A DNA stretch of 60,546 bases from positions 1 through 60,546 of the IMG/VR virus record IMGVR_UViG_3300028024_000009; one strand, written 5' to 3'. The stretch comes from a virus. Its lineage: Duplodnaviria > Caudoviricetes. A program made the translations under genes and the position numbers. The notes under the pieces are model-generated. The model had not been told where the DNA came from. It searched no databases and worked only from the letters and a program-made list of their open reading frames with translations. Shown one piece after another: positions 1 through 60,546 of the stretch. Each line of letters starts with the position of its first letter. The first letter of the stretch is position 1.

Positions 1-68
1 CTCCTCCCTGAAAACGAGCGCACTCGACTGTGGAGAAAATACAGCGATGCTTTCGCGGAGCTGACCCC

Positions 69-554
69 ATGAGATTGATTCGAACGCGTTCGACCGAAAC
101 GTATACGATGGGGTACTTCGAGCTGTCGAACGACCGACGCATCTACTCGCTAGAACGGCCGTGGGTTGCATGTACTCGAGGCAGTGCCAGTAATCTCCTG
201 CGGGGAATTCCTCCGTGCGGCGTGAAAGGCGTCTCGTGCGTTCCTCCCGGGCGTTATCTGCTCGAAAGGCACGAGTCGGAAGATCATCCAGGTACGCTCG
301 CGCTGGTGAATCCCGAGCTGTGGGTTTATCATCAGGAGTTTTTCGTGCCGAAGCCACAGCGGGGGATCGCGCGCACGGCAGTGCTGATCCACCCTGCCAA
401 CTGGCCCGAGCAGTTGCGCGGCTGTATCGCTCCGGGTCTAATTCAGGGGATCGGATATGTCGAGAATTCCCGTACGGCAACCGCACTTCTGTACAAGGAG
501 CTGACAGACGGCGATACCCTCGAGATCGTTTACGACCCGGCGCAATTGGTATGA
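69..554 (+). CDS. DUF5675-family protein (L,D-transpeptidase-like fold; candidate endolysin)
   Basis: Motifs 'YSLERPW', 'CVPPGRY', 'LIHPANWPEQLRGCIAPG' and 'VENSR' are typical of DUF5675. GGAG lies upstream of ATG 69. Confidence 0.8.
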   Translation: MRLIRTRSTETYTMGYFELSNDRRIYSLERPWVACTRGSASNLLRGIPPCGVKGVSCVPPGRYLLERHESEDHPGTLALVNPELWVYHQEFFVPKPQRGIARTAVLIHPANWPEQLRGCIAPGLIQGIGYVENSRTATALLYKELTDGDTLEIVYDPAQLV

Positions 555-557
555 GAT

Positions 558-785
558 ATGTTCATCAGCTTCACGATTGCCATCGTTCTGCTCGGTACGA
601 TCTATGGCGGAATGCTGTGGGAGGTGCGTCGGTTGCGGGAGAGAGTCCACGACCAGCAGAATCAGATCACGTGGTGCATGGCGGTGATCTCCCTGATCGC
701 AGTTCAAATTGGTATGTCCTTACCCAAAACCCCGGAGCAATGGAAAAATGAGCGGGACCCCTCGCAAGATGCAGGTGACCTTTGA
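558..785 (+). CDS. Small two-TM membrane protein, holin-like
   Basis: Two hydrophobic segments and a charged C-tail, directly downstream of the DUF5675 gene. Confidence 0.45.
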   Translation: MFISFTIAIVLLGTIYGGMLWEVRRLRERVHDQQNQITWCMAVISLIAVQIGMSLPKTPEQWKNERDPSQDAGDL

Positions 786-933
786 AGAATTCTCTGCCGA
801 GCGGACTTCGATCACCGTTGAGGTGGAAGTCTCGGGAGACGGGGCCGACGCGATCTCCCAAGCTTGTCAGAAGCTCGATTCTTCTTCATTCTGGGTGGCC
901 ACTGGAGTAGTCGAATGTCCAACGACAAAGTAG
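748..933 (+). CDS. Hypothetical protein
   Basis: ORF in a tightly packed operon. Confidence 0.5.
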   Translation: MSGTPRKMQVTFEEFSAERTSITVEVEVSGDGADAISQACQKLDSSSFWVATGVVECPTTK

Positions 934-1115
934 TCTACTTGAAGTTCAAGAACGATAACGCACCGATTCAGGAGGCTGTCTGCTACACCGGCTGTGCGAT
1001 CTGTCACAATAAGACATTTGTCATCATTGAGGACAATCCAGTCGGGAAGTATCCGATGGTTCGCTGCGCGTGTTGCGGGGCTGACATTGGCCGAGTCGGG
1101 TGGGCGCCGGATTGA
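915..1115 (+). CDS. Small zinc-ribbon protein
   Basis: CxxC...CxxC (CAIC, CACC), with GGAG upstream. Confidence 0.6.
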   Translation: MSNDKVVYLKFKNDNAPIQEAVCYTGCAICHNKTFVIIEDNPVGKYPMVRCACCGADIGRVGWAPD

Positions 1116-1175
1116 CTTCGAACGAATAGCCTTGGGTGGCTCGTTTGGTCGATAATGCGGCATCGGAGGTGCTAT

Positions 1176-1448
1176 ATGATCCATCCCCCGTTGAGGATAA
1201 AGTGGAAGGACGGTTCGCTCGTTACGGTCGCGGAAGCCGCGCGACGGATCGGGATCACCCAATGCGGGCTGTGGCATCGTCTTGAGATCGGTGTCCCCCG
1301 CGACCAGCTGTTCTTGCCCGGTACCGGATCGCGGGCCGCGCGAGTGGCCCAGATTCTGAAAGACGGCTCCCCGTTCATCGGGGCAATATCCGGCGAGATG
1401 ACACCCGAAGAGTATCTCGAAAACGACACGGGCCCGAAGAAACGATGA
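1176..1448 (+). CDS. HTH DNA-binding protein
   Basis: 'TVAEAARRIGITQCGLWHRL' is HTH-like. GGAGG lies upstream of ATG 1176. Confidence 0.6.
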   Translation: MIHPPLRIKWKDGSLVTVAEAARRIGITQCGLWHRLEIGVPRDQLFLPGTGSRAARVAQILKDGSPFIGAISGEMTPEEYLENDTGPKKR

Positions 1449-1721
1449 TTTACGGTCCCGTCATTTCGTTCGGCTACTGCTTCCAATGGCGCAAAGGTCG
1501 TTGGATTGCTAAACCCCTGAAACACATCTACGCTGCAAAGGAATTCTACCGGTGGGACCGTACCTTTGGCTGATCAGCGCCACGCTCCTCGTGGTGCTCG
1601 GAGTCGTCGAGATCTCTTCCAACCCCCACGCTTTCCTCGGTTGGGGCGCTTTGATTGTGGCCGGAGTGCATCTCTTAGTGTTCTGTCTCCGAATCAGATA
1701 TGATCGTATGAGGATTCGCTG

Positions 1722-2000
1722 ATGCGCTGGAAGAAAGGGGAAACCTTTAAGAAGATGCCGCCGCTCGCGATGATCCAATCGATCACGGTCGAGTATACCA
1801 AGGGATGCCTAGCGCCGGCTCAGCTGGTCAATCTGTCGATGTATGCCGGCATGCGTCGCGACAATCAGAGGATCCCTCCGGGGCAATTCTACTTCTATAT
1901 GGATTTCGATAACAACCCGTCCGGGTTGCACATCTACCCCACCCCTGAGAAACAACTGAACGTGCGCGTGCGCTATCTGCCAAAGGTGCAAGAAATATGA
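1722..2000 (+). CDS. Hypothetical protein
   Basis: ORF with GAGGA RBS and an ATGA overlap with the next gene. Confidence 0.6.
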   Translation: MRWKKGETFKKMPPLAMIQSITVEYTKGCLAPAQLVNLSMYAGMRRDNQRIPPGQFYFYMDFDNNPSGLHIYPTPEKQLNVRVRYLPKVQEI

Positions 2001-2257
2001 TTACGGATCTGCTTCGACGGCTCGGGTATCTCAAGGTCGATTACGGCTTCTCCTGCGGCCGTCACTTCATCGAGATCGACGGGAAAATCATCGCGCAGAC
2101 GAACGGCAACGACGTTTGGATGCGTGACGAGGACATCTCGACCCTGGGACGCGCTGTAATTCCGGGATGCGCCGCGCATTGGCAACGGCCGGTGCGCGAC
2201 CGGCAGTCGTCGGTCTTCTCGAAACTCGATCCATACCGTAGTGAGGATTTAGTATGA
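1997..2257 (+). CDS. Hypothetical protein
   Basis: ATGA overlaps on both sides. Confidence 0.6.
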   Translation: MITDLLRRLGYLKVDYGFSCGRHFIEIDGKIIAQTNGNDVWMRDEDISTLGRAVIPGCAAHWQRPVRDRQSSVFSKLDPYRSEDLV

Positions 2258-2487
2258 GATCGATTCGCTGGTACGCTTCGGCGACGACCCTCATCGTTTT
2301 CTACTCGGTGATCGTAGCGTTCCTCCTCTACCTGATCTTCTGGGTCGGAGTTGTCGAATGGTTATTCCCGAAGCTGCTCGGGCTGGATCGGTACGATTGG
2401 TTCGGGCTCGGGATTCTCGTCGGGTCTATTCTGTTAGGTTGGTGGATTTATGTCGCGCATAAAACGATCATGGAAGCAGACGATTAA
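2254..2487 (+). CDS. Two-TM membrane protein
   Basis: Two long hydrophobic stretches and a coupled start. Confidence 0.65.
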   Translation: MRSIRWYASATTLIVFYSVIVAFLLYLIFWVGVVEWLFPKLLGLDRYDWFGLGILVGSILLGWWIYVAHKTIMEADD

Positions 2488-2670
2488 GATTGATTTCCGG
2501 GAGATGCCGGACTATACGCGGTCCGAGCGCTATTTCGAACGTCGGTACAACCGACGACATTACGAGGCCGATCCCCGCGATTGGGATGCCGAGGAGATCT
2601 GCGAAATGAACGATCTGTACTCGTCCGGCGACCCGTGGGGAGGCGACGCCTCGATTTGGGAGTTAGATAC

Positions 2671-2904
2671 GTGAGAATATTCGAGATAGACAACCATTTC
2701 ATCGACCTCGAGTCGATTACGGCAATCACCCCTGTACAGGAGGCGAAGCAGGGGTGGGGGTGCTGGGGATTCGCCGTGCATTGCAAGCTGCACGAGCGGC
2801 CGATGTGGATCGGCGACAGCATCGAGACGGATCACTGGAGGACGAAGGAGCAGATTTGGGATATCCGTGCCACTCTGATCAACGCATGGAAGGAGGGTGC
2901 ATGA
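2671..2904 (+). CDS. Hypothetical protein
   Basis: GGGAG RBS before GTG 2671, coupled to the next ORF. Confidence 0.55.
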   Translation: MRIFEIDNHFIDLESITAITPVQEAKQGWGCWGFAVHCKLHERPMWIGDSIETDHWRTKEQIWDIRATLINAWKEGA

Positions 2905-3182
2905 TTCCCGAGAAGAAACCGTGCCCGTGTGGATACGTTTCACCGACGACCGGTAAAGGCTGCCCGCAGGTGATCCTGTCAGGATTCGGTAATCCGATGG
3001 ACGTCGAGACGGCTGACGAGATTATCGAGACATACAAGGACGCCGCACGGTTGAACTTTCTGCTTGCGAATCCGGGCGTATGCGCTACGCTCCAATTTCA
3101 GCTCGCACGCAAGCGGCGTGAGTGGATCGATTATCAGATGACGAAGCCGGGGAGGAAGAAACGTGCCAAAGAAACAGAGTAA
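2901..3182 (+). CDS. Hypothetical protein
   Basis: AGGAGG RBS and ATGA overlap. Confidence 0.6.
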   Translation: MIPEKKPCPCGYVSPTTGKGCPQVILSGFGNPMDVETADEIIETYKDAARLNFLLANPGVCATLQFQLARKRREWIDYQMTKPGRKKRAKETE

Positions 3183-3336
3183 GAATACGGTCACCGCCGT
3201 AATCTCGCAGATTCAGAACGACATCGACGATACGACCCGAGACCTCTCGGACGCCGAATATCTCGAGGTTCTCGAGGATATCGAGGGCTATATCAAATCA
3301 TGCATCGAAGCCAAGAAAGAGGAGATGGAGAAATGA
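3163..3336 (+). CDS. Small acidic hypothetical protein (57 aa; not in ORF track)
   Basis: GGAGG then GTG, reading MPKKQSKNTVTAVISQIQ...; its stop overlaps the next ATG. Confidence 0.55.
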   Translation: MPKKQSKNTVTAVISQIQNDIDDTTRDLSDAEYLEVLEDIEGYIKSCIEAKKEEMEK

Positions 3337-3575
3337 TTCCAGTAGTTGGTCAGTGGTACGAGGATCTGTCAACGAAGTTCAAGGTGACTTTCGTTGATCA
3401 CGACGACGGTCGGGTTGAGGTCGAATACCAGGACGGAAGCTCCGGCGAGATGGATATCGATGAATGGGATGAGGAGGATATCGCGCAGATCGAAGCCCCG
3501 CTCGACGATGAAGACGAGGACGCAGAGGACGAAGACGACGTAGAAGATGAGGACGAGGAGTACGACGATGTCTGA
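3333..3575 (+). CDS. DUF6763-like acidic protein
   Basis: 'PVVGQWY...FKV..VD.DDGRVEVEYQDG...EMD.DEW' pattern with an acidic tail. Confidence 0.6.
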   Translation: MIPVVGQWYEDLSTKFKVTFVDHDDGRVEVEYQDGSSGEMDIDEWDEEDIAQIEAPLDDEDEDAEDEDDVEDEDEEYDDV

Positions 3576-3686
3576 GTGGGCAGTCCAAAATCCGAATGGA
3601 TTCGGGTTTATCCTGTTTTGCGCCATTGCATCGGTTACGATCATCGGCGTGGCCTTTGCGATTGCCATCTCTGAGAGGAGAAGACA

Positions 3687-4682
3687 ATGATCCGCTTGCT
3701 CGACCACGGATTCGTTCGTCTCGTTTCCTACGTTCAGCCAGCGCCCGATTTCTCGGCCGTTGATAACCCCGAGTACGGAGGAAGTTCGGCTGACGTGATT
3801 CTCGATGCGCATAGCAAGTGGACGGGGGATCTGGAAATCATCCGCAACGCGCGCGTGTCGTACGATGCCGATTGGCGTAATGACGGAACGGTCCTGCACG
3901 AGCCGCATTGCCCGTCGATCCTGCCGCCGATGTCGAACGGAGAGCCTCGGCCCTGCAATTGCGTTCCACGTACGGTCTCGGACTCGCGCCTGATGGAGTA
4001 TCTCTACTCCCATATCCATTCGACGCCGTTCGAGGCGATGATCTTCACGTTCGAGGTGCAGGCACCGATCTTCGTCTTCCGGCAGTGGCATCGGCATCGC
4101 ACGTGGTCATATAACGAGGTGAGCGCGCGTTATACGGAGCTGCCGAGCACGTACTACGTTCCGGCCCCGGAGGATATCGGAACGCAAGACCCGAAAAACA
4201 AGCAAGGGCGTTCCTTCGTCCAAACCATGTCACAGGGCTATGCCGAACGCGAGCGGCAGCGGCTGATGGTTGAGGGGTTCGATATCGAAGCTTCCCACGC
4301 ACATCGGACGTACCAGGATCGACTGGGAGAGGGCGTGCCGCGCGAGATCGCACGGATCAACCTACCCCTGTCAACGTACTCCCGGATGTTCGGTACGGTA
4401 GATTTGTGGAACCTCTTCGGCTTCCTATCCCTGAGGGACCACCCGCATGCGCAGTACGAGATTCGAGTCTACGCGCAGGCGCTGAAAGAGCTGATCCGTC
4501 CAATCGTGCCGGAGGCGATGCGCGCGTACGACCGGTTCAAACGGACGATGATCGACACTGAGCATGAGTTTGTTGCGGATGTCAGGAACCTCGCACAGAC
4601 GATCACGGTCAACGGAAAAGAGTATATCGTGCAGGTCACGCCGGTGCCGTCTGACGACATGCTGATGCCAAAGGTGCGATAA
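3687..4682 (+). CDS. thyX: FAD-dependent thymidylate synthase
   Basis: 'ARVSY', 'H.TPFE', 'PIFVFRQWHRHRTWSYNEVSARY', 'REIAR..LP' and 'HAQYEIR.YA'. Confidence 0.96.
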   Translation: MIRLLDHGFVRLVSYVQPAPDFSAVDNPEYGGSSADVILDAHSKWTGDLEIIRNARVSYDADWRNDGTVLHEPHCPSILPPMSNGEPRPCNCVPRTVSDSRLMEYLYSHIHSTPFEAMIFTFEVQAPIFVFRQWHRHRTWSYNEVSARYTELPSTYYVPAPEDIGTQDPKNKQGRSFVQTMSQGYAERERQRLMVEGFDIEASHAHRTYQDRLGEGVPREIARINLPLSTYSRMFGTVDLWNLFGFLSLRDHPHAQYEIRVYAQALKELIRPIVPEAMRAYDRFKRTMIDTEHEFVADVRNLAQTITVNGKEYIVQVTPVPSDDMLMPKVR

Positions 4683-4906
4683 TGCGCAAGAAATTTACGA
4701 ATCAGGAGAAAAAGGAAGCGTGGAATCGCGGGGGATCGCTGCGACCCCGTACCCTGCTTCTGGAGGAGAAGATCAAGGAGCACGCGGCACGTACGGTTGA
4801 TAAGAGTGATGCCAGCAATCATCCTTTCATCGAGGGTTGGCATCGTAGAGTTTTGAAGGATTACGAGAAATGGAGAGAAAAGAATGGCAAAGGGTCGAAC
4901 TCCTGA
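4682..4906 (+). CDS. Hypothetical basic protein
   Basis: Coupled to the thyX stop (TAATG). Confidence 0.55.
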   Translation: MRKKFTNQEKKEAWNRGGSLRPRTLLLEEKIKEHAARTVDKSDASNHPFIEGWHRRVLKDYEKWREKNGKGSNS

Positions 4907-5093
4907 CTTCGAGATGAAGGCGATGAATAAAGGAACCGAACGCGCGCACCGCGTCGGCGCCGCATGGATGAATCGGGACAAGGAGGGGAACATCACTAGT
5001 ATCTCAATCAACCTCGACGAGTTCGTCGTTCTGGAAGGTAAGAACAACGATCTCGCTCTTACACTATTTCCTTGGGAGGAGAAGAAAAAATGA
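4884..5093 (+). CDS. Small DUF736-like (putative ssDNA-binding) protein
   Basis: 'RVGAAW....G...SISINLD....L.LF' pattern. Confidence 0.5.
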   Translation: MAKGRTPDFEMKAMNKGTERAHRVGAAWMNRDKEGNITSISINLDEFVVLEGKNNDLALTLFPWEEKKK

Positions 5094-5503
5094 CTAGATA
5101 TGACGACGAGCCGAACGTCGGCGTTTGGATGGTTGTCGGGATTGTGATCCTCGCTCTCGTGATCGGACTTGCGATGGTCGGATGTCCTACGTACAACGTC
5201 TACACGGCCCAGAAAGCGGGTGAGGCTGAGCTGGCTCAAGCGACGCAGAATCGGCAGATCGCGATCAACGAGGCGCAAGCGAAGATGGAGTCTGCCAAGC
5301 TCCTTGCCCAGGCGGAGGTCGAACGGGCCAAGGGAGTCGCCGAGGCGAACAAGATCATCGCGGAGGGTCTCAAAGGCCATGACGAATACCTTCGATATCT
5401 CTGGATCACGGAAGTTGCCGCTGTCGGAAAAGACGGCAAGACTGTTGTTTATGTTCCGACGGAAGCGAATCTACCAATCCTCGAAGCGGGAGCGCGCAAA
5501 TGA
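5090..5503 (+). CDS. Membrane-anchored SPFH/band-7-like coiled-coil protein
   Basis: TM helix, then 'P.YNVY', 'AEVERAKGVAEANKII', 'YLRYLWI' and 'VYVPTEANLPILEA'. Confidence 0.75.
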   Translation: MTRYDDEPNVGVWMVVGIVILALVIGLAMVGCPTYNVYTAQKAGEAELAQATQNRQIAINEAQAKMESAKLLAQAEVERAKGVAEANKIIAEGLKGHDEYLRYLWITEVAAVGKDGKTVVYVPTEANLPILEAGARK

Positions 5504-5883
5504 CCGGCCAAGAGCTGTACGAGCGATACCAGCAGCATTGCCACGGACGGATTGACTGCGTGGTCGAAGACTGGGACGATCTCTCCGAAGCAGACCAATC
5601 GACGTGGAATGCGCTCGGGTCCGAAGTTCATTGGATGGTACCAGAGTAGCCTTCGAAGGCAATTCTGTCGTATGCTATCCGGCATGAACCTCCCCGATTT
5701 TGAAAGCCCCGAGTGGAATGCGGAACGCGAGCGGCTGCAAGAGCAGATGGCGGCCGCTGTGGTCGCTCTCGTTACGCACATGAGCGGCCCCGGGCCCCTC
5801 TGCGGCAAATTTGATCTCCAGGACCCGTCCGGGCGTCCTATCTCCCTGACAATCGATGCGGGCGCACGCCCGCGGCCAAACTA

Positions 5884-6243
5884 ATGCGCTCGTTAGCTGA
5901 TAGCCGCAAGGCGTGGGAAGGTAGCTCGGTTCACACCACATTCACCGCGAACTGTGCATGCGGAGCGGAAGGCTATATCCAGGGAATTGATATCGAATTC
6001 GAGTCTCTGCGCCGCAAACTGAGTGTGGGGGGCTGGCGCTTTAACGATGCCGGCGACCGCTGCATCTGCCCGAAGTGCGGTCCGAAGAAATATCCGGAGC
6101 TGTACGTTCCTAACTCTCACTACAAAGCTAAACCAGATGGCAGTGTCAGTAATTCTCCGCGTGTCGTGCGACGCGTCGGTCAATCGGGAAGGAAGCAAGC
6201 TGAAAAAAAAGTGCTCGCGCCACGACGAATTCGAAAGCTCTAA
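5884..6243 (+). CDS. Zn-binding hypothetical protein
   Basis: CxC...GW...CxCPKC. A similar GW...CPDC ORF overlaps at ~6138-6373. Confidence 0.5.
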   Translation: MRSLADSRKAWEGSSVHTTFTANCACGAEGYIQGIDIEFESLRRKLSVGGWRFNDAGDRCICPKCGPKKYPELYVPNSHYKAKPDGSVSNSPRVVRRVGQSGRKQAEKKVLAPRRIRKL

Positions 6244-6473
6244 TATCTTCGCTTCGAAGAAGATGGCGACCGACGCGGGCTGGTGCTTTACGATGCGCTA
6301 CACGAAAGACATTATTCTCTGCCCCGACTGCGGGCCAGAAATCATGCCACACTACTACGCGAGGCGAACATGACCTGCTCAGATTGGCTTGAAAAGAACT
6401 TCTGGTGGTTCTGTCCAATGGTCGGGATAACTCTCGCTGGAATCATAATTTGGTTCCTCGGGTGATCTTCGGG

Positions 6474-6503
6474 TTGCAGCCGCTGATCGTTCTGTTTTAA
6501 GCT
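6474..6503 (+). promoter_or_regulatory. Candidate sigma70 promoter for the ncRNA region
   Basis: TTGCAG-N18-TAAGCT immediately after the last small ORF. Confidence 0.4.
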
Positions 6504-6509
6504 ATCGTT

Positions 6510-7150
6510 CGTCGCTCGGGTTGTTCGTTCGATCCCGTGCGGTGGGGTTTACGAAGCTACTGCTCCTTCACGGCTTCTCGCAAGAGAAGTCCCCGGTTAC
6601 GGGGATAAGGAGAAACGCTCCCCGGAACCCCCGGGTCGCAGCCGCTCCCTGCTAAAGTCCGTGTTTCCCCACAGTTACCTGGACTCCCTGGTATAGCGGC
6701 TACGGTCCTTCGCGAAGATTTCCGGATGGCTCTCCTCGGGTCGTCGTGCATTAGCCAGCGGACTCTCGGATGCCGGAAATCTTCGCAAAGGATCGAGCCC
6801 CGGTGCGCACACATCGAGGTTCGTTCGAAAAGGAATGCGGTCGGCGTGGTCAGACACGCAGCAGCCAAGCCCGTATGCTAGGTTTACGCGGGACAGCTTC
6901 GTCGGGGAGAGCCTAGAAAGTTCCCGTCGCTGGTGAAAGAAGTCTTAGTAACGCGTCCAAGAGGCTCCCGGTTTACCGGTACAGCTCTATCCGGGACTAC
7001 CAAGCGAATCCAGCACCGCAGACGATGAATAGGGGAAGATCGTTAAGAGCTTCGGCTCGCGACTGGTGAGCTCAAAGTCACAGACAACGAGCTAACTTAC
7101 CAGCCAGCTAAGATCCTTAGCGGGATCGTCGCTGAAGAGCTTCCCCGGCG
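6510..7150 (+). ncRNA. Candidate large structured ncRNA (~640 nt)
   Basis: No credible ORF. Tetraloop hairpins CTTCTC-GCAA-GAGAAG and GAGC-TTCG-GCTC. Long stem 6712-6726/6773-6786. Long-range pairs 6538-6544/7014-7020 and 7032-7038/7140-7146. Confidence 0.7.
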
Positions 7151-7152
7151 CC

Positions 7153-7223
7153 GACGAGATTAGCTCAGTGGTAGAGTGCGGGACTAGGTCCCGAGGTCGA
7201 GGGTTCGAATCCCTCATCTCGTC
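7153..7223 (+). tRNA. tRNA-like gene with shortened (5-nt) anticodon loop; identity undetermined
   Basis: 8-bp acceptor GACGAGAT/ATCTCGTC, D arm GCTC-AGTGGTA-GAGT, T arm GAGGG-TTCGAAT-CCCTC, anticodon arm CGGGA-CTAGG-TCCCG. No encoded CCA. Confidence 0.75.
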
Positions 7224-7361
7224 CTTTTCAGGTTGCGCCCGAGCCGAGGCACAATGAGTATCGGCCCGCATTTCTGGGAGCTTGCGTAATCCGTACCCAG
7301 CGCATCCGAGTCTGCGACAGTGCGTTCGGCCGTGTCATCCCTGCGGAATCAGGGATGGGTC

Positions 7362-7506
7362 CTTTTCTCGAGGGCCCTGGGAATGCTGCCGTGACTACAT
7401 TCTAGGTTATGACGTCACGGCTAATCTTCGTCGCAGGGTCCTCGAGAAAAGCAGGTGCAAGAGCATGATCCAGACGAAGAGGATCGCCGGTTCGAATCCG
7501 GCCTGT
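7362..7506 (+). ncRNA. Pseudoknotted RNA with tRNA-like T arm
   Basis: 18-bp stem 7362-7379/7434-7451, loop GACGAAGA complementary to TCTTCGTC, and GCCGG-TTCGAAT-CCGGC. Confidence 0.55.
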
Positions 7507-7671
7507 GGAGGCGGGGGTGCGCAATCGTACACGCACAGTGTCTTTTCGAAGGCGCAGTGATAAAAATCGAGGGCAGGTAGCTACTCTCCGCTTCATGCAC
7601 GCATGGGGGACTACGGAGAAACAGTACCTCGGTGGAATCCAATTGGGCAACTCCTCACTGCGCCCCCGAAA

Positions 7672-7765
7672 GGGGTTGACGTTTGCCCGAACGTTCTGCT
7701 ATTGAGGGTTCTGTTTACTCAGCTCGGAGCCTTCGAAGTACGGCAAGCGTCAACTCCCCTTTTTT
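7672..7765 (+). terminator. Long GC stem followed by T-tract (terminator-like or 3' domain of a small RNA)
   Basis: GGGGTTGACGTTTGCC pairs with GGCAAGCGTCAACTCC, followed by TTTTTT. The ~55-nt loop is atypical for a simple terminator. Confidence 0.4.
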
Positions 7766-7835
7766 CTCAACCAACCGCTCGACCTATTGCCCCGTTTAAG
7801 CTACGCTTATTCGGGGTTTTTCTTTGGAGCAGAAA

Positions 7836-8189
7836 ATGTCGAAATCTAATCGAGGGTTTGCGTCGATGAGCGCGGAACGGCAACGTGAGATTGCGAGCAT
7901 GGGCGGGAAAGCCGTACCGGCGGAGCAGCGTTCGTTTTCGCGGAACCGGGGGCTCGCAGCGGCGGCGGGCGCAAAGGGGGGTAAAAGCGTGCCCGCAAAC
8001 GAACGGAGCTTCTTTAAGGACCGCGATTTAGCTCGGGCGGCGGGGTCGTCCGGGGGTAAAGCCGTACCGGCCGATAAACGCTCCTTCGCGCAAAACGCGA
8101 GCTTGGCAGCAGAGGCTGGTCGGAAAGGTGGTTTGGCCCCGAGAACACCCACTGAGGAGAAGACCGATGCTAAGCCAAGCAACGAGTGA
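7836..8189 (+). CDS. KGG-repeat general stress protein (YciG/GsiB-like)
   Basis: 'RGFASMS.ERQREIASMGGK' plus three 'RSF...LA..AG..GG' repeats. Confidence 0.9.
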   Translation: MSKSNRGFASMSAERQREIASMGGKAVPAEQRSFSRNRGLAAAAGAKGGKSVPANERSFFKDRDLARAAGSSGGKAVPADKRSFAQNASLAAEAGRKGGLAPRTPTEEKTDAKPSNE

Positions 8190-8358
8190 GGAACAGGCAT
8201 GGGTTTTGGTCTATGGAATCTCACTGGCGATCGGCATGCTCGGGAGGAAAGGGGCCGCTCCGGGATTCGAAGAGAGGTTCGCGGACAAAATCGACTCACA
8301 AGCTCGGGCCGTTGCGGACCAAGCTGTCACCACCCTGAAAGAGAAGGGAGTCCTGTGA
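8167..8358 (+). CDS. Hypothetical protein
   Basis: GAGGAG RBS, coupled to the next gene. Confidence 0.55.
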   Translation: MLSQATSEEQAWVLVYGISLAIGMLGRKGAAPGFEERFADKIDSQARAVADQAVTTLKEKGVL

Positions 8359-8855
8359 ATAAGCAGAAACAGCTCGAAAAACTTCTTCTGGGGTGTCCAA
8401 CGTGTGCGTACGAGGAAGCGGATGGGGTACTCTATCGCCACTGCAACAAATGCCAGTTCGACATCTCAAAGCTTGCGTACGAGATCGTGATCGAGAACAA
8501 AACAACCCTCGGTGCTTCCGGTTTCCGCAATGGATTGACCGATGCTGAGGAGGAGATGCTTCAGATTGCGGAGGAGGAGTGCGCCGAGCTGATTCAGGCC
8601 ATCTCGAAGATTCGCCGACACGGAATCGATCGGGAGGAAGTAGGGCAGAAGGGAGAGGAACCTCTCGAGGAGGGCCCCCGGATTCAAAATCTCCACGAAG
8701 AGTGCGGCGACGTGATCGCGTGTATCGCGATCCTCTCCCACAACAAACTCATCGAGATTGGTCGGGTCAACAAAGTCGCACGACAGAAACTCGATCGCCT
8801 CAAGGTTCCCGGCAACACGCGGGTTCATTTCATGGTTCCTCACATGATTCCGTAG
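8355..8855 (+). CDS. MazG-like nucleotide pyrophosphohydrolase with N-terminal Zn finger
   Basis: 'EEECAELIQAISK' and 'EECGDV' (ExxE...ExxD), plus CPTC/CNKC. Confidence 0.75.
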   Translation: MNKQKQLEKLLLGCPTCAYEEADGVLYRHCNKCQFDISKLAYEIVIENKTTLGASGFRNGLTDAEEEMLQIAEEECAELIQAISKIRRHGIDREEVGQKGEEPLEEGPRIQNLHEECGDVIACIAILSHNKLIEIGRVNKVARQKLDRLKVPGNTRVHFMVPHMIP

Positions 8856-9083
8856 GAGGTGATGCGTTCAATGAGTCCGGAAGATCAAGAAGACCTCGAC
8901 CGGAGGAGTAGGAAACCATAAACGCGGGGGCTCGCATCCGCGCAAACACGAGAGGAGGTGATGTCCAGTGATTACGCCCTATGAGCCGGGCAAAATGCCC
9001 CCAGGGATAGTCCGGGGGTAGCAGCATCCGGCGAACAACACTCGACATCTATGGGGGAGACGTGGTAGCATGCCTCCCCCATA

Positions 9084-10589
9084 ATGTCCACCGCTCTAGC
9101 CAAGCTTGATCTCTCCGACCCCGGATCGCTGCGGAAGCAGCTAGCCGCATTCAATACGGAGGACCTAATCCTCCTGCGCTGGAAGATGCTATGGAAAGCC
9201 CAAGCCCGGCGCAAACAAATTCCCCCCACCCTGTTACCGAGCGGCAAGCCGTGGAAAGTCTTCGGCGTGCGCTCCGGTCGCGGCTTCGGCAAAACTCTGA
9301 TGGGAGCGAATTGGCTCGGGCAGGCTGCCGCAAGCGATCCCGGGAGCTACAATTTCGTTATCGCTCCGACGCACGACGACGTACGATATACGTGCTTCGA
9401 AGGTCCTACGGGGCTCTTTTCGGTTATCCCCCCGCAGCTCATCGCCGATTGCAATTTGACGCTCCCGTCGATAACCCTGACGAACAGGTCGATCATCAGA
9501 GGATTCGCGGCCGTCGCTCCCGAGCGCTTGCGCGGTCCGCAGAGCAATCGCATCTGGGCGGATGAGGTTGCGTCTTGGCGCGAGCCTAATAAGTCCTGGG
9601 ACAACCTGATGTTCGGGTTGCGCCTCGGTCCGCATCCGCAGATCTTCTGGACTGGCACGCCGAAGCCAACCCCGTTCGTCACCAAGCTGTGCAAATATCT
9701 CACCGACATTCTGGTGTTGGGATCCACATACGAGAATCGGGAAAATCTGGCCGACTCGTTCTACGAGAACGTTGCAAAGTACGAAGGGACGAAGATCGGT
9801 CGTCAGGAACTCTATGGGGAGCTGATCGATCCCGAAGAGTCTGGATTCGTCAAGCGTTCCGATTGGAGGCTTTGGCCGGCGGGCAAGCCGCTGCCTCGCT
9901 TTAAGTTCATCCTCCTCTCCCTGGACACCGCTTTTACTGAGAAAACGTTCGATAAAAAGGAACAGGAGAACGATCCGACTGCCTGTTCCGTTTGGGGTAT
10001 GTTCGAATACGAGCGCAAAGAGCACGTGATGCTGCTCGACTGCTGGGAAGAGCACCTCGGGTTCCCCGAGCTGATCCGCCGTACCAAGCGGGAGATGAAG
10101 AAAACGTACGGAGATGCCGACGAACCCCTGATCAAGGTCGTTCTCCCCGGACAGATTACTCCACACCACGGACGCAAGCCTGATTTGATCTTGATCGAGG
10201 ATAAAGGCAGCGGTATTTCTCTGCGCCAATCTCTGGCAATGGAAAATATATTCGCTGAGCCATATAATCCGGGCCGCATGGATAAGCTCTCCCGGCTCCA
10301 TGCGGTATCTCCCCTCTTCCCCCACAAGCGGGTATGGGCAGTGGAGAGCCGGAACAATCGGGGGAACCCGGTTTCGTGGGCCGATCCGATCATCACTCAG
10401 GTTTGCTCGTATGTCGGCGAGGGTTCTCTCGAGCACGATGACCTTCTCGACACCGCGACACAGGCATTGAAGTTTTTGATGGATAAGTTCCGGATGACGT
10501 TTACGAACAAGGTCGATCCCGACGAGAAGACTAAACAGGCGGCCGATAAGCTCCGACAGAAAAAGGCAGGTAACCCCTATGATCAATGA
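9084..10589 (+). CDS. terL: Terminase large subunit
   Basis: Walker A 'GRGFGKT', 'LRGPQ', Walker B 'WADE', 'TGTP', and nuclease motifs 'SLDTA' and 'HDDLLD'. Confidence 0.95.
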   Translation: MSTALAKLDLSDPGSLRKQLAAFNTEDLILLRWKMLWKAQARRKQIPPTLLPSGKPWKVFGVRSGRGFGKTLMGANWLGQAAASDPGSYNFVIAPTHDDVRYTCFEGPTGLFSVIPPQLIADCNLTLPSITLTNRSIIRGFAAVAPERLRGPQSNRIWADEVASWREPNKSWDNLMFGLRLGPHPQIFWTGTPKPTPFVTKLCKYLTDILVLGSTYENRENLADSFYENVAKYEGTKIGRQELYGELIDPEESGFVKRSDWRLWPAGKPLPRFKFILLSLDTAFTEKTFDKKEQENDPTACSVWGMFEYERKEHVMLLDCWEEHLGFPELIRRTKREMKKTYGDADEPLIKVVLPGQITPHHGRKPDLILIEDKGSGISLRQSLAMENIFAEPYNPGRMDKLSRLHAVSPLFPHKRVWAVESRNNRGNPVSWADPIITQVCSYVGEGSLEHDDLLDTATQALKFLMDKFRMTFTNKVDPDEKTKQAADKLRQKKAGNPYDQ

Positions 10590-10839
10590 GCAAGGTACGT
10601 ATATCAGTCGACCCGTGGAGATCGAGGCTTTCCACTGGAATGGTGAGCCTCCTGTCGAGTGGCCGGCTTGGGCTCGAGACAGTCTCTCGATCCGCTACGA
10701 GATTTCGTGTCTTCAGGTTGATACGGAGGAAGGAACGATGCGAGCCAATCGCGGGGACTGGATTATCAAAGGAACAATCGGAGAAGTCTATCCCTGCAAA
10801 GACCAAGTCTTTCGGAAGAAGTATGACAAAGTCGACTAG
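10579..10839 (+). CDS. Conserved small phage protein (PGDYG-like)
   Basis: 'T.EG.M.A..GDWIIKG..GEVYPCK..VF.K.Y'. Confidence 0.75.
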   Translation: MINEQGTYISRPVEIEAFHWNGEPPVEWPAWARDSLSIRYEISCLQVDTEEGTMRANRGDWIIKGTIGEVYPCKDQVFRKKYDKVD

Positions 10840-11008
10840 CGCTCGCGCGTATCGGCGCCTGGTGAAAAAGGGTATGATCGATGAGATCAAGCGACGCACT
10901 GGCCGAGATGCGTCGAGTTCGTCTGAGGTTCGGAAAATGATCCAGGAGCGAATCTTGGAGAAGGAACGTAAAGAGGCGCTTCCGGATGTGGATATTCCCC
11001 GCCAATGA
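10823..11008 (+). CDS. Hypothetical basic protein
   Basis: Fills the gap in the operon, with coupled stops and starts. Confidence 0.5.
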   Translation: MTKSTSARAYRRLVKKGMIDEIKRRTGRDASSSSEVRKMIQERILEKERKEALPDVDIPRQ

Positions 11009-11184
11009 CTCCAGCTGAGTACATCGAATTCATTGAGGAGAATATGGGATTCCCCGAAACGGGTATCGGACAGGATCCCGATAATCTCCTCTACTGCACT
11101 AAAGAACAGTGCGAAGCGCTGGCGAAGGCTCACACCGAGTATGTCGCCGCTGTTGAGAAAATCCTTTTCCCTGAGGGGAGATAA
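11005..11184 (+). CDS. Hypothetical protein (59 aa; not in ORF track)
   Basis: ATGA overlap, reading MTPAEYIEFIEENMGF...; ends 2 nt before the portal start. Confidence 0.5.
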   Translation: MTPAEYIEFIEENMGFPETGIGQDPDNLLYCTKEQCEALAKAHTEYVAAVEKILFPEGR

Positions 11185-11186
11185 GA

Positions 11187-13790
11187 ATGGCTACCGCTGA
11201 AGGTGAAGTGCTACCCGTAGAGTCCGACGACGAGGATCCAATCGAAACTGATGATGGCGGAGCCATTCTCAAGCTTCAAAAGGACGAGAAGGAATCCTCA
11301 CCCCCGGCTAATGAGACCGAATTCTATCGGAATCTGGCGGAGGAGATTCCAGACTACTATCTGGTCCAGCTCGGCGAGCAGCTGAAGAAGGCTATCGAGC
11401 AAGACAAGAAGGACCGCGAGGAACGCGACAAACAGCAGGCCGAGTCGATCAAGAGAACCGGATTCGGGGGCGAGGCTCCAGGCGGTGCCTCTTTCATGGG
11501 CGCGTCGAAGGCGGTTCACCCGATGCTCGGGAAGGCTGCAATTGACTTTGGCTCACGCATGATCGCTGAGCTGTTCCCCCCTGAAGGCCCCGTGAGGGAT
11601 TACATCCCCGGCGAAGCAACCCAGGAACGCGTTGATAAGGCACGGCGCAAATGCGCCTACATGAATTGGCAGTTCAAGGTTCAGATGCCGGAGGCCTACA
11701 ACCAGACTGAGCAGATGCTGGTTCAAGATGTGATGGGAGGCTCTCAGTACATCCGAATCGTGTGGGACGAGCGTCGCCGGCGTCCGGTTTATCAGTTCAT
11801 TCCGATTGATGAAGTCTACCTGCCATCGGCCGCTAGCGACTACTACACGTCGGAGCGTATCACTTACGCGGAGACCATCACGCAGCTCGAGTTCGAAAAT
11901 CGCGTTCGTGCCAAGATCTATCTGAAGGTCAAGGATCCGCCGCCATCGCAGGCTCCCGAGCGCACTGAATCGCAAAAGGCTACGGACAGAATCGCGGGCA
12001 ACAAGCCGGAGCAGCTGAATCAGTCGGGCTCGAGAATGGTGTATCTGTCGGAAACCTTCCTCGAGATCGAGCAGAATGGTAGACTTCGCATTCCGGGTGA
12101 GGAGCGCGGCGAAGGGTCTCCCGAGATGCTCGAGGTCGATCCACTACCGTACCTCATCTCGGTCGATGCCCAGACCGGTAAGATTCTGTCGATCGTTCGT
12201 AATTGGGAAGAGGAGGACAAGAACTACGAGCCCATCCGCTGGATGACTGATTTCCCGTTCCTTGTATGGAGGGGTGCTGTCGGTGCGTCTCTCGGACAAA
12301 TCATCGGATCTCTCAGTGGCGCTGCTACTGGTGCTCTACGAGCTTTGCTGGATAGCGCTCATATTAACAACATTCCAACCCTGCTGAAGTTGAAGGGTGC
12401 GAATATGCCTGGCCAGTCTATCGAGACTGGGGTTGGGCAGATCATCGAGATCGAGGGCGGAGTGGCTCCCGATCAGGATATCCGGAAGCTGTTGATGGCC
12501 ATCCCGTACAATGAGCCGTCCTTGACTCTCTTACAGCTCCTTGGCTTCCTGGGCGACGCAGGGGAAGGCGTCGTGCAGATGACGTTCACGAAGTTCGTCG
12601 AATCGGGTCGTCCAGACATGCCCGTCGGGACCACTCTCGCCCTCATTGAGCAGGGAATGAAAGTCCTTGCCGGCATCCATAAGCGGATGCACTCTTCGAT
12701 GGACAAGTTGATTCGACACTTGCATCGTATCAACCGAATGTACGTTACGGACGACGAGATCAAGAACGACACGGGGGAGATGCTCGCGCTCCGGTCTGAC
12801 TTCGAAGGACCGCTTGATGTGGTTCCGATCTCCGATCCGGAAGTGTTTTCGGACGTGCAGCGGTTCGCTCAACTCCAGCTAATCTCACAGCGGGCGATGA
12901 CACTGCCGATGCTCTATGACCTGAGGAAGGTCGAGGAGCTGATCCTCTCCCGTACAAAGGTTCCGAACGCCAAGGAGTTGTTGCTCCCGTCAAACACTCC
13001 GAAGGAGATGAATGCCGTCAACGAGAACATGGCGATGGCGCTCGGTCAGGGGGTCGCGGCGTTCCCGGAGCAAGATCATCTTGCACATATTCAAGTCCAC
13101 GTCGACTTCTGGAACAATCCATTCCTCGGCAAACAGAACCCGGTACTGGTGCAAAAGCTCGCGCCGAAGTTCGTCCAACACCTGATGGAGCATATTCTCC
13201 TATGGTACGTAAGTCATACGGTGGAGATCGTCTCAAAGGAGGCCGGTAAAGACGTCGGGGCACTATTGAAGTACCGTGATCCGGAGACTCGTGCGGAGCT
13301 TGATCGCACGCTCGCGGCAGCCTCGGCCGGGGTACTCCTCGACGTGAATGAGAAATTTGCTAAGTTGCCCCCGATCATCGACGAGGCCTGGCAGATCGCT
13401 CAGAAGATTGCATCCTCCCAGATGCCACAGGATCCCGCTTCGGCTGCTGCGGTTCAGATCGCTCAGATGGACAACGCGACCAAGGCGAAGAAGATCGACA
13501 CGGATGCGCAGATCGCTTCGATGAAGCACGGTGGAGAACAGCAGAAGGTTCAGGCGGAACTCGGAGATCGACAGCTGGCACGTATTGCCGAGGCTGCGAA
13601 TGAGCAGCGGCGTCAGGAGGGCGACGACCGACGCACACAGCTCGACAACGCAACGAAGGAGCGTACGAATCTCCAGGACAACATGACCGCTCTCACTATC
13701 GCGGACGCCGAAGTGCAGAGCAAAGAGAAAGTAGCGGTTTCAAAAGGCACCGGGGTCAATCCCGGATCAAAGCAACCAAGCGGAGAATAA
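11187..13790 (+). CDS. Portal protein (P22-like, long C-terminal helical extension)
   Basis: 867 aa, follows terL. Motifs 'HPML..A..DF', 'YMNWQ', 'PVGTTLALIEQG' and 'QDHLAHIQVH'. Confidence 0.9.
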   Translation: MATAEGEVLPVESDDEDPIETDDGGAILKLQKDEKESSPPANETEFYRNLAEEIPDYYLVQLGEQLKKAIEQDKKDREERDKQQAESIKRTGFGGEAPGGASFMGASKAVHPMLGKAAIDFGSRMIAELFPPEGPVRDYIPGEATQERVDKARRKCAYMNWQFKVQMPEAYNQTEQMLVQDVMGGSQYIRIVWDERRRRPVYQFIPIDEVYLPSAASDYYTSERITYAETITQLEFENRVRAKIYLKVKDPPPSQAPERTESQKATDRIAGNKPEQLNQSGSRMVYLSETFLEIEQNGRLRIPGEERGEGSPEMLEVDPLPYLISVDAQTGKILSIVRNWEEEDKNYEPIRWMTDFPFLVWRGAVGASLGQIIGSLSGAATGALRALLDSAHINNIPTLLKLKGANMPGQSIETGVGQIIEIEGGVAPDQDIRKLLMAIPYNEPSLTLLQLLGFLGDAGEGVVQMTFTKFVESGRPDMPVGTTLALIEQGMKVLAGIHKRMHSSMDKLIRHLHRINRMYVTDDEIKNDTGEMLALRSDFEGPLDVVPISDPEVFSDVQRFAQLQLISQRAMTLPMLYDLRKVEELILSRTKVPNAKELLLPSNTPKEMNAVNENMAMALGQGVAAFPEQDHLAHIQVHVDFWNNPFLGKQNPVLVQKLAPKFVQHLMEHILLWYVSHTVEIVSKEAGKDVGALLKYRDPETRAELDRTLAAASAGVLLDVNEKFAKLPPIIDEAWQIAQKIASSQMPQDPASAAAVQIAQMDNATKAKKIDTDAQIASMKHGGEQQKVQAELGDRQLARIAEAANEQRRQEGDDRRTQLDNATKERTNLQDNMTALTIADAEVQSKEKVAVSKGTGVNPGSKQPSGE

Positions 13791-13796
13791 CGGGTT

Positions 13797-14006
13797 ATGA
13801 AAGATTACCAGCAGCGAGTAGTCGACGAGAAGAAAGAACTCGACGGCAGACTCGCGAAGCTTGACGACTTCATCGAGAATGCCCCCCTCTTCGGGACAGT
13901 GGACCCCCCTGAGCAGTATCGTCTGCGGAAGCAGCGTGCGCTCATGAGAGATCTCTCGGAGCTGTTGGGGGATCGTATCGCGGCCTTTCCGAAGGAGGTC
14001 GCATGA
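13797..14006 (+). CDS. crAss001_48-like / Sequestin-like anti-defence sponge
   Basis: 'YQQRV..E..EL..RL.KL..FI....F......Q..L..Q...M......L..RIA.F', as recalled for the T4 Y16Q-type family. Confidence 0.7.
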   Translation: MKDYQQRVVDEKKELDGRLAKLDDFIENAPLFGTVDPPEQYRLRKQRALMRDLSELLGDRIAAFPKEVA

Positions 14007-14293
14007 GCACTCCAGCCCCGGGTGATACCAAGGTCGCCAGCACCTCCGACGAGCGCACGGCGAACAACGCCATGCGACACAACTACCGGACTCTCTCCGA
14101 GGAAGAGAAGGCTTATATGCAGGAGATCAAGGACATGGGAGCCGATTTCACCCGGCTGCTGCATCGGGTCGGTCGTACCAGCTCCCCCAATGACCCGACC
14201 CAGGACCATCGGTTCGCATCGGCCGATCTCACTCTCGCGTTCCGGCATATGGAAGATGCTGTCATGCGCGCTGTCAAGCACATCACTCGGTGA
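14003..14293 (+). CDS. Acb2/Tad1-hairpin family anti-defence sponge
   Basis: 'H.YRTLSEEEK..M..IK..G..F..L' and 'L.LA....E.AVM.AVK.I' parallel the Acb2 pattern 'YRDLSQEEI..M..VK..G..F'. Confidence 0.75.
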   Translation: MSTPAPGDTKVASTSDERTANNAMRHNYRTLSEEEKAYMQEIKDMGADFTRLLHRVGRTSSPNDPTQDHRFASADLTLAFRHMEDAVMRAVKHITR

Positions 14294-14296
14294 TCC

Positions 14297-14935
14297 ATGA
14301 AATACCTCGTCTCAGCTCTCATTCTTCTGTTCGGGTTCTCGAGCATGGCTTCGGCCGAGAACCTCAAATTCACGGTCGGCCAGCAGGTGAACACCAACGG
14401 CTCGGTCACCCCCACTCTGACATGGTGTACCGAGCAAGTGACTTCTCCGGGACTCACCTGCGCGGGAAGCGCTCCAGCGAGTGCCTGTACCGCTTCCGGT
14501 GATTGGAGCGGGTCGAAAGCCGCCTCTGGCTCCGAGACCTTGGCAGCGGTATCAACCACGAAAACGTACAGTCTCCAGTGCTCGTGGCCCGGTTCGGATC
14601 AGTTTACCGTCAAGTGGACTCCACCGACGACTAACTCGGACGGCTCCCCCCTGACTGACTTGAAAGGATTTCATGTCTATTACTCGACCTCGAGTTCGAT
14701 GTCGCAGAATCAGCTTAAGGATGTTCAGAATCCAGCGGCGGGGAGTGTGATCATCGGACCGGGACTCGCGCCTGCTACTTACTATGTGGTCGTAAGCGCG
14801 TATAACGTGCCGGGCGCGGAGTCGACTAAGGTGCCAAGCCCACCTCTGAGTCGAGCCGTTTCATCCGGAGCGGTCGTCGGCCAAACTGTTAAGGTCACGT
14901 TTCCGGCCGCCCCGACTAACCTTACCGTCGAATGA
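14297..14935 (+). CDS. Secreted fibronectin type III domain protein
   Basis: Signal peptide ending ASA, and FN3 motif 'WTPPTTNSDGSPLTDLKGF.VYY...L...TYY.VVSAYN..G.ES'. Confidence 0.8.
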   Translation: MKYLVSALILLFGFSSMASAENLKFTVGQQVNTNGSVTPTLTWCTEQVTSPGLTCAGSAPASACTASGDWSGSKAASGSETLAAVSTTKTYSLQCSWPGSDQFTVKWTPPTTNSDGSPLTDLKGFHVYYSTSSSMSQNQLKDVQNPAAGSVIIGPGLAPATYYVVVSAYNVPGAESTKVPSPPLSRAVSSGAVVGQTVKVTFPAAPTNLTVE

Positions 14936-14945
14936 GGAGAACACC

Positions 14946-15113
14946 ATGGCAGACGAAGCGACCAGGCAGCACTACCGGTATGCCACCGGCTCGGGGGGGC
15001 TCGACAAAACCCCCGCGAAAACAGCCGGAACTCCCGGCTTTCGCAAGGGCGGGACCGTCCGCAAGCAGGCCGGAGGCTCCACGTACCGCAAGGGCGGGAA
15101 GCCCAGTAAGTAA
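14946..15113 (+). CDS. Small basic protein with three xxxGG motifs (55 aa; not in ORF track)
   Basis: GAGGAG RBS; MADEATRQHYRYATGSGGLDKTPAKTAGTPGFRKGGTVRKQAGGSTYRKGGKPSK. Confidence 0.7.
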   Translation: MADEATRQHYRYATGSGGLDKTPAKTAGTPGFRKGGTVRKQAGGSTYRKGGKPSK

Positions 15114-15148
15114 CCTGGGCTTTGCAGCCGACCGGAGACAGTGGTAGT

Positions 15149-15361
15149 ATGGCACCCCTCGAACCCGACAAGTATCTGAGAAAGCTTCGAGAGCTACGCC
15201 AAAAACATGCCTGGGAATCCACGACTAGCCCGCAACTCTCGAGCCGATTCAATCTCGGCGAAGCGTATGCGTATGTCTTGGGTTTCCAGGCGGGTTTGGA
15301 CCAAGCAGAGAAGCTCGTACACGAGATACTGACCGCATTAGAGAAGGACTTTAGCGAATGA
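15149..15361 (+). CDS. Hypothetical helical protein
   Basis: GGAG RBS, coupled to the GroES-like gene. Confidence 0.6.
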   Translation: MAPLEPDKYLRKLRELRQKHAWESTTSPQLSSRFNLGEAYAYVLGFQAGLDQAEKLVHEILTALEKDFSE

Positions 15362-15792
15362 GCGCTCGAATCATCCCCATCCTTGCTTACGGATCTCTCG
15401 AAGAGGCATACCCGGATGTAGATCCGGAGTTTCGCTGTTTCGGGAATCGCGTGTGCGTCCAGCTCCGGACGCCGAAGAACATGACAGCCGGTGGAATAGC
15501 TCTCCCCGAGACAGCCGCTCTCGAAGAGTTCGCCCAATGGAATACGCAGATCGCAAAACTCATTTCGGTGGGTCCGGTCGCATTCCGTGATCGCGATACT
15601 CTCAAGCCGTGGCCGGAAGGGGATTGGGCAACCCCCGGTCTGTTCGTCCGCGTTCCAATGCACGGAGGCGACCGCTGGTGGAAGCCAGTGCCGGGTCGAA
15701 CGGATCATCGGGCTCTCTTCGCCGTCTACCAAGACGTTGATCTGAAAGGCGAGTACACCGGCGACCCGCTGAAGATCGACGCATTCCTCTGA
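15358..15792 (+). CDS. GroES-like co-chaperonin
   Basis: 'GNRV.V....P...TAGGIALPE' mobile loop and 'ISVGP'. Confidence 0.85.
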   Translation: MSARIIPILAYGSLEEAYPDVDPEFRCFGNRVCVQLRTPKNMTAGGIALPETAALEEFAQWNTQIAKLISVGPVAFRDRDTLKPWPEGDWATPGLFVRVPMHGGDRWWKPVPGRTDHRALFAVYQDVDLKGEYTGDPLKIDAFL

Positions 15793-15802
15793 GGAAACCC
15801 AC

Positions 15803-16849
15803 ATGGCGAAAGAAGATCAGAAAGAAGACGAGAAGCTCGTCCCGGTCGGGGATAGCGTCGAGACTTCTGAGAAAGAAGAAGAGTCGAAGAAACCAGCGAA
15901 ATCCGCCGCTGACGAAGACTCGGATGAGAAGGTTGGACATGCGGAGGAGGCCAGCGACGACGAAGAGGACGACGAAGAGGGTGAGGTCAGCCCCGAGCGT
16001 CAGAGGATCCGCGAACGTCGCAAGCGCGAGAAACTCAACCGACAGCGTCGGATCAGCAGCGACCGGCGTGAACTCGACTTCCTGCGCAAGCGGAACGAGC
16101 AGGTGGAGCAGGAACTCTCGAAGGTTCGGCTGCGTCAGGATAAGGTTGAAGATGCCTCCGTCGATGGTCGAATCGGGATTCTCGAGGGTCAGATTCGAGA
16201 AGCCGAGGAGATACACGGCAAAGCGGTCGACGCGAAGGACGGTGCGACCGCGACCGAGGCTCTCAGGGTCCGCGATCAGCTCCGGGACGCACTCGGGCAG
16301 CTGAAAGGCGGAAAGGAGACTCGACAGAAGGAACGTAAGGAGGAGCAGCAGCGAGCGGCTCAGGCCGACAGCGCTCCTGACACCGAAGCCGTGATTCTCG
16401 GGCGCGAATGGGTCAGTAAGAATGGATGGTTCGACCCGAAGCTCGGAGATGAAGATTCGTTCCTCGTTCGTGCGATTGAGGAGCGCATGGCCCGAGAGGG
16501 TCGGCTCGATCCTGCCACCCCTGAGTACTGGGAGGAGTTTGATCGTCGCATCGACAAGAAGTTTCCCAATCTCCGCAAGGAGAAAACGGCCAAGGACGCC
16601 GACGATGAAGACGTCGAGTGGGATGAGGACGACGAGAAGCCCCAGAAGAAGACTCCGGAGAAGAAGCGAGGTGGCCCTCGCATCGCGATTGGAGGTAAGA
16701 CTCGATCCTTGAAACCGAACGAGGTTTACCTCAGTGAACAGAGAATCCAAGCTTTGAAGGAAGCGGGTGTCTACGACGACCCCGAGAAACTTCAGAGATA
16801 TTTGAAAGCCTACAAGCGCTATGATGAAGAAGCGCTTCGTAACAGCTGA
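15803..16849 (+). CDS. Capsid scaffolding protein (probable)
   Basis: Acidic N-terminus, long coiled coil and 'W..KN.WF', upstream of the capsid genes. Confidence 0.7.
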   Translation: MAKEDQKEDEKLVPVGDSVETSEKEEESKKPAKSAADEDSDEKVGHAEEASDDEEDDEEGEVSPERQRIRERRKREKLNRQRRISSDRRELDFLRKRNEQVEQELSKVRLRQDKVEDASVDGRIGILEGQIREAEEIHGKAVDAKDGATATEALRVRDQLRDALGQLKGGKETRQKERKEEQQRAAQADSAPDTEAVILGREWVSKNGWFDPKLGDEDSFLVRAIEERMAREGRLDPATPEYWEEFDRRIDKKFPNLRKEKTAKDADDEDVEWDEDDEKPQKKTPEKKRGGPRIAIGGKTRSLKPNEVYLSEQRIQALKEAGVYDDPEKLQRYLKAYKRYDEEALRNS

Positions 16850-16870
16850 AACTCGCTGAAGGAGTGAGTG

Positions 16871-17482
16871 ATGGCACGTCAAGTTAAGAGAGATGCAGTC
16901 CTCGGCCGAAAAGGAACGATTCGGAGAGAGCGTACCGCGACCAGCGAACGCTCCAAGAGTCGTGAGATGTCGGATGATGAGCGCGTCGATATGTTGAGGA
17001 TGTCGTTTTTCCAGTCAGCCCTTCCGGATTTGCCTCAAATCGAGGGTTACCATGTTTGCTGGCTTACGACGAACAATTCGCGTGATCCAATCATCGGACG
17101 AGAGCGTCTCGGCTATCAGCTGATCCGGGCATCCGAACTCCCTGAGTTCGAGTTCCCGTCGCAGAAGGGTGGTCAATACGATGGTTGTATCATGGTGAAT
17201 GAGATGATTGCCGCGAAGATTCCGCTGCGTCTCTATCAGCGGTTCATGGCGAACAACCATCATCAGGAACCTCTCCGCGAGGAAGAGCGAATTGCGTACG
17301 ACAATCAGGCCAAGAAGGCTGATGCTGCATCTCATGGTGGCGTTCTGATCGAGGCACCCGCGATGGTTGCACTGGGCAAGGACCCCGGTACTCCCAACTT
17401 CACGGCTCCTCCGCCCTCTTCTTTACCGATGTCTCCTAACCAGAAATTCGATGAGGATTGGTCGGATTACCGTCCGGAGTAA
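16871..17482 (+). CDS. Conserved head-module protein
   Basis: 'LP.I.GYH.CWL...N..D.I..R..LGY', between scaffold and capsid genes. Confidence 0.65.
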   Translation: MARQVKRDAVLGRKGTIRRERTATSERSKSREMSDDERVDMLRMSFFQSALPDLPQIEGYHVCWLTTNNSRDPIIGRERLGYQLIRASELPEFEFPSQKGGQYDGCIMVNEMIAAKIPLRLYQRFMANNHHQEPLREEERIAYDNQAKKADAASHGGVLIEAPAMVALGKDPGTPNFTAPPPSSLPMSPNQKFDEDWSDYRPE

Positions 17483-17525
17483 GTGTGCTCGGGGGTTTGT
17501 TCCGTTCCACGAGGAGTAAGCCCTC

Positions 17526-18155
17526 ATGTCAAATGTCTTCGCGCCTTTCGGCCTCAGGCCTGCGCTCCATATCTCGGGAATCGTCCGCCCGTGGTCTGGA
17601 ACAATCGTTTCTGGACTGGCTCAGAACATCTACCAGAATGCTCCGGTCATCATCAGCAACGCTGCTGGTGCGGGTTCCGGGTGTCTCGAGGTGGCCCCGG
17701 CGGCCGGTCGGGCCATCGGCACCTTCCAGGGTGTCGAGTATACCCTGACGGCCACGGGACGGCGCACCGTCGCGAACTGGTGGGCTTCCGGCATCGTAGC
17801 CACGGACATCGTCGCCTACTACACTCGGGACGCCTGGGTTACGTACGAGATCCAGGCCAACGGTCCAATCAACCAGGTCGACGTGGGAAACCAGGCAAAC
17901 TGGACTCTCAACGACGGCTCGGCTGGTACGGGGAACCAGGTCACTGGACTCTCTACGGTCGCGCTCGATACGGCAACCCTCGTTTCCGGCTCCGGAGGTG
18001 CCGGCGACGTGAAGGGACTCCGCATCATCGGCTTTTCGCCGTACATCGGGAATGGCCCAGCCAATCTCGATCCAGCGAACGAGCTGTTCACCATCGTTCT
18101 GGTTGAGATCTCTCAGCATCAGAACGTGGCGAATCAGCAGGCCTACGGCGGTTAA
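17526..18155 (+). CDS. Capsid decoration/cement protein (probable)
   Basis: 'APFGLRP', 'G.F.GVEY', 'YEIQA' and 'TGLS', immediately before the MCP, with a strong GAGGAG RBS. Confidence 0.7.
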   Translation: MSNVFAPFGLRPALHISGIVRPWSGTIVSGLAQNIYQNAPVIISNAAGAGSGCLEVAPAAGRAIGTFQGVEYTLTATGRRTVANWWASGIVATDIVAYYTRDAWVTYEIQANGPINQVDVGNQANWTLNDGSAGTGNQVTGLSTVALDTATLVSGSGGAGDVKGLRIIGFSPYIGNGPANLDPANELFTIVLVEISQHQNVANQQAYGG

Positions 18156-18178
18156 CGAGAGTCTGAAGGAGAAAAGAA

Positions 18179-19108
18179 ATGGCAGTTCCCATGCGGAGTA
18201 CAGACTTTCGTTCAATCGTCGAACCGATCATGAACGAGAGCTTCGACGGCATCTGGACCCAGAGGGCCGACGAATACAAGATGATCTTCACGGTGCGCCC
18301 GGGCACCCCACGCAACTACCACGAAGAGCCGGTTCTCTTCGGGTTCGGCGCGGCCCCGGCACTGCCGGACGGCCAGCCGGTCACCTACCAGTCGGGCGGT
18401 GTGATCTACATCGCGCGATACGTTTATCAGGTCTTCGGTCTGGCGTTCGCGCTGACCAAGGTCCTGGTCGAGGACGGTGATCACATCTCGATTGGTACCA
18501 CGTACGCAGAACACCTCGCGATGTCTCTCATCGAGACGAAGGAGCTGATCTGCGCGAACATCATGAACCGCTCGTTCAATGCCGCGTATCGAGGCGGCGA
18601 CGGGCAGGCTCTGGTGTCCACGGCTCATCCGATCATCGCTCAGTCGGGTGGTCCGAGCACGTACAGCAACCAGCTGACAACGCCTGCGGCTCTGTCGCAG
18701 ACTTCCCTGGAGCAGATGTTGATCCAGATCCGCAACGCCTACGACGATACGGGACGGCGCATCCGCCTCGTGCCGAAGAAGATTGTGGCGGGACCGAGCA
18801 ACGTCTTCCAGGCCGAAGTGCTGCTGAAGAGCGTGCTGCGCACGGGAAGCGCTAACAACGACATCAACCCTGTGAAGTCAATGGGGATGCTGCCGGATGG
18901 TCAGGCGAATCTCTCGCGCATCACGAGCACCACGGCGTGGTGGATCCAAACGGACGCTCCTCGCGGTCTCCAGCTGCTGACGCGCCGGAAACTCGAGAAG
19001 AGCATGGAAGGTGACTTCGAAACCGACTCCATGCGCTACAAGGCGACCGAGCGCTACATCCCGGGCTGGACCAACGCACGTACGGTGTACGGTACTCCCG
19101 GTATCTAA
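18179..19108 (+). CDS. Major capsid protein (HK97 fold, Mu gpT-like)
   Basis: 309 aa; 'GDG.AL....HP', 'LS.TSLEQ', 'EGDFET..MRYKA.ERY..GW...R..YG'; strongly biased codons and AAGGAG RBS. Confidence 0.92.
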   Translation: MAVPMRSTDFRSIVEPIMNESFDGIWTQRADEYKMIFTVRPGTPRNYHEEPVLFGFGAAPALPDGQPVTYQSGGVIYIARYVYQVFGLAFALTKVLVEDGDHISIGTTYAEHLAMSLIETKELICANIMNRSFNAAYRGGDGQALVSTAHPIIAQSGGPSTYSNQLTTPAALSQTSLEQMLIQIRNAYDDTGRRIRLVPKKIVAGPSNVFQAEVLLKSVLRTGSANNDINPVKSMGMLPDGQANLSRITSTTAWWIQTDAPRGLQLLTRRKLEKSMEGDFETDSMRYKATERYIPGWTNARTVYGTPGI

Positions 19109-19109
19109 A

Positions 19110-19245
19110 GAGTTCGGGGGGTTCCCAACCGCGAGTCTCGGCCGGGCGTCGTAGACTTTCGGGAGGAGGGCCCCCCGACCTTCCAAGGCGAGATCCGGAG
19201 GTAAACGGGTCTCTAATCGATCCGTAGGCAATCGGATCATCCTTT
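19110..19245 (+). promoter_or_regulatory. Structured element downstream of MCP (possible Mu-gpT-DE-like RNA or attenuator)
   Basis: Stems TCGGGGGG/CCCCCCGA, GAGATCC/GGGTCTC and GATCCG/CGGATC in a 148-nt spacer. Confidence 0.45.
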
Positions 19246-19256
19246 AGGAGAATTCT

Positions 19257-19970
19257 ATGCCTCTTGCAGACCTGACGACGACTCGCTACCCGAACGGCGT
19301 GACCAATGTCAACGAAACCGTTCTCACCGCTTCCCTGAAGAAGATGGATCCTCTTCTCTTCCAGGATTTCCTGGACGACTTCGTCGACTTCGTTCCGACG
19401 GCGTGGACGGTCACTGAGACTCAGGCCGGTGCTACCCAGGCGACCAGCGCCGGTGCTGGTGGCCTCCTCTCCCTGGTCAACTCGGCGGCCGACAACGACG
19501 TCAACCAGATTCAGAAGGCGTTCGGTTCCTTTCTGCCGGTAGCGGGCAAGAAGACCTTCTGCCGCTGCCGCTTTCAACTCTCGGATGCGACTCAGTCGGA
19601 CTTTGCCATCGGTTTCGCGACGGTATCCGCCGACGCCACAGTCCTGGCGAACTCGCTGGACGGAATCTTCTTCCTCAAGGCCGACGATGCCGCAACGATC
19701 TCTCTCTACTCTCGAAAGGACAACGCGGCGGGTTCGATCAGCGTTGTGGTTGCGACGCTAGTCAACGCCACGATGATCGAGCTGGGTTTCTTCTACGACG
19801 GCGGGGATCGACTCTACTACGAGGTGAATGGAGCCGTTCAGGGTTACATCACAGTCTCGGCGGCGACGTTGCCGGACGCGGTTGGCGCCCCGGTCATCTC
19901 CCTGAAGAACGGCGATGCGAACGCGAGAACCGCTATCGTCGACTACCTCTGGATCGCCCAGGAGCGTTAA
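19257..19970 (+). CDS. Virion structural protein
   Basis: 'TRYPNGVTN' N-terminus, beta-rich, strong RBS, after the MCP. Confidence 0.7.
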   Translation: MPLADLTTTRYPNGVTNVNETVLTASLKKMDPLLFQDFLDDFVDFVPTAWTVTETQAGATQATSAGAGGLLSLVNSAADNDVNQIQKAFGSFLPVAGKKTFCRCRFQLSDATQSDFAIGFATVSADATVLANSLDGIFFLKADDAATISLYSRKDNAAGSISVVVATLVNATMIELGFFYDGGDRLYYEVNGAVQGYITVSAATLPDAVGAPVISLKNGDANARTAIVDYLWIAQER

Positions 19971-19973
19971 TCC

Positions 19974-20312
19974 ATGCGTCCGATCACACAGACGTTGTCG
20001 GATGCCAGCGGGGGCGCGAAAGCGACTCCCGTCATTCCTTTGGACATCTACCCCACCCCGTTCAACGTGTCTCTGCAAGCGAATGTCACGGGTGCAGCTA
20101 CGTTCACCGTGGAGTTCACCAATGACGATGTTTTCGCCGTGGGATACGATCCCAACGCGGGAACCTCCCTGTGGACTCCCATTACTGGGATGACGGCTGC
20201 CTCCGCCGACGCGAATGCCACCCTCATCTCGCCGGTGACGGCTGTTCGCATGCGATTGACCGCAGGAGCTGGGAGTGTAGTTCTGAGGATCACTCAATCG
20301 GGGATCCAGTGA
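19974..20312 (+). CDS. Virion structural protein
   Basis: Beta-rich small protein ending 'PVTAVR......G...L...Q.G'. Confidence 0.65.
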   Translation: MRPITQTLSDASGGAKATPVIPLDIYPTPFNVSLQANVTGAATFTVEFTNDDVFAVGYDPNAGTSLWTPITGMTAASADANATLISPVTAVRMRLTAGAGSVVLRITQSGIQ

Positions 20313-20848
20313 TGAAGAAGATACTCCTTTGTCTTCTTGGTCTCCTCTCGATTCCGATCGCTCTCTCCCAGACGGGGGGTGGGATCCAGGGAGGGATCAA
20401 CCTGACGACCGGTATCATTACCGGAAGTCTCGGAGTCGTGAATGGAGGGACGGGGCTTACTGCAGCAGCCGATGACAATCTACTAGTTGGAAATGGAACC
20501 GTATGGCAATCCAAGGCAGTTCCGGATTGCCAGGATACCTCAGGGAGCCATCTCAACTATACGGCCTCTACCAACGCCTTTTCCTGTGGGGTGAGCGGCT
20601 CGTTCAGCGGAACGAGCGTTTCCCTAGGGGGCGGGGCTCTTCTCGCGGGGGCCTGCGCATCGAACACGACGACCGTGACCGGGGCAACGACTTCTATGGC
20701 TGCTGTGGCAAGCCCGAATACCTACCCCGGCGATGGCTCTACGTGGTCGGCTCAAGTCACTTCGGCGAACACCGTAACCACTCGAGTCTGCGCTGTCGTA
20801 GCGCTCACTCCGACGGCTTCCACATACAACATTCGGGTCATCCGCTAG
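20312..20848 (+). CDS. Short fibre-like protein with N-terminal signal peptide
   Basis: MKKILLCLLGLLSIPIALS|Q, a 'LGVVNGGTG' fibre repeat, and a segment paralogous to the 23179 gene. Confidence 0.7.
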   Translation: MKKILLCLLGLLSIPIALSQTGGGIQGGINLTTGIITGSLGVVNGGTGLTAAADDNLLVGNGTVWQSKAVPDCQDTSGSHLNYTASTNAFSCGVSGSFSGTSVSLGGGALLAGACASNTTTVTGATTSMAAVASPNTYPGDGSTWSAQVTSANTVTTRVCAVVALTPTASTYNIRVIR

Positions 20849-20857
20849 GAGAATCCC

Positions 20858-21229
20858 ATGAAAGGCTTCAAGAACTCAACCCGGATGCGTTCGGGTTTCA
20901 CCTACCCAACCTCGGCGGGCTTTACCACTTCGACTGGCAAGGTGCAGAATATCTCATATTCTCGCAAGACTCCCCGTCGAGGGCCGGCCAAGTTCGCCGA
21001 GGGGGGGCAGATCGATTCATCGCTGCATTCCTTCAAAGGCGACAGTCAACTGAATGTCGAGCACGGGCCAAGCGGGGGGCTTCGACCGGGATTCACCAGA
21101 GGGGGTTATGCCGCCAAATATGCGAAGGGAGGCCAGATCCCTTCGGCAAAAGTTGCCGCTCGGGAAGCGGTCGCAAAGCATGTGGCGACCCCGGCTCCGA
21201 AAGGTCACAAAGGCCTGAAGAGTTGCTAA
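20858..21229 (+). CDS. Basic internal-protein-like with FAEGG/FTRGG/YAKGG motifs
   Basis: AGGAG RBS, K/R/G-rich. Confidence 0.7.
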   Translation: MKGFKNSTRMRSGFTYPTSAGFTTSTGKVQNISYSRKTPRRGPAKFAEGGQIDSSLHSFKGDSQLNVEHGPSGGLRPGFTRGGYAAKYAKGGQIPSAKVAAREAVAKHVATPAPKGHKGLKSC

Positions 21230-21336
21230 TCCGCCACAGCTAGCGTAGTATCCCGGGCTGGTAACGGTCCGGGATCTCTCCTTCACCTAAGCCGGCTGCA
21301 CAAAGTAGGCTGTCAACATGCTCCGAGAAGGCATCG

Positions 21337-22392
21337 ATGGCTACCAGCGGCACAATCTCTACAACGGTTTTCAAGACCCGTAAGGTCATCGATCACGCCT
21401 TCCGGCGTACCAAGCTCGCACCTCAACAGATTACGGCCGAGTATATCGAAACGGCCAACGATCTGTTGTACCTCTACCTGTCCACTCTCACGAGTAAGGG
21501 GATCGCGCTATGGTGCATCGAGAAGCAGATTCTGCCGATGTACGAGAATGTTCAGACAGTCCCGTGCCCGCGTGGCACTGTCGATATTCTGAATGCCAAT
21601 CTGAGAACTTCCAATCGATTCGGGGGCACTGCCTCAGCGAGCGAAGGAGATGCAGAGAATGCCTTCGACGGGGACATCGACACCGAGTGTGTTCAATCTG
21701 CACCAGCTGGATGGATCCAGCTTGCGCTAGATAGTGGGGCTCAAGCTTCGGTCTTTGGAATTCTGCCCGGAACGAGCGGTGAATGGGATTTCTCCATTCA
21801 GGGATCGACGGATGGCGTTACATGGACCGAGCTGTACACCGCGACCGCCCAAGCGATGGTCGACGGAGAATGGCTCTGGGTAGATATCGAGGGAGTGCTA
21901 GCCTACGCTTTCTATCGACTCAAGGCGAACAACACGACAGTGCTCGATGTGCGTGAGTTCTACTTCGGGAACTTACTCGATGAGATCCCCATCGCCAAGA
22001 TCAACCGGGACGACTACGCGAATCTTCCGAATAAGTTTTTCGCGGGACGACCGGTCCAGTTCTGGTATGACAAGCAGCGAACGACCCCCCTGATGACGCT
22101 TTGGCCGGCGCCCGAGGCTCAGTACACGTTCTCGCAGCTTGTGGTCTATCGACAGCGCTACGTCCAGGACGTTGGGACGATGACGCAGGAGCTGGATATC
22201 CCCCAGCGTTGGTACCTTGCAATCGTGATGGAACTCGCGTTGCAGCTCTGCAATGAGATCCCGGAGGTTGAACCCGGGCGGTGGGCGGAGCTGAAGCCCG
22301 AGGCGGATGAGAAACTGCGGGAGGCCTGGGACTCCGAGACGGACTCGTCTCCTTCATACATCCTCCCGAATATCTCCTGCTACACTAGGTAG
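21337..22392 (+). CDS. Head-tail adaptor/tail tubular protein with discoidin-like insertion
   Basis: 'MATSGT', 'NRDDY.NLPNK...GRP.Q.W.D', 'LWP.P', 'DIPQRW', and an inserted 'NAFDGD..T' domain. Confidence 0.75.
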   Translation: MATSGTISTTVFKTRKVIDHAFRRTKLAPQQITAEYIETANDLLYLYLSTLTSKGIALWCIEKQILPMYENVQTVPCPRGTVDILNANLRTSNRFGGTASASEGDAENAFDGDIDTECVQSAPAGWIQLALDSGAQASVFGILPGTSGEWDFSIQGSTDGVTWTELYTATAQAMVDGEWLWVDIEGVLAYAFYRLKANNTTVLDVREFYFGNLLDEIPIAKINRDDYANLPNKFFAGRPVQFWYDKQRTTPLMTLWPAPEAQYTFSQLVVYRQRYVQDVGTMTQELDIPQRWYLAIVMELALQLCNEIPEVEPGRWAELKPEADEKLREAWDSETDSSPSYILPNISCYTR

Positions 22393-22394
22393 CC

Positions 22395-22718
22395 ATGCCG
22401 ATCTACCTCGACACGCGCGGTCGATCCACCCTCGGGATCGGGATTTGTGCCCGGTGCTCTCGCAAGATGTCGCTTGAGGATCTCTATTCGGACCCGAACT
22501 CCCCAGGCCTGATGGTATGTAAAGATGACCTCGACCAACTCGACCCCTACAGATTGCCTGCTCGACAGACAGAGCGTATCAACCTTGATTTTGTCCGTCC
22601 AGACTTACCTCTTACGGGAGTGGGTCCTTCCACAAATCTGCTCAGCTATGATTGGGCAACTGAAGATGGACGGTTCTTCGGAACCGAAGACGGAAACTAC
22701 TTTCAGGTAGAACCATGA
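22395..22718 (+). CDS. Small Cys-containing virion protein
   Basis: 'ICARCS.K', 'GLMVC...LD..DPY.L' and 'RPD'. Confidence 0.65.
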   Translation: MPIYLDTRGRSTLGIGICARCSRKMSLEDLYSDPNSPGLMVCKDDLDQLDPYRLPARQTERINLDFVRPDLPLTGVGPSTNLLSYDWATEDGRFFGTEDGNYFQVEP

Positions 22719-23182
22719 CCATACCCGTTCCAGTCCCCGTAAGTCAGTTTCCGGATGCGACGATCCCTCTCACGGGGAGCGAGCTGGTTCCGCTCGTTCA
22801 GGGGGGGATTACGAAGAAGACGACCGCTTCGACCTTTGCGGTCTTCGCAACCCTGCTGCTTCCGGAAATCTTCAGAGCGATCCCGGCGGGCAACTCGAAC
22901 AATGTTAGCGCGAAGGGGGCTCTTCGGTTGTTCTTGGATACGGCTGCCGGGGATGCTACGGTCACGGGATTCTACCCCACGGATGATCCTCTGGTTCTAT
23001 GGCGGGATGGACAGATTCTGATCGTGGCCAACTCCGGGGGGGCGAATGCTCTGACCCTAGCGGTCGGGATCGGCTCGATCCCCGCGAACCAGATCTACGG
23101 AGTAACGGATATCACACTGCCCCCCCACGGTTCCCAGATGCTTGTTTATAGCGGTACTCTCCAAAAGCTGGTAATGGTATGA
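22715..23182 (+). CDS. Tail-fibre-associated protein
   Basis: 'SQFP.A..PLTGSELVPLVQGG.TKK' fibre-anchor-like N-terminus. Confidence 0.65.
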   Translation: MTIPVPVPVSQFPDATIPLTGSELVPLVQGGITKKTTASTFAVFATLLLPEIFRAIPAGNSNNVSAKGALRLFLDTAAGDATVTGFYPTDDPLVLWRDGQILIVANSGGANALTLAVGIGSIPANQIYGVTDITLPPHGSQMLVYSGTLQKLVMV

Positions 23183-24657
23183 ACATTCGAACCCAGATCA
23201 AGAACTTTCTCATCGGTCTTACAGTCGCGGCCAGTGGGGTCGCGGTTGCGGCAACGTTCAATCTTTTCTCGCCGGCGACCGGTGTCCTCAAGGGCAACGC
23301 GAGCACGTACGTCACGACGGCCGCGAACTCGGCGGATATCCGAGGCCTGTGGACTGGCTCGTGTGATATCACCAAATTCTTGCGCGGAGATGGAGCGTGC
23401 GCTCAAGTCTCGCTGACGACGAATGTCACGGGGATCTTGCCAGTTCCGAATGGGGGCACCGGAGCCGCGACCCTCACGGGACTGATGCAAGGGAACGGTG
23501 CGAGCCCGATCACGAGCGTTGCCCAGGTGTCGGGAGGTATTCCCTATTTCAATACGGTCTCGACGATGGCGAGTTCGGCCGCTCTGACCGCCAATGCCCT
23601 GATGCTCGGGGGCGGGGTCGGTTCGTCTCCTACCACCCTGGGATCTCTCGGAACCACGACGACGGTTCTGCACGGTAATGCGGCAGGCGCTCCGACATTC
23701 GGAGCCGTTGCTCTGACAACCGACGTCAGCGGAGTTCTGCCCGTTGCGAACGGTGGCACCAACCTGAATGTCTCGGCCGACGACAACGTGATGGTTGGCA
23801 ACGGCACGACGTGGCAATCCAAAGCTCTGCCGACGTGCACGGACACCGGCGGTAATCATCTCAATTACGACATCTCGACGAATACCTTTTCGTGCGGCAC
23901 ATCGGCGCCCGGGGGCTTGACCGGATTCGCGAATCCGACCGCCTCCGTGGGCCTTAGCGCCGTCAACGGCGTCGCGACGACCGCGATGCGCTCCGATGCG
24001 GCACCGGCACTTTCTCAGTCGATCGCCCCGACGTGGACGGGGATCCACACGTTCAGCGCCAACAATGCGGCTCCACTGACCGTAACGAACTCGTTCACGG
24101 GATCCTACACGGTCAACGTAACCAACACGAGTACCGTCAGCGGTGACACATCGCGGTATACCCTTGCTGCTGGCTCTACCGCGGTTGCGCTATTCGCTGC
24201 GAATCAAAACCAGGCCGCAGCGATTGTCACTGGGGGGCCTACCGGGCCGCAGTTCGTGTTGCGTACGTTGGGGGCCTCCACTCCCCTCGTGTTCGGTACC
24301 GCCAACACCGAGCGCATGCGGATCAGCGATACGGGAGTAACGATTGGCGGTGCGCCTGTTCCTACATGGAAATTCACTTGGGCAAAATTCGATACAGCGG
24401 GAGCCGCCTGCGTTGTGGTGGCTGGTACTGGGTCATCCAATGTGAGTTCATGCACCTATAGCGGCGTTGGTGCATATACCGTAAATTTTACGGCTAACTA
24501 TCCCTCCGCGCCCACCTGTACCGCTACTTCTGCTTCGGCAACGCGGTATATCACCGTGGGGTCATCGACCAGTCAGGCGATTCTAGCTCAAGCTATTTTT
24601 CCGGGGGGCGGTGCAGGCGACGGCATTTTCAGTCTCACCTGTATCGGCAACCCTTAA
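23179..24657 (+). CDS. Tail-fibre-like protein with signal-peptide-like N-terminus
   Basis: 'GILPVPNGGTG', 'GVLPVANGGT', 'FLRGDG', 'FGT.NTERMRI..TG', 'GVGAYTVNF...Y...P'; N-terminal '...LIGLTVAASGVAVA|A'. Confidence 0.8.
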   Translation: MNIRTQIKNFLIGLTVAASGVAVAATFNLFSPATGVLKGNASTYVTTAANSADIRGLWTGSCDITKFLRGDGACAQVSLTTNVTGILPVPNGGTGAATLTGLMQGNGASPITSVAQVSGGIPYFNTVSTMASSAALTANALMLGGGVGSSPTTLGSLGTTTTVLHGNAAGAPTFGAVALTTDVSGVLPVANGGTNLNVSADDNVMVGNGTTWQSKALPTCTDTGGNHLNYDISTNTFSCGTSAPGGLTGFANPTASVGLSAVNGVATTAMRSDAAPALSQSIAPTWTGIHTFSANNAAPLTVTNSFTGSYTVNVTNTSTVSGDTSRYTLAAGSTAVALFAANQNQAAAIVTGGPTGPQFVLRTLGASTPLVFGTANTERMRISDTGVTIGGAPVPTWKFTWAKFDTAGAACVVVAGTGSSNVSSCTYSGVGAYTVNFTANYPSAPTCTATSASATRYITVGSSTSQAILAQAIFPGGGAGDGIFSLTCIGNP

Positions 24658-24669
24658 AAGGAGATCGAG

Positions 24670-24873
24670 ATGCTGAACGAACATGGTACAAAGATCCTCG
24701 GTGTAGTCATCGCGCTACTCGGCTCGGTAATGCTGCTGACCCCCGAGCAGATCACGGCAATCATGGGGGAGCGAGGTCCGGGAATCATGACAGCGATTGC
24801 GGGACTCCTCACGGTGCTCCGAGGTTTCCAGAATTCCGGCAGTCTGCCGGGTGGTCCTAAGAAGGAGGAATGA
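24670..24873 (+). CDS. Holin-like two-TM protein
   Basis: Two hydrophobic helices, charged C-terminus, AAGGAG RBS. Confidence 0.6.
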   Translation: MLNEHGTKILGVVIALLGSVMLLTPEQITAIMGERGPGIMTAIAGLLTVLRGFQNSGSLPGGPKKEE

Positions 24874-25211
24874 TGAAAGCTCTACGGGTTGGACTCTTCG
24901 GAGTCATTTTCGTTCTGTTGGCGGCGTGCGCGAGTTCGCCACTGGCAGTCCCGACCACTTTTCAGGGGCGCGTCGACTATGCCGACAGCACCCTGACCGC
25001 CGTGGTTAACGCAACGACCGTCTCTCTTTCGGCCGGTCAGCTGTCGGTGAACGAGGCGAAGTCGGTCCGCGACATTGCGGAGCAGGCTCGAACGCTTCTG
25101 GACGCGGCACGAGCGGCTAGCGGCACTCCGGTCGGTGATCAGAACCTGACCTTGGCGATTGGAGTGCTGCAGAATATCCAAACATACCTGAACAAGAGGA
25201 ACCCCGGATGA
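24870..25211 (+). CDS. Lipoprotein (possible spanin-like lysis accessory)
   Basis: Lipobox 'LLAAC' after a hydrophobic signal. Confidence 0.7.
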   Translation: MMKALRVGLFGVIFVLLAACASSPLAVPTTFQGRVDYADSTLTAVVNATTVSLSAGQLSVNEAKSVRDIAEQARTLLDAARAASGTPVGDQNLTLAIGVLQNIQTYLNKRNPG

Positions 25212-25399
25212 AAGTCCAAGTAGCGCTGAATCTCGCAGTCGAGCTTCTCATCCAGGCTCAGAAGTTGTCCGCACTCGTTCATGCCGCGCAGATGAAGGGT
25301 AAAACCGATCTGACGGAAGAGGAGACGGCACAGCTCCTCTCGGATCGCGATGCCGCCTTCGACCGCCTGGACCAGGCGATCAAGAACGCGGAGGGGTAA
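25208..25399 (+). CDS. Small helical protein
   Basis: Coupled to the lipoprotein gene. Confidence 0.6.
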   Translation: MKVQVALNLAVELLIQAQKLSALVHAAQMKGKTDLTEEETAQLLSDRDAAFDRLDQAIKNAEG

Positions 25400-25404
25400 G
25401 TCCC

Positions 25405-26064
25405 ATGGCCGAGTCAATGACCTTTACGAGCCTCAAGGAAGACATGCGTCGTTATCTCGAGAGAGGTAATGCGGCGGACACGGAGGTGTTTGCGCAGATC
25501 CCCCGCTTGATCACGCTCGCCGAAAGGTCGTTGGCTCGCGCCATTAAGGTTCAGGGATTCATCGTCCCGTACATCACAACCCTGCAAGCGGGAGTATCCG
25601 TCTACGCGAAACCCGCTCGGTGGCGTGAGACGGTCTCGATGAACTACGGCGGCAATGCGGCATTCACGGACGCAGGTAACAACCGACGCCAGTTGTTCCC
25701 GCGTGTGCTCGAATATCTGCGAACTTACTGGCCGAACTCGGACGAGCGCGATGTCCCAGAATTCTTCGCCGATTACGATTACAACCACTGGCTGATTGCC
25801 CCGACACCGGTCGCAGCGTTCAACTGGGAAGTGGTTCTCTACCAGCTGCCACCCCTGTTGGGGGATGACAACGGGACGAACTGGCTGACTGACTACGCAC
25901 CGAACGCGTTGCTATACAGATGTCTTCTCGAGGCCTCTCCGTTCCTGAAGAACGACGAGCGCATTCAGACTTGGCAAAATCTTTACACCGCGGAGCTGGG
26001 GGCTTTGGACACCGAAGACCTCCAGAACATCGCCAACCGGGAGTCGGTAAGGACCGAGAACTAA
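25405..26064 (+). CDS. Tail adaptor protein
   Basis: 'IP..I.LAE..L.R', 'APTP', 'TNWL...AP..LLY..L.EA.PFLKNDERI..W'. Confidence 0.8.
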   Translation: MAESMTFTSLKEDMRRYLERGNAADTEVFAQIPRLITLAERSLARAIKVQGFIVPYITTLQAGVSVYAKPARWRETVSMNYGGNAAFTDAGNNRRQLFPRVLEYLRTYWPNSDERDVPEFFADYDYNHWLIAPTPVAAFNWEVVLYQLPPLLGDDNGTNWLTDYAPNALLYRCLLEASPFLKNDERIQTWQNLYTAELGALDTEDLQNIANRESVRTEN

Positions 26065-26065
26065 C

Positions 26066-27667
26066 ATGCCGTTCAATGAAGTATTCGGCGGCAACGCCAT
26101 CTATCCGGCCTCCCCAACGTTCTTGGAGTTGACTCTCGTCGAGAACACTCAGCTCGAATGGCCTCTCGAGCAGAACATGGCGGGCGGCACGATTCTGGCG
26201 ACTGAGATCGAGATTTTTCCGGCCGGCCCCGGTCTCTCCGTGATGATGCCGGATGCGACACAGGGGTCACCCGGATACACGACGACTTTCTTCAATGCCG
26301 CAGCCGATACGTTCACCGTTAAGAGTTCGACCGGAGTGACGCTCGCAACCGTGGCCTCCGGGGATGCCTGGACCATATGGCTTCGAGATAACACCACGCC
26401 TTCTGGCCTCTGGCGTGTCTTTCAGATGGGCGTGGGGATCTCCAACGCGAATGCCGCTGATCTGGCGGGTGCCGGCCTCGTCGCGATCTCGACTACCCTG
26501 AATGAGGAAATCGAGGTCTCCAGTCAGGTGGTTGATTACGGGATCGTCAATCTCGATCGCGCTCGACTGATTCAATGGCTCGGAGGCGTCGGAAATCTCA
26601 CGCTCCCGGATGCGGCGACGGTCGGAGCGAACTGGTTCGTCTCGATCAAGAATTCTGGCTCCGGGATCGTTACGGTCTTGCCTCAAGGCGGCGCCACGAT
26701 TGATGGACAAGCGTCGTTGCCGCTGAGTCTCGAGGATTCCTCCTGGCTCGTAACGAACGGGGTCAATTGGTTCACACTCGGCTTCGGTCAATCAAATCCC
26801 AGCGTCTTCGACTTCCTTGCGATGTCAGTCGCCGGATCGGGGAGTTCCGCTCTCACAGGGTCGCAGCTTAACCGCGTGTCGTATGAGTTCACCGGGGTAC
26901 TGACGGGCAACCGGAGTATCATCGTTCCGAACACGGTCCAGCAGTACTGGGTCTTCAACAACACTACGGGCCCGTTCACGCTCACTATCAAGACGGCGGC
27001 GAATCCGGGTGTGACGGTTCCCCAGGGAACTCGCATTATTCTCTACTGCAATGGTACGGATGTCGTCAACGCAGAGACGAATACCGCGAGCCTCCCTGCG
27101 GTTGTTCAGGGAGATACACTGTACGGTTCGGCTCCGGGAATTCTCACCGCGCTGCCGAAGACCCCATCGCTGTATCAGGTGCTGAAGAATTCTGGAGCAT
27201 CGAACAACCCCGCCTGGGGGGCCCCGCCGTTCCTCGCGGCTAAGGTGACTCGCATCGGTACTCAGGCGGCTGCCAGCGGATCGCCCACAATCATCTCTTG
27301 GAATGCGGAGGTAACCGACGAGGGGGCGTGGCATGATAATGTTACTAATCCCACTCGGCTGACGGTTCCTCCCGGGGTCAATTGGTACAAAGCCGAAGCT
27401 CTGGTCATCATCAATCTGACGAGTGCGAACGTTCCGTTCACGGTTCAGCTCTTCGCCCTGATTAACGGCTCGGGGGGAAACTCCCCGGTCGCTCAGGCTT
27501 ATTTCCCCTCCCTCCCTGGAGCGTCTCTATCGATCCCGATGTACGTCTCGACCGGTTGGGAAGCTTGCGTTCCGGGCCAGTACATCGAGTTTGAGGTGAT
27601 CGTTACCGGAACCGGCGGGGGAACCATTCAAGGAACTTCCATCGGCATGATCGAGGGTCGCCCCTAA
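26066..27667 (+). CDS. Tail fibre/spike protein
   Basis: 'TG.LTGNR...VP......V.N.T.G..TLT.KT', 'QGD.LYGSA', and a C-terminal beta-sandwich. Confidence 0.75.
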   Translation: MPFNEVFGGNAIYPASPTFLELTLVENTQLEWPLEQNMAGGTILATEIEIFPAGPGLSVMMPDATQGSPGYTTTFFNAAADTFTVKSSTGVTLATVASGDAWTIWLRDNTTPSGLWRVFQMGVGISNANAADLAGAGLVAISTTLNEEIEVSSQVVDYGIVNLDRARLIQWLGGVGNLTLPDAATVGANWFVSIKNSGSGIVTVLPQGGATIDGQASLPLSLEDSSWLVTNGVNWFTLGFGQSNPSVFDFLAMSVAGSGSSALTGSQLNRVSYEFTGVLTGNRSIIVPNTVQQYWVFNNTTGPFTLTIKTAANPGVTVPQGTRIILYCNGTDVVNAETNTASLPAVVQGDTLYGSAPGILTALPKTPSLYQVLKNSGASNNPAWGAPPFLAAKVTRIGTQAAASGSPTIISWNAEVTDEGAWHDNVTNPTRLTVPPGVNWYKAEALVIINLTSANVPFTVQLFALINGSGGNSPVAQAYFPSLPGASLSIPMYVSTGWEACVPGQYIEFEVIVTGTGGGTIQGTSIGMIEGRP

Positions 27668-29197
27668 ATGTACACCCCAACCCTCATTCGCTCGCAACCG
27701 GGGATCAAACGGGACGGAACCGAGTTCGAAGGCGATTTTTACACGGACGGGCAGTGGTGCCGATTTCAGCGTGGGCTGCCGCGTAAGATCGGCGGTTATC
27801 GGAACACCACCCCCCGACTGCGCGAGAAAGTCTACGGGATGTCATCGTTCTCCGCTGACCTCCTAAACTATGTCGCTTGTGGTGAGGGAAGTTTTCTCGA
27901 GCAGGTGTCCATCGACCAGAACGGCAACCCGACCGCGATCTCTGATCGCACTCCAGTCGCATTCGTGCCGAACGTGAACAATGTCTGGCAATTTGCGAAT
28001 CTCCCGAGTGCGGTCGCCTCAGCGACTGACTTGATCGCGCACGGAGCCCCGAATCTCGCGGATATCGCTAATCAGACTTCGACTCAGATCTGGTACGGCC
28101 AAGCCGACCTCGGAACTCCGCTAGTAGCTACGGGGCTCGATCCCCAGAGCGGCGGGGCGTGCGCTATCGGTCCGTACCTCTTCGGTTATGGCAATGCGGG
28201 CTTCGTTCAGTGGACGGCGCCGAACGATCCCACGACGTTCCAGAACGAGGCGAGGGTGACAGGCCAGAAGATCGTTTACGGTCGCGAGTTGCGCGGCGGG
28301 GGGAACGGCCCCGCTGGAATCTTCTGGTCCCTCGATTCTCTGCTTCGAGCCACATTCATCGCCGGAGTGACTGATCCGGCCGCAGACCCAGTCTTCGCGT
28401 TCGATACACTGGCAAGTGATCTCTCGATTCTCTCGTCCCGGGGAGTCGTCGAATACGACGGTGTCTACTACTGGTGGGATACCGGTCGCCCCTTGATGTT
28501 CAACGGTGTCGTGCGCGAAGTGCCGAATACCATGAACATCAACTACTTTCTGGACGGACTGAATTTCTCGCAGCGGCAGAAGATCTTCGCGATGAAGGTT
28601 CCTCGGTTCGGGGAGATCTGGTGGTGCTATCCTCGAGGCAATGCGACCGAGTGCACTCACGCCATCATCCTAAACGTGAGGGAGAACACGTGGTATGACA
28701 CGGAGCTTCCGCCGTCGATGCGAACCTCCGGAATTTACGCATCTGTCTACCCGAAACCGTTCATGACCGATGCGACGGAGTCACCCACTGGATTCGGCTT
28801 ATGGCAGCACGAGACGGGGGTCGATGAAGTCTCTAGCTCGCTAGTCAACCCAATCCCCTCGTTCTTCCAGACAGCGGATATCGCCATGATGACTACTGAG
28901 AAGCCGACCAATCAGAGTCTAAGCGTGGCAGTGATCGAGCCCGACTTCGTTCAAGTGGGGAACATGACCGTTACCGTCACAGGTAAGGCGAACGCTCGCG
29001 CTCCGATCCAGGAGAGTGCGGCCAAGACGTTCGTCCCGGATACGGGGTCTCTCACTGCCGATGAGCAGATTGTAAGACTCAAGGAAGAGCGACGTGAGCT
29101 GCGGTTTAAGTTCGAAACGAACACTCCGAATGGCGACTACCAGATGGGCCAGCCTCTCGTGCACCTCGAACCGACCGACTCGAGGGTGACCACATGA
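27668..29197 (+). CDS. Tail nozzle / DNA-stabilisation protein (P22 gp10-like)
   Basis: 'PGI.RDGT', 'RF..GLP.KIGG', 'FGEIWW.YP...ATEC...II.N..EN.WY', 'EPDF'. Confidence 0.8.
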   Translation: MYTPTLIRSQPGIKRDGTEFEGDFYTDGQWCRFQRGLPRKIGGYRNTTPRLREKVYGMSSFSADLLNYVACGEGSFLEQVSIDQNGNPTAISDRTPVAFVPNVNNVWQFANLPSAVASATDLIAHGAPNLADIANQTSTQIWYGQADLGTPLVATGLDPQSGGACAIGPYLFGYGNAGFVQWTAPNDPTTFQNEARVTGQKIVYGRELRGGGNGPAGIFWSLDSLLRATFIAGVTDPAADPVFAFDTLASDLSILSSRGVVEYDGVYYWWDTGRPLMFNGVVREVPNTMNINYFLDGLNFSQRQKIFAMKVPRFGEIWWCYPRGNATECTHAIILNVRENTWYDTELPPSMRTSGIYASVYPKPFMTDATESPTGFGLWQHETGVDEVSSSLVNPIPSFFQTADIAMMTTEKPTNQSLSVAVIEPDFVQVGNMTVTVTGKANARAPIQESAAKTFVPDTGSLTADEQIVRLKEERRELRFKFETNTPNGDYQMGQPLVHLEPTDSRVTT

Positions 29198-29421
29198 TCG
29201 ATCCCACCTTCATGGAAGCCGTCGAGTGGACCGATCGGATGGCGATGCTGCTTCCCCGAATCCAACCGATCAAGATCAATCGGGAGGAGGATTGGAAAGC
29301 GTGGGCTCGGCACGTTCTCCAGTCGGCGGAGATTTCGAGACACAATCCTCCCAACCCTGAGGCCTTCTCCGACTGGAGAGAGTGGGCCTCTCGTTTTAAT
29401 GAGACGGTTCCAACATTATGA
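29194..29421 (+). CDS. Small conserved tail-region protein
   Basis: Trp-rich 'W..WA...P.P..F.DW.EWA', coupled on both sides. Confidence 0.65.
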   Translation: MIDPTFMEAVEWTDRMAMLLPRIQPIKINREEDWKAWARHVLQSAEISRHNPPNPEAFSDWREWASRFNETVPTL

Positions 29422-30779
29422 GTATCCTGCGCCATCTCGCCCGTCGTAAGTTCGCCCAGGGTGGAGATTCCCGAGTTACGCTAAATGATCCGTACCTCAC
29501 GGGGATGTCGGATCCTCGACCGAATCTCCAGACCTCGGGGGACTCCTCCGCCGGTGGCCGACAATACCATCCGATGGCCGAGGATGCGTACTACACCTAC
29601 GGGCAGACCGGAGGGGAGCATCAGTTCTTCACGGGCAAGTTGCCCGTAGCTCCCCTGAAACCCAACAACCTCCCTTCGGGCGGGGGCGGTTCATCCGGAG
29701 GGGGCGGTGGGGCTGGGGTGCTCGGAGATCTCGTACAACTTGCGGGAGCTGCGAAGAATGCCGGCGCGCTTGCGAATATGGCCGGTATCGATAATCAGTA
29801 TACCCAGGCGATGCAGAATCCTATTGGGGCCCTAAAGGATGCGTATGGGAACTACCAGCTGAACAACAACGTCGGTTCGGGTCAATACGCGAACAACGCT
29901 CTCAACGATGCGGGATACGGTTCGAGCTGGACGACTCCGGCTCTCACGGGTCTCGGAGCGGCCGGCGCAGCCTCGACCGGTCTCGGAAGCGGCGTGACGG
30001 CAACGATCACCCCTGAACTGATCGGGGAAGGTGCGGCGGGTGCGGCTGGAGCTGCCGGCGCTGGTGCGGGTGCTGCCGAGGTCGGGTCGGCTGCAGGAGC
30101 AGGCTCAACGGCCGGTGCCGGGGCTGCTGGAGCGGGTGCCGGAAGCTCCGGGCTCGGCGCGACGCTCGCCTCAAGCGGGATCGCCACCGCATTGCCGATT
30201 GCCGCCATCGGTTGGGCTGTCGCCGATGCGGCCAATAAGTCCGGGGACATCAAATCGGGAGCAACCTCCGATCTGCTGAAGTCACTTCAGGGGAGCGGAT
30301 TTATCACTCTGATGGATCCTCGGACGCAGACCTACAAGCTCGCAGACGGTCGGATGGTGCGTGCAGACCAGGGAGCCCGTGCGGTCTCTGAAGCGCTCCG
30401 AAAGGGGGATCAGGCGGGAGCGCAGGCTGCGTTCGAGGCGTGGATCAATGGAGCGAAATCTCCGGGAGGTCATGCTTCGGGGGGTCGATCGTTCGAGACG
30501 GGCAAGCCCGGAGTGCTCGCCTACGCGACTGACCCAAAGTACGTCGGGCCCGTTCGGGGCAAAGGGACCGGGAGATCGGATGAGATCCCCGCCCGTCTTT
30601 CGGACGGTGAGTACGTGATGGACGCCGAGACGGTTGCGATGCTCGGTGATGGCTCGACGGATGCTGGCGCAAAGAAACTGGATGAGATGAGAGCGCGGTT
30701 GCGATCTCACAAGGGTAAGAAGCTTGCTCAAGGCAAGTTCTCCGATAATGCCAAAGACCCGATGGAGTACGTCAAGTGA
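29418..30779 (+). CDS. Internal/ejection protein with tape-measure-type C-terminal domain
   Basis: G/A-rich hydrophobic core and 'G.GTGRSD.IPARLSDGEYV..A.TV..LG.GS..AGA..L'. Confidence 0.75.
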   Translation: MSILRHLARRKFAQGGDSRVTLNDPYLTGMSDPRPNLQTSGDSSAGGRQYHPMAEDAYYTYGQTGGEHQFFTGKLPVAPLKPNNLPSGGGGSSGGGGGAGVLGDLVQLAGAAKNAGALANMAGIDNQYTQAMQNPIGALKDAYGNYQLNNNVGSGQYANNALNDAGYGSSWTTPALTGLGAAGAASTGLGSGVTATITPELIGEGAAGAAGAAGAGAGAAEVGSAAGAGSTAGAGAAGAGAGSSGLGATLASSGIATALPIAAIGWAVADAANKSGDIKSGATSDLLKSLQGSGFITLMDPRTQTYKLADGRMVRADQGARAVSEALRKGDQAGAQAAFEAWINGAKSPGGHASGGRSFETGKPGVLAYATDPKYVGPVRGKGTGRSDEIPARLSDGEYVMDAETVAMLGDGSTDAGAKKLDEMRARLRSHKGKKLAQGKFSDNAKDPMEYVK

Positions 30780-31789
30780 GCAGCGGAGTTCTCGGATTTC
30801 TCTTCGACGGGAAACCCCCGCCATCGGTCACCACTTACGGCTCGACTACGTCGAATGTTCCCCAGTGGATGAGCGATTACACCCAGGGGGTCCTCAATCA
30901 GGCGAACGCGGTCGCCGGACAGGATTATCAGCCGTACGAAGGACCGCGCATTGCGGGCTTCTCTCCGGAGCAGCAGCAAGCCTTCCAGTTGGCTGAGGGG
31001 AACGTCGGTAGCTGGTATCCCGGGGTGACCGGGGGGATGAACCAGACCCAGGGAATCCTCGGTCAGCTGACACCCACTATCGGTCAGAATCTTCAGACAG
31101 CGGGGGGAACGTTCACGGGTGCGAATGTCGATAAGTACATGAACCCGTACATTCAGAACGTCACGAAGCAGGCTCAGAATCTCGCGAATCGAAATTTCAA
31201 CGAGAATTTGATGCCGAGCATTCAGAACACGTTCACGCGTGCCGGGCAGTACGGCTCTACGCGCATGGCGAACGCAGTCGGCAATGCGGCTCGAAACACC
31301 TCCGAAAGTCTGCAATCGGCGGCCGATGCCTCTCTCGCGCAGGGATACAATACTGCGGGTCAGATGTTCGGAGCGGATGCGAGTCGGGCCGGCATACTCG
31401 CACAGCTCGGAGTGCAGTCCGGACTGACGGGAGCTAATCAGATGTCCGCGCTCGGTGAGACACTCAGCCGACTCGGTCTCAGCGACGCTGCTACTCTGGA
31501 GAATATCGGGCAGCAGAAGCAAGGTCTGCAGCAGAAGAGCCTCGATCAGGCGTACTCGGACTTCACCGCTCAGCGCGACTATCCGAAGCAGCAGACCGAC
31601 TGGCTATCGAACATCATTCGAGGCATCCCGAACTCGGCAGTTCCGACGAGCACGACGCGAACGGAGACGGGCCCGTACCAAGGGGACATGCAGTCGGGTC
31701 TCGTAGGCTCGCTGGGCTCACTGCTCTCCCTCTGGCAAGGCATTCAGAAAGATACTGGTACTCCCGCAGCTACCACCAAGCAGCCCTAA
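30776..31789 (+). CDS. DNA ejection protein
   Basis: Q/N/G-rich; 'YQPYEGPRIAGFSP.Q' and 'YMNPY'. Confidence 0.75.
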   Translation: MSSGVLGFLFDGKPPPSVTTYGSTTSNVPQWMSDYTQGVLNQANAVAGQDYQPYEGPRIAGFSPEQQQAFQLAEGNVGSWYPGVTGGMNQTQGILGQLTPTIGQNLQTAGGTFTGANVDKYMNPYIQNVTKQAQNLANRNFNENLMPSIQNTFTRAGQYGSTRMANAVGNAARNTSESLQSAADASLAQGYNTAGQMFGADASRAGILAQLGVQSGLTGANQMSALGETLSRLGLSDAATLENIGQQKQGLQQKSLDQAYSDFTAQRDYPKQQTDWLSNIIRGIPNSAVPTSTTRTETGPYQGDMQSGLVGSLGSLLSLWQGIQKDTGTPAATTKQP

Positions 31790-31802
31790 TTCGGAGACGA
31801 CG

Positions 31803-34800
31803 ATGGAAGACGATGAACTGGATCAAGACTCGGTCGGGACGCTCGGTGCGATCCGTGACCAGCTTGGGGAATTGGTTGATCCGTCGACTACCCTCGAGGC
31901 GCAGGGTTACGCTCGGAAGTTCCTTGACAAACAGCTAGCCTCCCCTCTGGGCACGACCCAGAAGGAAATTTTGACTCAAATGGAGAAGGAGTCGAAAGCG
32001 GCACAAGAAACGCTGAGGGCTGCGCGCGAGAAATTACTGGCTCGTCGGTACAACCCGGCCGATAAGTGGTACACTCTCGCCAAGGCCCTCGGCGCCCCTA
32101 CTCGGGTCGGCGGCGTCGGGGAGCTGGCATCACGAGCGGCGGGTGCTCTCGGGGAGTCCCGTCAGCGTCAGGAAACCTTCGATGAGACCCAACAGAAGGA
32201 AGCGCTCGGCTACGACAAGGATATCTCCGGGCTGGGAATGGATCTTCTCAAGCTGAAGTCCGCTGTTGGACTTTCGCAGGGCAAGATCGACGCCCAGCTT
32301 GCCCAAGAGGCTCTCAAAACCCTGGGAAAGAGAGTTAACTCGCAGCAGACTGGGGTGGATAAGGCGCAGCAGGCTCTCGACCGCGCTTACGCTCCCGAGT
32401 ACCTCGATTGGGTTCAGAACGGTTCCTCGGTCGCGAATAAATCCCTCAGCGAACTGGCACAAGCCCGCGACCGGTTGAGAGGCTATCGAGAAGGGCCCGA
32501 CGGTGAGAAAGTTCCGATCAGCGAAGGCGATTTCGCCACGCGGCAGCTCGGACCGACCGGTCCCGTCATCGGTTCGGTGGCGACGGTTCCGTTTGTCGGC
32601 AAGGCAATTCAGGACGTACTCGCTCCGGGGTCGGCGGACATCCGCGAGCTAGTCGAGTCGACCGTCCAATCCTCCCTGAGACCGATTCTCGGAGCGCAGT
32701 TCACGGAGAAGGAAGGCGAGCGACTCATCTCTCGCGTATACAACCCTCGGCTGCGACCAGAAGTCAACGCCGCGCGTGTCGGCCGTCTTCTGCAGCAGGT
32801 GCAGACCGCTGCCGCGAACAAGACAGCCGCTGCGAAATACTACGAAGCCAACGGGACCCTCAAGGGCTTTACGGGGAAGTTCAAATACACCATCGACGAC
32901 TTCATGCCGGCGGCGACCAACGAGCTGGCCCCCCATAGCTCACAACCCCAAACGCATGGAACGGATGACTTCGGGCATGCGTATGATGGGCCGCCGAATC
33001 CCTACGCCGGGACGGCCGAGGAGAATACGGCTCCCGCCGGCGGTGGCCCACGGACCTTCGAAGGCAAGAAAGTCATCAGGCTGCAAGATCTCCCAAAGAG
33101 GGGGTTTGCTGAGGGAGGCGCGGTCGGGGCTCCAGACCCCGATACTGACCAGGTTATGGTCGAGCTTCCGGACGGTCGGATGATCCCGATGCCGGCTAAT
33201 GCGACCCAGGAGGACGTCCAAGCAGCTATGGGCGGGGGGGATAGCGCCGGGGCATACGATCCCGCCATGTCGCGCACGGCATTGGCCGGATTGGGTGCTG
33301 GAGCGGGGTATGCGGGGGGGAAATTGCTCTCGGGCTTGGGCTCGTCCGTATCCGACCTTAGGCCGGGCAATAAGGAAACCCCGGCGCAAGCTCGACTGTT
33401 AAGATTGATGGAGCGCTCGAAACTGCCGCCGCAGCAGATCACGCAGTTCCAGCGTCGCTTCGGCCGTCTCGGCGTGCCGACGATGCCCTTCGACTTCGAC
33501 CCGAATCTGCGAGCGGTCACTGAAACCGCGCTCCCTCAGGGGGGAGCCGAGTCCGTTGATATGATGGATCGGTTGAAGGCTCGTCAGGCCGAGGCTCGCG
33601 CTCGTGCTCTCGAGCAAGTCAATAAGGGACTCAAGCCGGACGATTACTTCGATAAGGAAGAGGAAGTTAAGACTAAGCTGTACGGCAATCGCGCGAAGCA
33701 GATCGAGTCTGAATCGGGCCCATTGTATCGAGCGGCGTTCGATGCCAACCCAGCGGTCGCATCGGCGCAGCTCGGAAAGCTGATGGATACTCCCAGCGGT
33801 CAGAAGGCCGTCAAGAACGCAATGAAGACGATGAAGGATAAGGGGATTCCCATCGGTAAAGTCAACCAGGTGACCGGGGCCGTCATGAAGCCCTCCCTGG
33901 AATTCCTCAACCAGGTTAAGATCGAGATGGACAATCTCGTCGGAGCCGCGAGAACGGCCGGTAAGGACGCGAAGGCTCGAGACGTCGGTAATCTGCGAAC
34001 TTCGTTCCGCAACGAACTCGACACGGCCACGACCGATCCGGCCACCGGCACATCGCCTTATAAGGAGGCCCGGGGAGTCTACGACGAGCGCAAGGCCCAG
34101 CTCGATGCGCTCCAAAGCGGTCGTGAGAATTTCGGTCGCATGCAACCCCAAGAGGTCTCGCGGGCCGTGGCCGGGATGAACTTCGAGCAGAAAGACGCGT
34201 TCCGGACGGGCGTGGCTCAAAGCATTCGCCAGATGCTCGAGACTCCCTCAACCGATATCAACGCAGCCAAGCGACTGATTGGTTCGCCGGCGATGTCCGC
34301 GAAACTCGAAGCACTGTTCGATAGTCCCCATGAGTTCGAGGTCTTCAAGACCGCGCTCAATAAGGAGGTCGAGACGTTCGAGAACTCCCAGAAGCTCCTG
34401 AATCGCGAGACGACAGTACGCCAGCGGGGAGCCGAGCCCCCGAAGAGCCGTATCGAACGGGGAGCTGAGAAAGCCCCCGCACTCGGCGTCTTCTCTCCCA
34501 CCCATTGGGCTCTCAAGATCCTGCGCAGCAAGCCGGAGATGAAACCCGAGGAGGCGTCCGAGATCATCAAGCTGATGAAATCCTCCACCCCTGAGGAAAT
34601 CACCGCGTTCGATAAGGCTCTCGGAAACAAGTTCGGTCGCGCGGCAGCTCGCAAAACCCGAGGCAGTCGAATGGGGATGGCGGGAGCGGCTTTAGGAGCG
34701 CTCACCGGAGCTTTGACGGGCGGCAAGGAAGAAGAGGAGCCCGCCCCTCAGGACGACGCGATCCTCAGTGGTCTTACGCCCGAGGAACGGGAGATGGCCT

Positions 34801-35333
34801 TGCGTCCCGCGAAAGCGAAGGGCGGCAAGATCGAAGCGGTCAAAGAGCTAGTCGAGGATCTAAAATCGCGCATGGCGAATATGGATCTCCAGCAAGTGTC
34901 CGATCAGATCAGTAACATTGCGGTTAAAACGGGTCAGCTTCCTCACGATATCTGGAAGATGATCTCGGATAAGCCGTTTCCAGGCGCGCAAGGCCCCGAT
35001 CTGTCTCGAACGGCTTCTGCGGCACCGATCACTCAAGTGCCGGCACAGCCCGAGCGGTTGGCGCCGTTCGCCCGGTCGATGGATTTCGAAAAGGCTCGCC
35101 TTGATGCGATCCGGCAGTCTATTGTCAATTCTCAAGGGATGAACCCCGCTCAAGCAAAATCGCTACAGCCAGTCACTTCCGCAGCTGACATGGCTTATCA
35201 GCGAATGATGAGCGACCCGACTTATGAGAACATGCAGCACCTCTCCGAGCTAGTCCGAAATCTCCAGCTGCAATCGAAGCGCCGAGGGGGCCGGATCTCC
35301 CGGCAATTCGGGGGCATGACAAATCATGGCTAA
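31803..35333 (+). CDS. Large internal virion/ejection protein
   Basis: 1176 aa, helical, located after the ejection genes. Confidence 0.7.
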   Translation: MEDDELDQDSVGTLGAIRDQLGELVDPSTTLEAQGYARKFLDKQLASPLGTTQKEILTQMEKESKAAQETLRAAREKLLARRYNPADKWYTLAKALGAPTRVGGVGELASRAAGALGESRQRQETFDETQQKEALGYDKDISGLGMDLLKLKSAVGLSQGKIDAQLAQEALKTLGKRVNSQQTGVDKAQQALDRAYAPEYLDWVQNGSSVANKSLSELAQARDRLRGYREGPDGEKVPISEGDFATRQLGPTGPVIGSVATVPFVGKAIQDVLAPGSADIRELVESTVQSSLRPILGAQFTEKEGERLISRVYNPRLRPEVNAARVGRLLQQVQTAAANKTAAAKYYEANGTLKGFTGKFKYTIDDFMPAATNELAPHSSQPQTHGTDDFGHAYDGPPNPYAGTAEENTAPAGGGPRTFEGKKVIRLQDLPKRGFAEGGAVGAPDPDTDQVMVELPDGRMIPMPANATQEDVQAAMGGGDSAGAYDPAMSRTALAGLGAGAGYAGGKLLSGLGSSVSDLRPGNKETPAQARLLRLMERSKLPPQQITQFQRRFGRLGVPTMPFDFDPNLRAVTETALPQGGAESVDMMDRLKARQAEARARALEQVNKGLKPDDYFDKEEEVKTKLYGNRAKQIESESGPLYRAAFDANPAVASAQLGKLMDTPSGQKAVKNAMKTMKDKGIPIGKVNQVTGAVMKPSLEFLNQVKIEMDNLVGAARTAGKDAKARDVGNLRTSFRNELDTATTDPATGTSPYKEARGVYDERKAQLDALQSGRENFGRMQPQEVSRAVAGMNFEQKDAFRTGVAQSIRQMLETPSTDINAAKRLIGSPAMSAKLEALFDSPHEFEVFKTALNKEVETFENSQKLLNRETTVRQRGAEPPKSRIERGAEKAPALGVFSPTHWALKILRSKPEMKPEEASEIIKLMKSSTPEEITAFDKALGNKFGRAAARKTRGSRMGMAGAALGALTGALTGGKEEEEPAPQDDAILSGLTPEEREMALRPAKAKGGKIEAVKELVEDLKSRMANMDLQQVSDQISNIAVKTGQLPHDIWKMISDKPFPGAQGPDLSRTASAAPITQVPAQPERLAPFARSMDFEKARLDAIRQSIVNSQGMNPAQAKSLQPVTSAADMAYQRMMSDPTYENMQHLSELVRNLQLQSKRRGGRISRQFGGMTNHG

Positions 35334-38142
35334 GGGAAGCAAAGTATCGACTCTTGACGCGGCCCTTCAGTACGTCAAGAACAAGCTGCCGCAAACGGGC
35401 TTCTTCTCTACCCTGGACGAGCTGATCGGACAAGCTCCGTTCGAGAAGGCCCCGTTCGAGCAATGGCAGAATTATCTCAAGCCCGGCCGCACGTTCGAAC
35501 GCGAAGGCGTCCGCTTCCCCCTGAAACAGGAGGAACTAGATTATACGTTTGGTCATCCCCATGCCCAAGACCCCCACGGGGACATCTATCGTTCCCCTGA
35601 CACGGTGATGACGAAGGACGAACTGCGGGATTGGATTCGGGAACTGCGTCCGGATTTCTCATTGAAAGTGGGGGCTACCAGTCCAACTGGAGCTGCTCGA
35701 CTCAAAGACCGCTTCCCGGAGGAGTGGGAACTTGGCTATCAGAATAATCCAGATGCCCCCCTGGAAGAGGTGCGAGCAGTTCTCCCTCGGGTGGATACTG
35801 CGAGATATGGAAGCTATGCTCACGAGACCGAGTCCCCGCACTCTTATGAAGAGAGCGCAACCCGCTCGACTGATTTTGGCCCCACAAATCACGCCGACCA
35901 TTTCGGACCGGATGTAATCTCACACTCGCGTACGACGATTCAACCGACCCTGGTCAGTCCGAATACTGCCGATATGGAGGTCAACGAAAGCAGCGGCGAT
36001 GTTCGACAGCGCATGATGCGCTTGATCGAGGAGATTCAATCGGATCGCCATCAAGCTGCGGCCGAAAGGGTTCCGATAGAGATAGAGCAGTTGCGGGCCG
36101 TAGCTACTCCTGAAGAACTAGAAAACCTCGATGAGATCAGGGGACGTCCAGGGCCTCTGGGGGCCGACTGGGATGAGATCTCGGAGAAGCTCAAGGGACG
36201 AATTCCTCCCCAACGTCGAGGTTATCGGACCCCCGGACTCGAGGAAGATTTAAGACGGAGAATCAACGAGCTAGTTGAACAATCCCCAAACTCTCAGTCC
36301 CTGGACAGTCCCGGATACAAAGAATTCCTGCGTAAATGGACTCCCCTGAATGAGGGGATCTTACGGGAGATGAATGCCGTTAATGACGCACCCTTCAAGA
36401 ATCCGGCCGATTATGGACTTCTCGAATTGAAGATGCAAATGTTGAATGCCGCTAAGCAAGGACAGGACTACCTCGGGCTAGTTCGTGGTAAGGATGTCTC
36501 TGATCGTTTCTCGCAAGATGCGGGGGAAGCCGCGGGAACCTCACACATCTACGACAAGGTTTATCCGTCGGTCATGCGCAAGCTCGCGTCACAGTACGGC
36601 GCCGAAGTTCGCGACGTTCCGACTACCCTCAAATCGAGCATTGATGTCGCTACTCCTAGCATGCGAGATCTGAATCAGGAAACTATCTCAGATGCTGTCA
36701 GGATGTCTCGAGATATGGCTGACGATAGTTCAGACCCGGATGAGTATATCAACGCGCTAGATCATCTGCACGGAATCAAGGAGGAGCTGAAAGACCAAGA
36801 CCCCCACTTCGCAAAGAAGGTGGATGAGCACCTCGGGACTCTCTATAAACTGTATGATGCCGCGGTGACGGATCCTGAGATTGCGACGTCTCTAGGCCCC
36901 AAAATGGACGATGCTTGGGAGCTTCTCTCATTCAACTTGAATCAGCTGCACTTGAAATATGCTAAACAGAAGCGATTGGCCGCTGGAAGTTCCAAAGAGA
37001 ACAAGGCATTCCCGTCAATGGTATTGTCCCCCGAGGTTCGCGACCGAATCCTCAAAGCAGGAGTTCCGATTTGGGGTATGTCGGGGTTGACGGCAGGCGC
37101 GCTCGCGGGGCTCGGAGCGAATCAGGAAGAGGAGGGATTTGCCGACGGTGGAAAAGTCAAAGCGGTGATCGATGCCATCAAACGTTTCGCGCCGATGAAA
37201 GCTGAACGCGAAGAATTTCGAGCTGTCTCAGGGGGTCCGAACGCTACGCTGAAATCGTTGAGGGCGGCGCTCGAGGCTGGGCAAGCGAAACGAGACCAGC
37301 TGAAAGAGGGGATGGAAGAGACTCGACCGGACTGGATGGGACCCGTGGATAAGGCCGAGGGGGGCGAAGTGGGCGGAATCGATAGACTCAAGCAATTAGC
37401 TGAGAACGTCGGAACGGAAGACACCGTTGACCGACGCAAACGCATTCTCTCAGGGATGGCATCGCAGCTCTACGGCGTCAATCCGGACACGAACGAAGTC
37501 GAGCTGTTCGGGGGCATGTCGCTCTTGCCGAAGATTCGGTCGATTGACGAGGTTCGGGATCGCTACAAGCACTACGCCGAGACGGGCGAGGTCCCGCAGG
37601 ACGGGGGCCCCGGGCTCTTCGATGAGGTGCAGTCGATGTTCCTCGGTTCGGATCGCGCGAGCGAGGCGGATGCTCGACTCGCAGCCCTGAAGTCGCAGAT
37701 CAAGGAGAAGATGGGAATTGCAGAGCCTCAGGGGTTCCAAGAGAACTTCGACGAGGCGCTCGGTACGATGCTGGGTCAGCTCCCGGTCCCCGTCAGCCGG
37801 GGCAAGGCGGCCATCGAAGCGGCCACGAAACTCGAAAAGCTGAAGCAGATGCTGAAGGTAGCCCCCAGCGCCGTGGCCGAGTGGCTCACTCCGACCGTCG
37901 AGGCGAGCCCGGCGAACTATCTGATGGGAGCAACCGTCGGGGGCGGGCTCGGAACGCTGGCTGACACACCCCCTGAGATCGAACGGCCGATCAAGAAAGC
38001 CGAGGGAGGATCGGTCGAAGCCATCAAGCCCCTGCATGCTACCCTCGAAATGTGGAAGTCTCGGCTCTCCGAGCTGAGTTCTTCGCTTCCCTCCACACCG
38101 TCGTTCGGTGGTAATCTCGGTTTACAATCTCTGGATGAATAG
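35326..38142 (+). CDS. Large internal virion protein with polyvalent-protein-type 'EEIQSD.HQ' domain
   Basis: 'HF....I.H.R', 'IEEIQSDRHQ', 'APFK', 'AA..G.D' and 'YDK..P'. Confidence 0.7.
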   Translation: MAKGSKVSTLDAALQYVKNKLPQTGFFSTLDELIGQAPFEKAPFEQWQNYLKPGRTFEREGVRFPLKQEELDYTFGHPHAQDPHGDIYRSPDTVMTKDELRDWIRELRPDFSLKVGATSPTGAARLKDRFPEEWELGYQNNPDAPLEEVRAVLPRVDTARYGSYAHETESPHSYEESATRSTDFGPTNHADHFGPDVISHSRTTIQPTLVSPNTADMEVNESSGDVRQRMMRLIEEIQSDRHQAAAERVPIEIEQLRAVATPEELENLDEIRGRPGPLGADWDEISEKLKGRIPPQRRGYRTPGLEEDLRRRINELVEQSPNSQSLDSPGYKEFLRKWTPLNEGILREMNAVNDAPFKNPADYGLLELKMQMLNAAKQGQDYLGLVRGKDVSDRFSQDAGEAAGTSHIYDKVYPSVMRKLASQYGAEVRDVPTTLKSSIDVATPSMRDLNQETISDAVRMSRDMADDSSDPDEYINALDHLHGIKEELKDQDPHFAKKVDEHLGTLYKLYDAAVTDPEIATSLGPKMDDAWELLSFNLNQLHLKYAKQKRLAAGSSKENKAFPSMVLSPEVRDRILKAGVPIWGMSGLTAGALAGLGANQEEEGFADGGKVKAVIDAIKRFAPMKAEREEFRAVSGGPNATLKSLRAALEAGQAKRDQLKEGMEETRPDWMGPVDKAEGGEVGGIDRLKQLAENVGTEDTVDRRKRILSGMASQLYGVNPDTNEVELFGGMSLLPKIRSIDEVRDRYKHYAETGEVPQDGGPGLFDEVQSMFLGSDRASEADARLAALKSQIKEKMGIAEPQGFQENFDEALGTMLGQLPVPVSRGKAAIEAATKLEKLKQMLKVAPSAVAEWLTPTVEASPANYLMGATVGGGLGTLADTPPEIERPIKKAEGGSVEAIKPLHATLEMWKSRLSELSSSLPSTPSFGGNLGLQSLDE

Positions 38143-38144
38143 TC

Positions 38145-38435
38145 ATGCCAAGTAAGTCAGACAAGCAGCACCGCTTGATGGAAGCCGTCAAACACAATCC
38201 GAAGTTCGCGAAGAAGGTCGGCATTCCGCAATCGGTCGGAGAGGATTTCGTAGCGGCCGATAAGCGGACGGGCCGCTATGCTCGGGGCGGTAGCGTGCTA
38301 AAGGCGCTTTCAAGCCCCCGGAAGCCCGTTATGCGTCCGATCCCGGACGTACGGAGCCCCGCCGAGGAGCTACGCTCCGCAGACCGTGCTATTGCGGGGG
38401 CTCGCGACCGCTTTAAGAGGATGAGAGGGAGTTAA
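38145..38435 (+). CDS. Conserved small basic phage protein
   Basis: 'MPS.S.KQHR.M.AV.HNP.FAKKVGIPQSVG.DF..AD', plus YARGG. Confidence 0.8.
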   Translation: MPSKSDKQHRLMEAVKHNPKFAKKVGIPQSVGEDFVAADKRTGRYARGGSVLKALSSPRKPVMRPIPDVRSPAEELRSADRAIAGARDRFKRMRGS

Positions 38436-38436
38436 C

Positions 38437-38868
38437 GTGGGAATAAAAGAGACCCTGACGAGTGGGATGTCACGTGAGGTGATTATCGTGATGGTACTTC
38501 TGGCAATGACCGGACTATGGGCTTGGGCTTTCGGCAAGGTACCGATAGACGGAGAGCACGGATTCGTCATGCGTGTGACTCTCTCTGACGACGTGAAAAC
38601 TATAGTCGGCAAGGACGTTGAGGGCCTCAAGAAGCAATCTCAGGAGACGTCTCAGAAGGTGGACAATATCAAGATTGCCCTCGACCGGATCCTGGCTGAT
38701 TACTACAGCAAACGGATCAAGGACGCAACTCGTCAGCGCTGCAAGCTCCCTCTAGGAGAAATCGCGGAACGCGACCGGCTCTGGGACCAAATCAACGGCG
38801 ACGTGAACCTGTACCGCCAGTATTCGGGTGACACGAGCTACCAGCGACCGACTTGCCAGGACGTTTGA
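38437..38868 (+). CDS. Membrane-anchored protein with coiled coil (antiholin/spanin-like?)
   Basis: N-terminal TM, coiled coil, two Cys; last gene of the + strand operon. Confidence 0.55.
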   Translation: MGIKETLTSGMSREVIIVMVLLAMTGLWAWAFGKVPIDGEHGFVMRVTLSDDVKTIVGKDVEGLKKQSQETSQKVDNIKIALDRILADYYSKRIKDATRQRCKLPLGEIAERDRLWDQINGDVNLYRQYSGDTSYQRPTCQDV

Positions 38869-38994
38869 TTCGGCGCCCGACCCAGTTGTAAGGGTCACAG
38901 CGGCGCAGGCGTTCTAGTTCACTCCAGCCTGCCGCCGCTGCTTCCTTGCGATGCTGCGTCAGCGGAGCGCGTACGACCTCGGGAAGAAGTACCA

Positions 38995-39165
38995 TTACGT
39001 TGGATAGGGATATTGAATGGTGAAGGAAATCATCAGAATTCCGATAAGAATCAGGATCACCCCGAGGAGCCATGCGACCCAATCTGCGAATGATCCTTTG
39101 TCCGTAGGCCCCTGAGCGGCTCCCGCAATCCCGAAGACAATGAGGATGATGCCGACGATGATCAT
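38995..39165 (-). CDS. Small two-TM membrane protein
   Basis: MIIVGIILIVFG...WLLGVILILIGILMISF; coupled start. Confidence 0.6.
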   Translation of the reverse strand: MIIVGIILIVFGIAGAAQGPTDKGSFADWVAWLLGVILILIGILMISFTIQYPYPT

Positions 39166-39431
39166 TAGTGCTTCCTGCTCTGAACCAGCTGGATGAGCGG
39201 GGGGAGGGCCGCATCCTCTCCTACCCCTGACATATACTCGTCGATTGACGCGGTATCGGTCTCCTCCGTCCACTCAAGTAGTCTCGAGGCGAGATCGGGT
39301 CGACTACGTATGAACTCGAGCACCTGATGAGATTCCACGAACCGGGGCAGGTCTCGTGTACGAACGGGGACTCTGATCCCGGCGATTCTTTCGTACGGGA
39401 CAAAGACTGAGCTGGGGCGAGCGCGTTTCAC
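39165..39431 (-). CDS. Hypothetical protein
   Basis: Coupled ORF chain. Confidence 0.55.
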   Translation of the reverse strand: MKRARPSSVFVPYERIAGIRVPVRTRDLPRFVESHQVLEFIRSRPDLASRLLEWTEETDTASIDEYMSGVGEDAALPPLIQLVQSRKH

Positions 39432-39616
39432 TCTCGGAATGCTCCATCACGCCACGACCATTTGTTCGGCTCGTTCTCCCGGCGGAGTCGAGCCATCTCG
39501 TTGCGATCCTTTTCGGTGATCACGCGGTCGTGCGCGCAACACCCCGGACCGTACATCATGTTCCCGCGAGCGCGCTTGGCCGCGTATCCTCGATCACGCT
39601 GTTTTCGCTTTGGCAT
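39428..39616 (-). CDS. Small basic hypothetical protein
   Basis: AAGG upstream of ATG 39616. Confidence 0.5.
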   Translation of the reverse strand: MPKRKQRDRGYAAKRARGNMMYGPGCCAHDRVITEKDRNEMARLRRENEPNKWSWRDGAFRE

Positions 39617-39776
39617 CTGGCACCTTCTCTGCAACCTTACGTAGGTAGTAGTGAATTCCAACCCCAATTCCATGGGATGCTTGTATGATTCCTTCGGCGT
39701 GGAGAGCCTCGAGCACATCTGCTGCGGCCCGAAGTGTCTCACGTCGTCTCAAAACTCCCTTTTCCTCGGGTGTCAT
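39594..39776 (-). CDS. Hypothetical protein
   Basis: AAGGAG RBS. Confidence 0.55.
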   Translation of the reverse strand: MTPEEKGVLRRRETLRAAADVLEALHAEGIIQASHGIGVGIHYYLRKVAEKVPDAKAKTA

Positions 39777-40031
39777 TCAATTCTCCTTTCCGAGGATGTG
39801 GGTATCTGAAGACAGGTACGGCTCGAGATCTTTCATCGCTTTCTGAAGCGTCGGACTCCAATGGATGATCATGGTTGTAAAGTGAGGCTTCGGATCAGAG
39901 GCCTTCGCGTGAGGGTTTCCCTTCATCATCTCCTCGATGTTGACAACGAGCGGACGACCTTCTTTGAGCAGCTTGATATTCTCGTCAGTGATGACGAGGC
40001 CAAGAGTAGTTCCGGCAGCGAAGCGGATCAT
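39777..40031 (-). CDS. Hypothetical protein
   Basis: GGAGG RBS, coupled. Confidence 0.6.
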   Translation of the reverse strand: MIRFAAGTTLGLVITDENIKLLKEGRPLVVNIEEMMKGNPHAKASDPKPHFTTMIIHWSPTLQKAMKDLEPYLSSDTHILGKEN

Positions 40032-40273
40032 CGCTCATCCTCCCAAATATCGTCCGACCACGACGTCTGAGCGGCTTTAGGCGTTTTGCTTCCGACCCGA
40101 CTCCCTCGAATGCACTCGAGGACTGCTGATCCAGAAGTTCCGTCGGGGTATGTAACCTCGACGTCACCTAGCTCGCGGTCGATCCCTCGGACTTCGGCGA
40201 GTTGAAACTCATGAGAGTCCGGACCAGTTTCAACGGCAACGGTTGTGCCGATCTTCGGAAATTTCCATTTCAT
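40028..40273 (-). CDS. Small SH3/Tudor-like beta protein
   Basis: 'PKIG..V.V.......AEV.GID....VEVTY.DG'. Confidence 0.5.
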   Translation of the reverse strand: MKWKFPKIGTTVAVETGPDSHEFQLAEVRGIDRELGDVEVTYPDGTSGSAVLECIRGSRVGSKTPKAAQTSWSDDIWEDER

Positions 40274-40908
40274 TTGAGAGCCGCTCGCACTTTGGCAATA
40301 TCATCGTACGGCGCGCGAAGCCCTGCCGCCCGGAGCAGCTTGCGGAGCTTAGTCGGTTCGAGCTGCAGCTCGGCCGCAATCGTCCGGATAACGTCGGCAC
40401 CGGCCGTCCGGGCGGGCCCCGTAACCGCTTTAGGAGGAGCTACGGGCGGCGATTTCGGCTTATCCGGCTTCGGGGAGCGGGCCGGGTGCATTATCGCATC
40501 TGCGAGCTTAGCGAACCCGTCCGGGGTTGCTTTCGATTGCGGACGGACGGTCTTTGATTCGACGGATGCTTCCCCCGGCAGAATATCAGGGGGCAACGGT
40601 TCGTTATCCTCGACCCCGCCTTCAAGCGCACGCTTGAGGAAGTATTGCGCACGCAAGGTGATCCCCTTGCGCTTACCGATATCTTCGAACCGCTTGACGA
40701 ACAGATCGATGGGGTATTCCCGTCGACCGAGCCCGACCGGACCCATGACGATAGGAGCATCGTCGTGATCTTTGACCGGGATATGCGAAATCGCGCGGAT
40801 GCACGTTTCGTCGTTGATTACGGCGTGGGCTTGGTTCCGACCCCGGAAGCACAACACCGGTTTGATTGCTCTTCTCTCAATTCTCAAAAAACGGATCGAC
40901 GTTTCCAT
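40270..40908 (-). CDS. Protein with C-terminal HTH
   Basis: 'IRTIAAELQLEPTKLRKLLR'. An upstream TATAAT lies on the minus strand near 40947-40952. Confidence 0.65.
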   Translation of the reverse strand: METSIRFLRIERRAIKPVLCFRGRNQAHAVINDETCIRAISHIPVKDHDDAPIVMGPVGLGRREYPIDLFVKRFEDIGKRKGITLRAQYFLKRALEGGVEDNEPLPPDILPGEASVESKTVRPQSKATPDGFAKLADAIMHPARSPKPDKPKSPPVAPPKAVTGPARTAGADVIRTIAAELQLEPTKLRKLLRAAGLRAPYDDIAKVRAALK

Positions 40909-40985
40909 GCTGAAGACCCTTCGTTCGTTTTGTTGGACCCGCAGCTATTATAGCTCAGCTAGCGCTCGTGAAAGCGATTTTTTCT

Positions 40986-41414
40986 CTAGAGGAAAAGCTG
41001 AAACTCTTTCACCCGATCCTTGGTGAGCTTCCGCTTCTCGAGGATGACAGTGCTGTTCCTCATGAACTCCGCTCGTCCCCAGCCATTGAAGACCGGAGCG
41101 AACTTACCTCGGATCATACAGATGTGCTTCCCAATATCTGCGACAATCCAGACCGATCCCCCCAGCGCCAATTCCTCGCGAATCCAAATCATCTGGTCTC
41201 GGTTGAGACCTTCTTCTCCGAAGGGGGGGTTCTTCTTCCGAAGGAATTTCAGCTCGAGGGCTCCAGTGTGAGAGATGCCGGTCTCGTGTCTCACCGTATA
41301 GTGGACATCAGGAAACCCGGCGGAGATTCCATTCTCCACTCGGGTTGCATGGATATCGCGCGGGAGCAGTTTGTCCCGCACGTATCTCCAGAGGGCCCCA
41401 GAGCCCTCGCTCAT
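40986..41414 (-). CDS. VRR-NUC / PD-(D/E)XK nuclease (resolvase-like)
   Basis: 'RVEN....GFPD', 'LELK', 'L...Q..W' and 'GG'. Confidence 0.8.
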   Translation of the reverse strand: MSEGSGALWRYVRDKLLPRDIHATRVENGISAGFPDVHYTVRHETGISHTGALELKFLRKKNPPFGEEGLNRDQMIWIREELALGGSVWIVADIGKHICMIRGKFAPVFNGWGRAEFMRNSTVILEKRKLTKDRVKEFQLFL

Positions 41415-41743
41415 TCGATGCCCAGCGCCTTGCGAGCATCCTTCAGGGACTTGCTGCCGGGTTCCCACGCCCAGCGGCCTTCGCGCGAGAGTTCGGCGTC
41501 GCGAAGCTTGCGACGAGCCGCAGCCGTCGTAATGCCCGCCTCGCCGCAAAGCTCGGCCAGGGTGACCTTGCCGTCGCTGTCGCTCTTCGCAGCGGACTTG
41601 CCGTTCGCCTTCTTCGCAACCTTCTTCACGCTCTTCTTTGCTTTCGCCACTTTCTTCACCTTTTTGGGTTTTTCGGACGCTTCTTCCGGTTCCTTCCCGA
41701 GGTCGGTTTCAACGTCGTTGAGGGTTCGTTCGAGTTTTTCCAC
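41411..41743 (-). CDS. Lys-rich HTH DNA-binding protein
   Basis: GGAG then GTG 41743; histone-H1-like K/A tract followed by 'TLAELC.E.GI....ARRKLR......RW.W'. Confidence 0.7.
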   Translation of the reverse strand: MEKLERTLNDVETDLGKEPEEASEKPKKVKKVAKAKKSVKKVAKKANGKSAAKSDSDGKVTLAELCGEAGITTAAARRKLRDAELSREGRWAWEPGSKSLKDARKALGIE

Positions 41744-43067
41744 TTGTCGGTCTCCGTCTGTATCTGTCGAGCACCAAGCTGACAAAATCTCTCTTTCTTC
41801 GGGCTGACGCGTAAATCAACTCGTCAATCGTATCACAGGCGAGGAGATAATGAAATGATGCGAATGGCTTATGCAGGTTGAGCACCCGAAACCGCATCTG
41901 CTCATGGTTGATGTGGCTGTAGTCCCACGAGTATAGGAGGATGTGATCGGCAGCCGACATATCGACCGCGACACCGGACTGGACTTGTATGACCACCCCG
42001 TCCTCGACAAACTTATGGTTATACGGCCTCCCCCCTGAAACGACTTGAACTGTAATTCCGCGCGATTTCAATCTAGCACAGATGCGTTCGATTTCGTATA
42101 GAAATCGACACACGATCACAAACTTTTTTCTCTCGGATTTAAGCTTCCGTACGATTTTCAATAGCTTGCGGAGTTTCTCGTTGCCGACGATCTCGGGACC
42201 TTCCTCCGTATTAACGAACCCCCCGCATAGTTGCTGGAGCTTCATCGAAAGCGCAATCACAACCTTAGCTTTTACCCGCTTCTTGTTAACCTCGACCTCG
42301 AGCTTTTCCTCCAGCTCGTCGTAGAGTTCTCGAGTCGATTGGTCGAGTTCGAATTTCTCCTGAGAAAATCGCAGCATCAGCGGGCGATCCTTACCGCGAG
42401 CCTCCCGCAGGGTGATTCGATACGAGTGTCGTCGGACGATCTCGAAAAACTCTTCCTCACGCTGGGTTCCGACAACCTTGAGATTGCGCCAGCCCCCCAT
42501 GATCAAATATCGATCCTTGAATCCTTTCTCGATAATCGCTCCGGTCTGATCATCGAGCAGGGAATCGAATCTTCCAAAAACCGATGGATCCGCGAAATCG
42601 AACTGCGGCCATAGTTCGGCCGTAACCTTATCCATCGGAGTCCCGGTAAGTCCGAGACGCCATCGGGCCATCTTAGCGATATGCCGCATGGCTCGGGATA
42701 CCTGAGTACCGCGCTTGCGCATTCCTTTGTGCAGCTCGTCTCCGATGATGAAGCAGTCCGAACCGATCTCGCGCATCCTCTTGTAGTAATTTCGTCGCTT
42801 CTTACGCGAGGCAAGCTCCTCGTGATTCATGATGACGAGCTTGCATTTCCAGTCGACCTTGAGATGCTCAGCTATCTGTTTAGTCCATACGGGGATGGCA
42901 TTGATCGGGCAGATGATCCACAGATGCTTCGGCTTCCTCTTATCCACAATCGAAAGCGCGGTTAGAGTCTTGCCAGTGCGCTGCTCCATGAATAACAGGA
43001 AGCCGTCAAAAGGAAGCGCTCTTTCGAGCGCCTCCTCTTGGTACCAGTTGAGCTTGGTTCGAATCAC
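41709..43067 (-). CDS. SNF2-family helicase
   Basis: 'QRTGKT', 'DELH', 'LTGTP', 'LW.QF.F.DP' and 'KLQQL..GF'. Confidence 0.88.
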   Translation of the reverse strand: MIRTKLNWYQEEALERALPFDGFLLFMEQRTGKTLTALSIVDKRKPKHLWIICPINAIPVWTKQIAEHLKVDWKCKLVIMNHEELASRKKRRNYYKRMREIGSDCFIIGDELHKGMRKRGTQVSRAMRHIAKMARWRLGLTGTPMDKVTAELWPQFDFADPSVFGRFDSLLDDQTGAIIEKGFKDRYLIMGGWRNLKVVGTQREEEFFEIVRRHSYRITLREARGKDRPLMLRFSQEKFELDQSTRELYDELEEKLEVEVNKKRVKAKVVIALSMKLQQLCGGFVNTEEGPEIVGNEKLRKLLKIVRKLKSERKKFVIVCRFLYEIERICARLKSRGITVQVVSGGRPYNHKFVEDGVVIQVQSGVAVDMSAADHILLYSWDYSHINHEQMRFRVLNLHKPFASFHYLLACDTIDELIYASARRKRDFVSLVLDRYRRRPTSGKTRTNPQRR

Positions 43068-43828
43068 TGAAGTTCGAGAGCATCGAGCGGAACTTCCCAC
43101 TCGGTGCCTTTCTTATCCTCGACCTTCGCAACGTCGTCTTCGATATCGGTCACTGTGCCTTTGACGAGCTTGTCGTCATCGTCGGTGAACTGGACCTTCG
43201 AACCCTCCTTGATCTTTGGGGTCTTGCCGACCTTCGGATCCTTCTTGCCGGTCGGCTTCTTCGGCTTCTCCTCTTCCTCCTCGTCGTCATCGTCATCATC
43301 GCCATCCGTGTCGTCGTCATCGTCCGTGTCGTCGTCATCGTCGTCTTTCGAGGGCTTGGCCGGCTTCTTGCCAGGCTTCTTCGCGGGCTCGTCTTCTTCT
43401 TCCTCTTCGACCTCGGTCTCCTCGCCGCCGAAGCCGGTGATCCGGGCCTGGTCCTTGCCCTGGTACTTCTCGTTGGTGATCTCGCAGACGATCTCGTGGT
43501 CTTCCCCAACGAAGTCGTCCGGATCGACCTCGATCACGCCATCCGGAACGTCCATGTCCATCGTCTCCATGAGAGTCTTCAGACGCCAAAGCGCCTGCGG
43601 AGTCAGGGAGACGTTATCCCAAACGACCGCGCCGGAGTCCGGACCGGAAGTCACCTTCCAGCGGAACTTGAACATGTCGTTGCCGGTGCTCGACTCGACC
43701 AGCTCGCACGAGGTAGGATACATCTTCCAGCGACCGTCGCGACACGGACGACCGCCTCCGGATTCGACTCCCGACATATCGACCGAAACGCCGCTACCCC
43801 GCTTCTTCGGATTCTTCTTCACAACCAT
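43064..43828 (-). CDS. DUF669-like ssDNA-binding protein with acidic tail
   Basis: 'S.TGN.M....W.V..G...G..VWDN..L...ALW.LK' and a long D/E tract. Confidence 0.75.
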   Translation of the reverse strand: MVVKKNPKKRGSGVSVDMSGVESGGGRPCRDGRWKMYPTSCELVESSTGNDMFKFRWKVTSGPDSGAVVWDNVSLTPQALWRLKTLMETMDMDVPDGVIEVDPDDFVGEDHEIVCEITNEKYQGKDQARITGFGGEETEVEEEEEDEPAKKPGKKPAKPSKDDDDDDTDDDDDTDGDDDDDDEEEEEKPKKPTGKKDPKVGKTPKIKEGSKVQFTDDDDKLVKGTVTDIEDDVAKVEDKKGTEWEVPLDALELQ

Positions 43829-43831
43829 GGT

Positions 43832-44626
43832 TTACTTCCTCTTGATCTTCGAAATGGCCTCCCCTCGAGAAAGCTTCATGATCTTCTCGAAGGTAGGGTT
43901 AACGAGTACATCCGGCACGTCGACTGAGCCGGGCGGAACTCGAATCTTAGAGCGGTATGACCCGTGAGGGCCGAGCCGCATGCAATACGAAACTTCACGT
44001 TCCTTCGTCTTCTTATCCGTCCTCTCCCTGATGAACGTGTTGCCGATCACGGAAACGGCTCCGTTCATGAAATCCTCGACCGAGGGGGACAACCGAGCCC
44101 CGACGTGGGGAGCGATCTGGTTGTTTTCCCCTTCCTCGGTATCGAACGCTCGCTGGTGAGCGAGGAAAAGAATATGTTTCTCCCCGTTGAAAAGATTGCG
44201 GTAGTTGAGCAGCCACGTCTGCATCATCCCAGATAGCCGACCCCAATCGCGCTGCGTGAACGTGTCCTTCTCCTCGTAATTGTTATCCTCCCTGATCTTC
44301 TGCATGGCGATGCCCTGGAGGGAGGTGATCTGATCGAGGATGATCGTCCGATACTCGTCGTCGTCCTTCAGCTCCCAATAGACCGCTTCGAACTCCTGCC
44401 ACGTGTCGATCTCGAGGACCTTGATGTCCGGGACCTTGGCAATTGTTTCCGTTCCCTTCTCACGGAGATCGAGCAGGATGGCCGGTTTCGGGCAGGTCGA
44501 GGCGAACGCGGTCTTGCCCGTTCCGGATGCGCCATAGATCAGCATCGACGTATAGTTTTCGATCTCACCCACGGGCTTGGCTCGGTCGAGGAGCTTGCTA
44601 CTCGACTTTTTCTTTACGATTTTCAT
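43832..44626 (-). CDS. AAA_24 (Sak4-like) recombination ATPase
   Basis: 'YGASGTGKT', 'TIILD.IT.L', 'DWG' and 'LAH', flanked by exonuclease and SSB genes. Confidence 0.85.
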   Translation of the reverse strand: MKIVKKKSSSKLLDRAKPVGEIENYTSMLIYGASGTGKTAFASTCPKPAILLDLREKGTETIAKVPDIKVLEIDTWQEFEAVYWELKDDDEYRTIILDQITSLQGIAMQKIREDNNYEEKDTFTQRDWGRLSGMMQTWLLNYRNLFNGEKHILFLAHQRAFDTEEGENNQIAPHVGARLSPSVEDFMNGAVSVIGNTFIRERTDKKTKEREVSYCMRLGPHGSYRSKIRVPPGSVDVPDVLVNPTFEKIMKLSRGEAISKIKRK

Positions 44627-45572
44627 CACGAACCTCGAAGTGCGTCTTGCGAACGAAGTCGGCGTCGAGGCCGCGCAGCTCCGCATGACAGAGTTTATAG
44701 AATTCGCAATCCCACGAGCAATTCTTCGTCAGGTTGCGTGCTTTGAGATTTAATCCGTACTCGTCGATCAGGATGGCCGTCTCGCGAGCGTCATCGACTA
44801 CGGATTTTACCATCTCCGGGGAGGGTGTTGGCAATCTGATTCGCTGAAAAAAATCGGTCGTCCCGCGCCTTTTCAGATCAACCAGAAACCCCTGATAAGG
44901 CTTCGGATCCAGCCGGAGCCGGGAGATCTCCGCGAGGTAAGTATGATAATCCGTAGCGATACTCTTGGCCTGGGAGAGTCCTCCATTCTTAAGCTGATCG
45001 GGGATCGTCGGAGGCTTGCTGCGGATATAATCCCATAACACACCGTCGAGGTCGGCTTTGGGCTTGCGCTGATTCTCGGCCCAGTAGTATAGCACGAGCT
45101 GAATATCGGAGAATCGATCCTTTTCCTCTGGGATGGATTTGCACGTCTTGTGATCCATCAGCCAACGCCGGCCCTCGGGATCGATTGCGATCTTATCGAT
45201 GATATAAATCAGCTCGATTTTCTTCTTGACGAGCACGACTCGGAACTCCTCCTCGCTGCGCTCGTATTTCAGCTTATCATCCTTGTAGGTCCGCTTGTAC
45301 GCTTCGAAGATACGCTCGATCTCCGAAATGAAATCGTCGCCATACTCCTCACGCTGCTCCCTGAATAGCTGTTTGTATTGCTTGGCGTATTTGACTGTAA
45401 CGTTGAAGGGATCCTTGTGATCCACCATCGCGTCGATCATCTCGTGGATGATCGTTCCTTTCAGCAGCGGGGCCGGCTTCGCTTTGACCGCGAGGCGCTG
45501 ATTGTAGCGGTAATCGTGCTTCTTGAAGCACCGGCGGAACGTCTTGATCCTTGAATGTGATACACTGATCAT
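44598..45572 (-). CDS. PD-(D/E)XK exonuclease (RecB/Cas4-like)
   Basis: 'SHS.I..F.RC', 'G...H', 'ID', 'DHKT', 'QL..Y' and C-terminal 'C.W.C.F..LC'. Confidence 0.88.
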   Translation of the reverse strand: MISVSHSRIKTFRRCFKKHDYRYNQRLAVKAKPAPLLKGTIIHEMIDAMVDHKDPFNVTVKYAKQYKQLFREQREEYGDDFISEIERIFEAYKRTYKDDKLKYERSEEEFRVVLVKKKIELIYIIDKIAIDPEGRRWLMDHKTCKSIPEEKDRFSDIQLVLYYWAENQRKPKADLDGVLWDYIRSKPPTIPDQLKNGGLSQAKSIATDYHTYLAEISRLRLDPKPYQGFLVDLKRRGTTDFFQRIRLPTPSPEMVKSVVDDARETAILIDEYGLNLKARNLTKNCSWDCEFYKLCHAELRGLDADFVRKTHFEVRDENRKEKVE

Positions 45573-48094
45573 AATGTTATTGCCTTTCCGGCACCCCAGG
45601 GGCCGATTTCGAGTTCCGCGACGAGCGGGATGGATAAATCGATTTTGAAGTCGTCGAAGAGAGCCGGTCTCTCCATGATACGCTTGACACGCCGGAGGGA
45701 AGGCAGCATTGAAGGCCCTTTGCGGACGATCATCAAGATAGCATCGTGGTGCTCACCAACAACCTTCAGGTCGGTATGCGGGACAGTCTCGTGGATTTCT
45801 ACCATCGCCATAGCCTTGATGTCCCCAATAACCCCCTGGACCGGAGAGTTTATTGCCTGCCGCTCGCACTCGCTCCGTAGCATACGATCCGAGGAGGCGA
45901 TCCCAGGCAGCCGACGTACCCGACCGCTCAAGCTCCTCACGAAACCATCCAAAGCTACAAGCTTTTTCTGCTTCTCGTGCCACGGGTGGAGCCCTCGATA
46001 GAGCGCGAAATACGCGCGCTTGAATTCGGCTGCTTCTTCGAACGTCGGCTCGAACCCGTACTTGGTCTTGCACGTTTGGATGAACTTGTTTTCGAACATC
46101 CCGTAGAGGAATCCGAAGTTGATAGCTTTGGCCCGCTTGCGCGCTTCCTTCCAGATCTTGTCGATTTCGATGCAGGCATCGTGTCCAGCCCTTCGAAGAA
46201 CTTCAATCGCTTCCGCGAGTCGAATACCAGCTCGTCCAGCGAGACGTCCTGCAGTGACAAGAGCCGGTTCGAGGTATGTGTCGGATGCTCCCGACTCGAT
46301 GGTGTGGAGGAGAGTGGACCAGTGGACATCAGGTCCGCCAGGAGAGAAGCAGCGACGTAGCTCGAGATCTCCAGACAACTCTGCAGCGATCCGAAGCTCT
46401 GCCTGAGAGAAATCCCCCTGGAGGAATTCCCATCCGGGCGGGGCAATCGCAAGATTGCGGATCTTGCCGTCTCGAGGGACTGAATGCAATCTCGAAGAGT
46501 ATCGACCCGTAACTGTGCCGTGGATTTTGTACGAGATGTAGAGCTTGTCATCGACCATTAACTCCTCGAAGCCCTCGATGTAGGTCGAGTGGAACTTCGC
46601 GCATTCTCGATATTTCAGCAACGCGTCGACGACCGGATGTTTCCCTTTGAGGGCGAGCAAGCTCTCCTCCGAGGTCGAGGGGGCTCCTTTCGCGGTAAGC
46701 ATCGCGGGCTTTAACCCCGCTTCCTTGAATAACACCTTAGCGACTTGCGGAGGCGAGTTCCAATTCGTTGTGCGGTGGATCCCCCGCCGGTCTTTGCGCA
46801 GATCGCGAACAGCGTTATTCAGGGATCGCTCGAGGTCGTCTCGCTCAGCGGCAATTTCGATTCCGGTTTGTTTGAACTTTGGGACATCGATTGTAAGGCC
46901 ATGCTCTTCAATTCCCAGTAGCTCGGCTGTTCCTCCAAGTGCTCGAGAGGCACGCATCTGCAGCTTGTAGAAAAGCTTTCGAAGATCGGGTTCCTTCGCA
47001 AACATCTCGTGGAAAACATGTTTGAGTCTCAGGGTGTATACGGCGTCCCGTCCGGTATAGTCGAAGAAGCGCGGTAGATCTGTGGGCCACTGCTTCTCGC
47101 GGAGGGGAATATCATACTTGGGGGCTTCGAGGTAGTAGTGGCTGAGATACTCCAAGTCCTGGGGCGTATTCTCGTTAAGCACGTGGTGTGCCAACATGGT
47201 GTCGAACCGAAGGTCAAATCGCACTCCGAGTTTGGCCCAAAGAAAATGGTTGTCGAATTTTCCATTGTGTGCGATCCCCGATTTACCTTTGGCGAGGAGC
47301 ATCAGCAGCTTCCCCATCCGCCGCTGAGCGTCCGGTCGAAGCAGATATGGACTCTTCTGCATCTGCATGGGAATGATCCATGCCTTATCGTCGAGTCCGA
47401 TGTTGATAGAGGTAATAGTCGAGCTAGGTTTGAACCAATGCAGAGACGACGTCTCGAGGTCGAACGAGAACTCCTCTACCGCTAGGAACTCGTCGACGAA
47501 ACGCCGAATTGTCTTCGCAGTAACAAGCTCCCATTCGACCTCGACACGCTTCTCGCGCCCCTCGAGCGCATCTTTGAGCCTCCGAAGAGCTTTACGGAAG
47601 TCCGGCAGCTTGCTTGGGTCCCGGCCGACGTACGCGGGGTGGAAAGCCGGGACACCCTTAAAGGCTAGGGGCTGCCAGCGCTTGGGGGCCTCGAGCACTT
47701 GCCCGTTGACCTGCGTGATTTTCGCATTCCCTAAGACTTCTTTCGTCGCAGGCTTGCCGAGGGTGAGTACAAACCGAGGCTTAATCGTCGCAAGCTCCTC
47801 CTCCAGATACGGCCGGCATGCCTTAATTTCTTCCGGAGTAGGATCCCGATTATCAGGAGGACGACACTTGACAATGTTCGTAATATAGACATCGTCGAGG
47901 TCCGCGTTCTTGAGTTCTCCTCGTAGCAGCTGACCACTACGGCCCATGAAAGGTCGTCCAGTTTTCGCTTCAGCCTGTCCCGGCGCTTCTCCGATTGCAA
48001 CCACGCTCGCAGTAGTGGGCCCGTCACCCCATACGCAGACATTGACAGCTCCTTTCCACAACCCGCAGTTGCGGCAATCCTTATTACGGGGCAT
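45569..48094 (-). CDS. polA: Family A DNA polymerase with N-terminal uracil-DNA-glycosylase (family 4) domain and 3'-5' exonuclease
   Basis: UDG 'C..C.L', 'GEAPG', 'KCRPP.NR.P', 'HPAY'; exo 'FDLET', 'HNGKFD'; pol 'DFSQAELR', 'R..AKAINFG.LYG', 'HDA'. Confidence 0.95.
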   Translation of the reverse strand: MPRNKDCRNCGLWKGAVNVCVWGDGPTTASVVAIGEAPGQAEAKTGRPFMGRSGQLLRGELKNADLDDVYITNIVKCRPPDNRDPTPEEIKACRPYLEEELATIKPRFVLTLGKPATKEVLGNAKITQVNGQVLEAPKRWQPLAFKGVPAFHPAYVGRDPSKLPDFRKALRRLKDALEGREKRVEVEWELVTAKTIRRFVDEFLAVEEFSFDLETSSLHWFKPSSTITSINIGLDDKAWIIPMQMQKSPYLLRPDAQRRMGKLLMLLAKGKSGIAHNGKFDNHFLWAKLGVRFDLRFDTMLAHHVLNENTPQDLEYLSHYYLEAPKYDIPLREKQWPTDLPRFFDYTGRDAVYTLRLKHVFHEMFAKEPDLRKLFYKLQMRASRALGGTAELLGIEEHGLTIDVPKFKQTGIEIAAERDDLERSLNNAVRDLRKDRRGIHRTTNWNSPPQVAKVLFKEAGLKPAMLTAKGAPSTSEESLLALKGKHPVVDALLKYRECAKFHSTYIEGFEELMVDDKLYISYKIHGTVTGRYSSRLHSVPRDGKIRNLAIAPPGWEFLQGDFSQAELRIAAELSGDLELRRCFSPGGPDVHWSTLLHTIESGASDTYLEPALVTAGRLAGRAGIRLAEAIEVLRRAGHDACIEIDKIWKEARKRAKAINFGFLYGMFENKFIQTCKTKYGFEPTFEEAAEFKRAYFALYRGLHPWHEKQKKLVALDGFVRSLSGRVRRLPGIASSDRMLRSECERQAINSPVQGVIGDIKAMAMVEIHETVPHTDLKVVGEHHDAILMIVRKGPSMLPSLRRVKRIMERPALFDDFKIDLSIPLVAELEIGPWGAGKAITL

Positions 48095-48500
48095 AGTTTC
48101 TCACTTGGACTCCGGCGTGATAAAGCATTCTCAGCGGATCCTTATCGCGATATTCCCGCAGATATAAGAACCGAATGATCCCCGCGTTGATGATCGCTTC
48201 CGCGCATGTCTTACAGGGAGAATCGGTGCAATACATATCTGCGCCTTCGGTTGCGATGCCATGACGAGCGGCGAAGTAGATCGCGTTTGCTTCGGCATGG
48301 ACCGTAGCATAGCAAGGTTTGTCGGGGCCGCATGTATCCGGAGTGCAATGCTCGAATCCGGTCGGGCTTCCATTGTAGCCTGTCGCGATGATTCGACCAT
48401 TCCGAGCGAGGACGGCCCCGACGTTCAGCCGGAGACACGTAGAGCGCTTCGCGGCCAGCTTTGCGGCGTCCATCAAGTACTCGTCTCGGGTGATTCTCAT
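48084..48500 (-). CDS. dCMP deaminase
   Basis: 'RSTC.R..VGA', 'TGYNG', 'HAEANA' and 'PCKTC'. Confidence 0.92.
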   Translation of the reverse strand: MRITRDEYLMDAAKLAAKRSTCLRLNVGAVLARNGRIIATGYNGSPTGFEHCTPDTCGPDKPCYATVHAEANAIYFAARHGIATEGADMYCTDSPCKTCAEAIINAGIIRFLYLREYRDKDPLRMLYHAGVQVRNYAP

Positions 48501-49066
48501 TTGCTGAACACCTTTTGCAATTTGGGAAACAGCTTCTCGTTCGAGTTCCCCTTCAATGCGAAGATATGCGCTCGGGCTGCGAGGATCGTCAATCGGCGCC
48601 ACTCGAGATCGAGGCTGTTTCCGAGCCGCTCGATGAGCACGAGGTCATATCCGAATCCGCCGATAAGCTCGAGTGATCGGTACATGAGTGTGAGATCGGC
48701 TCGGGCCCCGTCGGAAAGGAGTGATATTGATCCCCCCACGAGGCAGAAGTCCCCTCGCTCCCCGTGGTATCCATGGCCCGATTTCGCAGCTCCGAACCGT
48801 ATTGAGGAATCTTTCTCGCGGCTAATTCTCTGCCCCACTCGCGAGAGTTCCTCGGGGATGAAATAGTTGGTGCAGCGATTGGTCGCTCTCTTCTCCGAAA
48901 TAGTCGAGATATCCAGCGCATATTTATCCTCCCATTGTTGAATCTGAATGACGACCGGTGAGTAGACGGCGGAACGATACTCAGGAACCATGATCTTCCA
49001 TGCTTGAGCAACGTCCCGCGCCTCGAGCAGAAACGGCTTAGGCATTTGATACCGGCTGATGTCCAT
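48497..49066 (-). CDS. Divergent thymidylate-synthase-fold protein
   Basis: 'FCL' Cys followed by 'YRSLELIGGFGYDL', matching the TS RS(D/E)...N/D region. Confidence 0.55.
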   Translation of the reverse strand: MDISRYQMPKPFLLEARDVAQAWKIMVPEYRSAVYSPVVIQIQQWEDKYALDISTISEKRATNRCTNYFIPEELSRVGQRISREKDSSIRFGAAKSGHGYHGERGDFCLVGGSISLLSDGARADLTLMYRSLELIGGFGYDLVLIERLGNSLDLEWRRLTILAARAHIFALKGNSNEKLFPKLQKVFSK

Positions 49067-49634
49067 CCAGATAGGTCTTCATCCCCCGTAAATTTCGAAG
49101 AATGATCTGGCAGCGGCGGGCCTGCCTAATGCAGTCGCTCAGGGGGTTATGAGCCTCGAACCCCTCGAATTTCTCACCGGAGTAATCGATACCGAGCTGA
49201 TCGGCGAGTCGGGAGAGGGTTGTCAGATCTCGTCCCATCCGCCAATCCCACGGCAACGACAATCCCTGATCTCGGTACCACGTCTTCAGGATAGAGAGAT
49301 CGAACGTATTCGGACCGGCCCAGACCCAATGACCGCCGTCGGCCTCAGGAGCGAAGGAAGCCATCCATCTGAGGATTTCCCCGGAGACTTGGGTCTCTCG
49401 TGCCGTACCGGACCAAACCTGCCAGGCGAGATCGGGGGATTTCGTGATCTGTTCGTTCCACCAATCGAGAGTCGAAGTATCGCGGCGACCTGAAGCAAAG
49501 CGAGGGTCGATCAGCCAGATCTTCTGTTGGCGAATGTTATCGAGGTCGAACTCGACCGCACCGATGGCGATGATAGCCGCATCGTTCTCGGTCGAAAGGG
49601 TCTCGAGATCGATCATCACGTGTTTGTTATGCAT
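49038..49634 (-). CDS. DEDDh 3'-5' exonuclease (Rv2179c/ExoVIII-like)
   Basis: 'MIDLETL', 'IGAV.F', 'T..WW..Q', 'FD..IL' and 'HN.L.D'. Confidence 0.88.
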   Translation of the reverse strand: MHNKHVMIDLETLSTENDAAIIAIGAVEFDLDNIRQQKIWLIDPRFASGRRDTSTLDWWNEQITKSPDLAWQVWSGTARETQVSGEILRWMASFAPEADGGHWVWAGPNTFDLSILKTWYRDQGLSLPWDWRMGRDLTTLSRLADQLGIDYSGEKFEGFEAHNPLSDCIRQARRCQIILRNLRGMKTYLDGHQPVSNA

Positions 49635-50478
49635 GTTTTTCCTTCAGCTGTTGGTAATCGTTGACGAACATGTGGAGACTTCCGATATTCATCTTGAAGA
49701 GCCCTGGCTTTACGTCCCCCCACTTATGGTCCATTCCGCGCAACCTTTCGAGTACCCATAGCAGGAGTCTGACCGTGAAATAGCAATCGTCTCGGAAGTG
49801 GCGGACAAAATCGCACGAGCGGATGCTGTATTCAACGTGGAGATAATCATGTCGCAGGAGGAAATGATAACCGAGGGAGCACGGTAGGCGACCGCCGTGG
49901 ACGGCACCCGTGTCTTCGGGGAACCATACTGGAAGATACGCTTGTCGTGTAAGAGGTTCTCGACGCAGGAGTTCCACGACATCACTGAGGTCTCCATAAG
50001 GATAGCGAATTCCGTGGTTCCCGTATGCAGCCGCCATGCAGTTGGCATCGCACGAGGATTCGGGGCCACAAGAACCTTCGTGGCTTGGCTCGGGGCGTCC
50101 GGCATGCTTCGGCCAGAATCGCTCCTGGTAAGTGTGGGTGAACTTTCCTCCCTCCGTTCGATGAGCGTCCGCAGCGTTCCCCCAAGGCCAGATCTTCCAA
50201 GCTTCCCCAGGATTGCTTGGTACTCCCGAAACCCGCTCGGCAAAGTGAACATCCGCGAAAGGTAAGTTTGGTCGAATATCATTCTGCCAATGCTCCAGCG
50301 CTTCGAGTCCCCGCAACGGGATCGAAAATGAGTAATGGAGAAGTTCTCGCATTCTCGCCTCGGGCTTGCGCGAGATATCCACCCCCTGCCATTTCTCCGT
50401 GTGCACCTCGTGGGCCTGCTCGAGGAAAAACTTCTCGAGCCGCTTGCACACCTCAGTGAACGAGACGACGATGCTCAT
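49627..50478 (-). CDS. Thymidylate synthase homologue, predicted dCMP-specific (methyl/hydroxymethyl-transferase-like)
   Basis: 'TRQA', catalytic 'PC', 'RSCD.......D' and 'IGSLH.F'. Confidence 0.85.
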   Translation of the reverse strand: MSIVVSFTEVCKRLEKFFLEQAHEVHTEKWQGVDISRKPEARMRELLHYSFSIPLRGLEALEHWQNDIRPNLPFADVHFAERVSGVPSNPGEAWKIWPWGNAADAHRTEGGKFTHTYQERFWPKHAGRPEPSHEGSCGPESSCDANCMAAAYGNHGIRYPYGDLSDVVELLRREPLTRQAYLPVWFPEDTGAVHGGRLPCSLGYHFLLRHDYLHVEYSIRSCDFVRHFRDDCYFTVRLLLWVLERLRGMDHKWGDVKPGLFKMNIGSLHMFVNDYQQLKEKHA

Positions 50479-50864
50479 GCGTATCTCGGAATCACGGTGA
50501 GATCGTCCCACATTCCATCGGAACCGACGAGGTCGCTGTACTTGTACACCATCTTGCCATTCATCTGCGCCCAGACGATTTCCCGGCGCGTCGACTCCCC
50601 GATGTACGGAACCTCATTGTGCGTCACCGGATCCTCGACCGTACCGACGACCACGATGGCATCGGAATTAAGGATCTTGGCGAGATGGACGAGATCGAGA
50701 TTTTCCTTCGTGATCCGATCCATTTTGATCCCGGGGGTCGCGGCTGATTCGTCCTCCTTCGCCCAAGAAACCGTATAGACAACGTGGCCCGCTTGCGAAA
50801 GCCTCGTATTTGCTTCCTGGTATTCTTGTTTGAAGCGGGTCGAACCGCACAGAGTAATTCTCAT
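50475..50864 (-). CDS. Nucleoside 2-deoxyribosyltransferase-like protein
   Basis: 'ITLCGS.RF', 'H..KI..SDAI.V' and 'YIG.ST..EI..A...GK.V'. Confidence 0.75.
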   Translation of the reverse strand: MRITLCGSTRFKQEYQEANTRLSQAGHVVYTVSWAKEDESAATPGIKMDRITKENLDLVHLAKILNSDAIVVVGTVEDPVTHNEVPYIGESTRREIVWAQMNGKMVYKYSDLVGSDGMWDDLTVIPRYA

Positions 50865-51031
50865 GGTATCCTCTCGTTTTCTCTGAAGGCGTCGATCACG
50901 TCGCGGACTGCTCGCTCGTAGTCGCGCCGGACTTCTGGGTAATCGTCATCAACGATGGGCGTGAATTCGATTCGTCGGTATTGTTTGGCTAGCTCGGCGA
51001 CCTTATCGAATTCATTCTTCTGCGTCTGCAT
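50861..51031 (-). CDS. Small hypothetical protein
   Basis: 'TPIVDDDYPE.R..YE.A'; coupled to the next gene. Confidence 0.55.
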   Translation of the reverse strand: MQTQKNEFDKVAELAKQYRRIEFTPIVDDDYPEVRRDYERAVRDVIDAFRENERIP

Positions 51032-51830
51032 CTTGTCTTTTGCCACGGGGGATATACTCGCCTTTTTGGTGGTGGATTTTGGCCCAATCGAGGGGTCCGA
51101 ATCGCTTGTGCTCTTTGATAAGATATTCCCGGATGCGCTTGAATTGCTTCGGGGGAATATGGGACCATGCAAATCGATGCGCGACGTTCTCGGGGGAGTA
51201 CGGGAAGAATTGATCCTTCTCCATCGAACTCCGGAGAAAAAATCGCGTGGCATGCTTGAAAAACTCGAGATCTGATTCGAAGACATCAGCTAGAAGATCG
51301 AGCGGATCATCAGCGAAGGTAACGAGATAGGGCAAATATACGCCACTCAAGTAGCAGTTAGCGAATCGAAAAGTCACCGTCTGTGGATCAACTCCAAGCT
51401 GCTCGAATACCCATGGCAAGAAAACGAGATCTCCGCCGAACTTTAGTGTGAGTTCGGTCGAACGGTACTGCACTTCAACTCGTTCCTCTTTCTTCGTGCG
51501 CGTAACGACCACGGAGAGGATGCAATGACCCATCGAGCGATTGCCCTTCGACGCTCCACGCATGGAGCACGCCACGGAAGTGAAGCTCTGATCTTTACGA
51601 CGGTCGAGGACGGCACGAACCCGGGCAAGCTCTTCTTCGTTGACATAATTTCGCACCAGCTGCTTGAATTTGTTCTTACCGTACCCGAGATCAGAGAACG
51701 TGACAGGCGTCTCCGTAATCGAGTTCGACATCTCCCAAGTCATTCCGTTGATGATCTTCCTTACCCCCTGATATGCGATGGGTTTTGCGTCGAGAGCTTT
51801 CCGTGCAATCTGGATGAGAGGGTGGCTCAT
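51012..51830 (-). CDS. Divergent thymidylate-synthase-fold protein
   Basis: 'HCI' Cys followed by 'YRSTELTLKFGGDL'; also similar to the 48497 gene ('NY...EEL.RV'). Confidence 0.55.
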   Translation of the reverse strand: MSHPLIQIARKALDAKPIAYQGVRKIINGMTWEMSNSITETPVTFSDLGYGKNKFKQLVRNYVNEEELARVRAVLDRRKDQSFTSVACSMRGASKGNRSMGHCILSVVVTRTKKEERVEVQYRSTELTLKFGGDLVFLPWVFEQLGVDPQTVTFRFANCYLSGVYLPYLVTFADDPLDLLADVFESDLEFFKHATRFFLRSSMEKDQFFPYSPENVAHRFAWSHIPPKQFKRIREYLIKEHKRFGPLDWAKIHHQKGEYIPRGKRQDADAEE

Positions 51831-52327
51831 ACGAGTCTGAAGCAATCGTCGCACTGGCACCCTTGGGGATGGGATTTCGAGGGTTTGCGGAACCCGTGCA
51901 CCACTTGGAATTCCCTGATCACACCATCGATATCCGGGGGTCGCCAGCCCTCGGGCTTTACGACCTCGAGCCCGGTCGTATTGCGAGGTTTGATCGGATC
52001 GCCCTCCTTCCATGGACGCTTCGTCATGTTTGCCCGGTGAACCTCTTCCCAAATAGCGTTGAAGGGGATTCCCATGTAGTGAGCAGTCCCGAGCACGATG
52101 TAGATGATATCTACGAGCGCATCGGAGACTCCCGCGAGATCTCCCCGACCTTGTGCGATCAGGAACTCCTTGATCTCCTCGAACAGGAAGCTCATGCGGT
52201 AATCGAGATCTTTGTCCTCGAGGAGCGCGGGGGGTCGGACGGCCCGATGATCCCGACAGCACCACTCGGCCGACAGAGGAAGCTTCATGCGCTCGTGGAA
52301 CGCGCCGACGTCATCGAAGTAGCTCAC
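51827..52327 (-). CDS. All-alpha NTP pyrophosphohydrolase (PRA-PH/MazG-like)
   Basis: 'V..FH', 'EE..E', 'DALVD..Y...G', 'VH.ANM.K' and 'KP.GW..P'. Confidence 0.88.
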   Translation of the reverse strand: MSYFDDVGAFHERMKLPLSAEWCCRDHRAVRPPALLEDKDLDYRMSFLFEEIKEFLIAQGRGDLAGVSDALVDIIYIVLGTAHYMGIPFNAIWEEVHRANMTKRPWKEGDPIKPRNTTGLEVVKPEGWRPPDIDGVIREFQVVHGFRKPSKSHPQGCQCDDCFRLV

Positions 52328-52863
52328 GTGTTGATCCCCCCAAAGAAGATATCCGCCAATGGACGAGTCTCAGTTGTGTAATCGTAGAGGTATACCGGAA
52401 CTCCAGATGCGCGTATTTTCACCATCGTCTGATCATAGGAATCGAGGAGATCGAGAATTTTTTCCTTAACCCCCGCGAGCTGAGGTTTATTATCGACATT
52501 CGCTATGATCGTATCGTCCGACGGACGACAGTAGATTACGCGCTCGACGGCTCGGAATAGCTCATCGAGTCGATCCTCCTCCTTCTTGAACTGCTGAGAT
52601 TCCTCGAAGAGATGTCCTCCACGAAGCAACGACCCGTAGATCGGCTCGCTTATCAAGGGGTGTCGGTCGGCGATGACGTCGAGACCGGCATGGTACGAGG
52701 TGAAGTTGGCAGCGCGCATGAACTGCGTTGCGTGGTGGAGAGCTAGAGGGCGGCACGAATGCCGGATGATTACGAAGTAGCGCTTGGGGATTTGGATCCG
52801 AGCATTCTCGAGGAGCGTAGATTTTCCACTAGCGTCTACGCCTTCGACTACGATAAGCGACAT
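52324..52863 (-). CDS. P-loop nucleoside monophosphate kinase
   Basis: 'EGVDASGKST', 'DRH..ISE.IY' and 'IYC.P'. Confidence 0.85.
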   Translation of the reverse strand: MSLIVVEGVDASGKSTLLENARIQIPKRYFVIIRHSCRPLALHHATQFMRAANFTSYHAGLDVIADRHPLISEPIYGSLLRGGHLFEESQQFKKEEDRLDELFRAVERVIYCRPSDDTIIANVDNKPQLAGVKEKILDLLDSYDQTMVKIRASGVPVYLYDYTTETRPLADIFFGGINT

Positions 52864-52989
52864 TGGACAACCCTCCGGGCGACTGTTTATTTTTGACGAC
52901 GAGTTGCGCATGCTAAGCCCGTGTTTGCCACTTGTAAATTTTTCTAATCACCGTCAGAAAAATGGCGCTCCGAAGAGCGCCGAAGAATT

Positions 52990-55170
52990 TTGGAGTCCAA
53001 CGTGATCAAGCGTAACGGAAAGTCGCATCCGAGTAAATTGTTTGATAGTGCGCGTGCCGCGCAATCGTGGTTAGATCTGGGGATCCTGACAATACCGCTG
53101 CATCCGCGTTCGAAAAAGCCGAAAGGCGAAGGTCGGGGGAACGGTGCGAAAGGTTGGCAGAAGATGCGATTGACGTCGGAGACTCTCAGCGAGTTCTTCG
53201 AGCGGGGAGATAATATCGGAGGTTTGTGGGGCGAGCCGAGTGGATGGATCATCGATGTCGATCTAGACTGCGAGGAAGCGATTGCCGCCGCTGACACTCT
53301 CCTACCGCCGACGTTTATGTACGGCAGACGCAATCGACCTGCCTCTCACTACCTGTATCGATGCGAGGGATTAGCGACATTCAAGCGGGCTGCATCTAAC
53401 GAGATGCTGCTCGAAGTTCGTTCGACGGGCAGTCAGTCAGTGCTTCCTCCGTCTATCCACCCTGAAGGAGATCGGTATGAAATCAACCATGATGTGGATT
53501 TTAAAACTATTAGCCGTCGCGAGCTGGAGCGGCGCTGTAACATGGTGGCTGCTGCCGCCGTCCTCGCCAAGAATTATCCCGAGTCTGGTAGCCGCCACGA
53601 TTTCGTGCATACTGTTTCCGGGTCTCTTCTTTGGGAGGGGTGGACCCCAGAAATCGTCCGGGAATTCATGACCGCGATGCTCGATGCGGCTGACAGGAAG
53701 GAAGACGACCGCCAACAACGCGAGCGCACCATCGAGAACACCATTGAGCACTTCGCCCGAGGTGACAGGATAAGCGGCTGGCGAACTCTCAGTCAATGGC
53801 TGCCTGCAAAGGATATGGAGAACGCCCGACTGTGGTTGCGGATCGGCAAGCAGCAAGATGAAGCCCCCGAGGCAGTCGAGCCTGAGAAGATCGTCTCTGA
53901 TTTGGATCCGAGCTTCTTGAAAGTCCCCGGTTTGGTGGGAGATATCGCTAAGTGGTGTGCGACACGATCGTTTACGGTCCAGCCGCTATTCGACCTCGCG
54001 GTAGGGCTATGCTCGGTAGCTCTCGCAGCGGGAAACAAGTACGTCGTCGACGGCTGGGAAACCCCACTGCAACCTTACTTCATGCTCCTCGCGCCGACCG
54101 CCTCGGGTAAGGAAAGCGCGCTCGACGGGGTTCACGAAGTGGCACGTAAGATCGGATTGGGCAACAATACTTTTCAAGGGTTTCAATCCTACCACGCGCT
54201 GTTAGATAAGCTCGGCGAGGCTCCTCACGCCGCCTGCTGGCTATGGGACGAGGCCGCACGCAAGTTGCGCTCGACCGGTAAGGCACAAGGGGGACAAGAC
54301 TACCAGATCGTTACGTATCTCCTCTCCCTGTACGGTAAGGCGGCATCGAGCGTGGCTGGCATGCCCGGGCGCAAGCAAAGCATCGAGGGAGTAGAGCATC
54401 CGTTCCTCACCATCTTCGCAGCCGCTCAACCTAACCAGATGATCGAAGCGATCACTGACTCCGATCTCTCGATGGGACTCATCAACCGCTTCGTTCTGTT
54501 CGACGCCGGAGACGAGCTACCAGACGCGAACCTAACCCGCCAGAACGTTTTCCCGGCACGGCTCGAAGAGGGGCTCAAAACCTTCCGCTCCATCGATCCG
54601 CCGAAAGGGGAATTTCCTTTCATACACATCAAGATGAATTCGACGGAGACGTACGCGATCTTTCGAGACTTCCACGAGCGTTGTCGGGAGCAATCAATCA
54701 AAGGCGGAGGATGGGAGATGTGGGGCCGGGCGAATCAGAACGCGTTGCTTCTCGCCGGGATCGTTTCGGTGGGTATCAACCCGAAGAATCCGGTGATTAC
54801 GGAGTCGCTCGCTCAGTGGGCTACCCGCTTCATGGATTGGGCTTCGCATCGCTGGACGCAACGAGTCGAGGAATGCTCGTCGCGGTCGGTTATCGAAACC
54901 GGGAGCAAGCTCGTAGAGCGCATTATACGCAATGCGGCGTCCTATACGGGGCGAACGGCGGGACGAGCGGCGGAAGCCGCAGCCGTCGGACGGGGGCTTA
55001 TGCCGCGATCCCTCCTTACGCGGCTATGCCGGCATATGCGCGGGCGTGATCTCGAGGACGCAATCGATTCCCTGATCTCGAGCGATTTGGTGGCGACCGG
55101 AGAGGCCGAGGGGATCGATTGCGTGTGGATTAAAACCCCTTCGCTCCAAGCGAACGCAGCAGACTCGTAG
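52990..55170 (+). CDS. Bifunctional primase-polymerase fused to helicase-like P-loop domain
   Basis: 'IP.....K.P', 'NIG...G', 'DVDLD', 'H.LY', 'PPS.HP.G..Y'; C-terminal 'APTASGKE' and 'WDE'. The start may be GTG 53002. Confidence 0.88.
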   Translation: MESNVIKRNGKSHPSKLFDSARAAQSWLDLGILTIPLHPRSKKPKGEGRGNGAKGWQKMRLTSETLSEFFERGDNIGGLWGEPSGWIIDVDLDCEEAIAAADTLLPPTFMYGRRNRPASHYLYRCEGLATFKRAASNEMLLEVRSTGSQSVLPPSIHPEGDRYEINHDVDFKTISRRELERRCNMVAAAAVLAKNYPESGSRHDFVHTVSGSLLWEGWTPEIVREFMTAMLDAADRKEDDRQQRERTIENTIEHFARGDRISGWRTLSQWLPAKDMENARLWLRIGKQQDEAPEAVEPEKIVSDLDPSFLKVPGLVGDIAKWCATRSFTVQPLFDLAVGLCSVALAAGNKYVVDGWETPLQPYFMLLAPTASGKESALDGVHEVARKIGLGNNTFQGFQSYHALLDKLGEAPHAACWLWDEAARKLRSTGKAQGGQDYQIVTYLLSLYGKAASSVAGMPGRKQSIEGVEHPFLTIFAAAQPNQMIEAITDSDLSMGLINRFVLFDAGDELPDANLTRQNVFPARLEEGLKTFRSIDPPKGEFPFIHIKMNSTETYAIFRDFHERCREQSIKGGGWEMWGRANQNALLLAGIVSVGINPKNPVITESLAQWATRFMDWASHRWTQRVEECSSRSVIETGSKLVERIIRNAASYTGRTAGRAAEAAAVGRGLMPRSLLTRLCRHMRGRDLEDAIDSLISSDLVATGEAEGIDCVWIKTPSLQANAADS

Positions 55171-55660
55171 CGCGTCCTTCAACCGTCATGGCGAGGAGGT
55201 TACGAACCGCGTGACCTCCGTCGCTGTCGTCGAGACAAGCGGCATCGAGTTCGTTGTTCAGATGGTAAAGCTCGGGGTAGTCGATCGCATCATCAAGCAT
55301 GATGATCGAATGCGCCAGATGCCACAAGCACTTTTTCTTCTTCTTCGAATCGAGGTGCCGCGCATAGGGCTCGGGCAATACGAGAGCGACGAGCGCCCCG
55401 AAGGCATTCCACGTCATTGCATTGTAGAATCCCCCCCACGTTAGGTCGTCCGCGCTCTCCCCTTGATGTAGCAGAGATTCGCTATGAGACTTCGTATGTA
55501 TGAGGAGTTTAAGAAGCTCCGAGGTCTCGACCGACTTACCCTGCAGGAGCGTGCGGAGGATCGGACTCAACTCACGCATGCACTTGCGTCCCCTGAAATC
55601 ATCGATCTTCTCAAATCGGTCATCCAGCATTTTCGCCAGTTGCCGTATCGTCTCGCTCAT
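55130..55660 (-). CDS. Hypothetical protein
   Basis: Coupled to the DnaJ gene, convergent with the primase. Confidence 0.6.
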   Translation of the reverse strand: MSETIRQLAKMLDDRFEKIDDFRGRKCMRELSPILRTLLQGKSVETSELLKLLIHTKSHSESLLHQGESADDLTWGGFYNAMTWNAFGALVALVLPEPYARHLDSKKKKKCLWHLAHSIIMLDDAIDYPELYHLNNELDAACLDDSDGGHAVRNLLAMTVEGRATSLLRSLGAKGF

Positions 55661-56226
55661 ATTCCAGCTTCCTTCTTAGCTTGGTTTAGTTCGGACATCT
55701 TTTCGTGTGATCCTCCCGGGCGATCGGGGTGATACTTCATCGCCAGGGATTGATATGCTTTCTTGCGTTGGGGTTTCGTAGAATTCGGCCGCACTCCGAG
55801 AATCTCATACCATTCACGCTTTTTATCTGTCTTCGGGGGCTTCTCTTCCCCTCGAAAGGATTCGTCGAAACCTCGCCATTTTTGGCGGAGAATTTCTTCC
55901 TCCCAGACCTTTTGCTGCTTCCGCCAGAACTCTTCGGAATCAAAATTGGTTTCGTTGAACCAGCGAGCTTCTTCTCGCCTGACTCCATCCCTCCAGTCGA
56001 ATTCGAATCCGCCTCGCGCCTCATTGCCTCGGTACGGCTCCTCGTAGTGACGCCCCCGACTCTCTCGACGAGACGGCTGCTCGACATCGTAGCCTTCGCG
56101 CTTGCGCAGGAGATCGAGAAACCACAACACTGACTCGATCAGCTCGGGATCGAGCGGGACGACGCGCCCTTTGTAAAAATCACTCAACACACGACGCAAC
56201 GCGAGCCGAACGGTATCTAATTTCAT
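55657..56226 (-). CDS. J-domain protein
   Basis: C-terminal 'WYEILGV......KKAY..LAMKYHPDR.GG..EKM.ELN.A'. Confidence 0.9.
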   Translation of the reverse strand: MKLDTVRLALRRVLSDFYKGRVVPLDPELIESVLWFLDLLRKREGYDVEQPSRRESRGRHYEEPYRGNEARGGFEFDWRDGVRREEARWFNETNFDSEEFWRKQQKVWEEEILRQKWRGFDESFRGEEKPPKTDKKREWYEILGVRPNSTKPQRKKAYQSLAMKYHPDRPGGSHEKMSELNQAKKEAGI

Positions 56227-56393
56227 ATGCGGGAGATCAGGTATCCGAGGAAGCCGAAGCTAGCGACGAATGCTATCACATAGAGCACAGCCTTCCCCAG
56301 CCAATCGATCACCCTGAAAAGGTTAAGCATCGCCTGCGGCGCGACGGCTACCGCAATGATGAACAGAAAGAATACCATGAGGGCTTGCATCAT
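56223..56393 (-). CDS. Small two-TM membrane protein (not in ORF track)
   Basis: GGAGG RBS; MMQALMVFFLFIIAVAVAP...; coupled on both sides. Confidence 0.55.
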   Translation of the reverse strand: MMQALMVFFLFIIAVAVAPQAMLNLFRVIDWLGKAVLYVIAFVASFGFLGYLISRI

Positions 56394-56557
56394 TCCTCCG
56401 GCTCGGGATCGTACCGATCCTCTCTGGGAGGGGTACGTCCAGGGTTGTTATCGTACGGAACATCACTGAGCGGATCCTTGCCGAGTCTCGGGCGTTCCCG
56501 CTCCTGTGGAGGACAGCGTTTACCTTTAAACTTCGGGCGACGTTTTTTGGTACGCAT
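56390..56557 (-). CDS. Small basic hypothetical protein
   Basis: Coupled ORF. Confidence 0.45.
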   Translation of the reverse strand: MRTKKRRPKFKGKRCPPQERERPRLGKDPLSDVPYDNNPGRTPPREDRYDPEPEE

Positions 56558-57291
56558 CACTTCACCTGTCTGTCGAGAGAAACGGTTGCTCCATATTGCA
56601 TGCCGGCCCAACGGGCTGCGGCGTCGAGGTTTTCAAATGCGGGTCGGGGCGCGTCCGTAACCCCGAGCGCGTCGACGTATGCGGCATTTGCCGCTGCTTC
56701 GCGGTCGTATACGGTCGCTAGGACGATAGCCGAGCCCGGGGGCTGCGGGGTAGCGGGGTCGCTTTCGGCGCCCCGTACGGGGGCTTCTGCGGCCGCTTTA
56801 CGGAGCCGATCCGCCCGGAATGCGATTACGGCTGCCGCCCCGGTCGCGAACGAGCGGAAATAGGCATTCCCCGCCCCCGCATTCCGTTGCGCACGTCGGC
56901 CCTCGCGCGTAATCGACTCGACGAGAAATTCAGCGAGGATCGCCGCCGAGATGGCATTCGCGTGGCTTCCAACGAACACATGAAGAGTGTCTTTCGCCTT
57001 CGCCTTAGTGCTAAAGAGATAGCGGCAGAACATCAACTCCGCGACAGCCGTAGACACGAGCCTTGCCCACGGCCTCCCGTAGAATGTGGCTCGGTGCTCG
57101 ACACGCGGCTCGGCCTCCCCTCGTTTCTCAGGGGTGGATCCGATCGTTGCTAAGTCCAGATTGTACTTTGCCAGGGTTGCATGCGCCATTCGCAACGCAT
57201 TCTCCCTCTCACCCTCGCTCGCTCCAGTATCATTCGCCAGCGCGAGCATCTTGCGAATGCGCCCAATGACTTTGTCTGGAATTTCAGTCAT
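56557..57291 (-). CDS. DUF2786-domain protein
   Basis: 'RIRK.LALA.....SEGE..NA...A...L.KYNL' and 'F..G'. Confidence 0.85.
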   Translation of the reverse strand: MTEIPDKVIGRIRKMLALANDTGASEGERENALRMAHATLAKYNLDLATIGSTPEKRGEAEPRVEHRATFYGRPWARLVSTAVAELMFCRYLFSTKAKAKDTLHVFVGSHANAISAAILAEFLVESITREGRRAQRNAGAGNAYFRSFATGAAAVIAFRADRLRKAAAEAPVRGAESDPATPQPPGSAIVLATVYDREAAANAAYVDALGVTDAPRPAFENLDAAARWAGMQYGATVSLDRQVK

Positions 57292-57402
57292 CTCTGGATT
57301 TCCTTCTCAGTCGCTTGAACTGCCAGACCGCTGCCAACACCATCAGAGACATCGTCCAAGCCGCCCCGGCGAGAACTCCGATCCAGAACTCAGTCCCGAT
57401 CC

Positions 57403-57612
57403 TCATCTGACTGGTTCCCCGTAACGATCGGACACGCGGCCGGGGCCGGAGCGAATCCCATCACTCTCTGTCATATCGACCAGATTGCGGATCGCCTCAG
57501 CCTCGCTGTCTCCGGAGCCAGTCTTGCAGCCTTCGTCCGGATCGCCCCAGCACGCGCACCAGTACCGCTCGGCGCCATCGTGCCACGTGGTAATCGATAG
57601 TGTGTACGTCAT
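57403..57612 (-). CDS. Hypothetical protein
   Basis: GGAGG RBS; 'G.G.SE.EAI..L'. Confidence 0.5.
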   Translation of the reverse strand: MTYTLSITTWHDGAERYWCACWGDPDEGCKTGSGDSEAEAIRNLVDMTESDGIRSGPGRVSDRYGEPVR

Positions 57613-57613
57613 A

Positions 57614-58006
57614 TCAGCCTCCCACCCTGAGTCGGATTTCGTGTAGCTCGCCGAGGATTCGCAACATCTCCGGTTCCGCCATGAAGTCAACGTAGCGCTT
57701 GGCCTTGCGCGTCACGCGTCCGATGATCGCGACGAACTCTTTGCGGGACAGACGGGCGCGCTTGTTGGTCTGGCCGTAGATGTAGTCGAGCGCGATGACC
57801 TCGTACGCACGACCAACCTCATCATTAGTCGGGCATGGAGGCAGCTTCGGTGTGGGCCGAGATTGGACAGTAATCCGATAGATCGGCTTTCCTCCCTTGC
57901 GCGACTCAGTGACTCTGATCGGTGGCTTGCGATCCAGCTTCGCCAGCGTCTTCGCCATCCGCTTCTCGTGCGCGCGGATCAGCGCTGCGTCTGACTTGCG
58001 TTTCAT
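57614..58006 (-). CDS. Basic hypothetical protein
   Basis: GGAG RBS, coupled. Confidence 0.6.
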   Translation of the reverse strand: MKRKSDAALIRAHEKRMAKTLAKLDRKPPIRVTESRKGGKPIYRITVQSRPTPKLPPCPTNDEVGRAYEVIALDYIYGQTNKRARLSRKEFVAIIGRVTRKAKRYVDFMAEPEMLRILGELHEIRLRVGG

Positions 58007-58305
58007 TGCGGGTCTCCCGGCTTCGGTGTGTCTGTTCCGAAATCAATGATGAGGGGGCCGCGCAAAGCGTGCCCGAGCACGAGCGATCCAAGCGGGTTTG
58101 CTACGGGGTTCGGCTTCGGCATGCCGGGGGGAGCATCGAACGGGTCGACGAAATACGCGGGCCGGCGCTTGCCGCCGTAATCGACCCCGAGGTGCTCGAC
58201 GTAGCCCCCCGCGAGCGATTGCAACGACGGAAGCGACGGCTCCTTCCCGACGTACGGTACGGCATCGATCCGCCCGTCCGGATAAATCACCAGCAGCGTT
58301 CCCAT
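58003..58305 (-). CDS. DUF3846-like hypothetical protein
   Basis: 'L..LQ...GGYVE', 'N..A' and 'L.G..II'. Confidence 0.55.
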   Translation of the reverse strand: MGTLLVIYPDGRIDAVPYVGKEPSLPSLQSLAGGYVEHLGVDYGGKRRPAYFVDPFDAPPGMPKPNPVANPLGSLVLGHALRGPLIIDFGTDTPKPGDPQ

Positions 58306-58308
58306 AAC

Positions 58309-58524
58309 TCACTCCTTTGGTTTGAGTTTTCCGTACAGTCGATTCAGCCGACGATGTTCGTTGAAAGTTGCGGCGGCAGCCTCGTCGCTGGCATCGTCGT
58401 CCATCTCACGCACCTCGTCCCACTGCGCGGTAGCCCGGTCGCTGAGAGCATTGAGCACGTCCCGAAGCTCCCCATCGGTGAGTTTGACGGTGTGTGTTTT
58501 TCCAGGCGCTTTTTTCTTAGCCAT
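58309..58524 (-). CDS. Hypothetical protein
   Basis: Coupled ORF. Confidence 0.55.
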   Translation of the reverse strand: MAKKKAPGKTHTVKLTDGELRDVLNALSDRATAQWDEVREMDDDASDEAAAATFNEHRRLNRLYGKLKPKE

Positions 58525-58847
58525 TAGCGTCGGAAGCGTGCACGCTCCCACTCCTCGTCTGTGATTTCCTCAGGCCCACCCGAACACCTGTGAGTGTCGT
58601 TCAGGGGGGATCGGTGGAACGGGTCGTGCGCCCGGGATAGCGGCAGGCATTCGTCGCAGCCGCATTCCGGCCCGTGCCCATCCGTCAGCGTGGTGCATTC
58701 GCTGCAGGTGCAATCGCTCGGATGCGCGCTGATCTCGCTCCGCATGATTTCGACGGCCTCGACGTCACGCTGAGGATGCGTGCATTCGCGGCAGTCACAA
58801 TCGTCGGGGTGTTCGGGCGGTTCTTCGAGGTGTCGGTCGTGTGTCAT
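58524..58847 (-). CDS. His/Cys-rich protein with three HxxxCxCxxC repeats
   Basis: HPDDCDCREC, HPSDCTCSEC and HGPECGCDEC. Confidence 0.7.
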   Translation of the reverse strand: MTHDRHLEEPPEHPDDCDCRECTHPQRDVEAVEIMRSEISAHPSDCTCSECTTLTDGHGPECGCDECLPLSRAHDPFHRSPLNDTHRCSGGPEEITDEEWERARFRR

Positions 58848-58861
58848 TTTCCATCCTCTGG

Positions 58862-59065
58862 TTATGGTGTGTAGTTGCGGACTATCTCAGCGAGATCGTC
58901 GATGGCGTCGCACAGCTTCAGCGTATTGTAAAGCTGCACCACGTTCTTGACCCGGTTCTCGGTCCACTCGCCATCGGCATTCGGATACTCGGTGCTGACG
59001 CAACGGGCGATCTCGTCCGCAACGTGCAGGGCTTCCTCAACCAGCTCGGTGTGTCGACGGGGCAT
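58862..59065 (-). CDS. Hypothetical protein
   Basis: AGGAG RBS. Confidence 0.55.
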   Translation of the reverse strand: MPRRHTELVEEALHVADEIARCVSTEYPNADGEWTENRVKNVVQLYNTLKLCDAIDDLAEIVRNYTP

Positions 59066-59076
59066 ACAATTTTCTC

Positions 59077-59403
59077 CTACCCATAAATATAGCAATTCAC
59101 CACGTCAGCGGTCGCCTGCACGATAGCGGCGACGTTGAATTTGGATTTCGGATGCGCACGAGCGAGGCGCGGGTCGCCGAACGTAAACGTTACGTGCGTC
59201 AGCAACGTCGCGGCGGCATCGATTGCGCCCCGGCACGATTTGCCGCATAGCGTCGCGATACTCATCGTCGCGGCGAGGTCGGTTCCCGTGCGGCGGTTGG
59301 CCGTGCCGGGCAATTCGTAGCCGAGCTGGTCCGCGAAATAATCAGCGACGCTCGGCGCGTCCGTGCACGGGATGCCGGTTTTCACCGTGCTATGCGAATC
59401 CAT
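59077..59403 (-). CDS. Hypothetical protein
   Basis: GGAGG RBS. Confidence 0.55.
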   Translation of the reverse strand: MDSHSTVKTGIPCTDAPSVADYFADQLGYELPGTANRRTGTDLAATMSIATLCGKSCRGAIDAAATLLTHVTFTFGDPRLARAHPKSKFNVAAIVQATADVVNCYIYG

Positions 59404-59647
59404 ATTTCCTCCAAAGCCAAGCGCGCAGCTGGGTGCCGTCCGATACGTAGTAATTCACCGCGTCCGTATAAACCAGCACGGTGCCCCCGCCGACCGTTTT
59501 AAAGCCCGTCGGTTGATGCTGCTTCGCCGCTCGCTTTAGCTCGGCGAGCGTTACCGATTGCGCGGGTTTCGGGGCCCGAGGTTCGGCACCCGGGGCGAAG
59601 CTGCATCGCAGGCAGCGGCACGTCGGTCCGTGCGTTTGATCGGGCAT
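59390..59647 (-). CDS. Hypothetical protein with HGPTCRCLRC motif
   Basis: AAGGAG RBS before ATG 59647. Confidence 0.55.
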   Translation of the reverse strand: MPDQTHGPTCRCLRCSFAPGAEPRAPKPAQSVTLAELKRAAKQHQPTGFKTVGGGTVLVYTDAVNYYVSDGTQLRAWLWRKYGFA

Positions 59648-59884
59648 CGTCGTCTCCTTTATGTAAAGTGGGTCGCTACGAAAGGTCGGGGAACGGGCGG
59701 AACCGCTAGCTAATCGATGCATTGCCCGGAACTTACGGATTTCCACCAGCCGGCATCGAGCCCGTTTTGAAAGCCCCCCGCCTATTGGGGGGTTGGACGC
59801 ATATAACCTTTCGTAGCTTCCCGTACGCTCCCCGGGGGCTAGCCGGGGGCGTTTCGGCCGTTGCTAGCGGCCTCGTCAGCGGGA

Positions 59885-60175
59885 TTACTGCTTGGTCGGT
59901 TCGTCGGCAGCCTTCGCTTCGGGCTTCGCCTTCCCGGGCTTGAGGATTTCCCGAACCTTCGCAGCCTGCGCTTCGGTAAACGTCCAGCGCTCGCGGGCGG
60001 CGTGGAAGCTGAGGCCGGCCGCCTTGCGCAGCTTGCGGCGTGCGGCTTTCGGCTCGATGCGGAGCGCCTTGCAAATCGCCTTCAGCGGGGTCCGCTCGAT
60101 TTTCTTCCCGGTGCGGACCGCTTTCGCGGGCTTCGTGCTGGCAGCGGGGGCATTCGTCGTGGTCGTGGTTTCCAT
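59885..60175 (-). CDS. Basic HTH DNA-binding protein
   Basis: GGAG RBS; 'LKAIC..L.I.PK.ARRKLR.......RW.F'. Confidence 0.7.
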   Translation of the reverse strand: METTTTTNAPAASTKPAKAVRTGKKIERTPLKAICKALRIEPKAARRKLRKAAGLSFHAARERWTFTEAQAAKVREILKPGKAKPEAKAADEPTKQ

Positions 60176-60340
60176 CGTCGTATCTCCGTTTCGTCCGGGG
60201 GGCTTCCCCGGGGCTATGCGGTCCGTATCGACCGTGGAAGCATTATCGCCCGCCGGCAGCGAAAAAAAGGTCCGTTTTTACATAATCTGCAAATATTTCT
60301 TCTTTACATAATGCAGCGGGGGTTCGGGGTAAGCACGGGA

Positions 60341-60386
60341 CGGGGCATTACGGCGTCCGATTTACCATAATGCCCCGGTTTTTCTT
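60341..60386 (+). promoter_or_regulatory. Inverted repeat with T-tract in the terminal non-coding region
   Basis: CGGGGCATTA...TAATGCCCCG followed by GTTTTTCTT. Confidence 0.4.
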
Positions 60387-60546
60387 CACAACGGGCTGGC
60401 TTGCCCCGGGTCCTCGAGCGGATCGCGGCGAGGCTTATATAGCGCCTCGATGCGTTCCCGCGCGTCGGCCAGCTCGGTAGCTAGCTTGCTATTGATTTTG
60501 CATACGTAGCTTGCTAGCTTCCAGCAATCCGGGGAGACGTCGATCC

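Follow-up and report, generated by a model that had tools for sequence, protein, structure and literature searches.

A phage operon of overlapping genes with an Asp177 thymidylate synthase homologue and two further TS-like proteins, a probable cytosine-replacement module

The IMG/VR record IMGVR_UViG_3300028024_000009, analysed here over its whole length of 60,546 nucleotides (the window), is a near-complete phage of 60.5 kb. It carries a minus-strand run of ten genes with overlapping ends, given below in operon order, and a separate thyX. TS stands for thymidylate synthase; the two extra TS-like proteins are called A1 and A2.

52324..52911, minus strand: dNMP (thymidylate)-kinase-like P-loop protein (phrog_761, thymidylate kinase, 1.1e-14)
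51827..52327, minus strand: MazG/PRA-PH NTP pyrophosphohydrolase (PF01503, 5.6e-16; phrog_671, 4.1e-28)
51012..51830, minus strand: A1, apparent divergent TS-fold paralogue of 272 aa (Cys103, Arg123-Ser124, Glu126, Asp134; phrog_34294, 7e-11)
50861..51025, minus strand: ORF of 54 aa with overlapping ends (ORF call)
50475..50864, minus strand: possible NDT/Rcl-like (DUF4406-like) protein of 129 aa, accessory (weak assignment)
49627..50511, minus strand: TS homologue with Asp at the Asn177 position (PF00303, 23.6 and 24.3 bits; phrog_160, 1.9e-27)
49038..49634, minus strand: Rv2179c-like DEDD 3'-5' exonuclease, accessory (PF16473, 2.1e-28; phrog_255, 7e-39)
48497..49066, minus strand: A2, apparent minimal TS-fold paralogue of 189 aa (Cys108, Arg130-Ser131, Glu133, Asp141)
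48084..48500, minus strand: dCMP-deaminase-family zinc deaminase of 138 aa (PF00383, 1e-24; phrog_174, 1e-52)
45569..48094, minus strand: DNA polymerase A with an N-terminal UDG-superfamily domain and a 3'-5' exonuclease domain (PF03167, PF01612, PF00476)
3687..4682, plus strand: ThyX, flavin-dependent thymidylate synthase (PF02511, 140 bits)

An earlier note on this DNA, made from its letters, had described the operon, and the ORF coordinates place all the operon genes it named on the minus strand where it had put them. Overlaps between adjacent genes range from 4 to about 14 nt; that between the exonuclease and A2 amounts to 29 nt from the first ATG of A2 and to 8 nt from the Met at 49045, where the homologues of A2 begin. 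The GTG start of the MazG/PRA-PH gene overlaps the stop of the kinase-like gene, the ATG of the deaminase overlaps the stop of A2 as ATGA, and the start of the UDG-PolA gene overlaps the deaminase stop. The operon end given earlier, 52863, is not the limit of the ORF, which is 52911, but it corresponds to Met17, an internal codon that is the likely true start of the kinase-like protein.

The conservation of this arrangement was surveyed in 80 IMG/VR loci found with a profile of the TS homologue. The kinase-like protein, whose matches to AAA_16, dNK (Pfam) and TIGR00041 are weak and under their cut-offs, has a relative at a distance of at most 8 kb in 34 of these loci. The MazG/PRA-PH protein is a putative dCTPase, and a second pyrophosphatase-like gene is found in the window at 8199-8855, outside the operon. 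The 54 aa ORF has no family match (Pfam, PHROG, NCBIfam) and no relative at E<=1e-5 in the fetched loci of other records. The label "NDT-like" given earlier to the 129 aa ORF is the weakest part of the previous description: Anabaena phage A-1(L) has a homologue (35% identity) annotated as a deoxyribosyltransferase and two of eleven relatives touch DUF4406 at E 0.058, but the ORF itself has no match in Pfam, PHROG, NCBIfam or PDB. It is present in 10/80 loci and, where its position is given, is flanked by A1 and the TS homologue, either immediately or with further genes intervening. The exonuclease is found in 11/80 loci. The deaminase matches the PDB entries 2hvv, 4p9c and 1vq2 at about 1e-24, and the three domains of the UDG-PolA protein are detected at 2.5e-32 (PF03167, residues 23-174), 4.5e-14 (PF01612) and 3.6e-64 (PF00476). 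The complete thyX reported elsewhere in the window is indeed present, with TIGR02170 scoring 149 bits for a cut-off of 87.9 in addition to PF02511.

By sequence comparison, the TS homologue (283 aa as a called gene, start 50478) is far from characterised enzymes. Its PF00303 score of 24.3 bits equals the family cut-off, the other run giving 23.6 bits; its PDB matches to TS begin at 6e-4, it is 18-20% identical to E. coli ThyA, and PaMx74 ThyA and T4 gp42 are absent from its tblastn matches at E<=1e-3. Its active-site signature is R143 C146 S147 R166 D169 D177 H207 F209. With Ser or Thr at 147, this signature is found in 83 of the 84 TS homologues examined, the lone exception having Glu at 169, and Asp177 is present in 84/84 as well as in 47/47 aligned relatives. 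According to published work, the change Asn177Asp selects dCMP, and the TS of modified contigs are best separated from those of unmodified ones by positions 177 and 147 (PMC8670742; PMC13326640). Position 143, where a hydrophobic residue has been linked to methyl products and Asp/Glu to hydroxymethyl products (PMC13326640), is here an invariant Arg, which fits neither class. The protein ends 14 residues past His207 and does not contain the classical C-terminal segment of TS. It is a putative dCMP C5-methylase or hydroxymethylase, and the type of product (methyl, hydroxymethyl or other) is not readable from the sequence.

Asp at the Asn177 position and an upstream Cys had been claimed for the TS homologue, A1 and A2 alike. 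Both claims hold: the three motifs quoted in their support occur in the translations, and the spacing Cys-20(22)-Arg-Ser-x-Asp/Glu-7-Asp fits E. coli C146/R166/D169/N177. The operon and its motifs are confirmed as observations. These Cys, Arg-Ser, acidic (169) and Asp (177) residues are invariant in the aligned relatives of A1 (50/50), A2 (55/55) and the TS homologue (47/47), which suggests that A1 and A2 may be active enzymes on cytosine nucleotides. A1 has no match in Pfam, NCBIfam or PDB, and phrog_34294 is a family of unknown function; A2 matches no family (Pfam, PHROG, NCBIfam) and no PDB entry. The earlier note could name no enzyme for the two RSxE variants, and full-text literature searches found no paper on either protein. 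Relatives at E<=0.001 number 136 for A1 and 186 for A2, the latter with 60 representatives among 1.84 billion proteins, and the two families are homologous to each other (hhalign probability 96%). In addition to the Cys...RSxE...D spacing, two results support the TS fold suspected for both. Their structural neighbours in the Atlas include PF00303 clusters (TM 0.51-0.53 for A1, 0.68-0.69 for A2), and a merged A1+A2 profile aligns with TS in the right register over 161 columns (score 34.3, P 5.9e-4), above all 40 shuffled or reversed controls (maximum 19.7).

It seems quite improbable that A1 and A2 stand outside the pathway as decayed TS-fold binding or regulatory proteins, sequestering nucleotides or poisoning the host ThyA dimer for example, or that their likeness to TS is due to chance. 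Such a role would accord with the absence of any PF00303 HMM match at E<=1 among 50 A1 and 55 A2 members, with the moderate confidence of the Atlas models (pTM 0.74 and 0.71, pLDDT 0.71 and 0.67 for A1 and A2, respectively), with the low TM values of A1, and with the equivalents of Arg126/Arg127, which have no confident placement in the profile alignment. Against the TS-homologue family alone, hhalign gives probabilities of 1.3% (A1) and 0.2% (A2). The invariance of catalytic-type residues across both families and the in-register alignment speak for enzymes instead, as do two public records of A1 homologues labelled 'pyrimidine hmase synthase', a third-party annotation whose method is not stated.

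Of the 80 loci, 74 contain the deaminase, 69 PolA, 66 A1 and 8 A2; of the 59 that extend for at least 4 kb to either side, 56 contain the deaminase, 52 PolA and 51 A1. A2 is thus not a core component. A1 is almost always directly upstream of the TS homologue; its frame ends between -100 and +150 nt from the start of the TS-homologue frame in 43 of 66 loci. Conversely, a search with the A1 profile gave 16 loci, every one of which holds the TS homologue. These comparisons directly establish the gene content, the identity of the residues, the likeness at the level of the fold and the co-occurrence. The same neighbourhood is described in a bioRxiv preprint (10.1101/2024.12.05.627091), according to which Asp177 TS, dCMP deaminase, PRA-PH and PolA are enriched together in cytosine-modified metavirome contigs. 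Of the deaminases on cytosine-modified contigs, 104 of 149 lay within 3 kb of a TS, versus 17 of 277 of those on unmodified contigs, the other top neighbours being PRA-PH, DNA_pol_A and DNA_pol_A_exo1. Expressed alone with T4 gp1, five of seven such TS homologues made 5-methyl-dCMP (5mdCMP), which the deaminases encoded in cis were proposed to convert to dTMP/dTTP.

The operon is best explained, with a probability of about 0.6, as a pre-replicative module of the T4/Xp12 kind that replaces cytosine by its 5-methyl or 5-hydroxymethyl form; we infer the substrates, the product, each of the five steps and any physical association of the proteins. The TS homologue would put a one-carbon group on C5 of dCMP, yielding 5-methyl-dCMP or 5-hydroxymethyl-dCMP, which the kinase-like protein would phosphorylate while the MazG/PRA-PH enzyme would clear dCTP. 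The deaminase would provide thymidylate, either from dCMP via ThyX or straight from the 5-methyl nucleotide, and the UDG-PolA fusion would replicate the DNA. Of the previous proposal that ThyX plus the deaminase supply dTMP, the presence of a separate ThyX is supported, but besides feeding ThyX, or in its place, the deaminase may act on the modified nucleotide.

An alternative is that the module is merely another thymidylate pathway, in which dCMP would be converted by the TS homologue to 5-methyl-dCMP or 5-methyl-dCTP and then by the deaminase to dTMP or dTTP, the virion DNA keeping ordinary cytosine. The linkage of the TS homologue with the deaminase in 74/80 loci would be expected from such a route, and no DHFR was found in four of four module-bearing genomes. 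The cultured phage PMBT14 has the module but no ThyX, so that the TS homologue and the deaminase could there simply make thymidylate. The window, Strzyga and MW202455, however, do carry ThyX; the TS homologue is thus not the sole thymidylate route in these three genomes, where a second one would be redundant. Since the operon pyrophosphatase and kinase fit pool replacement, and contigs experimentally selected for modified cytosine are enriched in this neighbourhood (10.1101/2024.12.05.627091; PMC8670742), this alternative is considered unlikely.

The earlier note had suggested that the base may be new. A reading of this kind, rather unlikely in our judgement, is that the three TS-fold proteins jointly make an undescribed cytosine derivative. 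A1 and/or A2 could for example re-activate 5-(hydroxy)methyl-dCMP via a Cys-C6 adduct, the exocyclic methylene being trapped by another nucleophile, or a heterodimer of A1 and the TS homologue could alter the product. The invariant residues of A1 and A2, the gene order that ties A1 to the TS homologue (66/80 loci and 16/16 A1-derived loci), the lack of any described family for either protein, and the Arg143 and missing C-terminal segment of the TS homologue are all in its favour. On the other hand, A1 is missing in 14/80 loci and A2 in 72/80, and the TS active-site signature is the same with and without A1. The 40 window ORFs scanned include no visible gene for a transferase or for donor synthesis, nor any glycosyltransferase, as already noted. 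The five of seven deaminase-linked Asp177 homologues that made 5mdCMP alone with T4 gp1 would, if of this clade, also weigh against a joint product. Because of these enzymes, of the neighbourhood described in the preprint and of cultured carriers such as PMBT14, a new base is less likely than 5mC or 5hmC. The previous interpretation is thus upheld in part: the Asp177 TS homologue, ThyX, the logic of the operon and the TS-like nature of A1 and A2 remain, whereas the new base is weakened and the action of the three paralogues in several steps or as a heteromer is conjectural.

The T4 hydroxymethylcytosine pathway comprises the gp42 dCMP hydroxymethylase, the gp1 dNMP kinase, the gp56 dCTPase, the cd deaminase and td. 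The window would divide the labour similarly among a C5-modifying TS homologue, a kinase, a dCTP-removing hydrolase, a deaminase and a separate thymidylate synthase (ThyX), and its TS homologue shares with gp42 Asp177, a short C-terminus and Ser/Thr at 147. It differs by Arg143 (Asp in gp42), by a hydrolase of MazG/PRA-PH type (gp56 is of dUTPase type and annotated as dUTPase), by the absence of a glucosyltransferase among the 40 ORFs scanned, and by two extra TS-fold genes. In the 5mC phage modules of Xanthomonas phage Xp12, Pseudomonas phage PaMx74 and the MetaGPA mSCD-B5 contig, an Asp177 TS is likewise accompanied by an in-cis deaminase (10.1101/2024.12.05.627091). As in these modules, the TS homologue of the window adjoins a dCMP-family deaminase and an NTP hydrolase; the hydrolase-thyA-cd order of PaMx74 is a further likeness, and PRA-PH and PolA as neighbours match the profile of the preprint. 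Unlike them, it has no DHFR neighbour and is accompanied by A1 and A2, which have no match at E<=0.01 in Xanthomonas phage records or PaMx74. Unlike PaMx74 ThyA, to which it has no detectable similarity (tblastn, E<=1e-3), it does not keep the classical C-terminal segment. The 5-hydroxy-dCMP synthases RB69 gp48 and DLP3 gp80 are TS-fold enzymes for dCMP with Asp177, as predicted for the window, but their diagnostic change Asp169Asn (PMC13326640) is not shared, Asp169 being kept in 83/84 relatives and replaced by Glu in one, and the 40 ORFs scanned show no cluster for arabinosyl or other glycosyltransferases. Finally, mildiomycin MilA/MilB combine a TS-fold CMP hydroxymethylase with an NDT/Rcl-fold hmCMP N-glycosidase (PMC5175136; PMC4081090). 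The window similarly joins a TS-fold gene, presumably for a cytosine nucleotide, to that of a small, possibly NDT/Rcl-like protein, but this assignment is weak, the 129 aa protein occurs in only 10/80 loci, and the context is phage DNA replication instead of antibiotic synthesis.

The module, already studied in part, belongs to a widespread phage lineage. Its new elements are A1 and A2, neither of which has been characterised before. A1 most likely works with the TS homologue, either as its partner subunit or as another enzyme for the same nucleotide, and A2, a smaller homologue of A1, is an accessory addition in this sub-lineage.

The IMG/VR virus record that makes up the window (60,546 bases) is estimated to be 98% complete. 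Its structural arm (terminase at 9084-10589, portal, head and tail genes) reads on the plus strand, and its replication arm, with a SNF2-type helicase, a Sak4-like annealing protein, a PD-(D/E)XK exonuclease and PolA, on the minus strand. The nucleotide operon consists of ten minus-strand genes, each overlapping the end of its neighbour by a few bases, and an ATGA junction was read where the A2 stop meets the deaminase start. The gene list, the coordinates and the motifs quoted in the earlier note all proved correct when compared with the translations of the window, including the location of ThyX outside the operon.

Genes of the nucleotide operon and the separate ThyX gene, with the basis of each assignment
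52324-52911, minus strand: kinase-like protein (phrog_761)
51827-52327, minus strand: PRA-PH/MazG pyrophosphatase (profile match)
51012-51830, minus strand: A1, 272 aa, predicted TS-fold protein (own family of relatives)
50861-51025, minus strand: 54 aa ORF (ORF call)
50475-50864, minus strand: 129 aa ORF (ORF call)
49627-50511, minus strand: thymidylate synthase (TS) homologue (PF00303, phrog_160, PDB TS matches)
49038-49634, minus strand: Rv2179c-like exonuclease (profile match)
48497-49066, minus strand: A2, 189 aa, predicted TS-fold protein (own family of relatives)
48084-48500, minus strand: dCMP-family deaminase (profile and PDB matches)
45569-48094, minus strand: PolA with an N-terminal UDG domain (profile matches)
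3687-4682, plus strand: ThyX (PF02511, 140 bits; TIGR02170, 149 bits for a cut-off of 87.9)

The start of the PolA gene (45569-48094, minus strand) overlaps the stop of the deaminase gene, and in its product the 3'-5' exonuclease and polymerase domains are preceded by a uracil-DNA-glycosylase-superfamily domain at residues 23-174 (PF03167, 112 bits). The ThyX ORF encodes 331 aa, of which the profile covers residues 96-281 only, pointing either to a later true start or to about 95 extra residues at the N-terminus. Beyond these genes, a second NTP-pyrophosphohydrolase-like gene (8199-8855, plus strand; phrog_4856 at 1.1e-14, no Pfam match) lies immediately upstream of the large terminase, separate from the MazG/PRA-PH gene of the operon. 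A 726 aa Prim-Pol/DUF3987 primase (52990-55170, plus strand) is divergent from the operon, a DnaJ-domain protein (55657-56226, minus strand; PF00226 at 8e-11) adjoins the replication genes, and a lone tRNA-Leu gene with anticodon TAG is found at 7154-7224 on the plus strand. No family or PDB match was obtained for the 129 aa protein or for its 11-member profile when an NDT/Rcl-like identity was checked; two of the 11 relatives matched DUF4406, a member of the NDT-like clan, at a weak E-value of 0.058.

The TS homologue is the sole match of the window in a genome-wide PF00303 scan. This match is borderline (24.3 bits at a cut-off of 24.3, and 23.6 bits in another scan); phrog_160 is matched at 1.9e-27 and TS structures of the PDB from 6e-4. 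The protein was aligned with E. coli ThyA, T4 gp42 and PaMx74 ThyA as references, using the E. coli numbering. Residues W83, Y94, R126, C146, R166, S167, D169 and H207 are invariant between the TS homologue, E. coli ThyA and T4 gp42, and W80 is also invariant in a further TS alignment. The variant positions are Asp177, Ser147, Arg143 and Phe209, and the chain stops 14 residues after His207, so that the classical C-terminal segment is absent. A classical dUMP-methylating ThyA was rejected on these grounds, since Asn177, His147, Tyr209 and the C-terminal closing segment are all missing.

The class of substrate can be read from published residue rules. The change that selects dCMP is Asn177Asp (PMC8670742, PMC13326640), and positions 177 and 147 best separate the TS of cytosine-modified contigs from those of unmodified ones (PMC8670742). 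Asp169Asn marks the 5-hydroxy-dCMP synthases, and hydroxymethyl products go with Leu143Asp/Glu (PMC13326640). Among 84 family members, one from the window, three from named phages and 80 from IMG/VR loci, Asp177, as in the dCMP-specific enzymes of the T4 gp42/Xp12 type, was found in every sequence, and the whole signature R143, C146, S/T147, R166, D169, D177, H207, F209 in 83 of 84. The one exception has Glu at position 169; Asp169 being otherwise kept, a 5-hydroxy-dCMP synthase was rejected. Position 143 is Arg in 84/84, not the Asp/Glu of T4-type hydroxymethylases, but this position looks like an imperfect guide, since our alignment places an Asn at 143 in PaMx74 ThyA, which comes from a 5mC phage. 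By these rules, the TS homologue should act on dCMP and should not be a 5-hydroxy-dCMP synthase, and a methyl product cannot be told from a hydroxymethyl product by its residues.

A1 and A2 are the two other proteins that the earlier note had assigned to the same fold. Neither gave a Pfam, NCBIfam or PDB match, with single sequences or with family profiles; the sole family match of A1 is an unnamed PHROG. Both nonetheless represent genuine, conserved families. At E<=0.001, 136 relatives of A1 and 186 of A2 were collected; many come from contigs roughly 60-70 kb long, and wherever the source gives a name it is 'hypothetical protein'. Two public records label A1 homologues as 'pyrimidine hmase synthase'. 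A1 and A2 are homologous to one another (hhalign probability 96%, E 3.4e-9) and share a motif, C103-R123-S124-E126-D134 in A1 and C108-R130-S131-E133-D141 in A2. Its spacing of 20, 3 and 8 residues is that of C146, R166, D169 and N177 in E. coli, the first interval being 22 in A2 because the copy of the window carries an insertion. None of the A1 (50/50) or A2 (55/55) sequences departs from the Cys, Arg, Glu or Asp, and at least 90% of the members also have the Ser. The Asp at the base-selecting position and the upstream Cys, noticed in all three paralogues, are fixed features of both families.

Direct comparisons with the TS family gave mixed results. PF00303 was detected at E<=1 in none of 50 A1 members, 55 A2 members and 10 distant A2 representatives, and an exhaustive A2 profile search, which recovered 60 representatives among 1.84 billion proteins, provided no bridge to this family. 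Against the family of the TS homologue alone, hhalign probabilities were 1.3% for A1 and 0.2% for A2, though the Cys and RSxD motifs were aligned. Only the merged A1+A2 profile, compared with a broader TS alignment, rose clearly over the controls, with a score of 34.3 (P 5.9e-4, 161 columns) for a maximum of 19.7 among 40 column-shuffled or reversed profiles; the aligned stretch begins at the helix that precedes Arg126 and ends at the His207 strand. The ESM Atlas models have a pTM of 0.74 for A1 and 0.71 for A2, and their structural neighbours in the Atlas include PF00303 clusters at TM 0.51-0.53 and 0.68-0.69, respectively. On the basis of these models and profiles, A1 and A2 are likely to have the TS fold.

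The TS-homologue profile identified 464 confirmed IMG/VR stretches encoding a relative, of which the best 80 were kept for the analysis of genomic context. Neighbours up to 8 kb away from the TS homologue were counted, in these 80 loci and in the subset of 59 that have 4 kb or more on each side.

Neighbours of the TS homologue in the best 80 of 464 loci and in the subset of 59 (counts for the kinase and MazG are minimum values, because a single-sequence phmmer search at 1e-5 was used)
Deaminase: 74/80; 56/59
PolA: 69/80; 52/59
A1: 66/80; 51/59
MazG: at least 40/80; at least 33/59
Kinase: at least 34/80; at least 29/59
Exonuclease: 11/80; 9/59
129 aa ORF: 10/80; 8/59
A2: 8/80; 6/59
ThyX: 5/80; 5/59

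The A1 frame ends between -100 and +150 nt from the start of the TS-homologue frame in 43 of the 66 loci and, conversely, a TS homologue is present in each of the 16 loci retrieved with the A1 profile. The presence or absence of A1 makes no difference to the C-terminal tail length or to the active-site signature of the TS homologue. A2, which co-occurs with the 129 aa ORF in 7 loci, is a lineage-specific extra.

The same module is found in cultured phages of Pseudomonas, Serratia, Brevundimonas and Yersinia, in the order kinase, pyrophosphatase, A1, TS homologue, (A2), deaminase, PolA, Cas4-like exonuclease and Sak4. The TS homologue and A1 are both encoded by the Pseudomonas phages PMBT14, Almagne, Lebethron and STP12, Stutzerimonas phage STP9, the Brevundimonas phages Strzyga and Polewnik, the Serratia phages Serbin, Tlacuache and Opt-155, and Yersinia phage P744; A2 is carried by the Pseudomonas/Stutzerimonas set and by Gordonia phage Yakult, and is absent from Strzyga and Serbin. 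Several records matched by tblastn have no thymidylate-synthase feature at the TS-homologue match, Lebethron and Tlacuache giving only 'hypothetical protein'. In PMBT14 (NC_048687.1, 5290-6274), the 319 aa gp46, annotated 'dCMP deaminase', overlies an unannotated 187 aa A2 homologue, which is read in a different frame over the upstream part of gp46. A Rosetta-stone fusion of A2 with the deaminase was rejected because the two frames differ; gp46 seems, from this arrangement, to be an over-extended deaminase ORF and A2 simply to have been left unannotated. ORFs with a distant similarity to A1 (E 1e-8, 25% identity across residues 40-182) were also observed in C. perfringens phages (Clo-PEP-1, CPAS-15, CP3, CPD4 and others), and one record labels the ORF 'colanic acid biosynthesis glycosyltransferase'; Clostridium hosts are represented among the TS-homologue matches as well.

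Base replacement allows phages to defeat restriction enzymes and CRISPR; it is also a source of tools, among them the 5mC-selective deaminases employed in methylome sequencing. A pathway of this kind is already known, since the operon shows a neighbourhood described in a recent preprint (bioRxiv 10.1101/2024.12.05.627091). There, 104 of 149 dCMP-family deaminases from modified-cytosine contigs lie within 3 kb of a TS, versus 17 of 277 from unmodified ones, and PRA-PH, DNA_pol_A and DNA_pol_A_exo1 are the other top neighbours. The TS homologues concerned carry Asp177, 5 of the 7 tested made 5-methyl-dCMP, and a preference for 5mC is shown by many of the deaminases; in the scheme proposed by the authors, phages of this type swap C for 5mC and obtain dTTP by deamination of 5-methyl-dCTP (10.1101/2024.12.05.627091).

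With a probability of roughly 60%, the operon is a cytosine-replacement module giving 5-methyl or 5-hydroxymethyl cytosine. The TS homologue would convert dCMP to 5-methyl- or 5-hydroxymethyl-dCMP, the kinase would move this product toward the triphosphate and the MazG-type enzyme would clear dCTP. The deaminase would feed thymidylate, via ThyX or straight from the 5-methyl nucleotide, and the UDG domain on PolA would keep uracil out. The TS homologue could instead serve thymidylate synthesis only, a possibility kept alive by PMBT14, which is devoid of ThyX; the presence of ThyX in the window, in Strzyga and in MW202455 speaks against this being its only purpose. DHFR, a sign of reductive methylation, is absent from 4/4 module genomes, which is weak evidence because the PaMx74 control was itself found only at 15.7 bits. 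The earlier interpretation of a cytosine C5 pathway following T4/Xp12 logic, with ThyX beside it, is right in outline, and its extension to a new base overreaches, because the most closely related experiments favour 5mC.

A1, a constant gene-order partner of the TS homologue in which catalytic-type residues are kept, most probably acts on the nucleotide used by the TS homologue, either as a subunit or as an additional enzyme. It is rather unlikely that A1, joined here by A2, supplies active TS-fold enzymes or subunits whose chemistry on cytosine nucleotides goes beyond plain methylation or hydroxymethylation; such chemistry could take the form of a heteromeric C5-modifying enzyme or of a second nucleotide-level step toward a cytosine derivative so far undescribed in phage DNA. 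The preprint is based on Pfam domains, and a second TS-like gene goes unmentioned in its text, supplements aside (10.1101/2024.12.05.627091). A full-text literature search for extra TS-fold genes returned no paper on A1 or A2, and within the database and literature searches run they belong to no described family. The new part is more limited, and it is real: two uncharacterised, likely TS-fold families occur in a common and tractable phage module, in which A1 nearly always adjoins the TS homologue and is the most constant unannotated component. The contribution of A1 is directly testable in cultured carriers, PMBT14 for instance. If A1 does nothing detectable, the module would be a conventional route to 5mC or 5hmC and the finding a routine one; if the product depends on A1 or is altered by it, Pfam-based surveys would have missed one enzyme of the pathway.
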